From Ylistrum balloti (Eukaryota), in NCBI RefSeq assembly GCF_031769215.1, contig NW_026782034.1:434001-498000 (forward strand): DNA of 64,000 nt, in the 5' to 3' direction. The notes beneath the pieces are model-generated. The model had not been told where the DNA came from. It saw only the letters and a list, made by a program, of their open reading frames with translations, and ran no database searches. A program made the position numbers and the translations under genes. Below are positions 1 through 64,000 of this stretch, one piece after another (positions within the stretch are counted from its first letter, which is position 1; each line of letters begins with the position of its first letter).

Positions 1-115
1 TCTGGTACAACTTTATTGTACATTTATTCAGGATAAATCTGGTACAACTTTTTTGTACATTTATTCAGGATAAATCTGGTACAACTTTATGGTATATTTA
101 TTCATAATAAATACG
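1..115. repeat. 37-bp tandem repeat, about 3 copies, truncated by the window start
   Basis: tctggtacaacttt(a/t)ttgtacatttattcaggataaa starts at 1, 38 and 75. Confidence 0.85.
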
Positions 116-1374
116 GTACAACTTTATACCGTAAAACTTTTTTGCGTGTTTTTACAGGATAACTACGGTAGTTGTTTTAAATAGATTTATTGATTTAAAA
201 CATGGTATGATTTTATAGTGGCTTTATTTAGGATAAATGTGACACATTTTATCGCAGTTTCTATTGTAATTAGCATACACATTGTTAGTTGGCGGATGTT
301 ACATATGGAATTTATTTTTCTGTCGTTGTTTCAATACCGACATCACCTACGCTGTGTAGCTCTGTCCAGTATGTATCATTCAAACATTGATGTATTTATA
401 ACCCTATTAACTACCTCAAAGAAGCTTACACATGTATTCAGGAAACACATCTGGCTCCCAGCAATCGCAACATCTTACAATGACAAGTTAATGCGTTTAA
501 AACAAATATAGCGTTTATAAAAATTCCTTCAAAACTGTTCTGCCTGTTTCTTATAAAGATTGATAGCGGAATTTACAATTACGTAATGATGCACACAGTA
601 AGGGATATGCTTTTTACAACATAAAATTCTTCCCCAATTAATGGAGTACTACATCACGTTAATATTGTCCGCCATCTGTCCAGGCTACTGGTACATGTGT
701 AGATTTTACCTTCATACAAGACAGACTTTTATCTTCAAATTGTAGGTTTTCCATGTTACATAACAAATCCTGTGATCCAATGAGGTAGAATTTATTGTTA
801 TACTCTATGGACCAGGAGACAGAACTGACTGTAATCACAACAAAATCCCCATCAACTTGTCCTGTGGTACCGTCCAGCAAAATCAATAAATCTGTATGTT
901 ATTGACAGGCAAAACTTACCTAGAGCATTGTTTGAAAGTTATTCAAATCAGTTCTAATCAATATTATAGATTTTTTTGAATGTCAACATTTAAACTGAAT
1001 ATTTTAACTGAATACCACAGGTCTGTCATTTCTACCTGTTGTTAAACTACTGAAACAGCTGACAGGAGACCTCTTCAAATGTGATCACAATAATGAGCCA
1101 ATTAATCTAGTTTTATACTGAGCCTGATTATCCTGAATGTTCCAGTCACAAACCTCAAATTAAGTTCCAATGATAAGTATGTTACAGTCCCAATATAATG
1201 AGTGTGATTGATTTATAAATCTTGTGTCTGTTATATTAGTCTGGATGTCCCCAGAACAGTCTTTTGACCCGAGAGAAGAATCTAGTTTTCAAATAAGTCC
1301 AGTTATAACAAAGGGAGTCTACATGTCCTTCTGAAAGCATCCAAAAATAAGTCTGGTTTCCAAGGTCCTATTAA

Positions 1375-4300
1375 TGAGTCTAGTTGTCCCAGGAATGTGT
1401 TTTTGCCCAATAGTAAGTCTTCTTGTCCCAGGAATGTCTTTTTCCCAATAGTAAGTCTTCTTGTCCCAGGAATGTCTTTTGCCCAATCGTAAGTCTTCTT
1501 GTCCCAGGAATGTCTTTTTCCCAATAGTAAGTCTTCTTGTCCCAGGAATGTCTTGTTGCCCAATCGTAAGTCTAGTTGTCAAGGAATGTGTTTTTGCCCA
1601 ATATTAAGTCTGCTTGTCCCAGGAATGTCTTTTTGCCCAATAGTGAGTCTAGTTGTCCAGGAATGTGTTTTTGCCCAATAGTGAGTCTATTTCTCCCAGG
1701 AATGTGTTTTTGCCCAATAGTAAGTCTTCTTGTCCCAGGAATGTCTTTTTGCCCAATAGTAAGTCTAGTTGTCAAGGAATGTGTTTTTGCCCAATATTGA
1801 GTCTACTTGTCCCAGGAATGTCTTTTTGCCCAATAGTGAGTCTAGTTGTCCAGGAATGTGTTTTTGCCCAGTAGTAAGTCTAGTTGTCCAGGAATGTGTT
1901 TTTGCCCAATAGTGAGTCTAGCTGTCCAGGAATGTGTTTTTGCCCAATAGTGAGTCTAGTTGTCCAGGAATGTGTTTTTGCCCAATATTGAGTCTACTTG
2001 TCCCAGGAATGTCTTTTTGCCCAATAGTGAGTCTAGTTGTCCAGGAATGTGTTTTTGCCCAATAGTGAGTCTAGTTGTCCCAGGAATGTCTTTTTGCCCA
2101 GTAGTAAGTCTAGTTGTCCAGGAATGTGTTTTTGCCCAATAGTGAGTCTAGTTGTCCAGGAATGTGTTTTTGCCCAATAGTGAGTCTAGGTGTCCCAGGA
2201 ATGTGTTTTTTCCCAATAGTAATTCTAGTTGTCAAGGAATGTGTTTTTGCCCAATATTAAGTCTTCTTGTCCCAGGAATGTCTTTTTGCCCAATAGTGAG
2301 TCTAGTTGTCCAGGAATGTGTTTTTGCCCAATAGTGAGTCTAGTTGTCCCAGGAAGTTGTCCCAGGAATGTGTTTTTGCCCAGTAGTAAGTCTAGTTGTC
2401 CAGGAATGTCTTTTTGCCCAATAGTGAGTCTAGTTGTCCAGGAATGTGTTTTTGCCCAATAGTGAGTCTAGTTGTCCCAGGAAAGTGTTTTTGCCCAATA
2501 GTAAGTCTTCTTGTCCTAGGAATGTCTTTTTGCCCAATAATAAGTCTTCATGTCCCAGGAATGTCTTTTTGCCCAATAGTAAGTCTAGTTGTCAAGGAAT
2601 GTGTTTTTGCCCAATATTGAGTCTACTTGTCCCAGGAATGTCTTTTTGCCCAATAGTGAGTCTAGTTGTCCAGGAATGTGTCTAGTTGTCCAGGAATGTG
2701 TTTTTGCCCAATAGTGAGTCTAGTTGTCCCAGGAATGTCTTTTTGCCCAGTAGTAAGTCTAGTTGTCCAGGAATGTGTTTTTGCCCAATAGTGAGTCTAG
2801 TTGTCCAGGAATGTGTTTTTGCCCAATAGTAAGTCTAGTTGTCTCAAGAATGTGTTTTTGTCCAATATTGAGTCTACTTGTCCCAGGAATGTGTTTTTGC
2901 CCCATAGTGAGTCTAGTTGTCCAGGAATGTGTTTTTGCCCAATAGTGAGCCTAGTTGTCCCAGGAATGTCTTTTTGCCCAATGGTAAGTCTTGTTGTCCC
3001 AGGAAAGTGTTTTTGTCCAATAGTGAGTCTAGTTGTTCCAGAAATGTCTTTCTGCCAAAATAGTAAGTCTTGTTGTCCCAGGAATGTCTTTTTGCCCAAT
3101 CGTAAGTCTAGTTGTCAAGGAATGTGTTTTTGCCCAATATTAAGTCTGCTTGTCCCAGGAATGTCTTTTTGCCCAATAGTGAGTCTAGTTGTCCAGGAAT
3201 GTGTTTTTGCCCAATAGTGAGTCTAGTTGTCCCAGGAATGTGTTTTTGCCCAATAGTAAGTCTTCTTGTCCTAGGAATGTCTTTTTGCCCTATAATAAGT
3301 CTTCATGTCCCAGGAATGTCTTTTTGCCCAATAGTAAGTCTAGTTGTCAAGGAATGTGTTTTTGCCCAATATTGAGTCTACTTGTCCCAGGAATGTGTTT
3401 TTGCCCAATAGTGAGTCTAGTTGTCCAGGAATGTGTTTTTGCCCAATAGTGAGTCTAGTTGTCCCAGGAATGTCTTTTTGCCCAGTAGTAAGTCTAGTTG
3501 TCCAGGAATGTGTTTTTGCCCAATAGTGAGTCTAGTTGTCCAGGAATGTGTTTTTGCCCAATAGTAAGTCTAGTTGTCTCAAGAATGTGTTTTTGTCCAA
3601 TATTGAGTCTACTTGTCCCAGGAATGTGTTTTTGCCCAATAGTGAGTCTAGTTGTCCAGGAATGTGTTTTTGCCCAATAGTGAGCCTAGTTGTCCCAGGA
3701 ATGTGTTTTTGCCCAATGGTAAGTCTTGTTGTCCCAGGAAAGTGTTTTTGTCCAATAGTGAGTCTAGTTGTTCCAGAAATGTCTTTCTGCCAAAATAGTA
3801 AGTCTAGTTGTCAAGGAATGTGTTTTTGCCCAATATTAAGTCTGCTTGTCCCAGGAATGTCTTTTTGCCCAATAGTGAGTCTAGTTGTCCAGGAATGTGT
3901 TTTTGCCCAATAGTGAGTCTAGTTGTCCCAGGAATGTGTTTTTGCCCAATAGTAAGTCTTCTTGTCCTAGGAATGTCTTTTTGCCCAATAGTGAGTCTAG
4001 TTGTCCAGGAATGTCTTTTTGCCCAATAGTGAGTCTAGTTGTCCCAGGAATGTCTTTTTGCCCAATAGTGAGTCTAGTTGTCCAGGAATGTGTTTTTGCC
4101 CAATAGTGAGTCTAGTTGTCCAGGAATGTGTTTTTGCCCAATAGTAAGTCTTCTTGTCTCAGGAATGTGTTTTTGTCCAATAGTGAGTCTAGTTGTCCCA
4201 GGAATGTCTTTTTGCCCAGTAGTAAGTCTAGTTGTCCAGGAATGTGTTTTTGCCCAATAGTGAGTCTAGTTGTCCAGGAATGTGTTTTTGCCCAATAGTA

Positions 4301-5235
4301 AGTCTTCTTGTCCTAGGAATGTCTTTTTGCCCAATAATAAGTCTTCATGTCCCAGGAATGTCTTTTTGCCCAATAGTAAGTCTAGTTGTCAAGGAATGTG
4401 TTTTTGCCCAATATTGAGTCTACTTGTCCCAGGAATGTCTTTTTGCCCAATAGTAAGTCTTCTTGTCTCAGGAATGTGTTTTTGTCCAATAGTGAGTCTA
4501 GTTGTCCCAGGAATGTGTTTTTGCCCAGTAGTAATTCTAGTTGTCCAGGAATGTGTTTTTGCCCAATAGTAAGTCTAGTTGTCTCAAGAATGTGTTTTTG
4601 TCCAATATTGAGTCTACTTGTCCCAGGAATGTGTTTTTGCCCCATAGTGAGTCTAGTTGTCCAGGAATGTGTTTTTGCCCAATAGTGAGCCTAGTTGTCC
4701 CAGGAATGTCTTTTTGCCCAATGGTAAGTCTTGTTGTCCCAGGAAAGTGTTTTTGTCCAATAGTGAGTCTAGTTGTTCCAGAAATGTCTTTCTGCCAAAA
4801 TAGTAAGTCTTGTTGTCCCAGGAATGTCTTTTTGTCCAATAGTAAGTCTAGTTGTCCTAGGAATGTTTTTTTTGCCGAATGGTAAGTCTCCTTGTCAAGG
4901 AATATGTTTTCGCCCAATAATGAGTCTAAATGTCCCAGGAATGTGTTTTTGCCCACTAGTAAGTCTTCTTGTCCTAGGAATGTCTTTTTGCCCAATAGTA
5001 AGTCTAATTGTCCTAGGAATTTTTTTTGCCCAATAGTAAGTCTAGTTGTACCAGGAATGTGTTTTTGCCCAATAGTAAGTCTTGTTGTCCCAGGAATGTG
5101 TTTTTGTCCAACAGAGAATCTTGCTGTTCCAGGAATATCATTTTGCCAAATAGTAAGTCTTGTTGTTGTCCAGGAATATGTTTTTGCCAAAAAGTGAGTC
5201 TAGTTGTCCAAGAAATGTCTCTTTGCTCAATAGTG
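1375..5235. repeat. 38/39-bp minisatellite, about 100 copies, with higher-order blocks
   Basis: Unit gtc(c)caggaatgt(g/c)tttttgcccaatagt(g/a)agtctagtt, degenerating at both edges. It explains all MSRNVFLP... ORFs. Confidence 0.97.
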
Positions 5236-5469
5236 TCACTTGGATGTACAAGTCTGATGGTCTAAAAATTAGGCATCTTGGAAAACCTTCCCAATATCAA
5301 CAAAAATATATATCTTACTTATACATCAGTTGTGTTATCTTGCTTCTAAATAAACAAGATGAGTGACAAAGCTGGATACATTTGGGTGAATCTGGAAACA
5401 CAGGACATTGCCTTTGTATTAGAACACACAAAGTCCTGTAAGTTTTTATATACAACATAATAGACTTAC

Positions 5470-5544
5470 CTCCCCATTGCTGCTGCAGACCTTGATCCCT
5501 GACAGAGAGATGACCAGTAACACCTTCTTACTCTTGTCAACTGT
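5470..5544 (-). CDS. SH2D5: SH2D5-like exon, 75 nt, TVDKSKKVLLVISLSGIKVCSSNGE
   Basis: Acceptor ttttttttaccttttcag, donor GAG|gtaagt, open 25 codons, PTB-like V-L-L-V-I-S-L-S-G-I-K-V strand motif. Confidence 0.85.
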
Positions 5545-8500
5545 CTGAAAAGGTAAAAAAAATGTCAGGCTTTCAACTTTCAACTTCAGCTTTCAAACAA
5601 TCACTGGTTATATTACAGGACTATATCAAATTCATAAGGTTGCTGCTGAACACACACAAGTTTCCCGATTTTACTGTTCACACTCCGTATACACCGACAA
5701 AAGGTGGGAAGACACAACCAAACAGACGATCAAAATTTCCTACTAGTCAAGATAAACAAAACCTGTAGATAATAGTGAAGATTGTTATCAATTCTTCACA
5801 AGGTGTGATTTCAAAATGTTCAATACAAGACACCAGAGTGACCTTGAATGTGAATCAGTCCTTTAACTGATAAATCCCCCTGTACACAGCTATTTCAGGT
5901 CCTGTTACATAACAGAGGTTCCTCAGTACATCCCTAAGGATCACATGGCTTGGATTTCATTTTTTATTAATATATGTCAATTAAAAGGGAGATAACAGAA
6001 CAACTAGGTAATTTATCAGTTCAAAAGTCATTTGCATTGGAATGTCTTTGTCAAACTCAAAAGCTCCACTTTCTTTTTTATATATATTAAATTCTTAAAG
6101 TCACACACAAACTGTGTTGTATACTTGTTTGCAGTAAACTCCTGATGTTATGAGAATCATAGGTGTATAAATATTCTCCATTAGTACCAGATGGAAAATT
6201 AGATCAAACATAATCACATATGACTATTTAAGTGATATTTACTCCGAGTTAAAATTGCCTGCTATTTTAGAAGTCCTAAGAAATTTCAGCTAATCTAGTT
6301 GTAGAAGTTACAGATAGTTGGATTAATAATGCTATACCAGTACACTACATATGTTGATTTGTTGAACATTGTCCAGTAGTCTTTGAGAAAATGTTCAGTA
6401 AAGTTCAAAGCAAACTTCAATTTGACCATATCATTTATTTAACGGCAAGTATGATATTTTTTTTATTAAATTTTATCTGAAGTTACATGCTGCATGTGAG
6501 TTTATCTTTTTATACACTATCTAAGCATCAAATCCTAGCTATCTTGTACAAAGCTAGGTATATCCACTCATTATATCTGACCTTTTCTTAACCCTCGCCC
6601 TCAAACCCTGGACTCAGTCCCTTAGTTGCCTTATCCTTAATCTACATGGGATGAATTTGGCAAAAAACTTTGCTCATTTTTTTGGAAAATGTTTGATGCA
6701 AGCCACATTATATATACTGGTACAGTATAGTCTTTTTTTTTAATTGAAATTTCCTGCATGAAATATTGTAAATTTCTGAAAATCCTTAATTTATGTGTTT
6801 TTCACTGAATTTTTATCAGGTTCAAATTTGTTTATCTTTTAAATTACAATCCATACACAGAAACACTAGAATGACTTTACAGGTCATTTCATGCTTCCAA
6901 ATCAATACACTTTAAAACACAAACTTTGATTCAGGATTATCTAAACCTAAATATAAAAGCATTTACATTTTTTTTTCACGTAAAATCGAAAACAAAGCCT
7001 TCATAATGTTTGTTGTCGGGATAATTTTACTGTACTTGACAAAGTGCAGGTACCATCACAATTACTGGGCTGCCAGTACACAACAGTACAATAGCGTGCA
7101 TATATATATATATATAGAAACTTGGTAAGTGTGTTCAGATCTAATTTACTGTAACAGAAAAATACAAATGATGCATTGATACCGTATCACTCTGCTACTC
7201 TTTCAACCAGAAAACTGATAATGAACCTGCCTCAGTTCATGTTTCAATTCATTCCCTGGGTATATCTGTTTCAATGAATTCAAATATCATATCCATTAAA
7301 AAATCAAACTTCCTTCAGTAAATACTTTATGGGCTATACAATTACTGTGTTTTATTTTCTTTCACACAAATCTACAAACCTCAAAAGGAAACAAATCTGT
7401 GTGATCAGTATCAGTATGAGTATCTGCTATGTGAACACGTTGACCAGAGATCCCAGGGGATCTTAGTGCTCATCATAGTATTATCTTTCTAAGTTCTTTA
7501 ACAATTCAAACTTTCTCTTCATCTTTGTTTCATTTCTTTCCAATTAATTACATAATTGTAAATCTATATATAAAATTTGAAATGATCCATCCAGAACTTC
7601 TCATGAAATATTGACAAAAATCTTTTACTGTCAAAATCAAAGATGGCTGTCTGTCCTCCACTTTGATTTTATATTTCGTTAAAATATGGAAAATACAAAG
7701 CTAGAGACCAAAGGGAGCCTACATGTAAAATTTGAGAATGAATTTGAAAAAATTTAAGAAATAACAAGCCATTTTGTTTTTCTGATTAATCTAAAAAATA
7801 TTATGAAAGTTTTTAATTCTTTTTCTGGTATAACATCACATAGTCAAATTCTTAGTCAAACAGTCAAGACTTCATATAGAAGTCTATATTAGTGAATATG
7901 GACTGTATATAAGTAAATATAGGACTGTATATAAGTAAATATAGGACTGTTAATAAATTAATATAGGACTGTATATAAGTAAATATAGGACTGTTAATAA
8001 GTTAATATAGGACTGTATATAAGTAAATATAGGACTGTTAATAAGTTAATATAGGACTGTTAATAAGTTAATATAGGACTGTAATAAGTTAATATAGGAC
8101 TGTATATAAGTAAATATAGGACTGTTAATAAGTTAATATAGGACTGTTAATAAGTTAATATAGGACTGTATATAAGTAAATATAGGACTGTTAATATAGG
8201 ACTGTATATAAGTAAATATAGGACTGTTAATAAGTTAATATAGGACTGTATATAAGTAAATATAGGACTGTTAATAAGTTAATATAGGACTGTATATAAG
8301 TAAATATAGGACTGTTAATATAGGACTGTATATAAGTAAATATAGGACTGTTAATATAGGACTGTATATAAATAAATATAGGACTGTTAATAAGTAAATA
8401 TAGGACTGTATATAAGTAAATATAGGACTGTTAATAAGTTAATATAGGACTGTATATAAGTAAATATAGGACTGTTAATAAGTTAATATAGGACTGTATA

Positions 8501-11500
8501 TAAGTAAGAATTATACAAGAACATTACGACCATTATGACGATATATTAGTCAGCAATTCCTTCACAGAACTATTTAACAGAATCACTTAAAACAGAGCCA
8601 ATTACATCTGTCATGTAGTTTTCAGGGTCTATAATTGCCCGACAATTTATGACTGAGGACAAATGGAAGATTCTTTTTTTCATTCATAAAAATGAATGTA
8701 TGATATAATTTCCTGTCTATCACAGCCTGTCACCACGTCCTGTCTGGTGTCACACAGAACACAATGAAATTTGCACCAAAAATACCAGACAAAGATTAGT
8801 ATCAATCACATTTCTTCACAGGGTACAAGGACAGTTCCACACAGCTTCCAAACCAATTAGCACTTGCTAAATACTGATGACATCTCCAGCTTCCCTGCTG
8901 TACCTGACTCAAAGGCCACTGTTATGCCTTGACAGATTATACCTGGCCAGGTTTCATTAACATCATTAACTTTAAAAGTCTGGTTTTAATTCTCAAAAGC
9001 TGTTTTTCGTAAAGCAACTAACAATACATTTATAACTTTTGCATTGTTACAACTCGTAACAGAATTTACAATATAGATTTTTTCTGTTATTATCATAACC
9101 ACTGTTCTAATTATGTAAGTTATTTCAGAATTCACACCACAGACTTTTTTCTGTTGTTATTATCATAACCACTACTCAATTATGTAAGAAAAGCCAGGGC
9201 ATCAGGTTACACATGAACAGTCGTAGAATATCTGTACAGCTAAGGAATTCTGATGTAATGATAATCACCAAATACATGTTATTTAGTCATTATATTACAA
9301 TTAAATCTGTTGTTAATATGGAAATAATGAATCTATCATTTGTCACAAGTACTCGTGTAAGTTCATGTCAGTACTGCCAAGGACAGTCTCAAAGAACTGT
9401 ATATCATAAAACTTGACTGAGGTCTTGTCACGCTAGGCTGTGAATGTAAACAACTCATTTGCTGGGAATATAGTCTGGATCTTTTGAGGTGGAGTGTCCT
9501 TGAAGTAGCTGGTGGCTACCTCACTGAACAACAAACAGGAGGCCCATCACATGTTATCTACAACCATTAGGGTAAAGAGTCTTGCTCAAGCACACAACCA
9601 TATCAACACAGATCAATCCATTTTTCTTTCTCAGCTTCCTGAGAAACACAAACCACCACAGGTAAGAGCTTAAACTAAATCTGTTCACAAAATATCTTGT
9701 ATACAATCTTTCAAAATTTCAAAAATGGTCAAGGGTGACCATTGACCTATAACTTTGACCAATTACAACCAAAATCAAATCAGACATTAAACTTCATCTT
9801 ATGATGCTAAGCTACAGAAATGAACTAGTTCTGCATGGGATTCATGACATACAAGCTTTGCACCAATGGACACACAGATGTACAAAGTGATTACTAAATA
9901 CCCACACACCCATCCGCCTACCCTTCAGTAGTATTTAGTGATGGTATAAAAATGTAGGAGCCAGATAGCCTACACTTCAAACGTGAAATGAAAATATCAA
10001 ACCGAGACAATTGTCTCGTACTGTAAAAGATCCGGCTTCTGTTTCTCAGCGTAGGATGACTTGAATGTGTCTTGTCTGAAATATGGAACTGATAGACCTC
10101 TACTGATGTTTACAAGGTATTTGGTTCAGTGTCAGATGACCCTAGAAATTTGTAATAATAGGAGGTGATCAATTTAAAGGCATCATGGGAGCTATAGATG
10201 AGAGACCAGAGCTCACTTCTCTAGTTTTCTTCATTGTTATTACCCCATCAATATCCACAGACGACAGACAGTCTGAGATACACCATGGCTTAACTATCAA
10301 CACAGCTCTGTTAATGGTATCCCTGTACCAGATCATGTGTTCAGTCTGATCCCAATGGTATCCTGGTCAGATCATGTGTTCTCTGTCTGATCCCAATGGT
10401 ATCCTGGTACCAGATCATGTGTTCTCTGTCTTATCCCAATGGTATCCTGGTCAGATCATGTGTTCTCTGTCTGATCCCAATGGTATCCTGGTACCAGATC
10501 ATGTGTTCTCTGTCTGATCCCAATGGTATCCTGGTCAGATCATGTGTTCTGTCTGATCCTAATGGTATCCTGGTCAGATCATGTGTTCTCTGTCTAATCT
10601 CAATGGTATCCTGGTATCAGATCATGTGTTCTCTGTCTGATCCCAATGGTATCGTGGCACCAGATCATGTGTTCTCTGTCTGATCCCAATGGTATCCTGG
10701 TATCAGATCATGTGTTCTCTGTCTGATCCCAATGGTATCCTGGTACCAGATCATGTGTTCTGTCTGATCCCAATGGTATCCTGGTCAGATCATGTGTTCT
10801 CTGTCTGATCCCAATGGTATCCTGGTACCAGATCATGTGTTCTCTGTCTGATCCCAATGGTATCCTGGTATCAGATCATGTGTTCTGTCTGATCCCAATG
10901 GTATCTTGGTCAGATCATGTGTTCTCTGTCTAATCTCAATGGTATCCTTGTACCAGATCATGTGTTCTCTGTCTGATCCCAATGGTATCCTGGTCAGATC
11001 ATGTGTTCTCTGTCTGATCCCAATGGTATCCTGGTACCAGATCATGTGTTCTCTGTCTGATCCCAATGGTATCCTGGTACCAGATCATGTGTTCTCTGTC
11101 TGATCCCAATGGTATCCTGGTATCAGATCATGTGTTCAGTCTGATCCCAATGGTATCTTGGTCAGATCATGTGTTCTCTGTCTAATCTCAATGGTATCCT
11201 TGTACCAGATCATGTGTTCTCTGTCTGATCCCAATGGTATCCTGGTCAGATCATGTGTTCTCTGTCTGATCCTAATGGTATCCTGGTACCAGATCATGTG
11301 TTCTCTGTCTGATCTCAATGGTATCCTGGTATCAGATCATGTGTTCTCTGTCTGATCCCAATGGTATCCTGGTCAGATCATGTGTTCTCTGTCTGATCCC
11401 AATGGTATCCTGGTCAGATCATGTGTTCTCTGTCTGATCCCAATGGTATCCTGGTCAGATCATGTGTTCTGTCTGATACCAATGGTATCCTGGTCAGATC

Positions 11501-14500
11501 ATGTGTTCTCTGTCTAATCCCAATGGTATCCTGGTATCAGATCATGTGTTCTCTGTCTGATCCCAATGGTATCCTGGCACCAGATCATGTGTTCTCTGTC
11601 TGATCCCAATGGTATCCTGGTACCAGATCATGTGTTCTCTGTCTGATCCCAATGGTATCCTGGTACCAGATCATGTGTTCTCTGTCTGATCCCAATGGTA
11701 TCCTGGTATCAGATCATGTGTTCTCTGTCTGATCCCAATGGTATCCTGGTCAGATCATGTGTTCTCTGTCTGATACCAATGGTATCCTGGTACCATATCA
11801 TGTGTTCTCTGTCTGATCTCAATGGTATCCTGGTATCAGATCATGTGTTCTCTGTCTGATCTCAATGGTATCCTTGTACCAGATCATGTGTTCTCTGTCT
11901 GATCCCAATGGTATCCTGGTCAGATCATGTGTTCTCTGTCTGATCCCAATGGTATCCTGGTACCAGATCACGTGTTCTCTGTCTGATCCCAATCGTATCC
12001 TGGTCAGATCATGTGTTCTCTGTCTAATCTCAATGGTATCCTTGTACCAGATCATGTGTTCTCTGTCTGATCCCAATGGTATCCTGGTCAGATCATGTGG
12101 TCAGATCATGTGTTCTCTGTCTGATCCCAATGGTATCCTGGTACCAGATCATGTGTTCTGTCTAATCTCAATGGTATCCTGGTCAGATCATGTGTTCTCT
12201 GTCTGATCCCAATGGTATCCTGGTCAGATCATGTGTTCTCTGTCTGATCCCAATGGTATCCTGGTCAGATCATGTGTTCTCTGTCTGATCCCAATGGTAT
12301 CCTGGTACCAGATCATGTGTTCTCTGTCTGATCCCAATGGTATCCTGGTACCAGATCACGTGTTCTCTGTCTGATCCCAATCGTATGAATAATCTTACTG
12401 TCTGGTGAAGAGGGAGGGCTACTGAACACCAAACTGTCACCATCGATAACTAAAATGTAGTTAACTATTACAGTGTAAATACAGAAACAAATCACAGTGG
12501 AATATACAAAATTCTATATATGTCAAGTAATGTCAAGTATTTTTATCATGTGTAGAACCATTTCCTGAGTTTAACTGCATTGAAATCATTTTCATCTTTT
12601 AATTTCACAATTTCGTATCTGTTTTAAGTAAATCCTCTGTGAGATTCCATACAATACCTGATATTACCTCCAATGACTTTTACTGCAATTTTATTTATAT
12701 AAATTTAATGGATGATTGGATGGAAACCCAAGTGACTGCTATCTGATCACCGATCAACATGTGTTACTTTTTGTGTCACAATATATCCTTATGGACCAAC
12801 CTACAGACAAGATCATTCTGTCTGGAATGATTTTTTTCATTTGTCTTATGTAAATGTATTGCCTCTGTTTTAATACTATTTTATCAGTCAAACTATCACA
12901 GAGGAAACTTTTTTTTGATGTTGTGTGATGTCTCCGTGACTTATTTAGTCTGTTTCACATATAAGTATATTGTTCAAAGATCATATTGATTACATTCCTG
13001 AAACTCTTTCAAAAATACAAACTGGAAATATATGTATGTAGAATCACAGGGAGCATTCCTCCTCGCCGAATTTACCATAACATAAGCTCAGAGGCATGCG
13101 CTTAAAATCTGACTGAAAGTAGGGGGTGGGCTTATTACAAGACAATATCTTTTCCGCTAAGGTGTGGGTCAGCTTATTATCAAGTATGGGCTTACTGCAA
13201 AATAAATATGTTTCTTAGTTTACTGCCAAAATAGATAGGTTCCTTGGCTTATTGAAAAATAAATATATTTCTTAGCTAATTGCAAAACAGATATGTTTCA
13301 TGGCTTATTGCGAAATAGTTATGTTCCTTAACTTATTGCAAAATAGATCTGCTTCACGGCCCATTGCAAAACAGATATGTTTCTTGGCTTATTGCAAAAT
13401 AGATCTGTTTAATGGCTTATTGCAAAATAGATATGTTTAACGGCCCATTGCAAAACAGATATGTTTCTTGGCTTATTGCAAAACAGATATGTTTCATAGC
13501 TTATTGCCAAATATATGTTCCTTGGCTTATTACAAAACAGGTATGTTTCTTGGTTTATTGCAAAATAGATATGTTTCATGGCTAATTGCATATTAAATAT
13601 GTTAAGAAACACAATCCCCAACTTGTTATGATCAAAGTATCTGTCTGCAATCCTTCAAAATACAAGGACACCAACTGAAGGCACCTATAATCATACTATA
13701 TGATATAAATTATCTCTGGGCACTTTTTTCAAAGTTTTAAGATTCTATTTATATTTAATTAGGGTAATGAAATGTCAGTTGATACCAGTGTTTCTGGCAG
13801 ATCAAGATATAGCCAATTAATATTGAGTTGAATTTATGAAACCAAGTAAACTGGCCACTGAAACGCATTGGTGCTGATTAATAAGTACACAAATCATGAT
13901 TAGCTTCCAAGTCTGATGACATCACAAACATACTAAAGATATTGATCATAAATCATACCAATCATGTTTCAGGTCTCATCACAATACACAATGGCATTGA
14001 TTACAAATATTTCAAATCAACTTTCAGGCCTATCAATGCCCTAGCTACAGTTCAATGTTGCTGCATATCTTTTGCCTCGCAGCGATCATAAAATACACAT
14101 TAGATAGAACCAGATAAAATCCTAATATTTTTTTGGTCAATTCTACAGAAAGTTGCGTGACAATGTATAAACTCCAGCAGAATGCACTGTCTTCTCAGTG
14201 AATCTAATAAGCCCTATCTATAAAGAATGCACTCTAAAATCAACATAGTTTTTGTGATGAACTGATAGCAGGGTTCCAGATCCCAAGCCACAAGACAGGA
14301 TATCATCACTGCGTCACATTTATCATGTCTGCTGGTAACTCCTATTACATCTCAAAAATGAGTAGAACAGATTTTTGATATAAAATAAAAAAGAATTCTG
14401 ACATTTTGAAGTAGATTTCTAGGTCACAGGGCCAAAGAGACTTGAAATATATTTAGTATGGTATATAAAGATGTCCTTTTTCAGTGAAATCCACAGAGAT

Positions 14501-17500
14501 CTTTGAAGGGTACAGTTACACCTGCTCACTTTTAAGTCAGTTTTATTGTTTTAAGGTTTTACTGTTTTCGGAAATTTTATGTGTGTGTTCTAGTGTGTGT
14601 AAGGAAGATGGGGTTAGATTCTACATTATCAACACTCAGAATCTACAGTTTAGAAATGTCTTCAAAGATCATCTAAAGAAATTCTAAGTGTAAAACCAAT
14701 GAGAACCTGCAACAGCCAGAGTAGGTGAACACCAGCCAAACACTGGAGACAAAGTCAGTGTTTGATAACTCAAAATTACTGTAAAATTAAATCAAGTTTA
14801 CATAAACTCTAATTAATAGTCTGACACAGACATGGTACTCTCTTGTAATACTACACGTGTTTAAGGTCATGATTCAAGGCCACTTACTCTCTTGTAATAC
14901 TACACGTGTTTAAGGTCATGATTCAAGGCCACTTACTCTCTTGTAATATTACACATGTTAAAGGTCATGATTCAAGGCCACTTACTCTCTTGTAATACTA
15001 CACATGTTAAACGTCATGATTCAAGGCCACTTACTCTCTTGTAATACTACACGTATTTAAGGTCATGATTCAAGGCCACTTACTCTCTTGTAATACTACA
15101 CATGTTAAACGTCATGATTCAAGGCCACTTACTCTCTCTCTTAAGGTCATGATTCAAGGCCACTTACTCTCTTGTAATACTACACGTATTTAAGGTCATG
15201 ATTCAAGGCCACTTACTCTCTTGTAATACTACACGTATTTAAGGTCATGATTCAAGGCCACTTACTCTCTTGTAATACTACACATGTTAAACGTCATGAT
15301 TCAAGGCCACTTACTCTCTTGTAATACTACACGTATTTAAGGTTATAATTCAAGGCCACTTACTCTCTTGTAATACTACACGTATTTAAGGTCATGATTC
15401 AAGGCCACTTACTCTCTTGTAATACTACACATATTTAAGGTCATGATTCAAGGCCACTTACTCTCTTGTAATACTGTACGAAGTTACAATGTCTGTATTT
15501 CAAGATTACTCATTCCTTATAATACTACAATTTTTAAAAGTTGTTATTCAGAGTCACTAACTCTCTTGTAATACTTCACTTACTTAATCTCTTGTCATAT
15601 TACAAGTTTTCAAAAATTGTTACCATTGATCAGAGTCACTTAATCTCCTATAATCCTACAAGTTTTACAAGCTGTAATTTAAGGTTACTTAATCTTGTGT
15701 TATGCTACTGGTTTTAAAACCTGTAATTCAGTCACTTACTCTCTTGTAATACTACAAGTTTTAAAACCTGTAATTCAAGGTTACTTAATCTCTCGTCATA
15801 TTAAGTTTTAAATGCCGTACTTCCGTGCTCTAGATCATGCATCCTACAAATTCTCTTATTATTAACTTACCCTCATATCCTCTAAGTGAGTCTGGACACA
15901 TTCTGCCCGGGCATTCTGATCAGCACCTTGGACAGAAAAGCTCCCAATGTACTGAAATAACAATAAAAACCTCACATCACTACAGAATTCTTAATATTGT
16001 TTTAGTATACCAGTGATGTGCTAAACATAGTATTTGTTTATATGGGATATTTATATATAATAGAGCTCTCCCTTAATTCTACATATATATTTATTGGACA
16101 CAAGTTAGTGTATTTTCCAGATTATCAGTCACTGCTTTTTTCCTCTGCAGTCAGATGAGAGGCTTATATACCAGTGCAGCTTATACACCAGTGCATCTTA
16201 TATTTGGACGAAAATAAAACCAGCAGAATGAAAAAATAAATAAAAAATGGAACATATCATCTGGACATCAGTTCCAGACTGTTATCTATTTTGGGACAAC
16301 CAATTTGTCACCTGCACTATTTACCTGCGTGACCTAGCACCTTGATAATTTTAGTTGTAACATGTCACGCTTTAAGTTAGGATATAAAATAGTGATTAAA
16401 AACAAGCATACAAGTACAACAGCAAGAGTACAAGTACCTGTCTATCACATGTTTGTGACTGAAACCGAATGTCTAGAACTGTCATTTCCTACCATGATGA
16501 TTTTAAGATTGAAATAAAGATAACGTTCTCATGGATTTAATTAATCAAGCCCTTAAATATGAATCACAATAACATCTTCTGAACTTTCGTAATTGCTTTG
16601 GAAGCCAAAGTAGAAGTTTACAATAGCATGTTGCATCCTGGGCTTGAAAGGTCATCAGATCAAATTCTGGAACGACTGCCATGCTTGTTTACGATAAGAA
16701 TGGCTTCATGTGACTTACAAGAAATAATAAGTGACTGTAAAAATTTTGTCAGCATGCAAGGGCCTTCGCTTATATTTAACAGTACAGACACTGATGGAGA
16801 TATCAAGTAAACCATACATTACGTCAGGCCCTATATCTGTGCATAGAAGGCTCCCAAGCAAAACAAGTTCGATAATTGCTATTTTACTTTTTTGAAACAC
16901 ATCAATAAAATGAAGGATCATTGATGAATAATTCATTTGCAAACTTATATAAAATGTTTCAATGACGATCTTGATAAATTGCCTTCCGTTGTCGGTTACA
17001 TCAACAAACTTTGGTCAACATAACGGCTACCACATCGTAGAAAGAAAGGGGCTTATATTTTGGTGCCTCTTATATGTGGATTTAATCAAAAACCTACTAA
17101 AAACCAGTCCTGCATCATATACTCAGGTGTGGTTTATAGCCCAGAAAATATAATACATTTTTTTCATATTTTTCCCCAACCACTGCACCAACCAAGCATC
17201 TCTACAGCATTGATTTCTAATACGTCCGATGTATCTTCACTGCTATCCAGCAGCTATATTTACCGGGTATATTTATTTCTGAATCATATAACTTCCTTCT
17301 TGTACCTTTAAGTCATCCATAGGTTTCAACTTAAATAATTAGCTCACATGTCCGCAATATTTCGGGGATGAAGCTCAACTACATTTGTGAAAAAATATAA
17401 CCTTGACCAATATCATACATATCATATGGGTAAAAATCTATAAAATACTCAAAGACTTCTGATCACCCAGAGGCCCTGAAATCAAGAAATATGCAAGGCC

Positions 17501-20500
17501 AGAATGTTCAAGGATAAAATTTAACTAAGTTTGCAAAATGAAATGGCCTTGACCCATATTCCAGTCCAGAGAGGTCAAATTTGTTAAGACTTTCAAACAA
17601 CTTCTTCAGATGAAACAAAAGATCTAGAACTATGATATTTGGGCAGCATGTTTCATGGTTTATACCAGATAAATTTGGACAAAAGCAATTACCTTGATTT
17701 GTATACATGTATAAGGTCACAGCAGCCACATTTGTCATATCACCCTAAATAATTCTTTGATATGTACAGCCCAAGAATCATGTTTCTCCAGAAGCTGGAT
17801 TGTACGAGTGTTACCACCTTAAAAGAAAACAAGTTACCTTGACCTATATTCAAGGTCAAAAAGCATACCTCTGTACTGAAATGTCCAGATAGTTTGAATA
17901 AGACAGTGGAAATAATTGTTTAAAATGAATAATGTTTCAAGTCCACGGTTTTAGCATGATTGTTTTAAAGTTTGTATAAAGAAATTTGAAACAATGATTC
18001 TTAATTATGTAAGACAAACTGATGACAATTAAACTTTTGATCACCAGGTGAGCAATAACAGCCCCATGGACCTCTTGTATCTACCATTATCTCATCCACA
18101 ACTTAAGACCTTGTTACTAATGGAAACAATTGTAAAGTAACCCCTTATTTCCCCCCTTATATATCCCTCACTGAAGCTATTCAATAAATATCCCTTTTTT
18201 TGCCCCAATCTTATATTATTTTGCATTCCTAAATTCATGTGTGATAAAATACCATAAATTATCCATAAAGCTCACCTACTAAAAACTTCTGAAACTGCAA
18301 GTTACTCAACACCGTTATTCCCTTTTACAACACTGTATAAGCTAGAGCAGTTGGCCTGAGGATAACTTTAAAGTTATCCCTTGTTGGGCCCCTTTTCCAC
18401 CTGTTGCTGAAGACTTTAGTCACCAGACAGTTTCAGTGTAAAGTTAATTCAGTGATGATATCTCTATACCTAGGGATTACATCTTGTAAATGTCAGACAG
18501 CAAGTAATACTGCCCAACTCTCACATTCATCTTTTTTATCTTGACAGATTTAAGTATCCTTTTTAACATATAACAGTTTCTACAGGACAGACTCAACAAT
18601 AAAATAAAGATAAAGGACAAACCAATATGTCTGGTAAATATACATCACAAAATGGTATGCATGTGCCTTTAAAATTACTCAAATTTATTTCAATAGGAAC
18701 CAAGGCTATACATTTTTTACTTCTAACTCCTTTGAGAATGGATCTCTTATCATATCTCAGAACGATGTGAAGATACAGATGTATCAGGACGAGCCTTTAA
18801 CAAACGTGGAATGGTTTCCTCATAGAAGCAAGTGCCAAAGTGTTATTATTATGGATTTTTTTTCACAGGCCCTGGTAATGTAAAAATGTGTTTACATGTA
18901 TAGCAGAGAAATTGTTAACAGGCCCTGTGGAGGTATAACTTGTTTATTAAAGAATATTTTTGATACCTTGCCATGATGCTGAATATTGTTGTAAATGACT
19001 GGTTTTTTGGTGATTTACGGTTTTGAGTAAACCACATGGCCAGCTATGTAGATTTATAAAAGCTTAAAAAGACATAAGCAATCATTTACATTCCATTATC
19101 ATTTCACATCAAGTATGTCAAGGGCTTCCACTTAATAGATAGCAGTTCCACAATACCTAAAGTATTTCGTCACAGCTAAAAATACCAAACTCTATCTATA
19201 TTACCGGTACATTAAACAATGTCCTTCTGGCATTAAACTTTCAACAATTTCATGATAAGCATTTTTTTCACTAAACAGTCCTAATTTTATATCATCAGTG
19301 CAAACAAAAATATGAACAGGTCACAGAATCATTACATCAAAAAGTACACTTTAGTTAGTATAGAAAATAGTTGTCTCTTTCATAAATAAGTAAACACATA
19401 TTATTTTTTTTAGTATCAAGACACTTATGTTATTTTATAGTGATAACAAAGTGACATGACCTTTTTTCCACTAACAAGTTATCTCTTCAATGCATTCTGA
19501 ATACTGAAGGCACCAACCAGTGACATGTAACTGCCAACAAATACCATGATATTGCCCTGTAACAAGCCAAACTCCCTTTTTAGGGGTTGATTGTTGGACA
19601 CCCTGGAATACTGCAGTATAATCACAGGGTACAATGTTTTATCTGATAATCCTACCCTCTATTGTGAGGTTCAGTGTTGAACCTCTTGGCTTTACTGCCG
19701 TATAAAATCTGACATTTTATTTTATCTAATAAGCCAATCCCCTTACTCAGCAAGGTTAAAAATGTGTTACTCCTTGACTTACAGCAGAAACACTATGTAA
19801 TTTACCTAATAATTACCCCTGGTAATCAAACCTGCCTCTATATGTGCATTCACAGTTCTGGGAGCAACAGATTGGTTACAAGAAACCCAAAAATTATTTT
19901 TACTTTATTATTATTTCAAATACAACATCAAACAGTCTTTAACTCTCTACTTCAATACACTCTGAAACTGAAGAACTAGCTGAAATTTTTTTTTGCATTC
20001 AAATTGCGTTCTATTAAGCACAATATTTATTGGGTGTAAGTCAGCAAATTTGCTCATGAGGTTGATACAGTCATAAATTATTCAGTCCTAATTGATCACA
20101 TGCTTTAGAAATCTTTGAAATTTTGTATCAAAATGTATGTAAGCATCCTTAGCAATTTCTGATAATTAACCTTAGAATGTTTTGTTGAAGGTCTAGAATT
20201 ATGGTCTGAAGTTAGTTCTGTTAATCATGGAAGTCCCTGCAGTCATGACAATAATGATGTGTGTACCAGAATTTGGTGACCTACATTACTAACATATCAG
20301 TCTTCATTCCAATTTGAATGCAATCTGGCTTCCCAATTAGAACGACAGAACAAGAACTTGGCAATTACTGGAGCTTTGTTTGCAAATTGAAAACTATTTC
20401 ATATTAATTTGATTACCGTAAAAAATCTGTAGAGAAATTTTTATAATTTCAATCCAGATAGCGGTAATTTCAATCTGAAGACAGAATATGCATTGATTTT

Positions 20501-23500
20501 TTTTTCTGTATGTCTTCGACGGCAATATTAGAAGATAATGAAGCAGTGGTTGTATGGCGAGGGTTAAATTTTGCACAATCTACATTCTAGTAGATTTAGA
20601 GAAAATTAGATCTACGTTTCCATTTAGCGTAACTACCCCTGTTTGCTTGGAATGTTATATATATGAGTGCAAATGAAATTTGTGTGCATATCTCCCTCCC
20701 TGATTAACTGTGGAGGCTGGAGTCTTGTCTCACCAGTCTGTCATGCTCCATAGCCTGGTAGATGTGTACTACTGGTAAAATCTAATATCAAGTTGTATTA
20801 GTGTTTTACTGTCATCAACTTCACACTCTTTTCCTATTACTCTCATTGGAGACACAATAAATCAATGACTTCAAATCAATTTCGGGATGTGACCTTATCT
20901 AGACAAACTATAATTAGTTATAAGTTACTGAACTGATCCAAACTATTTTATCTCAGGAAGATCTATAGTAGTCCTCAATAGAATTATTGGACTTGGGAGT
21001 AAAGATTCTCACAAGATCGAAGATTCAGATTCATCGCAAGTACTGTAAATGTTGTTAATTTAAGAAAGATTCTATTTTCGCGATTTCAGAGCTACAAAAA
21101 ATTCACGTGAAGAAAGATAATTGATAATAAAATTGAAAATTGAATCTTAAATATGTTAAATGATTTGAGTAAAAAAGCAATCCTTTTTTTCTTTAAGCTT
21201 TTGGTTTAACTGTGAAAATATGATCCAACAAAAACAAAAGTAACTCTTATACTCTTATATTACTAATGTATAATGTAGACAACAGTTACATCACTGTTGT
21301 ATAACACATGTAGACAACAGTTACATCACTGTTGTATAACACATGTAGACAACAGTTACGTCACTGTTGTATAACACATGTAGACAACTGTTACATCACT
21401 GTTGTATAACACATGTAGACAACTGTTACATCACTGTTGTATAACACATGTAGACAATTGTTACATCACTGTTGTATAACACATGTAGACAACGGTTACA
21501 TCACTGTTGTATAACACATGTAGACAACGGTTACATCACTGTTGTATAACATATGTAAATAACTGCTAACTAGTTGTATTTTGTGCTTTTTCTACTGACT
21601 GTTACCATAGCGATATTAAATCCCCTACACATATTACAAACTATACCGTAAGACACTGACAATAAACTAATTTACAGTGAAATAGCTTAGGTACAACATA
21701 TCTACTCAATTTGTCTACGTCATTTATATATGACATAATTAGCCAACAGTATGTTATTAGTACAATGAGCATTCCAAGTGGCAGCCATTCACCGAGGACT
21801 CTCATATACCATGAAGACCACACAGATGAAAGCTATTTACTAATACTGTTTACATTTCATCAATTATCAGTTTAAACATATGAAAATTATCTGATATGCA
21901 GGCATGTTAATTCTTCTCTAGATGTATCTATACAAGTGATTTCAATCAAAAATTTATATTGCCGAGAATGTAGGGATAGATAATATATTTAAATAGTGTC
22001 TATCTTTCCCTTGTGTAAATTGGTCCTGAAATAATGTTGGGCATGCTCCAACAAAGATATGTATGTAAAGCTAGGAGTAGAAAGGTTCTATCACCATCAA
22101 CACAAAGAGATGATACGCTAACAATTACGTTGAAATGTGGATGACTTCCCCCAAACCTCCTTAATTCAATGAGAAAAGAGGATCAAATACCGTTATTCTT
22201 CTTCCAAGCTGATTAGTTTCTTGACCGTAAGGTTGACCACTAAGGGTGTTTGACCTACTGGACAAAGACAGTCTTACTCCCTTGCGTCTAGTGCTTAACG
22301 TCCTTTGTTAGAGTTTGTGTGTTATTGTGTAAACTCATTGATCGCTTAGTCATCTTAGAATCTGTCCCCAGTCAGTTTACGTCAGTCACGTCCGATAGCT
22401 CTCCCTGCACTGTTGTAATCACCATCACAAATATGGTTGTTTCTAAACAAGATTAAAGAAAACTCTGATGAAGCAACTACATGAATTTCATCAGTAAGGA
22501 TCTTCTTCAACAGACATTCAAAAAGCTTATAATATCCATTTTTCATACATAAATTTGTCGCAGTATCACTCTACTACTTAATCAATAAAGTTAAAAGAAT
22601 TGAAGACATCATCACCGTTAACAAGCTGTGTATACAGGTTTACTGGCATCAGAATATGGCTGTTGTTGTAACAACTTCAAACTTGTGCCCACTTTGTCTG
22701 TTCTATATGTGGGTATTTTGTGATTGGTTTCCATCAGATTCTCTTCCCAAATGTGTGTACTAGCCGCTCTACAATCTATACACATAACATGATAAGTGAG
22801 ATGTGATATTTTCATGAGAACAAAAAAAGTGCCCTCATAACAATGAATGTAATGTTACAATTACTGCTATCAATTCATCTCTCTCTTCTCTCAACTCCGA
22901 TACTCAGCCGCCATTCCTCATATCCACAATAGAATTGGTTATCAGTTTGACAATGCTGATACTTGACAAACACATAGGGGTACAATATCATTTACACAGA
23001 AGTTACCATATCACCTGTAAATAGTAAATAGAGACATCAATTCCATCTTTGGATCTTGTAACTATTTTGCTATCACAGCATTGTGAGTGGTGTATCAGTG
23101 GGACTGGGACAATCATTCCAGTATTTACGGTAACTTCAGAATTCAACAGGTGAGTGGTGTAACAGTGGGACTGGGACAATCACTTCAGATATAACAGGTG
23201 AGTGGTGTAACAGTGGGACTGGGACAATCATTCAAGTATTTACTGTAACTTCAGAATTCAACAGGTGAGTGGTGTAACAGTGGGACTGGGACAATCATTC
23301 CAGTATTTACGGTAACTTCAGATATAACAGGTGAGTGGTGTAACAGTGGGACTGGGACAATCATTCAAGTATTTACTGTAACTTCAGAATTCAACAGGCG
23401 AGTGGTGTAACAGTGGGACAGGAACATTCATTCAAGTATTTACTGTAACTTCAGAATTTAACAGGCAAGTGGTGTAACAGTGGGACAGGAACATTCATTC

Positions 23501-26500
23501 AAGTATTTACTGTAACTTCAGAATTCAACAGGTGAGTAGTGTAACAGTGGGACAGGAACATTCATTCAAGTATTTACGGTAACTTCAGAATTCAACAGGT
23601 GAGTAGTGTATCTGTGGGACTGGGACAATCATTCAACAGGTGAGTGGTGTAACAGTGGGACAGGAACATTCATTCAAGTATTAACGGTAACTTCAGAATT
23701 CAACAGGTGAGTGGTGTAACAGTGGGACAGGAACATTCATTCAAGTATTTACGGTAACTTCAGAATTCAACAGGTGAGTAGTGTAACAGTGATTTGATTC
23801 CTTCAGGGCATTTCCTAGTATGCTGAATTGTATATGTTGTGTCTTGTTTAACTCATACAATACGCATCACATAGTCTACATAGGTTAGTGTAAATTTAAG
23901 ACTTCAATACCGAAACATGAAATAATTTTTTGAAATCAAAAGAATTGAAATCAAATATAAAGTCATTACAACGTCTTGCTGGTAATTTATATTTGCTATT
24001 ATTTTCAAATTGTAATCAAGCCATGAAAGGTAAAAAAATTTTTTCTAAATTTGTGAACGGACAGAGAAAAACAACACATTGACTGGTTAGTGCCCAGACA
24101 GGAACCAAACCGTCTCTGGCATGAAAATTCCAAAGCTATTGAGCCAAAGAAGCATGCTCTGTCAGCTGAGTGACAGAGATTGTATTTATTTAATACTTGG
24201 AAGTCACACTGACCCGCTCCATTTACAAATTATTGAGCAAAACCACCAACTGTTGAATAAAGATCTAGAGCACAATGACCTCTAATACATGTATTGAACT
24301 CTATACCAAACTCACAGGTAAGAGGACAGCCATTTATTTTATGAATCAGACCTGATAATGAGTCTGACCATGCCTTCTAGTCCGATCTGAAAAATATCCT
24401 ATCAATAAATATGTTTAAAATGTTTGTTTCCTGGGTTTTTCATATTAGACCATCCTTATAAATCTTTATGACAACTCCAAAAGAAATGAAAATGAAATTT
24501 AAAAATACAGATAATTCATATACATCTAATTTGAAAATAAGAAACATTTCAGCTAACCAATTTCCCCAGTGTTACAACTATTTCTATACTTATTTTTTAC
24601 AAATATAGCTCCCCATGTTGTACAAACATGATGTCTGTTACAACCGCTTTCACCCATCCATCATAGTTTCTCCGTCACATCAATATTTATAATGCCCTTA
24701 TAATCACAGAGCTGCTGACTATGAAATTCTACCATTTATTTTGTAACTTCATCCATAATACATTTGGTCCAATAGTTTCTCTCTGATATAGGAGGGGAGA
24801 AGATTTATAGATTTGTTAATAATAGTTATAAAAATGTCTATGATACAAATGTATCGAACCATAACAGAGGCACTGATGCCGACTGATCTGTGTTTACAGG
24901 AACACTTACAGAAAACAAGACAAAGGACGTTATTGGGGAAGAAACTCTGAGATCATAATCTCTAACATAACATGGCAGAGAAATATCTGCAGCCATCTTT
25001 CATTTATAGTCTCTTTTCATCCTTGTTATCTTACTTATATTTCATTAATTATAATAAATAACTGAAGTGTAAAAATATACATATTGAAATAATGGATATC
25101 AAAACAAACAAGTTAATTATCAATTCTATTGTACACTGTGTTATTTACTGAAATTTTCTGAAATGAATAAGTATAATGAATTTCATGACGACACTACATA
25201 AGTATTAGTTTTTTATCTCTATGTTGCTAATATGATGTCTTTAACTTTAATGCACCTAAATACCTAAAAGTATAAATAGATAGGTTTTACATGTGTGTTG
25301 ATGTAATATGGGATTAACCTAACAAGTTCAATAATTTGATTTGTCACTTAAAGGCTCTTGGCTTATTAAATCATTTAACTTGTTAAATACATTTCATTTT
25401 ACATTGACACAAATTTAAGATTCTATTTATCATATAACCCAAATTTTTAAAAGATAAGCAAAAACTCTTATAAATTTGCCTACACGAATGGCTTGGTTCC
25501 ACTTACAGATATCCTTTTTCACTATCAAGACAACCAAGTGACGTCATAAAAGATATGACTTATTTATGACGTTACAACAGTGGTATAAACATGTGTCTTA
25601 TGACATTGCCACATGATATGACATAACAGGTCAGAAATGTGATAGATACGCTGTACCTAATGTAAAGGATTTACGTGACATGTAACCATTTATCAGTAGT
25701 CACTAATTTATGATACAATAACTTTTACTATAAACACATGTTAACTGTCATCTGGTTGCTGTGTGATATGTTATTATTATTTGCAGACAACACATGTCTG
25801 TCTACCATTCTAAAACAAGCACAGTACTCCCTAAAGGACAGAAAACTATCAATGCGTAAAACCTTAATTCAATTGGCTCTATAACCATCTTTACATATTG
25901 TACGGATGTTCCTGGCTGAAAAACCGATCTCGAGGGAACCTGATCTATCGCATTCGGGCTGAACAAATTCGGCATCTTCTCCTACATCCGTAAAGTTATT
26001 TAAGGTTTCTCTTTAATTAAAATTATATGCTTTTGTGTTAATCCTGCAATAACTCCAGGAGGCCAACACAATTCCTCTGAGTCAAAGTCATGGGCTTATT
26101 ACAGGACAATAATGCAAGGGTGCCAACATATTACTTCTGAGTTAAAATCTGGGTCTGGGCTTATCACATGACGATAAGCCCAGGGCCTAACACATTACTT
26201 CTGAGTCAGTTCAGGGGTTGGGCTTATTACAAGACAATAATCATAGGGGACCAACACAATACTCCTGGGACTTGGATTATCACAGGAAAATAAGCCCAGG
26301 TACCAACACATTACTCCTGGGACTGGGATTATCACAGGAAAATAAGCCCAGGTACCAACACATTACTCCTGGGACTGGGATTATCACAGGAAAATAAACC
26401 CAGGTACCAACACATTACTCCTGGGACTGGGATTATCACAGGAAAATAAGCCCAGGTACCAACACAATACTCCTGGGACTGGGATTATCACAGGAAAATA

Positions 26501-29500
26501 AGCCCAGGTACCAACACACTCTGAATCAAAGCTATGATCTGAGCTTATAGCCAGGAAAATACAGCATAGTCCTCTCTTGTGTACATATGTAAGTACTGAT
26601 AGATCTATTTTAACAGTTTAACATAGCAGAGTCAAGATTTACACGGCAGAGTTGTTAAGGAAGCTAAACACATTAATATGCTTCTAGAAAACCTGTTTTT
26701 TTTCTCCTGTACTTTTTCAGGAATCTGTCATAGTATTTCTTATGTTCATGTTTTGCTGTCGTTTCTGTGACTTTTATTTCAGATTTAAATTCGGTTCGCA
26801 TGTTGGTATTTTCTTTATTGTTTTAGAAAGGAAATGAAAGAAACAGCAGAAACATTGAGAAACAAGAATAGGAAAAGTATCAGTTAAAAAATATTTCATC
26901 CAGTGACAGTACGCTGGAATAATGATACCTCTTACATCATCATGCTTGTAGAAGTCAGGGAAAAACATGAAGGTTCCTAGCTACACACAAATCACCAATA
27001 AATCAGTGAGAAATTGATCCTCACAAAGTCTGCAACTAGAAACAATCCAATTTCAAGCATTGATCAGTTTTCTTCTTGTGGTGGCTGCTAACTTATAATT
27101 TGAACATACAAGATTGGGTTCAGTGAATTCCTTACCACTGAGATTACATTTGGTATCATTTTGCTCTAGACAGAGTCTTGTGTTACAACCACAAGTATCT
27201 TGTAATCTGTATGCTCATTCTAGTACCTTTATACCAAACAATAGTGATGAATTTCTGACAAATAAAATAATTTTCCTAAATCCATGATTATTAAAATATG
27301 CCACATTATTTTGGAAAAAGGTATAGTCTTATAATACAGGTAATCAATGTGGTGTTAGATAGTCTTCTATGATAAGGTAGTAGTGGACATTTCATGGTCA
27401 CCTTACCAGTCGATGTTTGTGGGAATTTCTCTTTAGCAGTAGAGTCCGGCTAGAGACTAAAAAAGGTCGTTAGTTCAAACCCACAGTGGCAGGGTGATTT
27501 TCATTACTCCTTCCTAGAGATTTGGTGTCATTCACCACTCCTAGGGTGTCATTCACCACTCCTGGGGTGTCATTCACCACTCCTAGGGTGTCATTCACCA
27601 CTCCTAGGGTCACTCCTAGGGTGTCATTCACCACTCCTAGGGTGTCATTCACCACTCCTAGGGTAGCAGCTATAGGAGAATGAGATGCTTCCTTGAAGAG
27701 TTCAAACCTGGTTTGTTGTTGTCGTTCAGATTGAAGACTTTGTGAAGAACAGAGTAGTACAGAATTTGATAGTTCAGGAATTTCCCTTTAAAATTAGAGC
27801 ATCCAGCTGGAGACCAAAGGGTCCCTTTTTGAACCTCCCTGTAGGGTAATCACTGAAATAACTTTTATTTTTACATCACAGTTTCATCAATATTAATTTC
27901 TTTAATAATACAAATTGTACTAATATCTTAATTATACTTTCAATTCTCATAACAACAAATCATTATTCATTGTTGGGTGATTAATTGCAATGCCAATTTT
28001 ACATGACAACTTTTCAGAATTATAGGAAGATCGTTTTGGTCTGAACTACCAGGCACGCTCAAGCACATGCAGACATGTCATTTCTCTATTGATTTCAGAG
28101 ATGTTTCACCATTGACCTCAAAAGACATTTAAAAAGTTTACTTTTTTAAAGTTACCTGAAATAATTGGTACAAAGAGGACCGATTCGTAAGTATATTTCT
28201 TCTTGATGAAACAATAACTTCCTTCAAATTTTTTTATTAACTTTCCTCGGATCTTTAGAGATTAAGTATCATTTAAGCTGCTCTAGAAAGTCAAGTTTAC
28301 AGTAAACTGCAACACTTTAAGTTTTACAGCTTGTAATTCCTTTTAATCGCAAATACCGTATCAGTTCTATCAAGCGCCCTGCGGTCATCAAAGCATACAT
28401 TTCATGCAGGAGAAATATAAGCAGTTGGATGGATAATCAGTCATTCAAGCTTTAAGATACTGAAGGCATTGGTGGACAATTATCCAGGAGGAAACAGTGG
28501 CATGGAAAAACATTTTAACATACACAAGACAGTCATATAGCCACTGTATAAAATTCTTCAGTCTTAAAAAAATTCAAAGAGATGACCATGGATGAACCCA
28601 AAGAACTGGTAGCATTATTAGGTTAACTACGATACTTAAGTTAGATCACCAAGAGCTTCACCGACTAGATTATTCTGTCTATCACACTTCCCTACCCATA
28701 AATCCCTCTGATTTAGTGATTATGGTGTAAGATACAGGTTGCCAAAATATGATGCCTATACATCAGCTGATAAGAAAAATTTCAAATCTTTACTGCATGT
28801 CTGTTTTGAAGCACACATGAACAGGACTTTCATCCTGTTTTGATGTGTTATTTAAAGTATAAGTCTAACCTGTAAGGCTATTAGAGATATTATCTTCCCT
28901 TGTTATAACGGGTTAGTTTACCCTTCACTGTAGAGTGTTTAAACAAAGTTATATAACAACACATTCCAATGTCATCAAAATATTGTCAGCATTAACACAA
29001 TGATGTGGAGTTTTTAAACCTTGTTGGAACTTCCAATCCAATCAAGGGATGCAGCACAAACACCTGATTAATACTGTTACCCAACACGATGCACTAGCTT
29101 GCACTAGCTAAATGTTTAACCAACTCCATTCTTACAGTATTCAAATGTTAAGTCAACTTCCTGCTAGCAAAAGAGCTACACATCTTGCAAACTTCCTGCT
29201 AGCAAAAGGGCTACACATCTTGCCAACTTCCTGCTAGCCAAAGTGCTACACATCTTGCCAGCTTCCCACTAGCAATATGGCTAGACATCTTGCCAACTTC
29301 CAGCTAGCAATATAGCTTGGCATCTTGCCAGCTTCCTGCTAGCAATATAGCTAGACATGTTGCCAGCTTCCTGCTAGCAATATAGCTAGACATCTTGCCA
29401 GCTTTCTGCAAACAATATAGCTAAACAGCCAATAGCAATAGCTAGACATGTTGCCAGTTTCCTGCTAGCAATATAGCTAGACATCTTGCCAGCTTCCTAC

Positions 29501-32500
29501 TAGCAATATAGCTAGACATGTTGCCAGCTTCCTACGAACAATATAGCTAGACATCTTGTCAGCTTCCTGCGAACAATATAGCTAGACATCTTGCCAGCTT
29601 CCTACTAGCAATATAGCTAGGTATGTTGTCAGCTTCCTACTAGCAATATAGCTAGACATCTTGCCAGCTTCCTACTAGCAATATAGCTAGACACCTTGCC
29701 AGCTTCCTACTAGCAATATAGCTAGACATGCTGCCAGCTTCCTACTAGCAATATAGCTAGACATGTTGCCAGCTTTCTGTGAACAATATAGCTAGGCATC
29801 TTGCCAGTTTCTGCTAGCAATATAACTAGACATGTTGCCAGCTTCCTGCTAGCAATATAGCTTGGCATCTTGCCAGCTTCCTGTGAGCAATATAGCTAGA
29901 CAACTTGCCAGCTTCCTGCTAGCAATATCTAGACATCTTGCCAGCTTCCTGGTAGTAATATAGCTAAACATCTTGCCAGCTTTCTGCAAACAATATAGCT
30001 AAACATCTTGCCAGCTTCCTACTAGCAATACAGCTAGACATCTTGCCAGCTTCCTGCGAACAATATAGCTAGACATCTTACCAGCTTCCTACTAGCAATA
30101 TAGCTAGACATCTTACCAGCTTCCTGCTAGCAATATAGCTAGACATCTTGCCAGCTTCCTGCTAGCAATATAGCTAGACATCTTGCCAGCTTCCTGCTAG
30201 CAATATAGCTAGACATCTTGCCAGCTTCCTGCGAGTAATATAGCTAGACATGTTGCCAGCTTCCTGCGAACAATATAGCTAGACATCTTGCCAGCTTCCT
30301 GCTAGCAATTTAGCTAGACATCTTGTCAGCTTCTTACTAGCAATACAGCTAGACATGTTGCCAGCTTCCTGCTAGCAATATAGCTAGACATGTTACCAGA
30401 TTCCTGCTAGCAACATAGCTAGACATCTTGCCAGCTTCCTGGTAGCAATATAGCTAGACAACTTGCCAGCTTCCTGGTAGTAATATAGCTAAACATCTTG
30501 CCAGCTTTCTGCAAACAATATAGCTAAACATCTTGCCAGCTTCCTACTAGCAATACAGCTAGACATGTTGCCAGTTTCCTGCTAGCAATATAGCTAGACA
30601 TCTTGCCAGCTTCCTACTAGCAATATAGCTAGACATGTTGCCAGCTTCCTACGAACAATATAGCTAGACATCTTGTCAGCTTCCTGCGAACAATATAGCT
30701 AGACATCTTGCCAGCTTCCTACTAGCAATATAGCTAGGTATGTTGTCAGCTTCCTACAAGCAATATAGCTAGACATCTTGCCAGTTTCTGCTAGCAATAT
30801 AGCTAGACATGTTACCAGCTTCCTGCTAGCAATATAGCTAGACACCTTGCCAGCTTCCTACTAGCAATATAGCTAGACATGCTGCCAGCTTCCTACTAGC
30901 AATATAGCTAGACATGTTGCCAGCTTTCTGTGAACAATATAGCTAGACATCTTGCCAGCTTTCTACTAGCAATATAGCTAGGCATCTTGCCAGTTTCTGC
31001 TAGCAATATAACTAGACATGTTGCCAGCTTCCTGCTAGCAATATAGCTAGACATCTTGCCAGCTTCCTACTAGCAATATAGCTAGACATCTTGCCAGCTT
31101 CCTGCGAACAATATAGCTAGACATCTTACCAGCTTCCTACTAGCAATATAGCTAGACATCTTACCAGCTTCCTGCTAGCAATATAGCTAGACATCTTGCC
31201 AGCTTCCTGCTAGCAATATAGCTAGACATCTTGCCAGCTTCCTGCTAGCAATATAGCTAGACATCTTGCCAGCTTCCTGCTAGCAATATAGCTAGACATC
31301 TTACCAGCTTCCTACTAGCAATATAGCTAGACATCTTACCAGCTTCCTGCTAGCTATATAGCTAGACAACTTGCCAGCTTCCTACTAGCAATATAGCTAG
31401 ACAACTTGCCAGCTTCCTGCTAGCAATATAGCTAGACATCTTGCCAGCTTCCTACTAGCAATATAGCTAGACATCTTGCCAGCTTCCTGCTAGCAATATA
31501 GCTAGACATGTTGCCAGCTTCCTGCTAGCAATATAGCTAGACATCTTGCCAGCTTCCTGCTAGCAATATAGCTAGACAACTTGCCAGCTTCCTACTAGCA
31601 ATATAGCTAGACATGTTGCCAGCTTTCTGTGAACAATATAGCTAGACATCTTGCCAGCTTTCTACTAGCAATATAGCTAGGTATGTTGTCAGCTTCCTAC
31701 TAGCAATATAGCTAGACATCTTGCCAGTTTCTGCTAGCAATATAACTAGACATGTTGCCAGCTTCCTGCTAGCAATATAGCTAGACATCTTGCCAGCTTC
31801 CTGCTAGCAATATAGCTAGACATCTTGCCAGCTTCCTGCTAGCAATATAGCTAGACATCTTGCCAGCTTCCTGCTAGCAATATAGCTAGACACCTTGCCA
31901 GCTTCCTACTAGCACTAACTAGAAATCTAGCCAATTCGCCTCCTTTTTTTGTTACTGTAGCTGTCTATTGTCCATTAGATCTATTTCTAGAACAAAGGAA
32001 ATATTTTTCCCGAAAGTGACAAGATATAAATATTGAATTGTTAGATAGGAATATGGAAGACCAAATTGGCAGTTAGAGATAGTAAAATGGATCAATTACA
32101 CTGAAAAGTTTTCTAAAAAAGGCAAGTCTGAAGAGATATGAGGACTACCTGCAGATTTGTGGTAGCTAGTTTGGTTTGATGAGCATTAGGAGCCCATGTA
32201 AGTGTTAACACTGAAATGATAATGACATCACAACTATCATAGAAAACAGTGTTTCATTTTATGTCGCAGATCTAGTCTTAAAACAATATTTTTATTAAGA
32301 TTTGTGTCTCTGCTATTCCACCAGGTCCCAACAAAATTTTTGAGTACTTAATTATCCCCAGGATGTGTAATTAAGAATCTGTTTTTGATGTTAATGGCCA
32401 TTTATTAAAGAACTTAATCACTTGCAACACATCATCAAGCTGGGTGATATGACAGCTAATTACAGCAATTTAGTGCTGATATTTAATATCTTATTTATGT

Positions 32501-35500
32501 GATTACTGAGGTGGTATCTAAAACAAGAATTAATACTATGAGTTAAAATAAAACTTATCATTAAAAAATTGTTTCAAGTGTCAATGTAATCAGAATATGA
32601 TGTCTATGAAAATGTTGGGGCTGACTGAGTTTTATCATTAGTAGTTCTCAATTCCAGACAGAAATTATCAATTATGGCAGTCACCAATTAGTTGTCTACA
32701 TAAATAAAATTGGCCTTATTTTTCTTTTTGGTTTGAAACAGTGACCTAACTGTAGCCTGTAACAGGGCAATGGGTGTTACACAAAATGTAAGTAAGGACT
32801 GATCTATAATAATAAAACTTTATTTATTTTACAACAATTGCGAAACAAGTTTTTCAAACTTATATTAATCACTCTTGTTGGCTCAGATGGAAGCACACGA
32901 GGGGTCTTAGTGTGGAAGGAAACCAGAGTCCACGGGGAAAACCAACATGGTCGGGCAGGTGACACTATATCTTTTCACATCCATTCCAGGAATCAATCCC
33001 AAACGAACACCCAACTGATCTGAGACACTGACCTAGGTTCGAGGTCACATGACAATGGGTGTTGCACAAAATGTAAGTAAGGACTGGTCAGAGATACTGA
33101 CCTAGGTTAGAGGACACATGACAATGGGTGTTGCACAAAATGTAAGTAAGGACTGGTCAGAGATACTGACCTAGGTTAGAGGACACATGACAATGGGTGT
33201 TGCACAAAATGTATGTAAGGACTGATCTGAGACATTGACCTAGTTTAGAGGACACATGACAATGGGTGTTGCACAAAATGTAAGTAAGGACTGATCTGAG
33301 ACATTGACCTAGTTTAGAGGACACATGACAATGGGTGTTGCACAAAATGTAAGTAAGGACTGGTCAGAGACACTGACCTAGGTTAGAGGACACATGACAA
33401 TGGGTGTTGCACAAAATGTAAGTAAGGACTGATCTGAGACATTGACCTAGTTTAGAGGTCACATGACCATGGGTGTTGCACAAAATGTAAGTAAGGACTG
33501 GTCAGAGACATTGACCTAGGTTAGAGGACACATGACAATGGGTGTTGCACAAAATGTAAGTAAGGACTGATCTGAGACACTGACCTAGTTTAGAGGACAC
33601 ATGACAATGGGTGTTGCACAAAATGTAAGTAAGGACTGATCTGAGACACTGACTAGTTTAGAGGACACATGACAATGGGTGTTGCACAAAATGTAAGTAA
33701 GGACTGATCTGAGACATTGACCTAGGTTAGAGGACACATGACAATGGGTGTTGCACAAAATGTAAGTAAGGACTGATCTGAGACACTGACCTAGTTTAGA
33801 GGACACATGACAATGGGTGTTGCACAAAATGTAAGTAAGGACTGATCAGAGACACTGACCTAGTTTAGAGGACACATGACAATGGGTGTTGCACAAAATG
33901 TGTAAGACTGATCTGAGACACTGACCTAGTTTAGGACAATGGGTGTTGCACAAAACTGATCTGAGACACTGACTAGTTTAGAGGACACATGACAATGGGT
34001 GTTGCACAAAATGTAAGTAAGGACTGATCTGAGACAGGTTTAGAGGACACATGACAATGGGTGTTGCACAAAATGTAAGTAAGGACTGATCTGAGACACT
34101 GACCTAGTTTAGAGGACACATGACAATGGGTGTTGCACAAAATGTAAGTAAGGACTGATCTGAGACACTGACCTAGTTTAGAGGACACATGACAATGGGT
34201 GTTGCACAAAATGTAAGTAAGGACTGAGACACTGACCTAGTTTAGAGGACACATGACAATGGGTGTTGCACAAAATGTAAGTAAGGACTGATCTGAGACA
34301 CTGACCTAGTTTAGAGGACACATGACAATGGGTGTTGCACAAAATGTAAGTAAGGACTGATCTGAGACATTGACCTAGTTTAGAGGACACATGACAATGG
34401 GTGTTGCACAAAATGTAAGTAAGGACTGATCTGAGACATTGACCTAGTTTAGAGGACACATGACAATGGGTGTTGCACAAAATGTAAGTAAGGACTGATC
34501 TGAGACATTGACCTAGTTTAGAGGACACATGACAATGGGTGTTGCACAAAATGTAAGTAAGGACTGATCTGAGACATTGACCTAGTTTAGAGGACACATG
34601 ACAATGGGTGTTGCACAAAATGTAAGTAAGGACTGATCTGAGACATTGACCTAGTTTAGAGGACACATGACAATGGGTGTTGCACAAAATGTAAGTAAGG
34701 ACTGATCTGAGACATTGACCTAGTTTAGAGGACACATGACAATGGGTGTTGCACAAAATGTAAGTAAGGACTGATCTGAGACATTGACCTAGTTTAGAGG
34801 ACACATGACAATGGGTGTTGCACAAAATGTAAGTAAGGACTGATCTGAGACATTGACCTAGTTTAGAGGACACATGACAATGGGTGTTGCACAAAATGTA
34901 AGTAAGGACTGATCTGAGACATTGACCTAGTTTAGAGGACACATGACAATGGTTGTTGCACAAAATGTAAGTAAGGACTGATCTGAGACACTGACATAGT
35001 TTAGAGGACACATGACAATGGGTGTTGCACAAAATGTAAGTAAGGACTGATCTGAGACATTGACCTAGGTTAGAGGACACATGACAATGGGTGTTGCACA
35101 AAATGTAAGTAAGGACTGATCAGAGACACTGACCTAGTTTAGAGGACACATGACAATGGGTGTTGCACAAAATGTAAGTAAGGACTGATCAGAGACACTG
35201 ACCTAGTTTAGAGGACACATGACAATGGGTGTTGCACAAAATGTAAGTAAGGACTGATCTGAGACACTGACCTAGTTTAGAGGACACATGACAATGGGTG
35301 TTGCACAAAATGTAAGTAAGGACTGATCTGAGACACTGACCTAGTTTAGAGGACACATGACAATGGGTGTTGCACAAAATGTAAGTAAGGACTGATCTGA
35401 GACATTGACCTGGGCTTACAAGTAGATACAAGACCTTGGCATTATATCATCACCTCTCAGGTCTAGACTGAAACCCAAACTCCTGGTCAGACATGGACTA

Positions 35501-38500
35501 AAGGACGCCACCAGAAAATCTGTAATTCTTTTCCTTAAAGATCAAAACATATTTCCATGTTATCACCAATGCCTTCTGTCTCCAGTTATCACCCTTCAAA
35601 GGTCTCGGGTCCAATATAATGAATCACTTCAATTGTGGGATTCCTGGACAAATGTCAGATTGTATCATGTCTACTTTGGTGTGGTATACATGCTTTCAAG
35701 AAAATAATAGATAGTGTACTGATGTTTACATGGATTTTATTTGAAAGCCAGAAAAATGCAAATGTTTATCAGGTCAGCAACCTCAGTATTACTTCCTGGT
35801 ACCCTGTGTGATTGAAAGCTAGGTTCTTTTCCATTTATCTAACCTTTCATATCTGTTTACCTATTGAAGATTCTATAGACTCTATATCCAAAACATTATC
35901 ACCAACTGTTGATCAGCTTCAGGACCACCTGTTTTATACACAAAACTTTACCTTTGTACATATTCCTTCGCTTTAAACAGTTAAATCTAGGTTACAATTT
36001 TGTTTCATAAAGACCAGAAATGCTTTAAAAATTTGAATGTTAAGTTGTTAAAAAACCTTCATTGAAAGCGTAAATAACGAGAAAACTTTGTACGTCTTGT
36101 TCCATTCTTACTTGATAAAAATATCTGCACCTGATAATGAGGTTCTCTTGACAATTAATTCTAACTAAGAAAATTGATTTATTACTGAATCTATTTTATA
36201 TCATTATCATGTAATGAAAATAAATGATCAAACATTGATCACATTATTGTAACTGTATAACACAAAAGCCCACACTCTGGAAAACTTCTCATTTCACATC
36301 ACACAAGGTTATTCATATCAGAAAATACTGTAAAGTTTGCCAATGTTTTACATCTAACTACATCTTAAAGATATTTGTAGCCCACTTCTCCAGTACATTC
36401 ATAGCTTCTTGTTTCTGACATCAAAGACAATATGGACAATGGTATGTAACCAGGATTATGAATATGCTTGTTTTATCTACCTCCTGCGCATAGCAATTAA
36501 TGAGAAGGGCATCAAGTGCATCCCACGGAGCTCCCACCCCCACCCTGAACCCATTCTTCTCTATAAATAGAGAACAATGAAGGGAACATGGTGTACTCTC
36601 TGTAGCAATCAGTAGGGGGGGAGGATAAGGTACACAATGTATAACGGAACTCTTCAACTCTATACAGACATGTTGGACGCAATATACCCTCAGTCAGACA
36701 GATCTTAACCTTGATCAGATACGCCTAACAAACCAGTGGTCAGAGTTTGATCCCTAATGGATGCAACTGAAAAATAATGACTTCTGTTAAAATGAGCTGA
36801 TGCAGTCTCCTTAAACGAAACAATTGAAATATCAGTAAACCAGGAAATAATGTACTCCAAAATTCACATCAAAACATAAGACTATAAGATATCAAAAATG
36901 TACACCATGTTAATGCCCCTGATTGAATTACATATGATTTAAGTATATAAAGTTTTAAGTGGTTTAGAAGATATGGCCTATGTTGGTGAAAAAGACTTGT
37001 AAAGTGGAGCATCTGAAGGCCAGCCTACATGAATCGGGTCACAGCATTAAAACCACAAACAAGTTTATATTGTTGTACATCAAACTGTCACCAGGTCTAT
37101 ATTTAGCCTACAACTAATGATTCCTGCTTAAGATAGCTGCTAAGGCTTCCATTTTATGTAACACAGGGATTACTTAACTCTACAAATAATCAATATATAT
37201 CTATCGTACACAGTAAGAAACCCCAGCATCAATGTGTTATCTAGTTTTAGTCGAGATCCTATCCCCAGAAAAACCTTCAGGCTTCATGTAATCATTGACA
37301 CAACAGTTATAATGAACTGACCTGAACATATAGGTCTCTAGTGACAGGCTTCTCAACTGACCCAATAGATATGTAGCATTCACCTCCTGTATAACACCTT
37401 GTTGATAACCAAGGAAGGTCAATATCTAAGTTATAGTGATAAGGAACTCTTTTGAAACAGAGGCAATTTTAGACATTCTAAAGTGGCAACTATGGTAATT
37501 ATTCAAGCATGATGGCAAATACCAAGTTTGATGATGTTTAACAAACCAAAATTTTTATTTCTTCACGTATATCTGATGGTGGCAGAAAAACTTCTCTGTA
37601 AATGGAGGTTCAACCCAATAATTCCTTACTGATAAGGAATATTCCACCAAGTGTTTCTTTCAGTTTGCTTTAGAATGTCATTTAAACTTTACCATGTGAC
37701 TGCATTGAGGCGCTTTTTTCCATTATAAGAATAGCTGTAGAAATTTTAAAAGGTTAAAATATTTAATTTTCTCATTTCAGATATATTTTCCACTTCTACA
37801 CTAAGCCATTTACATCTGAAAATATTACAGTATATTGAAAATCTTGCAGACTTTTTAACTCTGCCACGAGAAATTCAAAGAAGGAGGAAAACTCTGCATT
37901 CAGGATAGCTCCTATTTCATGTAAAAACCAGTTTATTTCATTATCAATGCCCTTTACCCCTACATATAAAGTGAAAAGTAACCAGTCTTAATTTTTACCA
38001 AATTTGAGTTGAACAAGTTAATTTTAGCTCTTACAACACCATTTTAAGACAAATTCAAAAGATCTAACAATAGTATATGAGGATGAGAACTGTTGACCTT
38101 TAGTTGTATGATCATACCTATATCAACCTGCCATATATGTACTTCCTAACAGATTCTATACATCTATTTTGCAGGTTAGCACCACAGACAAATTATATGG
38201 TAGATTTAGCATCAACACCTCCAGTTCTCTAAGGTCTACTGGACTTGTCCAGTCTATCAAAGGAAAGCTCTCTGGCAGCAGACTTCATTGACAGAAACAC
38301 ATACGGCTAATGGACCCCAAAATTGATGCTAGATTCTGGTCAACAGTACAAGCTTTCTCCATTAGATATACTATAACAGTCTCAATATTCACAACAGCAA
38401 CAGAGAACGTCTGTTTTACATGCAAATACTGACCTGTACAATACCTTCTATAAAACATTTTCACCAGCAATGCCATCAAATGTATTACAATATTGTAATA

Positions 38501-41500
38501 CATATGTAATTAAGCTATTAATTAAATGCACATTCAAAGAAAAATAACTACCAACAGAAAAAACTGTTTACATCTTCACATTCCTACATCAGGTAGGAGT
38601 AACAGCAGTCCCTTACATGGTTTGTGGAGTGGAGGTTTAATGAATGGAACCATCACATAACAGTCCTAATCTCCAACGGTATAAACAGAACTTATCAATG
38701 CCAACAAGTGCTTGGATCTCTAGAAAATTGTTACTAACACCCTTCATGAACAACTTTGAGCCCTAATCCTATTCCTGAAGACAAATGAAGCTTCCCCCGA
38801 TAAAGCCTTCTTGCTGTTTCTTTGGTTGACTACTTTCTCCTGTAGGTGTAAAGCTTGACACACAACGTGTCAGGATAATTTTGTCATAAATACTACTCCT
38901 GATTAAGGGTAATGAATTGGATATAAGACGCATCTTAATTTGCTTGGTCTGAAAATGGAAGCACATGTTGCTGGATATTTGTCCAGTCATGTTCTGAAGC
39001 CTGTCATAGACATCAAACGGAGGGACGAGCAGGCCTACCAAGCAGGCCTACCGATCCCCTGGTACTGTTGAGCTCATTAACGACGACTATATTCATAAGA
39101 TATATGTAGAGTACCACAGTTTCTACACAGTGAGCAGTTTGATGGTCATCAACAATGCTTGAGAGAGGGTGACTCACACACAGTATCTAACCCCAGGTAG
39201 CTATACCCTAACAGGATAAATGGTCTGAACACTCACCTCATATCAACATACCACAAAAACCATTTAATCAATACAGTGAATTAGAAAGCTGTTGCTACAC
39301 AAAGATATAATACAACCTTGCCTCTGTGATTGAATGTCATCACTTGGTTGCTCGCCAACATTTGAGGATGCTAAACGAAACTTTAAATCGCAAATTACAA
39401 AATACTGAAAAAAGTACCTTTCTATTCAGACAAATTCTAAATCACAAATTACAAAATACTGAAAAAAGTACCTTTCTATTCAGACAAATTCTAAATCACA
39501 AATTACAAAATACTGAAAAAAGTACCTTTCTATTTATACTTATAATAAGAGAACATTCCATCTCTTTATGATTAATTTTGACTTTAAATCTCCAACACGT
39601 TTTAGGATGAAACAATCATGATTGTGATTTATTGGTATAATATTTCACCTCATTATTTCGATCCATGTAGGTTGGCAATCCTGTTCAATACTGCTATATG
39701 CAAGCTGTGTATTAATTACTAACAAATTAATTTTATCATACATCTGTGAATCTAAAATTGTGTTAACCCTCATCTTGACCTTCAACTCTGTGAATGAAAC
39801 AGAAGCCTGCCATTCAAGAGCAGTGCAGTTTCTGGATGGGAGATTCCGGCAAGGTGATGGAGTTCACCATAAACAAAATTAAACATTTCCTGTACATGTA
39901 GCAGCACATGGCCGTTCTGATGTTATGCTTTATATCTGTTATATACTGATATCCTTTCTACTCCATCTATGATGGCGAGTTACATCTGACATCAAAACAC
40001 AGATCTCCTCACTGAGAGACTAAGCTGTTTTAACTAAAGGTCTCGTTACTGCCAGCTGGTGTGAAAGTTCAGTTAAGAATATTTCATAAAATCAGCAATT
40101 CTTTTTATCCAAATGATATGTGGTTTAATGGAACAAAAATGCAATGAAAATGTTGTAAAGTAATTAGTGAGCAACATTAAGTGTTTTTTGAATGTGGGAT
40201 AACAGATCTAGATCATTACAGCAGCTACAAGGTTATCCAAAGCTTTGACAGCAATTATCAAAACTACTGTATTTATCCTGCAATAAGCCCCAGGGACCAT
40301 AACTCTGTATCAAATGTACAGGGTTTCCTTTTATTTCAATGCGTCCACTGGGGACCAAACATGTACACTGGACCTCTTGCTCACTAGTCTTACATACATA
40401 CCAGCTAGGATTTATCTACATTGCATACCCTATTTATATAATCCCCTTACCCTACTCTTAATGTTCAGTATCAAAATTTAGGGAGGACAGAAAAGAATTC
40501 ATCCACATGTTTTCAGAGTCACAGAGATGTCTGTGGGACAATATAAAGTGAATATCACTCCTGAACCACCATATTGGTATCAGTGTAACAAAATTCACTA
40601 TTTATTTCAATGCCTCTGTTAGGGATCAAACCTGTTACCTTTGGTGCACTTGTCTACATGTATGTTCAAACAATCAAGCTAAGTAGAAATTTCCTCAATA
40701 TAGCCATTACCAGGCTAGGATTTACTAGGGTTACAATGTAATACAATAGTATGTGTTGAAAAAGCCACTGGACAGCAATAGCTATAGGTGAGCCACACAG
40801 ACATGGGCTTATCTCCTGATAGATAATTGTATATTCACAGCAATAACATATAAAGTGGTTAAAATCTACTAATTTTATTTATATTTCTTAAATAATTTCA
40901 GATATAACATTCAAAATAGAATTCCTCAAAGTTTAAAAAGTCATTCTCTGCATGTCAGAATGTAATCACCATATATATCATTCACATACCATATTGTAAT
41001 GAAGTATAACGTCAAATCTTGTACTTTCCAACACATCTACATCAAGATACACAAGACGCTATGATGGTGCTTATTTCTACAGATCACGATTTAAATTTCC
41101 AATGTACTGTACAAAGTGGAGTCCATTGCATGCATGTGTTTATATACATATGATATATATAAATCATGATGCCAAATGCGATACTGTACTCTTTCCAAAT
41201 CTGCATAATATCTGTATAATTCTACACCAAAAACCATTGAAATTGATTTAATCAGCATTTAATCACAAGTTTTTGCTAAGAAACAGCAAGCACTTGTAAT
41301 TTCATGATAAATGGATAGAAATTCACCACAAATTTACTCTTTTGTGAAAAGCCAGGTTTATTTAGAATCTGGTGGGAACTATGACGGCTCTACGTAAATA
41401 CCTAAGACTGTTTTTGACATCAGCACAACCATCCAGTATATGTAGACAATCTGGTACACTGTACTTATACCTTCATGTACACCTCAAAACACCATCACCA

Positions 41501-44500
41501 GGGAGTCTTCCTTACACTAAACATTCCTGCTACCCCAGTATTACATCTGTATTTCAGCTCGTTTCCAGCATTTTTTTTAAACATTTGAGAGAGTCGATAC
41601 TGAGGTTAACAGTGAGCTGAATTTACATCATGAAGTCAATTTTTTTCCATTAAAATGTCCACAACACTTCTGTAAACATACCTAATTTAGCTATAAAATC
41701 TTATTTCAGTGCATTTCACCCACAAAGTTTGCAATGAAATATGACTTCAGTAATTGCATTGTCTGTATGCAATTTTTATGTATAGCAATTATTGTGGTTG
41801 CACAAATTCATCGTCATGGTAATTTGCCAAAAAATAAAGCACTAAATTTGATTGCATAGAATTAAGAACATTTATAATACAGAAGCTGATACACCTGGCT
41901 GATCTGTGGATTGAAGTGAAAGTAGGCTGGCCATAACTTTTTATACAGAACACAGTACTAGTATACAGATGTATTAATGTACAAAGTGTCTGTTTGTTTG
42001 TAATATAGAAACAATAACACAGATACTAAGTGATATCTATGCCACCACCTTAATATCTATGTATATACAATAACACCTGGTGATATATACTAAGTGATCT
42101 AGAGATATCTATGCCTCCGCCTCAATATCTATATATATACCATAACACCTGGTGATATCTGTGGCTGACCTCATTGTTAAGTTAGACTGGTGTTAAGATA
42201 CAGTCTACCTAAAGCTAATATGATGTATCAACCTCACTGTTTATGTTAGTTTATGTAAATTACAAATGATTCAACATTAACCAGGACAAAAAATACTGGA
42301 TCAGTATATCCTTCCTATCAATGTAGATGTCAATTCCTTAATTCATTAATTTTCTTCCTGTGTGTCACACATCATGTGAATATCAATCAAATACATAGAA
42401 AATTCCCTATCACACACACACACCCCTCCCACCTCCCTCCTCACACACAAACACATACTCACCCCAGGAAACACACTGGTTATACACAAAATAACACATT
42501 ACACAGCCTTACAATAAGAACCAGGTCATTCAGTTCACACAGTCTGTCTGACTTGAGGATCATCCTGTCAATGTGAGCAATCATTTCATCTGCACACCCC
42601 TCAATATGATTTACTTTTAAGCTAAACAATCAATAGATACATTACCAAGACAGGAAATCTAGTCACAAAGATACCAAATCTTATATATCAACTGTCATAA
42701 ATATACCAGGAAAGTGCGAGACCCAATGCAATTTCTTCATTTAATATACAAGTAACGGTAGTTTGTACTCAGAAACCTTGTTAACAGCTAGACTCATCAA
42801 CAAATACCCTATTCTACCCATTAAGCACCCAGGATTCTAAGAAAATCTCAAATTGAACAGGGGATCTTGTGGGACTATTTCAGACAAGATCAAAATTGTT
42901 CACAACAGGTGAAGTACTTTTTCATTTAAGGTGGCAGAAAAAATGTTGTAACGTTATCATGCAGTAATCTTCTGCTGCTGGAGGACCATATTTGCTTCAA
43001 CAGACTCAATAACTTTCTTGATTGTGCAAAATGTTGATTTTTCCAAAACTAATCAGAATGTTGTACTATAATTAGGACCTTATCAATGGGTACTTACAGG
43101 AATGCAGGCACTTAATCAGTCAAATACTGTACTTGTTACAAGGAGATTCCTCTATAACTAGTGAAACCATCAATTCATAATACCTATCACAAAACTGCAT
43201 CACACAGGATATAAACATTGAATACATAGCTACAGTGCTGTAAAATTCTTTCATCTTCCACAAAAATGCAATGAAATACATCACATACAGACCGTACATA
43301 ACCGAATGCAATTTTGGATCCCAAAAAAGTATTTCACTTTTTCAATAAAACCAGGAGACATAAAAAGAATCTGTGGAATCACAAGACGGAAAGGGAAATC
43401 CCCACAAGGATAATACCGTTACATGTCACACTGACAAGAGTTAACAAGAATTAGTATACCTGGCATATGTATAGAATACCAACAAATATTCCAATTTCCA
43501 TCTCCTAACATAAAGTGTAAATATAGTGACAACACTAGCATATCTTTCCTGACACTACAGATAACAAAAGAGTCAATCTTAACTAAATTTGCATGTCAGT
43601 ATAACAGATATTGCTAGCACATAACTAAAGTCATGTATGGAAGTTTGCATCCATATCATGATCTGTATCTAATTAAACATCTTTAAATGCTTAGGAATTA
43701 AAGTAAACTAACTTTCCCCAGCTGTGTTACTACAAGTACTTGAACTAACTTTCCCCAGCTGTGTTACTACATGTACTTAAAGTTAGATGACAAATTACTT
43801 ATCACCTTTCTAGAGATCACCATCACAATAGGATGTGTGGCAAAATGAATAGACAGTTAATTCTAATGTGTCACATCTAGGTCACATTAAATACACTTCT
43901 CATAGCTCTGTCCCTTACTTCAGTATACATGTACTGAACTCTCCACTTTTTATAACTGGTAAATTTAGAGACTTTTAATTTATCATGGTTTTGCGTTTAA
44001 ACTTACCTGTACATACAAGGAAATGAAAGAGATATTTTGTATAATAGGACTTGCTACTTTCATTGTTAATTTTTAATAAAAACATTCACGCTTTCTTGTC
44101 GGGCTTGATTTTGTGTTTAGTGTTATAACAGGATTTTAACCCCTACTTAACACTTCTCAGTAAAGGATCTCCTTTTGATACATATTTTATATCATATGTT
44201 TTCTATGATTTAGCAAAAATTAACACTTTCAATGCAAATGTATGTACATCTGTTTTCCCCAATCATTTCCGTGTGATGGATGACAGATATATTGATAAAA
44301 TCATCAGTCAATATCAAAGAAACTGACAAAATTATGATTTTAGATCAATCATATTTACCCTTAATAATTCAAGTTTATATTGTACCTGTTCATATAATGT
44401 CTTAACATTGTGTAGTTTAATTTGCTCCTTTATAACACGGCCCTTTTAGAGCAGCGTTTCTATTGAGTTAGCTTAGAGATACAGATCATAGGTCTAAGTA

Positions 44501-45516
44501 CAGCTTGTCTGTTGTGGCACTGTCAGTAGTTTGTTTCCTTGGGGTTTTTATTGTAATTACTTTACCTGCCAAACTTACTGCCTTGAGGCATTTTCAAAAT
44601 ACAAATTTACATCCAAGGAAGTTCTACTTGCTAAGCTTTAACACTGTCAAATGGCTATCCTTTTCAAATTAATTTTATTTCAAATTGATTTCAAAAGCAA
44701 AATAAAATTTGAAAAAAAAATCAACAATGATAATAAAACACACTGATTATCACATTCTTTTCTTTTTGCTATCTGGTCCTGTTTAAGATGCTTTAAAATT
44801 TCAATATTAACTTGTATTTCATTATGGGATTTACGGTAATACAAAAAAAGTTTCCCCAACCAGGTCAAGCAGTGCTGCAAACTTTTAATCTACCTTTTGA
44901 ATATAAAAATATATAGTCCTACAGCTTGATTTCTCAACTACAGTACAGAAAATCGCGACCTACATGTATACATACAGTATACAAGATCTACATACAAGTT
45001 TATGTTAAACTTAAAGCTGAGCTACGTTTTTCGAAATTTTACTGTATATGCCTACTGTCTCTTAGACTGTTGAGCAGAAACATAATTGTTCTGTTTTTCT
45101 TCACGTCTTTTTTCTTCATGAAAATTTCAGATGCTACTAGAAATGCATATAACAGGACTAAGATCTCTGAACACAGGTAAAACGAAGTTAGCGCACAGCT
45201 GATCGTGTTGAAATGTCAACAAACATGTCTATGAATAATAAATTCGAATTCTACGTACCTCAGCGGGTCTAACAGCCGTTTCAGCATCCTGCACGTTTGA
45301 TAACACAGACTTTGGTCTAAAACAAGCTCCATCTGGGAGTTCCTCCAGAGTAAACTCTTCTTTTTTATTTGTTTTTGCAGGACTTTTATCCATAGAAGCC
45401 GTCTCTGATGATCGACTGGAACCATCACGATGTCGCTCGGCAAATTTTTCACGTTTGTCTTGTAACTCCTTCAAATCTTGGCTTTCAAAATGCTTCTTAG
45501 ATCTCATTAAATACAT
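5470..45516 (-). CDS. SH2D5: SH2D5-like PTB-domain adaptor gene, 5' part (3 coding exons; continues left of the window)
   Basis: Phase-0 GT-AG exons join as ...TAVRPAE|YIGSFSVQGADQNARAECVQTHLEDMR|TVDKSKKVLLVISLSGIKVCSSNGE. This aligns without gaps to my recollection of human SH2D5 ...TKFAQ-YVGSFPV...[30 protein letters not shown] (PTB N-terminal strands). The family call is from memory, not a search. Confidence 0.72.
7443..7790 (-). mobile_element. pearl/HINE-like non-autonomous element, 3' part
   Basis: Terminal hairpin agatccc..gggatct next to a subterminal tagtgctcatc. The internal segment ctagagaccaaagggagcctacatgtaaaatttgag resembles the copy near 46770 (ctagagactaaaggatacctacgaatgaaatttgcg). 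Confidence 0.55.
7898..8508. repeat. 22-bp minisatellite with two variants, about 28 copies
   Basis: ataggactgtatataagtaaat and ataggactgttaataagttaat are interleaved. Confidence 0.95.
9700..9952 (-). mobile_element. degenerate HINE-like element end
   Basis: Inverted pair ttactaaatac (9891-9901) / gtatttagtga (9931-9941) followed by ggtataaaaa, plus internal gtgaccattgacc/tttgacc motifs typical of this repeat class. Confidence 0.35.
10312..12385. repeat. 41/43-bp minisatellite, about 49 copies
   Basis: gatcccaatggtatcctggt(ac)cagatcatgtgttctctgtct. The 41+43=84 period gives the 28-aa repeats in the ORF track. Confidence 0.97.
13190..13590. repeat. degenerate 28-bp minisatellite, about 14 copies
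   Basis: Consensus ggcttattgcaaaacagatatgtttctt. Confidence 0.85.
14837..15480. repeat. 49-bp minisatellite, about 13 copies, with decayed units continuing to about 15800
   Basis: caaggccacttactctcttgtaatactacacgtatttaaggtcatgatt. It contains GTAAGT on the minus strand. Confidence 0.95.
15871..15951 (-). CDS. SH2D5: SH2D5-like exon, 81 nt, YIGSFSVQGADQNARAECVQTHLEDMR
   Basis: Acceptor gtttttattgttatttcag, donor AGG|gtaagt, 27 open codons, YxGS motif opening a PTB domain. Confidence 0.87.
17047..17155. mobile_element. relic of a Tc1/mariner (pogo-like) element end; similar relic at 16160-16215
   Basis: Repeated gcttata...ggtg..(c/t)ttata...gaaaata motifs resemble the GCTTATA-rich terminal repeats of pogo/Tc2-type elements (from memory). 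No partner left end or transposase was found. Confidence 0.3.
17338..18078 (+). mobile_element. pearl/HINE-like (Helentron-associated) non-autonomous element, near full length
   Basis: 5' attagctcac and 3' caggtgagcaat form inverted subterminal repeats, followed by a GC hairpin remnant gccccatggacc and tcttgt. Internal ccttgacc core motifs occur near 17400, 17547 and 17836. Confidence 0.65.
21277..21560. repeat. 35-bp minisatellite, about 8 copies, with an internal hairpin
   Basis: tagacaacagttacatcactgttgtataacacatg; acaacagt/actgttgt is an 8-bp stem. Confidence 0.95.
23083..23790. repeat. 67-bp minisatellite, about 10 copies
   Basis: caggtgagtggtgtaacagtgggac(tgggacaatc/aggaacattc)attcaagtatttacggtaacttcagaattcaa. 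Confidence 0.95.
24085..24172 (-). mobile_element. possible decayed tRNA-derived SINE head
   Basis: Minus strand reads ctcagctgacagagca...ggtttggttcctgtctgggc, loosely like A and B boxes. Confidence 0.2.
25901..25992. mobile_element. 92-bp mini-MITE with 9-bp terminal inverted repeats
   Basis: tacggatgt (25901-25909) and acatccgta (25984-25992) are exact reverse complements with TA at both ends. The interior is CpG-rich relative to the flanks. Confidence 0.5.
26040..26520. repeat. 52-bp minisatellite, about 5 near-perfect copies plus decayed left units
   Basis: gggattatcacaggaaaataagcccaggtaccaacacattactcctgggact. Confidence 0.9.
27525..27662. repeat. 21-bp tandem repeat, about 6 copies
   Basis: ctagggtgtcattcaccactc; translates as GVVNDTL repeats on the minus strand. 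Confidence 0.9.
29155..31925. repeat. 35-bp minisatellite, about 79 copies
   Basis: gctagcaatatagctagacatcttgccagcttcct, with a decayed left edge. Confidence 0.97.
32860..33010. mobile_element. SINE-like fragment inserted in the left edge of the 69-bp array
   Basis: gtgtggaaggaaaccagagtccacggggaaaaccaac...caggtgac resembles the GGAAACCGGAG.ACCCGGAG.AAACC central motif of metazoan tRNA-SINEs (from memory). Array units flank it on both sides. Confidence 0.4.
33020..35420. repeat. 69-bp minisatellite, about 35 copies; one detached copy at 32742-32805
   Basis: gacctagtttagaggacacatgacaatgggtgttgcacaaaatgtaagtaaggactgatctgagaca(c/t)t. It explains the CNTHCHVSSKLGQCLRSVLTYIL ORFs. Confidence 0.97.
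39385..39535. repeat. 54-bp tandem repeat, about 3 copies
   Basis: taaatcacaaattacaaaatactgaaaaaagtacctttctattcagacaaattc. Confidence 0.9.
43706..43778. repeat. 37-bp tandem duplication
   Basis: aactaactttccccagctgtgttactaca(a/t)gtactt occurs twice. Confidence 0.85.
45259..45516 (-). CDS. SH2D5: SH2D5-like first coding exon, 86 aa, MYLMRSKKHFESQ...TAVRPAE
   Basis: Acceptor ttttttatttctattttctcag then G-ATG; 258 nt open; donor GAG|gtacgt. Phase 0 matches the YIGSF exon. The start codon choice is inferred. Confidence 0.7.
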
Positions 45517-45539
45517 CCTGAGAAAATAGAAATAAAAAA

Positions 45540-46020
45540 TCCTCTCGCTAAGTTTCCAAACCCCACCGTCCCATCTCTTTGTTTTGTGTACAAATTCATC
45601 CACTGAACGGCTGCTCGTGTGCCTAACCACCACTTCCGGGTCAAAATTTAACCTTTGCTTATCAGCATCACTCGCGCTCAAGTTGCTAATAGTGGGAGAG
45701 TACACTAGTCGCTGTGTTTGTATACAAATATCTGACTAAACAGAGGACAAAGCACGTGGTTATAAACTCGGGTCATATACTGTATCGGTGACGTGAAACC
45801 ACGGTCAGTTGAGATTGGATTGACACAATATAGAGTGGGTTTCTTGGATGATTCACAAACCATCTGTGTGTCACCTTCGATACGTCGGTCAAAGATAAAG
45901 TTAGAGGGCAGTTACCTACCTGTGTACCGAGCTACTACTTACTTACATACCGACACGAATATGCGTACTTCTCGACTACTGATTAGATTTTCAACGATAA
46001 GAATTCATTCGTAAGATTAA
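45540..46020 (-). promoter_or_regulatory. candidate promoter / non-coding first exon region of the SH2D5-like gene
   Basis: Locally CpG-rich, a cacgtg E-box near 45752, and clustered minus-strand donors (CAG|gtaggt at 45914-45919; overlapping gtaagt at 45937-45946) upstream of the acceptor at 45518. Confidence 0.3.
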
Positions 46021-46714
46021 AGGGGGGAAATATATACGCTTGTATCTGTATGTACACAAATTTGGAATGTATTTCTGATAAATACGTAAATATTTTCTCA
46101 ATGTCAACGCGAACATTTGGAACCGCAGGCTAAATCTAAAGAGGACCAATAGTAGAATTTGTACAGGGTGCTATAGTGTATGAAATATGATTATCCTCTG
46201 ATGCGAGTACACTTGAAACCGTATTATTTTGATTTGAGGAAATTGAAAAAAAAGATTAAATGAAAAGTTAATGGCTTGGAAAATATGTACAATCGAACTT
46301 AGTTTTGAAAACCAGTGAACCATGACTTCCTATGCATGATAGGTAATATGACACACAGATAGTGTGGCGATCGTTCTGTTATTATCATATAGGGACTGGC
46401 ACGGAAATAGTTGACATTCCTTTCCTACACATGTCCTTACAATAAATACACATATAAACTGAAGCTTGCACGTGGGTATTACCGCAAAGGAATGAAATCA
46501 CCAATAGAAGAAAGACTTCAAATTACTCTGTATCGAAGCTCTTACAATAAATAAAGATCCAATAGGGATATTGGCACAAACCATTCTTTGATCTTTGGCT
46601 TGTTATAAGTTGGATCTTTTCCCTTCTTTTCTCTTTTCTTCCGGCTGATTTTGCTCTCAATGAGCAGAATTTTAACATTTCTTTGCAGAAGTAGCGATAA
46701 TATTTTTTAACTGC

Positions 46715-47207
46715 CAAGTCGCCTGAAAGCTATTTTTCTTATCAGTTCCAAAATCAAAGCGGCACAACTAGAGACTAAAGGATACCTACGAATGAAATTT
46801 GCGAGAGATCTATGCAGCAGTTCTGGAGAAATAGCGATAACAAACTTTCAAAGCCAGTATTCAAGATGGCTTTCTGACGGCCATTTTGTATTTCTGATCA
46901 ATCCAACAACAAACAGACACAACTAGGAACCACGGTGAGCCTACATATGAAATCTGGGAGCGATCCATCAAGTAGTTCTTAAGATATGGCAATAAAAGCT
47001 TTACTTGGCGAAATCCAAGATGGCCGTCTGCCTATCATATTTTTTCTAAGCACTAAGGAGAACCTACATATGATTTAAGAACGACCCATCCAGTTCTTCT
47101 CAAGGTGTAGTGATAACAAAATCGTTTACGGACGGATGGTTGGACAGATGGGCGACGGACGAGAGGCGATTTGATAGCTCAACATCAGACGATTGTGTGC
47201 TAAAAAA
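46715..47207 (-). mobile_element. pearl/HINE-like non-autonomous element
   Basis: Minus strand begins ttttagcacac...gagctat followed by a decayed (gtcc)n microsatellite (tcgtccgtcgcccatctgtccaaccatccgtccgt), then core repeats with gccatcttgga/gccatcttgaa. It shares sequence with the 7443 element. Confidence 0.65.
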
Positions 47208-48714
47208 GGAGGAGGTGGTAGGTTTGTTAGGTACATCATAGACTGCGAGATATGTTTTGGACTCCTTGTTTTTCAGACGACAAGACATGGAGTTAAAAAT
47301 ATTAAACACAATTAACACACTAATACAGAAGAGAATACACGGGTCGGTACTACACTATCACATCAGAATACAAGATTCTGTAATACAGTTTTTGTGTATA
47401 TAGGCTGAAAGCTGTGTGATTGTGCTTTCTCCGTTTCCGAACACCAATATCAAATCCCACTAAATGACGAGCTTCATGCACGAAAGTGGTACGTCAAAAG
47501 TGGGAATACATTGCATTGGCGAAAGGCAGTGTTAAGGAAGGCAATGACACATTAAGAGAAAGAAAAAATAGAAATATTGAAATGAAAGAACTAACGATTA
47601 CAGCTCACGGGGTTCGTCAAGGAATATCAGCGCCGCCGATGTCTGTGTGGTTCATCACTTTTTTCAAGGGTTCCAGAGTATACCACATACTGCTCACTAG
47701 TATCTTCCATAGCGACTTAACGACCCAATCTCACGTTGAAATTTATTCTTCATTGGGATGTTTTCATGGCGCTGACGACTGTTGTTGGAGGTCAGTTTTA
47801 AAATCGAAGTCTCTTCTATGTATTTTTTGCTACTTCATGCACTGGTGAAGTTTTTTTTTTTTTTTAATTTTCGGTGTGACGTTTATGCTGTTCTTTTGGT
47901 TTCTTTGTTGGATCTGAAATTGAAGATTTATCGGTAGGGTAATACAATATGTTTCAGTTTGTGTGATAACCAACTGCTGAATTGTGACTTCCCGCCGTTG
48001 CTCAAAGACGACATCCTGTCTAAGTAGTGAGTAACACACTACACTCAGGGTCTTCCTTCGTCTTGGTTTGGACCATGGCGTATTGTAATCAAGTGTCGCC
48101 GAAGTGTACACTCTTTGATGTATAAAACGAGGTATTCTACAATAACACTATAAACAGAATGAAATCTAAAGCTAAGGATCGCTTCTGGTGGTGTGAGAAA
48201 AGTGATACCCGGTGAGACCATTTTAATGGCGAATCGCTTGCCCACGTAATGAATTTATGTTGATGTATTTCCAAGAAAAAATATCAATAAAATATTAAAT
48301 ATCATATGTGTGAATTTGATGGCTAAAAGTAAGTTGAATAATTATCACCAATCGTCCCGGTGTTAGTTTAGTCCACATGTCGTCAAGTGAGTTAAGCCAG
48401 CTGAATGGTTTGAAATGGACAGCTGTAAAGAGTGTGCACCGTGATAATATGCTCGTTCCCGTCTGTGGTACTTGTAGCTAATGGCACTACCATATATGGG
48501 TAGAACAATACAACTTTTGTAAAGCGTGCCTTACTCCTTCGGTATAAAGAGTAGTATGCATTTGGTCCATCTGTATATGATACCCACCCCTGTTAACCAC
48601 ATTTTAATGTATCACATGTACGTTTTTTTTTAATTCAAGTGATTTTATGAAACAGTGGATATGAACGAAGTGTTCAGTTGAGTAAAAGACTAAAGGATAT
48701 ACTCAAAGTCACTC

Positions 48715-49750
48715 CCTATCATCCACTTCATCATTCCCTTACCTCTCCTTCATCACTCTTTTTCTCCACTTCATCACTTCCTTTCTCCCCTTCATCACTC
48801 CATTTTCACCCTTTCGTCACTCATTTTTCCCCCTCTTCCCTCCCCATCATCACACCCCTTTACCGCCCTTTCCTCCCCTTCATTACTGCATTTCCTCCCC
48901 TTCATCACCCCATTTTCTCCCCTTCATCACCCCATTTTCTCCCCTTCATCAACCCCTTTCCTCCCCTTCATCACTCTATTTCCTCCCATTCATCGACCCT
49001 TTTCCCCACTTTCCTCTCCTTCATCACCCCCTTTCCTCTCCTTTTCTCCCCTTCATCACCCCCTTTCCTCTCCTTTTCTCCCCTTCATCACCCCCTTTCC
49101 TCTCCTTCATCACCCCCTTTTCTCCCCTTCATCACCCCCTTTCCTCTCCTTCATCACCCCCTTTTCTCCCTTTCATCACCCCCTTTCCTCTCCTTCATCA
49201 CCCCCTTTCCTCTCCTTTACCACATCTTTCCTCTTCTTCATCACCCCATTTTCTCCCTTCATCATCCCCTTTCCTCTCCTTTACCACCTCTTTCCTCTTC
49301 TTCATCACCCCCTTTTCTCCCTTTCATCACCCCCTTTCCTCTCCTTCATCACCCCCTTTCCTCTCCTTTACCACATCTTTCCTCTTCTTCATCACCCCAT
49401 TTTCTCCCTTCATCATCCCCTTTCCTCTCCTTTACCACCTCTTTCCTCTTCTTCATCACCCCCTTTTCTCCCTTCATCCCATTTCCTCTCCTTTACCACC
49501 TCTTTCCTCTTCTTCATCACCCCCTTTCCTCTCCTTTTCTCCCTTTCATCACCCCTTTCCTCTCCTTTTCTCCCCTTCATCACCCCCTTTCCTCTCCTTC
49601 AACACCCCCTTTTCTCTCCTTCAACACCCCCTTTTCTCCCCTTCATCACCCCCTTTCCTCTCCTTCAACACCCCCTTTTCTCTCCTTCAACACCCCCTTT
49701 TCTCCCCTTCATCACCCCCTTTCCTCTCCTTCACCATTCCCTTTCTTCCT
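48715..49750. repeat. pyrimidine-rich degenerate ~22-bp repeat
   Basis: Core cttcatcaccccctttcctctc; the + strand is almost G-free. It explains the 358-aa P/F/S/L/H ORF. Confidence 0.92.
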
Positions 49751-49756
49751 CTGAAC

Positions 49757-49954
49757 GACATTTTTGACATAGCAAGATAGTTCGTCAGAGTAAGATGTTA
49801 ATCAATTGTTCAGGTGGCAGAGACGTCATTCCGTATATTTTTTGGCCATATTAGTGGATGTAAAACCAGTTATATATATTGGACGACATCTCTGCCACCT
49901 GAACATTTGATTAACCGCTTACTCTTCCGAACAATATGCTACCTCAAAAATATC
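49757..49954. mobile_element. ~200-bp foldback / MITE-like palindrome
   Basis: Left gttaatcaattgttcaggtggcagagacgtc matches the reverse complement of right gacatctctgccacctgaacatttgattaac at 29/31. Pairing extends outward to gacatttttgacatagc / gctacctcaaaaatatc. Confidence 0.7.
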
Positions 49955-51404
49955 TCACTTTTTCCATTATGTCATATCATGAAATGTCCTTTACTTTCTC
50001 TTTTCCGCTTTGACTTCCATGAGCACTCTTCATTATGTGTTTTCTTCCAATGCACATCACTCCTAATCTGTTTTTTCTCTCATTTTCCCCATTAACTTCC
50101 GAGCTTTTTCATCTTTCCACCTCTGTGTGCCTTTCAGGAAGTAGGACAAGGGAAGTAACCCTTACAAATGTCAAAGAATATCAATGCCCTGACAGGAAGT
50201 TACAGAGAAACTAATTACCTCATCCAACCCCTGTGAAAAAATATGGATAAAGCAAATTCTTGGCAATTTTAGTCTTCATTATATACTTCTGATAACTGGG
50301 ATTACTTTTGTACTGTGATTTTGTGGACATGATTTCATAAAAGTAACAAAATGAAAGCATGTTACACTATAATCAGAGGTCATTCCCACCCAATATTGAT
50401 GTACATTTTCTACTGTATATTTAAGTGTAAAAATAATAACTAAACCATGGAAATTCCTTTTATTAACTTTTATTGAAACAGCAAATGCTCAGGGAAGTAA
50501 GATGCCATTTTAAAGTTTCCAGATTATGTTAAGAAAATCTAGCAGTTTTACCAAAAGCAGCGATAATTTTTGTGTATCATTTCTAAAATGATCAATATCA
50601 ATGTGTTTATTGCTCCTGAATGTTAAAAAGGTTATTTTGTCCACGGTTCAAATTTTTGCAGTTTTAAATAAAGCTTGAAGTAGGAGGGATTGAAGGATGT
50701 CTTTTTAAAGCAAGCTATGAAATGACCTTTAGGTGTGTTTCTGTATCTATTTTATTTTCAAGTAATCTATTTTTCCAGCTACTATTCATCCTCAGAAACA
50801 GCAAGAAATAGAATCCCTTGAAAGTAATTAACTTTTCAGTAAGTAGGAATCAATCTAATTAGGAGTCATCAGATGAACACCACTGTACAGTACCATACGA
50901 TATAATATTTAATACAAGTTACAATACATGTATTTCTTATTCATCAGTTTATCAATCCCGTTGCACCAATGCAGCCAAACAAAGTTACATGTAAAAAATC
51001 AAATAATTAGAGGCAAATATGTGTTTCAACCAAAACATGAAAAAATTTATAATTTTCCTATTTTTTCACTATGAAGTGTTTGTTGACTGGATGTATGTAT
51101 CGTTAATCACTTGTGAGAATGTCAATTTCATATCCATTCACACATCGGTATCATTTACAGATTTACAGATCTATAAATAACTGAACTATGATAATCATGA
51201 TTGTGAAAAGCTTTTTTCTTGGAAATAAAGCAATTAGTGACAAAGCAAATAGTAAAATTGACAGTAATGATATAACTAGTACAACATTAAACTAGATATC
51301 CTTTCAGGATAACACATTAACGTATCACAAACAGGCATCACCATACAAGTGTATTACAACTGCGTAACACCTTCTCAAAGAGCAACTCTGTATAACTTTT
51401 CACA

Positions 51405-51585
51405 TATATTAAAATAATATTCATCACCATGCTGATTGAAGTCAAAAGATGTTAAGGAACATTATATTGAAAATTATTCATCACTGTCCTGCTGAAAGTC
51501 AAATTCAACCTGATATTTAGCACTATATTGAATAATATTCATCACTGTCCTGCTGGAAGTCAAAGTCACCCTAATATTTATCAGC
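51405..51585. repeat. diverged ~60-bp triplication
   Basis: ttcatcac(t/c)(g/a)t(c/g)ctg...aagtcaaa recurs near 51420, 51478 and 51539. Confidence 0.65.
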
Positions 51586-52522
51586 AATAGATACACTAAG
51601 GTAAATGAAACCTTGATTAAGGTACAGCGACAGACAAATAGACCAACAGGTGTTTTGTGTCAAAGAAACATTCACAATTTATCAGTTTTATAATGGTAAC
51701 AGTAAATTTTGCATGGAACTCATATGCTGTAATATTTTTATCAAAATATATGTTAACTCAATTTTCATCAAATTAAGAATCAAAATGAGAAATTCTATTT
51801 GTATCAGAGATCTATATGCTCAGGTTTTTTCCAAATTAAAATGTTCACCTCCCCATCTCCAAAACTTTTTTTTGAATACTCGTAATTAAAGAGCATCTTT
51901 CTTGTGATCCTGTGTAACCTAGACAATCATGATGAAATATATTTAATGCTGGTAACACTAGTTTATTTGTGTATTTCCATTATAACCAAGTTTGCCTTGA
52001 AAGTTCCTTCAGGCTGCAGTGCATGGTTTTCACATCAGAAGATTTACGAGTCAATGTTTTCATACTGGATGCATACCTGGTTACTAAATCAGAAATAATT
52101 TTATGTCATACTGTAACCACCAATCTTTCTTCAGGATTTCAAAGTTTCACTACTGAAACATAAGTAAGTTTTGTGCACAGTACTGTTAATGCACATGACT
52201 AGCAACAATCCTTAATGCATGTTTTGTTTTTGCAATCAAGAGTGCTGTTTAGTCAGTAATTTTTTAATTTTTGCAACTTTCTTTTAAAACAATAGAATTT
52301 TATTTTAAGGAATACAAATTTTGCAATCCAGATGTTAAGGGGTGTTTAAAACACACATCTCATTATTTTACTGATGAAATTTTCAAGATCAGGTTTATGT
52401 ACTGCAAAACAGGAAAAATATTATTTCCATCAAATTAACTGACATAAATAAAACAAATTCAGCAAACATCCAACTTCACTTTTGCAACATAAAATACAAC
52501 CACCGTTCACATCTACCAGCCC

Positions 52523-52695
52523 TCATACTCGCTCATACAGATACAGGTAAGCCAGATCTCGAGGCGGGTTCTCAGACAGTGCCACCTTTTCATCATTAAA
52601 TATCACCCAGCGACCATCTTTACGGATGTGACACACGTAATGGCCGACCATTGTAGATGTACCCATGTGACTAATGAACGCTTTCAGGCGGTATT
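52523..52695 (-). CDS. USP5: USP5 last coding exon, (K)[25 protein letters not shown]...LYERV*
   Basis: Acceptor ttgtttccacag, phase 1, TGA at 52523-52525. Confidence 0.95.
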
Positions 52696-55600
52696 CTGTG
52701 GAAACAATAGAAACAACTTTAAGTATAAATTTAATTTAGTTTAGGTTAAGTATTTCAATTATACACACATATCTTAACCTACATTACCATTCTGTTATAA
52801 GTTCTTAACCTACACAACTATTCTGTTAGAAGTTCTTAACCTACATAACTATTCTGTTATAAGTTCTTAACCTACATAACTGTTCTGTCAGAAGTTCTTA
52901 ACCTACATAACTATTCCGTTATAAGTTCTTAACCTACACAACTATTCTGTTAGAAGTTCTTAACCTAAATAACTATATTGTTATAAGTTATACAGAAGCT
53001 TTCACATATATATTAAGACCATTAGAGCGATGAAACCATTTATTATGATATCCCACTAGTTATAATTTTTCTGTGTATAAATATTCCCTCTATAAAAAAC
53101 CCAACTCTATCCTGATATTTTCCCATATTTCATATCAGTTAGGATATTTTCTTCTGCTCAGAAATGATTTTTGAAAGCTTGTAATTTCCAGGCTTGTGTC
53201 AATATTAGACATGTTGGCCTTTCATTGTGACACCAATTATCCACTAAATAGTTTTAGCCAGTCCAAACTGTATAGGGTATATTACAAACGCCCCAGGCCT
53301 GTAAACAACTAAGTACTTCAATTTATCATACAACAAACTTAACCAACATTAAAGAAACACAGAAGTATAAGTATATACCACTAAGTTGTACGATATTTTA
53401 AAACTGAACACAAAGAAAACCTGTCACACACAATAGTATCACTGTGCACTTATTAGGAAAGTAGGTGTTTATGACTAGTATACTCAGAGCTTATCCTACA
53501 TACTTTCTCGTCCGTCCCTGAAGGCAGGCTGTGATGGGCCAGCACCTGCACCTGCTGGCTCTTCAGTTTCCATGGGAGTATTTAGTTCATCAACATGGCT
53601 AAAGATCCAGTCAGCAGCTCGTTCCACATTGTTATCCTAATGAACATAAAATATTCATAAGCTTATGTAAAGTTCTGGTGAGAATCATATGATTTCTCAT
53701 TTTTATTACAAGCAAATGCTAAGAGATATAAATTTATAGAAAATATCTGATTTCTTTAAAATACAAACTACTATTTTCCACTGTCTATATATCACAGAAG
53801 TCAAAATTCAACAAAGAAATTGTTCAAATTCATGTTTCCAGATTTCATGTCCTTGTTAAATTAAGAAAAGAAAAGTGATATGCACAACTAATGTCTCAAG
53901 GTTACCTTAAAGTTGGTGACATGTTTTGTATGGTACAGGTCAGCTGATCAAAACCAAGGTAGCTCCCTTATATTCCTGACATTACCTATGACATTCAGGA
54001 CCACTTACTATGGCAGAGAGTGACATTTACTGTGACCTTGAGTGTTACATACTGTGACATTGAGCTTTTCATACAGTGACCTTGAGTGTTACATACTGTG
54101 ACCTCGAGTGTTACATACTGTGACCTTGAGTGTTACATACCGTGACATTGAGCTTTACATAATGTGACCTTGAATGTTACATACTGTGACCTTGAGTGTT
54201 ACAAACTGTGACCTTGCAATTTCAATATTGTGGCCTGGAGTGACATTATTTTGACCTTGAGTGTCATTTCTGGTGACCTTACATATCTTACCGTGGCCTT
54301 GAGTGCCTTAATAGCCTGGTCTCTAGTGAATCCCATGGACATAATCATGACAAGACTATCCTCATTTGGTATAAAGTCTTTGGCTGCTCCTTTCTTCACT
54401 CCGGGTGGCGTGAACGGACTGGAGAAATCTGGAGTTAGACATAAAGATTAAGAGGTCATCACTACAAAGGAATGATTTGATTTATACTATCTTACGTCAT
54501 TAAAGGAAGATCTTCATGTGTATGCAAGGTGAGTGTGTGTGTTGAATGCATGTTTTTGTGAGATGTTCGTGTAAGCCTCTTTTGTGACAGTGTTTAAATG
54601 AAGGTGACTTTATAGTGCAACCACACTGAAGTATACCATGAAATGCCATTAATTTAATTAGTCTAGATTCATATTTTTTTTATTTCATTCAATAAATACA
54701 TCTCAAGAGTGCAAGGTTGTAGTATAAAAATTCAGTTTTGATAGATTTTGCCTGCTCCTTTTCATGGTACATAATTCTCACTCTTGTTTAAATCTTTCTT
54801 TGTGTTCACATCAGTGTCTTACATTTAATCACACTGACCTGTGTATCCTATGTGTTCACACTTACCTGGATCTCCCATATGTTCCATGACCCAATTCATG
54901 GCAGCCTCTGCTCCACTGTTGTTAGTGTTGAACACTGCTCGTTTACAGCCCTCTAGAGGAAACCCCATATCCATGAGTTGGGCCACCACTGCCTCATCAA
55001 TCTCTATAACTACAGAAAACAATCTGATCTACACTGGATGTTTTATAAGGCAGAAGTATAATGCAGATTTCACTGCTATACAACTATATATAATAGATAA
55101 TATTTAGAAACTGACACACTATGAACATTATGAACTTTGTAACATACAAAGTTAGGGATGGACAGAGTGTAAAACCTATAGTCTCTTTAGTAGTGCCAGC
55201 TCCTTACTAATAAAAATAAAATACAACCTTTCAAAATATCATAGGACCATGTAAATCATAGGAAAACTATATCTTAAAGCTATAATGACGACAATAATTT
55301 CTAATCAAATCTATATGTAGTAACAATGGTTTAGATAGTTACTTCAGTATGCAACTTTGTTGAAGAACTAATAATATCAGTAAAATGTTGAGAAACTGCA
55401 GTAAAGTAAGGTCTATTGTATATCTGTAGGGATAACAGACAGGAAACACTATTTCATAGCTGGGATCACAAGGATGTTTGCTTTAAAGCAGATAACAAAT
55501 GTAGTTTACCAGGGGTTGAATCATCCTGTTCCTGTGGTAGCTCCTCCTCTCCTGGCTGCAGGCCACACCCCCTTAATGACGCTAAATCTATTTCCTCGGG

Positions 55601-58600
55601 CACATCTATAGAAACATCTGTAAGAGAGTGTATAAATCATAGGCTTGTTTTTCATGTCATTCTGCTGACCTTTTTTAAGGTCACCTGAAGGCATTTATCT
55701 TCCTGGGCTGGTCACACCAATATCATGATTCCTTACTTAGGTCAGTAATACAAATTATATTCCCTAATAAGGTCAAGTCAATGCCATATTTCATAATTCA
55801 AGTTTAGATTAAACCATGTTTCCTAATTTAACACTGAATGAAGGTCACGATTCCTACGTCTGATTGCTGGTTATCACTGCCTGTGTTGTTCGTGTTACGT
55901 ACCAAGCTTTTTAGGAACCCAGTCCTCCCCAACTGTAAATTTCTTAAGCTGTACCATCAAATAATCGGGAAATGAAGAAAGACGTGTGGTTCTGAAAATG
56001 AAATAGGATTCTCAGTCTTCGAAGTAGCATCTTCAAACAATATATTTTTTCAAGGGTTATGGTAATAGGAATTTGTCTTATCATAATAAACTGCATACCT
56101 TTTCTACTAATTGCATTTAATTCACTTCAATGTTGATGTGAGGGTTACAGAGAACTAATTACAATGTATCTCTAAGGGATCAAAGAAACATTTCTGTCAA
56201 AACCTTAAGCAGTGTAAAATGTTTTTTTATTTCTTACTTCCTTGCTGTACATTTTCCTTTCAGTGCAGAACTGTAAAAGTCATCAACAATTTCTTCAGCT
56301 TGGAAACAATGTAGGCAAGCAGACAAAGGAATTCTGGGTCGCACAAGCTCTTTAGGATCCCTGTCATTAATAAATGTTAAATTCATTAAGTCTAAGCAGT
56401 TATTTTTTTATTTTTGATCAGAAATTAAATATACACCTTCTAAGAACCATGCTTTTCCCTTATTCATTTAAATCATTGTTTTTAATTGTTTTCGATTCTC
56501 TTTTATCAATACATTAAATAAAAGACCTGCTAAAAATCCTGATAAGACTGTAGACTTCAGAAATAAAAGAACTTGAACTTAATCTGTCTAATTTTTAATA
56601 AGCATTTGATATATGTACAGATGTAAATCAAAATAATTTTTAATCATTACATTAAAAAAAGTATTACATAAACTTTTAAAACACCCTCGTTTAATGTGAC
56701 ACAATAAATAGACACCAAAGTAACAATTAGACTTACATTCTTTTTCCTTCTGCTTCTACTTCCTTCTTCTTTGCTTCATACTGTTTCACCTCATCTGTTA
56801 ACAAACAGTTACACATCATCACATACTGTGTCACCTCATCTGTTAACAAACAGTTACACATCATCACATACTGTTTCACCTCATCTGTTAACAAACAGTT
56901 ACACATTATCACATACTGTGTCACCTCATCTGTTAACAAACAGTTACACATCATCACATACTGTGTCACCTCATCTGTTAACAAACAGTTACACATCATC
57001 ACATACTGTGTCACCTCATCTGTTAACAAACAGTTACACATCATCACATACTGTGTCACCTCATCTGTTAACAAACAGTTACACATCATCACATACTGTG
57101 TCACCTCATCTGTTAACAAACAGTTACACATCATCACATACTGTGTCACCTCATCTGTTAACAAACAGTTACACATCATCACATACTGTGTCACCTCATC
57201 TGTTAACAAACAGTTACACATCATCACATACTGTGTCACCTCATCTGTTAACAAACAGTTACACATCATCACATACTGTGTCACCTCATCTGTTAACAAA
57301 CAGTTACACATCATCACATACTGTGTCACCTCATCTGTTAACAAACAGTTACACATCATCACATACTGTGTCACCTCATCTGTTAACAAACAGTTACACA
57401 TCATCACATACTGTGTCACTCATGTTACACATCATCACATAACATCTGTTCACCTCATCTGTGTTCTGTTAACAAACAGTTACACATCATCACATACTGT
57501 GTCACCTCATCTGTTAACAAACAGTTACACATCATCACATACTGTGTCACCTCATCTGTTAACAAACAGTTACACATCATCACATACTGTGTCACCTCAT
57601 CTGTTAACAAACAGTTACACATCATCACATACTGTGTCACCTCATCTGTTAACAAACAGTTACACATCATCACATACTGTGTCACCTCATCTGTTAACAA
57701 ACAGTTACACATCATCACATACTGTGTCACCTCATCTGTTAACAAACAGTTACACATCATCACATACTGTGTCACCTCATCTGTTAACAAACAGTTACAC
57801 ATCATCACATACTGTGTCACCTCATCTGTTAACAAACAGTTACACATCATCACATACTGTGTCACCTCATCTGTTAACAAACAGTTACACATCATCACAT
57901 ACTGTTTCACCTCATCTGTTAACAAACAGTTACACATCATCACATACTGTGTCACCTCATCTGTTAACAATTCAAACAGTTACACATCATCACATACTGT
58001 GTCACCTCATCTGTTAACAAACAGTTACACATCATCACATACTGTGTCACCTCATCTGTTAACAAACAGTTACACATCATCACATACTGTGTCACCTCAT
58101 CTGTTAACAAACAGTTACACATCATCACATACTGTGTCACCTCATCTGTTAACAAACAGTTACACATCATCACATACTGTGTCACCTCATCTGTTAACAA
58201 ACAGTTACACATCATCACATACTGTGTCACCTCATCTGTTAACAAACAGTTACACATCATCATCTGTTAACACATACTGTGTCACCTCATCTGTTAACAA
58301 ACAGTTACACATCATCACATACTGTGTCACCTCATCTGTTCACAAACAGTTACACATCATCACATACTGTGTCACCTCATCTGTTAACAAACAGTTACAC
58401 ATCATCACATACTGTGTCACCTCATCTGTTAACAAACAGTTACACATCATCACATACTGTGTCACCTCATCTGTTAACAAACAGTTACACATCATCACAT
58501 ACTGTGTCACCTCATCTGTTAACAAACAGTTACACATCATCACATACTGTGTCACCTCATCTGTTAACAATTCAAACAGTTACACATCATCACATACTGT

Positions 58601-61600
58601 TTCACCTCATCTGTTAACAAACAGTTACACATCATCACATACTGTGTCACCTCATCTGTTAACAAACAGTTACACATCATCACATACTGTGTCACCTCAT
58701 CTGTTAACAAACAGTTACACATCATCACATACTGTGTCACCTCATCTAACAAACAGTTACACATCATCACCTCATCTGTTAACAAACATACACATCAACA
58801 CATCATCACATACTGTGTCACCTCATCTGTTAACAAACAGTTACACATCATCACATACTGTGTCACCTCATCTGTTAACAATTCAAACAGTTACACATCA
58901 TCACATACTGTGTCACCTCATCTGTTAACAATTCAAACAGTTACAACAAACAGTTACACATCATCACATACTGTGTCACCTCATCTGTTAACAAACAGTT
59001 ACACATCATCACATACTGTGTCACCTCATCTGTTAACAAACAGTTACACATCATCACATACTGTGTCACCTCATCTGTTAACAAACAGTTACACATCATC
59101 ACATACTGTGTCACCTCATCTGTTAACAAACAGTTACACATCATCACATACTGTGTCACCTCATCTGTTAACAAACAGTTACACATCATCACATACTGTG
59201 TCACCTCATCTGTTAACAAACAGTTACACATCATCACATACTGTGTCACCTCATCTGTTAACAAACAGTTACACATCATCACATACTGTTCATCTGTTAA
59301 CACCTCATCTGTTAACAATTCAAACAGTTACACATCATCACATACTGTGTCACCTCATCTGTTAACAAACAGTTACACATCATCACATACTGTGTCACCT
59401 CATCTGTTAACAAACAGTTACACATCATCACATACTGTGTCACCTCATCTGTTAACAAACAGTTACACATCATCACATACTGTGTCACCTAATCTGTTAA
59501 CAAACAGTTACACATCATCACATACAAACAAAACAGCCTTTTTAAATGTTTTTATGGCAAACTATAACAAATTAACTATTTACACATTTATTAAAATTGG
59601 ATAGAACACTAAAATCAGTAACCACACTGAACATACATCCTTAGGTCAGCTGAAGTTTGATTCCTGCTCATTTCACTTTATAAATAAAATGTTAACCAAA
59701 TCAGAAGATTTACCATTATGCAGTGAATGGTGACCCACAACATTTAGATGAAAACATGACAAATATGACATGACAAGAATGGAGAAGTGATCCTTGACAT
59801 ACACCGTCTCACCTTCATGATATATGATACACACCTTTGTTATTGGCAGCCTCCACAGGTACAGGTAGTGCCAGACAATAGTCACACCTGTTCGTATATT
59901 TCACTTTATGACTCTGCATACATTCTACTCTCTCCTCCACTTGGAACTTCATACTTCCTGTTGGATTGACCTGCCCCCCAGTATTTCTCTGAAAAATGCA
60001 CATTTTCTAAAATAGACACCTCAGGTATTTCTAAACAAGCCCTTCGTTGCTGGAATGCAACAAACTCAGATTTAACTATATGATTTATATATGCTTTCTC
60101 AGCAAAGGTAGTGTCCACCTGTGCAGGATTGAATGGCGTAAGTACAAATGTATTTGATTGGAGTTGTTATTGTTTTGTTGTTTTGATGAATAAACAGTTA
60201 AAAGAAAAAGTAGAAATTTCTTTATTTCTGTTTAATTACTGCCATTTCATATAACAGATTAAATATATATGCGTGCGTGCGTGTGTGTGTGCATGTGCAT
60301 GTGTAATGTTTATAACTGTCTATATGTATTCAAGATATAGTACAGCAGAATCGCCATTGTACCTCATATCTACACATATTTTGACAGTTGGTAACCAGGT
60401 TTACAAAAAGATACAGAATAAGTGATAAACAAAGCCTCTGACTGGTCCATCAGTAACATAAACGTTTACCTCTGTGAGGTTTAAGACCAGAACATGCATC
60501 ACATGCATATCATCATGAATTGATAGGTATTACTTCTCATTACAGTAAGTATAAATCTATTGCCTTTTCATTCCAATGAAAACTAACATCTCTGCTGATT
60601 TCCTCCAATGAAAAGGGAGAACACAGATCATCTTATCATGTTTACCAATCAAAAAGACTGATACAAATACATGTATTCAAATATTTTTCTTTTATGTAGC
60701 TAATATTTTAGTATTTTACTACTTAATCATGCAAGAAACAGAAACATTAAACACACTTGTGAAGCACATTTTTTGTTACTGAAGACTCTGATAAATCATA
60801 CATATACTAACCTCAATAAGGTTTATTAAATGCAAGAGGAATTCTTGTGCATCCTGTTGACGTTTGGTAGAAAACTCTGGATGGCCTTGTCCAATAAGTG
60901 TTTTAAACATCTGTGGACGTACACCTGTTGGTGGCTGTAAATCATATAAACAGTAATTCATTTCTATAGGTTTTAATGTCACAGGTTTTAAATAGTTTCA
61001 TGTGTATTACATCAAATGGTAATGTACTTCTGTAGCCTTTCAGGTTTTAAGTTGTAAGTAATCCTGTCCATTTCTTTGTTGTTGGATTGTTCATCCATGT
61101 AGTCTAACATCATTTTCATCTATTCATCATAAAAAACATTTCCTATTCATAGTAACAGTGACCTTGGCCATTGACCTTTGGATATGAAAAGCAATACCAA
61201 GCAAGCACTTATGATAAGGAAGCACTGTATGAAGTTTGAGTCTGATTGTCTATATTGAACTCAATTTATTGCTAAAAACCTTTGTGCGGACCATGGCGCT
61301 GACATAGTTATACCTGTATGTCGCCTTTGGCAGGTGACACAAAAAACAGGTGTTCAAAAGTGTATGAGAAATGTTAGCATGGTCTCTAACGTTCGATACA
61401 TGTAGTTTGACAATACAATTGACATAACAAGACAATGCCATTTTTATATCTGTCGCTTCACTTTCTATGCTGTTATCTGGTAAAAATTGCTTACAAAACT
61501 GTTTTCTGATCCCAAATTAAAGAGATCCCGAAATGTAGAGGGAAGAAATTTAATGAAAACCAACCTATACAAGATACACTTCAGTACCTAGAGAGCAATG

Positions 61601-63697
61601 TCCTGATTAGGGGCAGTGATCAGTGGAAAATACTTATAATCATGTTTTTTTCTTTCCAAATTTCTTTTTTATAAATGAAGTGATGAAAATCAGTAGATAT
61701 CAGTTGGTACTTATATAAACACTGATTTCTCCGCAGAAAAATGTGAAAAAATGCTAATGATCAGATGAGATATAAGGATAGTACCATGCAGTTGAAGATT
61801 TCCTTCACACAAAATAAGCCATAGTATTATGCACTTTTAAATAGTATTAGGTAAGTATTGATGAGTATTTTATGAAAGGTCTGAAAGCTACTTACCAGTA
61901 TGTTTTCACTGACATCCTCTGGTGGCGGTTTAGAGTACTCTCCACTGTTAAGGCCGAGTCCTAACTTGGCCCTAAAAATACCAATAATAAACATACCACA
62001 TACTATATATACAAGCACCGTGGTCTAGTGGTAGGACATTGCGATAGTGATGGAATGGTCACTAGTTAATTTCTGACATGGATACCTTGCTGTATCTGAG
62101 GACAATATACTTTTATTCTAGATTTGTTACAGAGGACTCAACTGTAATATTGTCTACAAGACATTAGTGCCTAATGGCAGCTCTGGCTGTATACTCCCCA
62201 GAGAAGATTACGTCTAGTAGCAAGAGCAAGCTGTCAACCAAGTCTTCTTCAAAATACAGGAGGAATATAGGAATATTTTTTCAACAGATCTAGGAGTTTT
62301 TTGCTAGTTTTGAGGCAAAATAGTGGAGTTTTCCAAACGAAAATCCTTTCAATCAAAGTCATTTATACTAACAATTCTTATGCATAGCAAATCATAATCT
62401 GAATGGGCACCTAAAAGGCCAATAACATGTTGTACTGCCTTACAAGGTGCCCATACAGGTGATAAAGAGATGCACTGAATCATGTTCTGGTGGCTGGTGA
62501 TGCTGGTGATGCTGTTACTTACAAATTCTCTAACTTGTAAAATAAAGAAGCCAAAAGCAGTATCAAAGAAATGTTTACAATCTCTACATTTATTGGTGAA
62601 AAAATTCCTGAAAAATATAGGAATACTTTTCAAAAAATAGGAAAATATACTAAATAAAGGTCTTTGAACCAAAGTATAGGAAAATATAGTAATAAAGGAA
62701 TTGGTTGACAGCCTGCAAATGGTCTGATAACCATGGACATTAATGGTAATTTGTGAACTATTTTGAGATAGCCTTGTTACTGTAATAAAGAGGTATGTAA
62801 AACCTTGTTATCTATAGAGTTCCTTACTTTTGAATGAATGCAAATATGCGTGCTGAGTTTAGTATTGTCTTTGGTCTATTTTTTATTAAGCTACTGAAAC
62901 CATTAAGGGAATGCTATACTAACATATACATGAGTTTACCATAGTACTGGAGGGATTACTCACATCTGTACTACAAAGTCGCTGGATGGGTCCTCTGAGG
63001 CACACTGGAAAATGTCTACAGCATTGTCACAGTACCTGTGGAACACAATAATAAGGCTTTTATTTCTCAGCTATAAAGGGAAAATCTCAAACAAACAAAC
63101 AATAAACTACCACTTCTTCTGTAACCCATATCTACACAATAACCATTTCTCTGTATCATGATCCATCTATATAAAACAACTCCCATCCTTTGTACAAAAA
63201 ACTTCTGCAATTAAACAACCCCTTTCTTTGTACACGAACCCACCTCTATAAAACAACCCCTCCCTCTGTGCAAAACCCACCGTAATACAACATGCCCTTA
63301 TTCTAGACACAAACCCATCTAAATAAAACAACCCTTCCTTTGAACAACCCACTTATATACAACTTCTCCCTTCTGGAGAATAACCCACTTTTATACCAAA
63401 ACATTTTCCTCTGAACAACAACCCACCTCTCTACAAAGCTCCTCTCTCCATATGACAACCCCTTCCTCTCTTCGACAACTATTTCCTCTCTGGAACAACC
63501 TACCTCTGTACAAAGTCTGGTATGGTGAATAGAACCTGCATCACAGAGTTCATGTAGCAACTGTTACCAAGGTTACGCATGCCTGTGTATCCTGGACCAT
63601 ACAATGGAGTTAGCTTGCTTCCAGCTTCCTGGATTACGTCCCACTCTCCAATCTTCTGGTTCAAATCAATTTCCATCTCTACCATTGTCTTGTCTGT
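52523..63697 (-). CDS. USP5: ubiquitin carboxyl-terminal hydrolase 5/13 (isopeptidase T), 13 C-terminal exons; 5' exons lie beyond the window
   Basis: Spliced translation contains [16 protein letters not shown] (Cys box), [28 protein letters not shown], two UBA domains ([22 protein letters not shown]) and [16 protein letters not shown]...WVIFNDEKV (His box). All borders are GT-AG with consistent phases. Invertebrates usually have a single USP5/13 orthologue. Confidence 0.96.
52768..52990. repeat. 31-bp minisatellite, about 7 copies
   Basis: aacctacataactattctgtta(t/g)aagttctt. Confidence 0.9.
53504..53636 (-). CDS. USP5: USP5 exon, 133 nt, [14 protein letters not shown]...FRDGRE
   Basis: Acceptor tttatgttcattag, donor A|gtatgt; end of UBA2. 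Confidence 0.93.
54010..54306 (-). repeat. 22-bp minisatellite derived from an exon end plus 5' splice site, about 13 copies
   Basis: Sense unit acactcaaggtcaca|gtatgta versus authentic gcactcaaggccacg|gtaagat. Confidence 0.85.
54292..54428 (-). CDS. USP5: USP5 exon, 137 nt, (D)FSSPFTPPG...QAIKALKAT
   Basis: Acceptor ctttatgtctaactccag, donor ACG|gtaaga; start of UBA2. Confidence 0.93.
54866..55009 (-). CDS. USP5: USP5 exon, 144 nt, UBA1 (V)[17 protein letters not shown]...EHMGDP
   Basis: Acceptor gttttctgtag, donor G|gtaagt. Confidence 0.95.
55510..55617 (-). CDS. USP5: USP5 exon, 108 nt, (D)[10 protein letters not shown]...[14 protein letters not shown]
   Basis: Acceptor cactctcttacag, donor G|gtaaac. 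Confidence 0.93.
55903..55991 (-). CDS. USP5: USP5 exon, 89 nt, (K)[29 protein letters not shown]
   Basis: Acceptor cctatttcattttcag, donor G|gtacgt. Confidence 0.95.
56238..56360 (-). CDS. USP5: USP5 exon, 123 nt, (M)[15 protein letters not shown]...KGKCTAR
   Basis: Acceptor catttattaatgacag, donor AA|gtaaga. Confidence 0.93.
56737..56794 (-). CDS. USP5: USP5 exon, 58 nt, (D)[18 protein letters not shown]
   Basis: Acceptor tgtttgttaacag (last unit of the 45-bp array), donor AT|gtaagt. Phases 1 and 2 fit both neighbours; matches the EELLEYEEKK-like helix of USP5. Confidence 0.88.
56778..59523 (-). repeat. 45-bp minisatellite made of the exon's 3' splice site and first bases, about 60 copies
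   Basis: Sense unit gtatgtgatgatgtgtaactgtttgttaacag|atgaggtgacaca. It fills about 90% of the 3040-nt intron 56795-59834. Confidence 0.97.
59835..59988 (-). CDS. USP5: USP5 exon, 154 nt, RNTGGQVNP...VEERVEC...[10 protein letters not shown]
   Basis: Acceptor tgcatttttcag, donor G|gtgtgt. Confidence 0.92.
60812..60934 (-). CDS. USP5: USP5 exon, 123 nt, [11 protein letters not shown]...[16 protein letters not shown]
   Basis: Acceptor tttatatgatttacag, donor GAG|gttagt. Confidence 0.95.
61150..61346 (-). mobile_element. HINE-like element, 5' part
   Basis: Minus strand starts tttttgtgtcacct-gccaa-aggcgaca (terminal hairpin after a T run). Internal gtgaccttggccattgacc motif. Confidence 0.45.
61896..61971 (-). 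CDS. USP5: USP5 exon, 76 nt, (M)[25 protein letters not shown]
   Basis: Acceptor ggtatttttag, donor CTG|gtaagt. Confidence 0.94.
62014..62205 (+). mobile_element. decayed tRNA-derived SINE
   Basis: A-box TGGTCTAGTGG at 62021-62031, B box degraded. The downstream gcctaatggcagctctggctgtatactcccca resembles conserved SINE central domains (from memory). Confidence 0.45.
62964..63035 (-). CDS. USP5: USP5 exon, 72 nt, (R)[23 protein letters not shown]
   Basis: Acceptor tattgtgttccacag, donor AT|gtgagt. Confidence 0.92.
63120..63515 (-). repeat. old 36-40-bp tandem array derived from an exon end plus donor, about 9-10 decayed copies
   Basis: The aaccca(c/t) motif recurs every 36-40 nt. Copy 63417-63438 is 20/22 identical to the junction 63494-63515. 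Confidence 0.7.
63504..63697 (-). CDS. USP5: USP5 exon, 194 nt, [19 protein letters not shown]...[10 protein letters not shown]...PDFVQ (catalytic Cys)
   Basis: Acceptor aaaactttcag (short pyrimidine tract), donor AG|gtaggt. Confidence 0.95.
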
Positions 63698-64000
63698 CTG
63701 AAAGTTTTTTCTCCATGTGTCAGTCAAGTGAATTTTTAATGTCATGAAAAGCATAATTCTGGTGGTATACATGTAGGTTTTAATTTGATATCAAATTACA
63801 ATTAATTTTCTATAAGGTCAGCCAATTTCATTTCAAATTTTTAGAATGGACAGTCCATGGATTCATTTGCTATTTTTGAGATTGATCAGTCCAGGAAATT
63901 TGCGTTATTGGGCAGAATTCAACTTACTGTGTCAAAATGAATATTCTATTAATATTAACATTGTTGCTGACCTGATTCAATCATGAATAAACAAGCAAGG

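Follow-up and report, generated by a model that had tools for sequence, protein, structure and literature searches.

Intronic minisatellites that begin at a splice junction and carry the splice site in their repeating unit raise the question of whether such junctions attract tandem duplications or merely retain them. For the USP5 gene of the saucer scallop, Ylistrum balloti, the initial annotation listed three such arrays and proposed either that mutation is biased towards splice sites or that retention is biased, given that an array can grow only on the intron side. We have analyzed the 64,000-nucleotide stretch of contig NW_026782034.1 that contains this gene (positions 434,001 to 498,000; hereafter the window) and compared USP5 among four scallop genera (Ylistrum, Pecten, Mizuhopecten, and Argopecten), with Mytilus (mussel) and Mercenaria (clam) as outgroups. 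The junction-derived tandem repeats in Ylistrum USP5 were confirmed to be real and unusually dense: five of the 19 introns are affected by junction arrays or duplications.

The USP5 protein of Y. balloti (XP_060066475.1) is encoded on the minus strand and, in a spliced mapping to sequence 100% identical to the window, is translated exactly by 20 coding exons with GT–AG borders. The four scallops, one mussel, and one clam agree in all 20 exons and in the positions of the 19 introns, and a match to human USP5 was found as well. Because the exon ends found in the repeat units are coding sequence conserved in mussel, clam, and human, the exon is the source of the repeats, and the direction is from exon to array. 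The features examined are summarized in Table 1.

Table 1. Exons of USP5 and its neighbour, and tandem repeats compared with their junctions (positions are those of the window).
Feature	Position	Strand	Basis and remarks
31-bp array (x7), intron 19	52772..52989	(-)	TRF; 76 nt from acceptor; internal comparison
22-bp minisatellite	54020..54303	(-)	TRF (22 bp x11) and register alignment; ~12-13 units
USP5 exon 18, second UBA domain	54292..54428	(-)	Spliced map; donor at 54292
Exon 17 donor duplication, 27 bp x2.4	54829..54891	(-)	TRF; absent from the initial annotation
USP5 exon 17, first UBA domain	54866..55009	(-)	Spliced map
USP5 exon 13	56737..56794	(-)	Spliced map; 100% match, XP_060066475.1 residues 487-506
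45-bp minisatellite	56777..59525	(-)	TRF; 60.1 copies, 90% matches
Decayed 35-38-bp array	63090..63513	(-)	TRF (38 bp x5 or more) and register; ~11 units
USP5 exon 8, catalytic Cys box	63504..63697	(-)	Spliced map; donor at 63504
SH2D5-like gene, PID-domain exon	15871..15951	(-)	Neighbour of USP5

The largest array, for which about 60 copies at the acceptor of exon 13 had been claimed and were indeed found, takes up 2.7 kb of the 3-kb intron 12. Its 45-bp unit joins 27 nt from the 3' end of intron 12 to 18 nt from the start of exon 13, so that every unit contains a full 3' splice site; these 18 exon nucleotides form the terminal partial unit of the array and match the unit with a score of 16, which none of 12,590 control segments reached. 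An exact 19-mer spanning the acceptor is present in 54 units, and 60 AG sites in the array score like the authentic exon 13 acceptor. The unit comprises 15 open codons in the frame of exon 13, and this frame stays open across the 14 exon-adjacent units. The copy in exon 13 itself deviates from the majority unit.

The other two arrays start at donors. At exon 18, where some 13 copies of 22 bp had been counted, the array is contiguous with the exon and runs from the donor to ~54020; its first unit takes 12 nt from the end of exon 18 and continues 10 nt into intron 18. Two of 12,543 controls equalled the junction segment, and one of 12,610 equalled the 14 exon nucleotides taken alone. The four or five copies nearest to the exon have decayed; farther inside, the copies match at 18-22 of 22 positions and are homogeneous. 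At exon 8, the array described as decayed, with about 10 copies, occupies ~90% of intron 8 with 66% matches; its first unit joins 10 nt from the end of exon 8 to 25 nt of the intron, and none of 17,507 controls equalled the junction. In all three cases, therefore, the units are in register with the junctions (empirical p ≤1e-4), and the proposed seeding at exon–intron borders holds. A further duplication lies at the donor of exon 17, with a 27-bp unit of 19 exon and eight intron nucleotides (equalled by 2/17,549 controls); at this junction Pecten carries an array of 67 bp x10. The donor of exon 7, outside the window, is echoed ~92 nt downstream.

These arrays are genuine rather than products of assembly, a possibility that the initial annotation had left to be checked. 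In an independent DNA run (~2% SNPs), contigs cross both exon–array borders, and the word depth of the 45-bp unit is ~330 as compared with 8.8 for single-copy sequence; junction arrays are found in the assemblies of other species as well. The junction arrays are collapsed in those short-read contigs, and the 31-bp array of intron 19 is 124 bp (four units) shorter in the independent individual. That 31-bp array is not junction-derived, sharing only ACAG|AATA with its junction (p = 0.3). The introns of the neighbouring SH2D5-like gene contain 15 arrays, and a weaker junction case had been suggested there beside exon 15871; this case was not borne out, as the 49-bp array at 14836-15812 shares only the GTAAGT consensus with the donor of that exon (p ~0.5).

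Comparison of orthologous USP5 introns revealed that the arrays differ in age. The 45-bp acceptor array is confined to Ylistrum, being absent from USP5 of Pecten, Argopecten, and Mizuhopecten. The exon 18 array is common to three genera in the same phase (-12..+10; Ylistrum, Pecten with 17 copies, and Mizuhopecten with 1.9), and the exon 8 array to two (phase -10..+25; Ylistrum and Pecten maximus, 35 bp x5); no array follows exon 8 in L001 and L002, two unplaced relatives. With one array lineage-specific and the two donor arrays shared between genera, the age series that had been proposed is real. At four-fold sites these genera diverge by 0.40-0.49, and in the USP5 tree the three lineages with shared arrays extend across the basal scallop node. 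The two donor arrays can, it appears, be traced to the common ancestor of the four scallop genera, although their common phase might also result from repeated re-seeding instead of persistence. Among internal arrays of the USP5 loci with units of ≤100 bp, by comparison, none is common to different scallop genera.

We consider it probable that neutral tandem duplications arising often, a donor-favouring filter in splicing, and long persistence together account for these observations, with no need of a mutational bias at splice sites. Of the internal intron positions, 29% in scallops have a local tandem echo as compared with 12% in mussel and clam, and with such a very high duplication background junction arrays are expected without any splice-site-specific process. 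A short tandem duplication (22-45 bp) would straddle an exon–intron border by chance, the exon-side copy would be retained as the working junction, and the surplus intronic copies would then be amplified by slippage or unequal exchange, giving the junction-spanning ("mirage"-type) minisatellites that these arrays are. Two filters may act on the outcome, and we infer them together with the duplication mechanism. First, donor copies downstream of the real donor would be tolerated far better than acceptor copies upstream of the real acceptor, which would lead to the ~6-8 donor cases against one acceptor case. Indeed, junction echoes were found at eight of 76 scallop donors but one of 76 scallop acceptors, and at 0/76 junctions in mussel and clam; counted as independent events, the donor excess is 6-7 versus 1 (two-sided P ~0.07-0.13). 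Second, the exon copy would be held constant by selective constraint on both protein and splice site, so that a junction array has a fixed founder and stays recognizable, while internal arrays drift and vanish. The annotated splice site is the exon-proximal copy in every array and is the strongest or tied in score; XP_060066475.1 and the conserved 20-exon structure both place splicing at the exon-proximal sites, which, as far as the RefSeq model can tell, are probably the only ones spliced. The retention bias proposed initially therefore fits better than a mutational one, in the sharper form that tolerance would be found mainly at donors and that internal arrays would be lost.

A more far-reaching and rather doubtful reading is that junction-anchored minisatellites of pectinids form a separate class of intron sequence, which is long-lived, re-seeded, fixed in phase, donor-preferring, and a main determinant of intron length, maybe with some mutational or selective advantage linked to donors. 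A founder held in the exon would re-seed the array, and the phase would be kept through the divergence of the family (~0.6-0.8 neutral substitutions per site).

Alternatively, transcribed splice junctions, donors in particular, might make tandem duplication locally more frequent, for instance through R-loops, through a stalled polymerase, or because the donor consensus is a hotspot of slippage or breakage; we regard this as unlikely. The standing junction arrays in USP5 of the four scallops do number 10 against 2.15 expected under a null of uniform seeding, but this 4.6-fold excess is a per-species count with a naive P of 1.7e-5; two of the arrays are probably shared by descent, and the gene was chosen because of its arrays. 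When arrays shared by ancestry and those that had caused the selection of this gene are excluded, three new junction events remain against 1.4-1.9 expected, which is not significant. The five affected introns of Ylistrum and the donor excess would also suit such targeting, whereas the unit borders lie 10-45 nt within the exon, away from the splice site. None of these arrays is present in mussel and clam USP5, where the expectation is only ~0.5. As to a motif hotspot, GT[AG]AGT occurs in four of 15 arrays elsewhere in the window (0.64 expected; P = 0.0016), but despite this it is absent from all 32 internal arrays of six USP5 loci, and the donor hexamer was rejected as a seeding hotspot. The bias originally suggested is hence not required by the number of new events and the internal echo background, while some preference for junctions in the seeding of arrays may still exist.

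It is also conceivable, though very unlikely in our view, that the arrays are kept by selection for a role in splicing; they could serve as decoy U1/U2AF sites tuning splicing or protecting the pre-mRNA, allow stepwise removal of intron 12, or provide in-frame isoforms. Two arrays seem to have kept their phase since the ancestor of the four genera, but copy number, unit length, and sequence vary freely between genera, and Argopecten, which has the same exon structure, has none of these junction arrays. In the sole acceptor array, the unit length is a multiple of three and the exon's frame is open for 14 units, but an open 15-codon unit with such a length has a chance of ~0.16. In young arrays the pseudo-sites equal the authentic sites in strength; in old arrays, however, the pseudo-donors are weakened, and no array-derived residues are present in the RefSeq model. 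In known cases, moreover, the pseudo-sites are silent (PMC1557585, PMC3087553). Two candidate connections to splicing were also rejected: a recursive-splicing site (AG|GTRAGT), given that AG and GTATGT in the 45-bp unit are 13 nt apart, and isoforms X1/X2 of Mizuhopecten as products of repeated donors, which differ in the N-terminus.

That the junction matches are due to chance, assembly artefacts, or a dispersed repeat family that landed beside exons has hardly any probability and is effectively refuted, since each junction has an empirical p of ≤1e-4, the arrays adjoin the exons without a gap, they recur in the reads of an independent individual and at the same junctions in other species' assemblies, and the two 10-mers that unrelated arrays have in common occur nowhere else in the window, even if a dispersed family with a 155-bp period does occupy USP5 introns of other scallops. 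That family is scattered over different introns, in contrast to the diagnostic 10-mers of these arrays, which within the 64 kb are confined to them save for the two sharings at chance level; a transposon origin, which would put one unit at unrelated loci, was rejected within this scope. One shared 10-mer, CACAGTATGT, might have suggested that the 45-bp and 22-bp arrays have one origin, but as either unit aligns with its own exon, the sharing was judged to be chance. The intron-gain model of Rogers, in which an AGGT-containing segment is duplicated in tandem, likewise starts from a duplication that copies splice signals; USP5, however, gained no intron, the duplications lie within pre-existing introns, and all 19 intron positions are already present in Mytilus and Mercenaria.

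This type of repeat has already been described, namely as "mirages" in amphioxus and in human F7, CBS, IFI6-16, LMNB2, and PDGF (PMC3087553, PMC3902484, PMC1557585). Amphioxus mirages (Adh3, troponin C, globins BflGb6/9, and PGBD5) have units of 10-160 bp across 5' or 3' exon–intron borders, many of which retain AG/GT; regular splicing is reported to be undisturbed, and several species of the group have them (PMC3087553, PMC3902484). Their interior units evolve in concert, leaving out those at the border (PMC3087553). The USP5 arrays are alike in being head-to-tail repeats with units of minisatellite size that cross the border (45, 22, 38, and 27 bp, holding 18, 12, 10, and 19 exon nucleotides; p ≤1e-4), in having decayed edge copies and a homogeneous interior, and in occurring in more than one scallop. 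They differ in that the host is a mollusc but not a cephalochordate, that copies are more numerous (60 units over 2.7 kb), that 5/19 introns of one gene are involved, and that two arrays appear to descend from the common ancestor of four genera. In human F7, intron 7 contains a 37-bp VNTR, to which the junction minisatellites of the other four human genes are comparable, and the most upstream donor alone has been experimentally established to be used (PMC1557585). As in F7, the first monomer in USP5 crosses the exon–donor border, the donor is repeated downstream in copies identical or nearly identical to the real site, and the site predicted from annotation to be used in USP5 is the most upstream. 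The human cases are, however, single donor arrays of 5-25 units, whereas USP5 has several arrays plus the 60-unit acceptor array.

In conclusion, the structure of the USP5 arrays is itself already known, and they mainly extend it to a new phylum with a clean example of unusual density. With 60 equal acceptors in succession and up to 10 identical donors, they are natural test cases for splice-site choice, and the many perfect decoy sites in scallop introns call for caution by annotators and in splice prediction. For the scallops themselves, the arrays indicate that junction arrays can outlast ordinary intron sequence, two of them being common to genera that differ at 40-49% of silent sites.

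The RefSeq USP5 protein of the pectinid scallop Ylistrum balloti, XP_060066475.1, was found to be the exact translation of 20 GT-AG exons on L006, the contig of GCA_031769215.1 with the complete gene, which is 100% identical to the window over 21,478 bases; one exon in the window also matched human USP5 in the PDB (3ihp, E = 1e-10). Exact 20-exon maps were obtained as well for USP5 of Pecten maximus, Argopecten irradians, Mizuhopecten yessoensis, Mytilus californianus, and Mercenaria mercenaria. It follows that the 19 USP5 introns are all old and that the repeats created none of them.

Features of the window and of the scallop USP5 loci (L003, Pecten; L004, Argopecten; L005, Mizuhopecten; L006, Ylistrum)
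Feature	Position	Remarks
USP5	window 52526 to beyond 64000	minus strand; exons 8-20 inside window
45-bp array	window 56777-59525	60.1 copies, 90% matches
Exon 7 donor echo	L006:13541-13680	exon 7/intron 7, just outside window
31-bp array	window 52772-52989	x7, intron 19
27-bp array	L006:14000-15511	x56, 92% matches; intron 7, outside window
41-bp array	L004:11366-11695	x8, Argopecten intron 14
~155-bp family	L003:15463-16945; L004:6627-8132; L005:8880-9506, 17987-18526	traces at L006:5216-5256, 33102-33129
GT[AG]AGT-bearing arrays	window 1377-5235, 14836-15812, 23083-23791, 33014-35411	three antisense to SH2D5-like gene
CACAGTATGT	window 56821-59484, 54047-54188	45-bp and 22-bp arrays
AACAGTTACA	window 21281-21325	35-bp array at 21273; also in 45-bp array
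22/44-bp array (CCCCCTTTCCTCTCCTTCATCA)	window 48726-49749	between USP5 and SH2D5-like gene

The initial annotation had proposed that three arrays in USP5 introns are built from splice junctions, one of them from the acceptor of exon 13 in about 60 copies, and this is borne out by both the register alignment and the control segments. Namely, all copies of the 45-bp unit are in register and consist of the 18 nt that open exon 13, preceded by 27 nt from the 3' end of the intron, those 18 bases being identical to the unit at 17 positions, a match equalled by none of 12,590 control segments. An exact 19-mer across the acceptor is present in 54 units, and with a matrix made from 114 real USP5 acceptors the array shows 60 AG sites whose scores resemble that of the authentic acceptor. 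The unit corresponds to 15 codons, and the frame of the exon stays open through the 14 exon-adjacent units. No counterpart of this array was found in USP5 of Pecten, Argopecten, or Mizuhopecten.

The two donor arrays claimed at exons 18 and 8 also hold, with junction matches that are rare or absent among controls (2 of 12,543 for exon 18; better than all 17,507 for exon 8). The 22-bp array is contiguous with exon 18 without a break, its first copy comprising the last 12 nt of the exon and 10 intron nt. Decay is seen in copies 2-5, and the later ones agree with the consensus at 18-22 of 22 positions. The 35-38-bp array begins 10 nt before the end of exon 8 and occupies ~90% of the 466-bp intron 8. 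Furthermore, the exon 17 donor is copied by a 27-bp x2.4 duplication, and the final ~30 nt of exon 7 with its donor are echoed once ~92 nt downstream, a fifth junction duplication that was missed by TRF; 5 of the 19 USP5 introns are thus affected. The annotated splice site is the exon-proximal copy in all arrays and is the strongest or tied upon site scoring, while pseudo-sites equal the real site in young arrays and are weaker in old ones.

In the sole public run found, which represents DNA of a different individual with ~2% differences, contigs join unique sequence to the first copies of both the 22-bp and the 45-bp array, and words of the 45-bp unit reach a depth of ~330, single-copy sequence having 8.8. 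In one contig of this run, the 31-bp array, considered as a junction copy and found not to be junction-derived, is shorter than in the window by exactly 124 bp (4 units), which reflects either copy-number polymorphism or assembler collapse.

The arrays had also been read as an age series, which is backed by within-array identity and by phylogeny. Ylistrum shares the period and phase (-12..+10) of its exon-18 array with Pecten (x17) and Mizuhopecten (x1.9), the array being missing in USP5 of Argopecten, mussel, and clam; the phase of the exon-8 array (-10..+25) is identical in Ylistrum and Pecten, and a 67-bp x10 array of Pecten starts at the same position of exon 17 as the Ylistrum duplication. 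Divergence between these genera at four-fold sites is 0.40-0.49, and the USP5 tree places Ylistrum, Mizuhopecten, and Pecten+Argopecten at the basal scallop split; the shared arrays therefore come from the common ancestor or were re-seeded identically. Mizuhopecten has young donor arrays of its own, namely a 91-bp x9 array in intron 6, with 45 exon nt included, and a 21-bp x3 array in intron 11. Among the USP5 introns compared, internal arrays with units of ≤100 bp were never common to two genera.

Under a uniform-seeding null, with each array collapsed to one unit and at least 4 nt needed on either side of the junction, observed versus expected spanning arrays were 4/0.58 in Ylistrum, 3/0.87 in Pecten, 3/0.51 in Mizuhopecten, and 0/0.20 in Argopecten. 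The pooled 10 versus 2.15 (naive P = 1.7e-5) recounts shared arrays and contains those for which USP5 was picked; without shared and gene-selecting arrays, the few independent new junction events numbered 3 versus 1.4-1.9 expected, a non-significant difference. A TRF-independent scan of 76 donors and 76 acceptors in scallops detected echoes at 8 and 1 of them, respectively, and at none of 76 mussel and clam junctions. Internal intron positions had an echo in 29% of cases in scallops versus 12% in mussel and clam, and tandem duplication is hence very common in scallop introns. The 27-bp x56 array lies deep in intron 7, far from both junctions, meaning that large arrays in USP5 arise away from junctions too.

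Several other repeats were noticed. The 41-bp array of Argopecten, whose units are 100% identical, begins at intron base +2 and is junction-anchored with no exon base copied, repeating ATAAGA and not GTAAGA. A ~155-bp-period tandem family (unit start TTGTTATCGCTATTTCTCAG) resides in different USP5 introns of Pecten, Argopecten, and Mizuhopecten; in contrast to the junction arrays, which are local, it is a dispersed and probably transposon-borne satellite. The weaker case suspected at the SH2D5-like exon at 15871 did not survive, only GTAAGT being common to the junction and its array. In the SH2D5-like gene region, units of 4 of 15 minisatellites contain the consensus donor hexamer GT[AG]AGT, against an expectation of 0.64 for shuffled units (P = 0.0016); by contrast, the hexamer is absent from all 32 internal arrays of six USP5 loci. 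The two 10-mers shared between arrays are absent from the rest of the window, and their sharing is probably chance, given ~100 array pairs. The intergenic 22/44-bp array is pyrimidine-rich, with a GC skew of -0.57.

Junction-spanning minisatellites are an already described kind: F7 has one, listed together with CBS, IFI6-16, LMNB2, and PDGF (PMC1557585), and the "mirages" of amphioxus can duplicate either border, leave regular splicing undisturbed, and have border units that are not homogenised (PMC3087553), with more lancelet genes bearing such repeats (PMC3902484). No scallop case was found in the open literature searched. The junction arrays are most likely produced by duplication, intron-side expansion, a splicing filter, and long persistence. 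A neutral tandem duplication would fall across a junction and the array would grow on the intron side, with splicing acting as a filter on the duplicated sites. Downstream donor copies would be harmless provided that the first donor wins, as it does in F7 (PMC1557585), and upstream acceptor copies would be riskier. The exon copy, being unable to decay, would give the arrays their long life, and the surplus of standing junction arrays is considered to be largely due to persistence.

What the first reader, a model, noticed from the sequence alone, without database searches (positions are those of the whole stretch)
56737..59523. About 60 tandem copies of a 3' splice site in front of an essential USP5 exon, in frame
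Seen: every unit carries tgtttgttaacag|ATGAGGTG, identical to the acceptor actually needed at 56795. The unit is 45 nt with no stop in the USP5 frame ([15 protein letters not shown]) over the first ~14 units (ORF 56733-57419). Most units read ACA (T) where the exon has AAA (K); K-type units occur near 56874, 57906 and 58600. Inference: use of any nearby upstream acceptor would insert n x 15 Cys/Met-rich residues into the catalytic domain without a frameshift, so copy number could tune isoform ladders. Otherwise exon definition from the single donor at 56736 must reject about 59 identical decoys.
Basis: partly seen in the sequence, partly recalled or inferred. Interest (0 to 1): 0.85.

Follow-up and report, generated by a model that had tools for sequence, protein, structure and literature searches.

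The report
Splice-acceptor minisatellite in scallop USP5 intron
An intron of the saucer scallop's USP5 gene is 90% filled by about 60 tandem copies of its own 3' splice site plus the first 18 bases of the next exon. This is an extreme example of a known kind of repeat ("mirage" minisatellite) and most likely stays silent in splicing.

Summary
A 45-nt minisatellite lies at 56777-59525 (60.1 copies, minus-strand gene). It carries 55 exact copies of TTAACAG|ATGAGGTG; the last copy is the acceptor of a 57-nt USP5 exon (56794-56738). Thirteen decoys (56839-57379) would add 15 aa each in frame. The other 41 exact decoys run into stop codons.

The window is Ylistrum balloti, a saucer scallop, not a fish. 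The single RefSeq model of the gene uses the exon-proximal acceptor. Scallop relatives (proteins of four species, RNA-derived contigs of one) show the same junction without any insertion. Pecten and Argopecten keep the junction as a single copy, so the array arose in the Ylistrum lineage from the junction itself, between two GTATG microhomologies.

K-mer depth in an independent DNA run suggests several-fold more copies there, with a different variant mix, so the array is probably unstable.

No RNA data of this species could be reached, so use of the decoys was not tested.

The structure matches the "mirage" junction minisatellites of amphioxus and mirrors the human F7 IVS7 donor repeat; in both, regular splicing is kept. 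Other agents of this scan noted the same kind, mostly donor-type, on other pieces of this genome.

Verdict: a new, extreme, acceptor-type member of a known kind. The proposed isoform ladder is unsupported.

The parts
59835..59988 (-). Upstream USP5 exon (residues ~436-486 of XP_060066475.1). It ends AACAAAG|GTGTGT; the last base, 59835, is codon position 1.
   Evidence: Splice-aware reconstruction that reproduces P0313 exactly. Aligns to human USP5 3IHP residues 467-518.
59526..59834 (-). Non-repetitive 5' part of the intron (309 nt), starting with the donor GTGTGT.
56777..59525 (-). 45-nt minisatellite, about 60 units. Each unit is the last 27 nt of the intron plus the first 18 nt of the exon. 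It fills 90% of the 3,040-nt intron, and its last 18 nt are the start of the real exon.
   Evidence: Tandem Repeats Finder; 49 near-exact copies; unit census with 40 identical 45-mers.
56795..57379 (-). Block of 13 uninterrupted 45-nt units. Their decoy acceptors (first exon-like bases 56839...57379) would give in-frame, stop-free insertions of 15-195 aa.
57380..59525 (-). Distal part of the array, with 41 exact decoy acceptors. All lead to a stop codon, through indel variants (50-, 51-, 54-, 55-, 63-, 75-, 90- and 131-nt units).
56738..56794 (-). Authentic 57-nt exon, [19 protein letters not shown](M), residues 487-506. It forms a predicted helix in the USP catalytic domain.
   Evidence: 100% tblastn match of P0313; conserved in scallop relatives; AlphaFold2 helix 486-501 with pLDDT 85-90.
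56739..56776 (-). Purine-rich (GAA/GAG-type) run. It follows only the authentic acceptor and is a candidate exonic splicing enhancer.
   Evidence: Read directly from the sequence. Enhancer function is inferred, not tested.
56732..56737 (-). Donor GTAAGT of the 57-nt exon, a strong site.
   Evidence: 71st percentile in a weight matrix built from 48 scallop USP5 donors.
56238..56360 (-). Next USP5 exon downstream ([12 protein letters not shown]...).

Best explanation
This is a young, hypervariable minisatellite of the "mirage" type. It arose in the Ylistrum lineage by slippage or unequal exchange between two GTATG microhomologies 45 nt apart. These flank the ancestral intron/exon junction: 27 nt of intron tail (branch site, pyrimidine tract, AG) plus 18 nt of exon. 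The array then expanded to about 60 units or more and is kept homogeneous by array turnover. It has no designed function.

The spliceosome still joins exon 59835 to 56794. Only the last copy is followed by the purine-rich exon body and, 57 nt further on, by a strong GTAAGT donor, so cross-exon (exon-definition) contacts stabilise U2AF/U2 there. The 54 sequence-identical decoys lack that context. Each decoy is instead followed 13 nt later by a weak donor-like ACA|GTATGT and then by the next pyrimidine tract and AG.

Occasional use of a decoy would mostly give nonsense transcripts (41 of 54 exact decoys) or, for the 13 nearest, +15n-residue proteins. I expect these to be rare noise.

Shown here: the structure, its origin from the junction, its restriction to this lineage, the annotated use of the last acceptor, and the consequences of decoy use for the reading frame.

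Inferred: the mechanism of discrimination, and the silence of the decoys.
For: - Structure and homogeneity.
- Identity of the window: it is 100% identical to Ylistrum balloti GCA_031769215.1. The single RefSeq protein P0313 maps to exon 56794-56738.
- Relatives: Pecten maximus, Argopecten irradians, Mizuhopecten yessoensis and the RNA-derived contigs L002/L003 all read NK|[11 protein letters not shown]...|DPKELV without an insertion.
- Origin: the orthologous junction TTGTTAACAG|ATGAAGTTGCACAGTATGAAGC is single-copy in Pecten and is conserved in Argopecten. Neither has a 45-nt array. DEV.xY is conserved in distant USP5 proteins, so the exon head is ancestral and the array derives from it. The array begins with GTATG and its last partial unit ends with GTATG.
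- Splice-site strength: the unit acceptor scores at the 46th percentile of 48 real scallop USP5 acceptors, and only 0.3% of background AGs score as high. The exon's donor is at the 71st percentile and the unit's pseudo-donor at the 21st.
- Constraint on the protein: the segment length is fixed in 62 of 70 orthologues, and the exon forms a confident helix.
- Instability: repeat k-mers in an independent DNA run reach 137-220 times single-copy depth, against 3 and 48 copies in the assembly.
- Precedent: amphioxus mirages, including an acceptor-type one in globin BflGb6, do not disturb splicing (PMC3087553, PMC3902484). In the human F7 IVS7 repeat the pseudo-donors stay silent (PMC1557585).
Against: - No RNA of this species was examined. 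The only run offered was DNA, and no Ylistrum transcript fragment is in the protein collection.
- I do not know whether the RefSeq model rests on RNA-seq or on homology.
- The decoys are average-strength acceptors, identical to the real one from -27 to +18. Decoys n=1-4 would still make exons of 102-237 nt, so exon definition alone does not obviously exclude them.
- Arrays of acceptor motifs can be used: expanded CAG repeats act as splice acceptors (PMC10614865).
- Predicted RNA structure does not distinguish the real site from the decoys.
Confidence: 0.72

Rival explanations
1. The decoys are used at an appreciable rate. The nearest 13 give a ladder of USP5 isoforms with +15n Cys/Met-rich residues, and the distal ones give NMD substrates, so array length and composition tune USP5 output.
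For: - Thirteen decoys are in frame and open.
- The decoy acceptors are identical to the real one and of average strength.
- Decoys are transcribed before the real site.
- Extended exons of 102-237 nt are still of normal size.
- Repeats can serve as acceptors (PMC10614865).
Against: - There is a single annotated isoform, and it uses 56794.
- No orthologue among 70 has a 15-residue insertion; the segment length is fixed.
- The insertion would sit at the start of a confidently predicted helix of the catalytic domain.
- Period and open frame are close to chance expectation.
- The run of 13 clean units is not exceptional in an array where 43 of 54 spacings are 45.
- Known mirages and the F7 repeat are silent (PMC3087553, PMC1557585).
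Confidence: 0.13
2. The array regulates splicing without being spliced to. A cluster of 54 decoy 3' splice sites, with their weak donors, engages U2AF/U2/U1 unproductively. This slows removal of the intron, or detains it, in a way that depends on copy number (as decoy exons do), or it concentrates factors for the real site.
For: - Each unit has an average acceptor and a plausible weak donor.
- The array makes up 90% of the intron.
- Copy number seems to differ several-fold between individuals.
Against: - There is no RNA evidence.
- The array is absent from other scallops, is very young (40 identical units) and is apparently unstable. That fits drift better than a maintained regulator.
- Similar junction arrays are scattered through this and other genes of the genome.
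Confidence: 0.08
3. The array was not born from the junction. It is a dispersed satellite or a transposon-borne repeat that landed in the intron, and the exon start was captured from it. Alternatively the array is an assembly artefact.
For: Repeat k-mers in run X1 are 4-45 times more abundant than the assembly's copies predict, which other genomic loci could explain.
Against: - The exon head and the intron tail are orthologous to single-copy sequence in Pecten and Argopecten.
- DEV.xY is conserved across animal USP5.
- The unit occurs nowhere else in the 64-kb window.
- An independent contig links the exon to the first unit.
Confidence: 0.04

Closest known systems
[quoted passage not shown]
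   Same: - The unit spans an exon-intron boundary.
- The array lies in the intron and abuts the authentic junction.
- The copies keep AG/GT signals.
- Repeat number is unstable between haplotypes.
- BflGb6 is likewise acceptor-type (3' end of the intron plus 5' part of the exon).
- Regular splicing is reported there, and the annotated model shows it here.
   Different: - The phylum differs: a mollusc, not a cephalochordate.
- The unit is much shorter (45 nt against 150-160 nt in BflGb6), and there are far more copies (about 60, perhaps hundreds, against 3-6).
- Regular splicing was shown there by RT-PCR. Here only the annotated model shows it.
Human F7 IVS7 37-bp VNTR, whose first unit spans the exon 7 donor (PMC1557585)
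   Same: A minisatellite seeded from a splice junction gives a run of pseudo-sites identical to the authentic one. The exon-proximal copy is the one used. The pseudo-sites are functional in principle but silent.
   Different: - There the sites are donors and only a few units exist; here they are acceptors and about 60.
- The 5'-to-3' scanning rule shown for donors picks the first site transcribed. Here the site used is the last one transcribed, so that rule cannot be carried over.
- No mutational test was done here.
Repeat-created acceptor arrays that are actually used: expanded CAG repeats (PMC10614865)
   Same: Many tandem AG acceptors lie downstream of a donor.
   Different: There, RNA-seq shows splicing into the repeat and it causes disease. 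Here no use is documented, and each unit carries a full branch site, pyrimidine tract and AG taken from a real site.
Intronic VNTRs that modulate splicing of the neighbouring exon, such as ABCA7 (PMC5954066; abstract only was seen)
   Same: An intronic tandem repeat next to an exon, with variable length.
   Different: I did not check there whether the unit derives from the junction. An effect on splicing is shown there and not here.

Membership tests
Mirage (splice-junction) minisatellite | The tandem repeat unit spans an exon-intron boundary | tested here: met
   The unit is 27 nt of intron tail plus 18 nt of exon head. The last partial unit is the start of the real exon.
Mirage (splice-junction) minisatellite | The array derives from the gene's own junction and is not imported sequence | tested here: met
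   Single-copy orthologous junction in Pecten maximus and Argopecten irradians. The exon head encodes the conserved DEV.xY.
Mirage (splice-junction) minisatellite | The copies keep the splice signal (AG or GT) | tested here: met
   55 exact copies of TTAACAG|ATGAGGTG. The acceptor scores at the 46th percentile of real sites.
Mirage (splice-junction) minisatellite | Length instability between haplotypes or individuals | tested here: inconclusive
   K-mer depth in run X1 suggests about 220 T-type and 137 K-type units, against 48 and 3 in the assembly. Copies at other loci cannot be excluded.
Mirage (splice-junction) minisatellite | Regular splicing is kept | tested here: inconclusive
   The RefSeq model and the homologues use the authentic site. 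No RNA reads of this species were available.
Alternative 3' splice-site ladder (regulated tandem acceptors) | Transcripts that use more than one of the tandem acceptors | not testable with these tools
   The only run served was DNA. One annotated isoform. No Ylistrum transcript fragments in the protein collection.
Alternative 3' splice-site ladder (regulated tandem acceptors) | The variable segment is tolerated or conserved in the protein family | tested here: not met
   The segment is 41 residues in 62 of 70 orthologues, range 37-43. The site lies at the start of a confident helix.
USP5 / isopeptidase T | zf-UBP, UCH catalytic domain and two UBA domains; best match to solved USP5 | tested here: met
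   Pfam families recorded on P0313 and P0152. Exons match 3IHP (E 6e-26 and 2e-10). Sources name it USP5-like.

The most novel reading that the evidence does not exclude
The array is a natural 3' splice-site competition experiment that leaks. A measurable share of USP5 pre-mRNA is spliced to decoys. This gives NMD-targeted transcripts and a few +15n-residue isoforms, so the hypervariable copy number (about 60 to several hundred units) sets USP5 output or intron-removal kinetics differently in each individual.
Probability: 0.15. Interest if true: 0.6.

Novelty: new member of a known kind. Interest (0 to 1): 0.36.

Why it matters
The finding extends junction-seeded "mirage" minisatellites from amphioxus and one human gene to a mollusc. 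It does so with an extreme acceptor-type example: about 55 sequence-identical, average-strength 3' splice sites directly upstream of the one that must be used, in a conserved housekeeping gene.

It is a ready-made natural substrate for asking how a 3' splice site is chosen among identical competitors: by exon definition and enhancer proximity, by order of transcription, or by scanning. This mirrors what the F7 IVS7 repeat did for 5' splice sites. Here the site used is the last one transcribed, not the first.

It is also a practical warning for gene prediction and for read mapping in repeat-rich bivalve genomes.

Tried and rejected
- RNA evidence. The look-up of sequencing runs (kind rna) offered one run. 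Read laying showed it to be DNA contigs, with uniform depth across introns and no joints. I laid only 55400-56890 (the exon plus two units), because the tool turns away long repeats.
- Annotated or assembled isoforms. A first profile search was dominated by other invertebrates. Searches with P0152 and with P0313:420-590 found no Ylistrum transcript fragments and no protein with an insertion.
- Wrong starting assumption. I first took the window for a fish. Homology showed it to be a scallop.
- RNA structure as the discriminator. Neighbouring units pair 3' site to 3' site through the near-palindrome CUGUUUGUUAACAG (z = -2.5). The authentic site is just as paired (unpaired fraction 0.11 against 0.12-0.16), so I rejected this.
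- Weak pyrimidine tract as an explanation. The site has 10 of 18 pyrimidines, against a gene median of about 12. This is not an outlier, and decoys and real site are identical anyway.
- Selection for the open frame. Period 45 and one open frame are near chance expectation, so this is no evidence.
- The same unit elsewhere. There is none in the window. The scan's sequence index gave a blank, which means nothing.
- Literature. No paper on junction minisatellites in bivalves turned up in the library.
Full report
**What is there.** Tandem Repeats Finder reports one array at 56777-59525 with period 45, 60.1 copies and 90% matches. The 45-mer is found 49 times within 3 mismatches, 42 of them exact. 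None is expected by chance, and none lies outside the array. A census of the units gives 40 identical 45-mers and 3 further units with AAA (Lys) instead of ACA (Thr). There are also a few indel variants of 50-131 nt.

On the minus strand, which is the coding strand, TTAACAG|ATGAGGTG occurs 55 times exactly. The copy furthest downstream is the acceptor of a 57-nt exon, 56794-56738, which ends AAT|GTAAGT. The upstream exon ends at 59835 (AACAAAG|GTGTGT). The intron is therefore 3,040 nt long, and the array makes up 90% of it.

**Consequences of decoy use.** The intron sits after codon position 1. With that phase, decoys n=1..13 (56839-57379) would insert n x 15 residues ([15 protein letters not shown]) with no stop. 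All 41 more distal exact decoys meet a stop, because indel variants shift the frame. A period divisible by 3 and one open frame are close to what chance gives, so I do not read them as signs of selection.

**Whose gene it is.**
- The exons match human USP5 (PDB 3IHP).
- The nearest proteins are scallop USP5-like proteins in one 90% cluster: Pecten maximus, Argopecten irradians, Mizuhopecten yessoensis and Ylistrum balloti.
- The locus of the Y. balloti protein XP_060066475.1 (P0313), on GCA_031769215.1 contig JAUZWB010000450.1, is 100% identical to window 51523-64000.
- The window is therefore the saucer scallop and not a fish, as I first assumed.
- A splice-aware reconstruction reproduces P0313 uniquely. 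It places residues 487-506 on exon 56794-56738, so the single annotated isoform uses the exon-proximal acceptor.

**Origin.**
- All scallop relatives, including proteins read from RNA-derived Logan contigs (P0152; L002 and L003), read NK|[11 protein letters not shown]...|DPKELV without an insertion.
- In Pecten the orthologous junction is TTGTTAACAG|ATGAAGTTGCACAGTATGAAGC and is single-copy. Argopecten has TTGATTACAG|ATGAAG... Neither has the 45-nt array.
- The Pecten intron does hold an unrelated 79-nt array that stops about 210 nt before the acceptor.
- DEV.xY is conserved far beyond scallops. The exon head is therefore ancestral, and the array was copied from the junction, not the other way round.
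- The array starts with GTATG (a 32-nt partial unit), and its last 18-nt partial unit ends with GTATG. This is what slippage or unequal exchange between two 5-nt microhomologies 45 nt apart would leave. That step is an inference.

**Reality and instability.** The only sequencing run offered (X1) proved to be DNA of another individual or haplotype. It shows 20 substitutions and 6 indels over 1.4 kb, and uniform depth of 8.79 across exons and introns. One of its contigs runs through the exon into the first unit. Repeat k-mer contigs have depths of 1,200-1,937. That corresponds to about 220 T-type and about 137 K-type copies per single-copy equivalent, against 48 and 3 in the assembly. So either the array is several times longer and differently composed in that animal, or copies exist elsewhere in the genome. 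I could not tell these apart.

**Are the decoys credible splice sites?** I built weight matrices from 48 donors and 48 acceptors of the three scallop USP5 genes. The sites are orthologous, so the sample is small and not independent.
- The unit acceptor scores at the 46th percentile of real acceptors, and only 0.3% of background AGs reach that score.
- The exon's own donor is at the 71st percentile.
- Each unit also has a donor-like ACA|GTATGT 13 nt after its AG, at the 21st percentile. Real donors CAA|GTATGT and AAA|GTATGT exist in this gene.
- Real and decoy acceptors are identical from -27 to +18. They differ only in what follows. The real one has a purine-rich exon body (56739-56776) and a strong donor at +57. 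Each decoy has the next U/G-rich intron tail.
- Predicted RNA structure pairs neighbouring 3' sites with each other, but it does the same to the real site, so it does not discriminate.

**The protein side.** An AlphaFold2 model of P0313 (mean pLDDT 79.5) puts the exon in a confident helix, residues 486-501, of the catalytic domain. In 70 animal USP5 orthologues this segment is 41 residues long in 62, with a range of 37-43. An insertion of 15 hydrophobic Cys/Met-rich residues has no counterpart anywhere.

**What it is most likely.** I read it as a tolerated, young, unstable junction-seeded minisatellite whose decoys are silent or nearly so. The exon-proximal copy would be chosen through exon definition and enhancer proximity. 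I give this a confidence of 0.72.

The kind is known. Amphioxus "mirages" are minisatellite-like duplications of intron/exon boundaries and include an acceptor-type case (globin BflGb6). They vary in copy number between haplotypes and, by RT-PCR, do not interfere with splicing (PMC3087553, PMC3902484). The human F7 IVS7 37-bp repeat gives a run of silent pseudo-donors identical to the real one (PMC1557585). Earlier notes of this scan pointed me to these names, and I checked the papers myself. Those notes also report many such arrays, mostly donor-type, on other pieces of this genome.

The same USP5 gene holds further junction-adjacent arrays. The present array stands out by being acceptor-type, very homogeneous, and at least ten times richer in copies than the published cases.

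**What remains open.** No RNA of this species was reachable, so leakage into the decoys is not excluded. Repeats can act as acceptors: expanded CAG repeats do (PMC10614865). I give 0.13 to appreciable decoy use and 0.08 to a copy-number-dependent effect on removal of the intron.

**Score.** New member of a known kind; interest 0.36.

Noticed in passing
window 54028-54266: A 22-nt x 10.9 array lies directly behind the donor of the UBA2 exon. Its unit ACTCAAGGTCACAGTATGTAAC echoes the exon end ACTCAAGGCCACG|GTAAG, so it is a donor-type junction minisatellite in the same gene.
   Followed up: partly
window 63163-63346; 52772-52989; 54829-54891: Three more arrays lie next to USP5 exon boundaries.
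- A degraded 38-nt x 4.9 array (66% matches) sits behind the Cys-box exon donor.
- A 31-nt x 7 array sits 70-290 nt before the last-exon acceptor. Its unit contains AACAG|AATAG, like the real CACAG|AATAC.
- A 27-nt x 2.4 repeat lies over a donor.
Together they suggest that such arrays are born repeatedly and then decay.
   Followed up: partly
L005 9931-10901 (Pecten maximus, orthologous intron): An unrelated 79-nt tandem array (about 12 units, 93-100% matches) fills the same intron in Pecten. It ends about 210 nt before the acceptor and does not copy it.
   Followed up: partly
window 1-5200, 8000-8450, 10000-12500: Further long minisatellites give long stop-free repeat ORFs on the minus strand. 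The window is very rich in tandem repeats.
   Followed up: no
window 56779: The contig of run X1 reads T>A here (Tyr to Phe in the exon, at the edge of the repeat), exactly 31 nt from the contig end. It may be a real polymorphism or an artefact of the assembly graph.
   Followed up: no
window 56795-59525 (each unit): CUGUUUGUUAACAG at every 3' splice site is nearly self-complementary, and UGUUAACA is a perfect palindrome. In minimum-free-energy folds neighbouring units pair acceptor to acceptor (192 nt: -37.4 kcal/mol, z = -2.5).
   Followed up: yes
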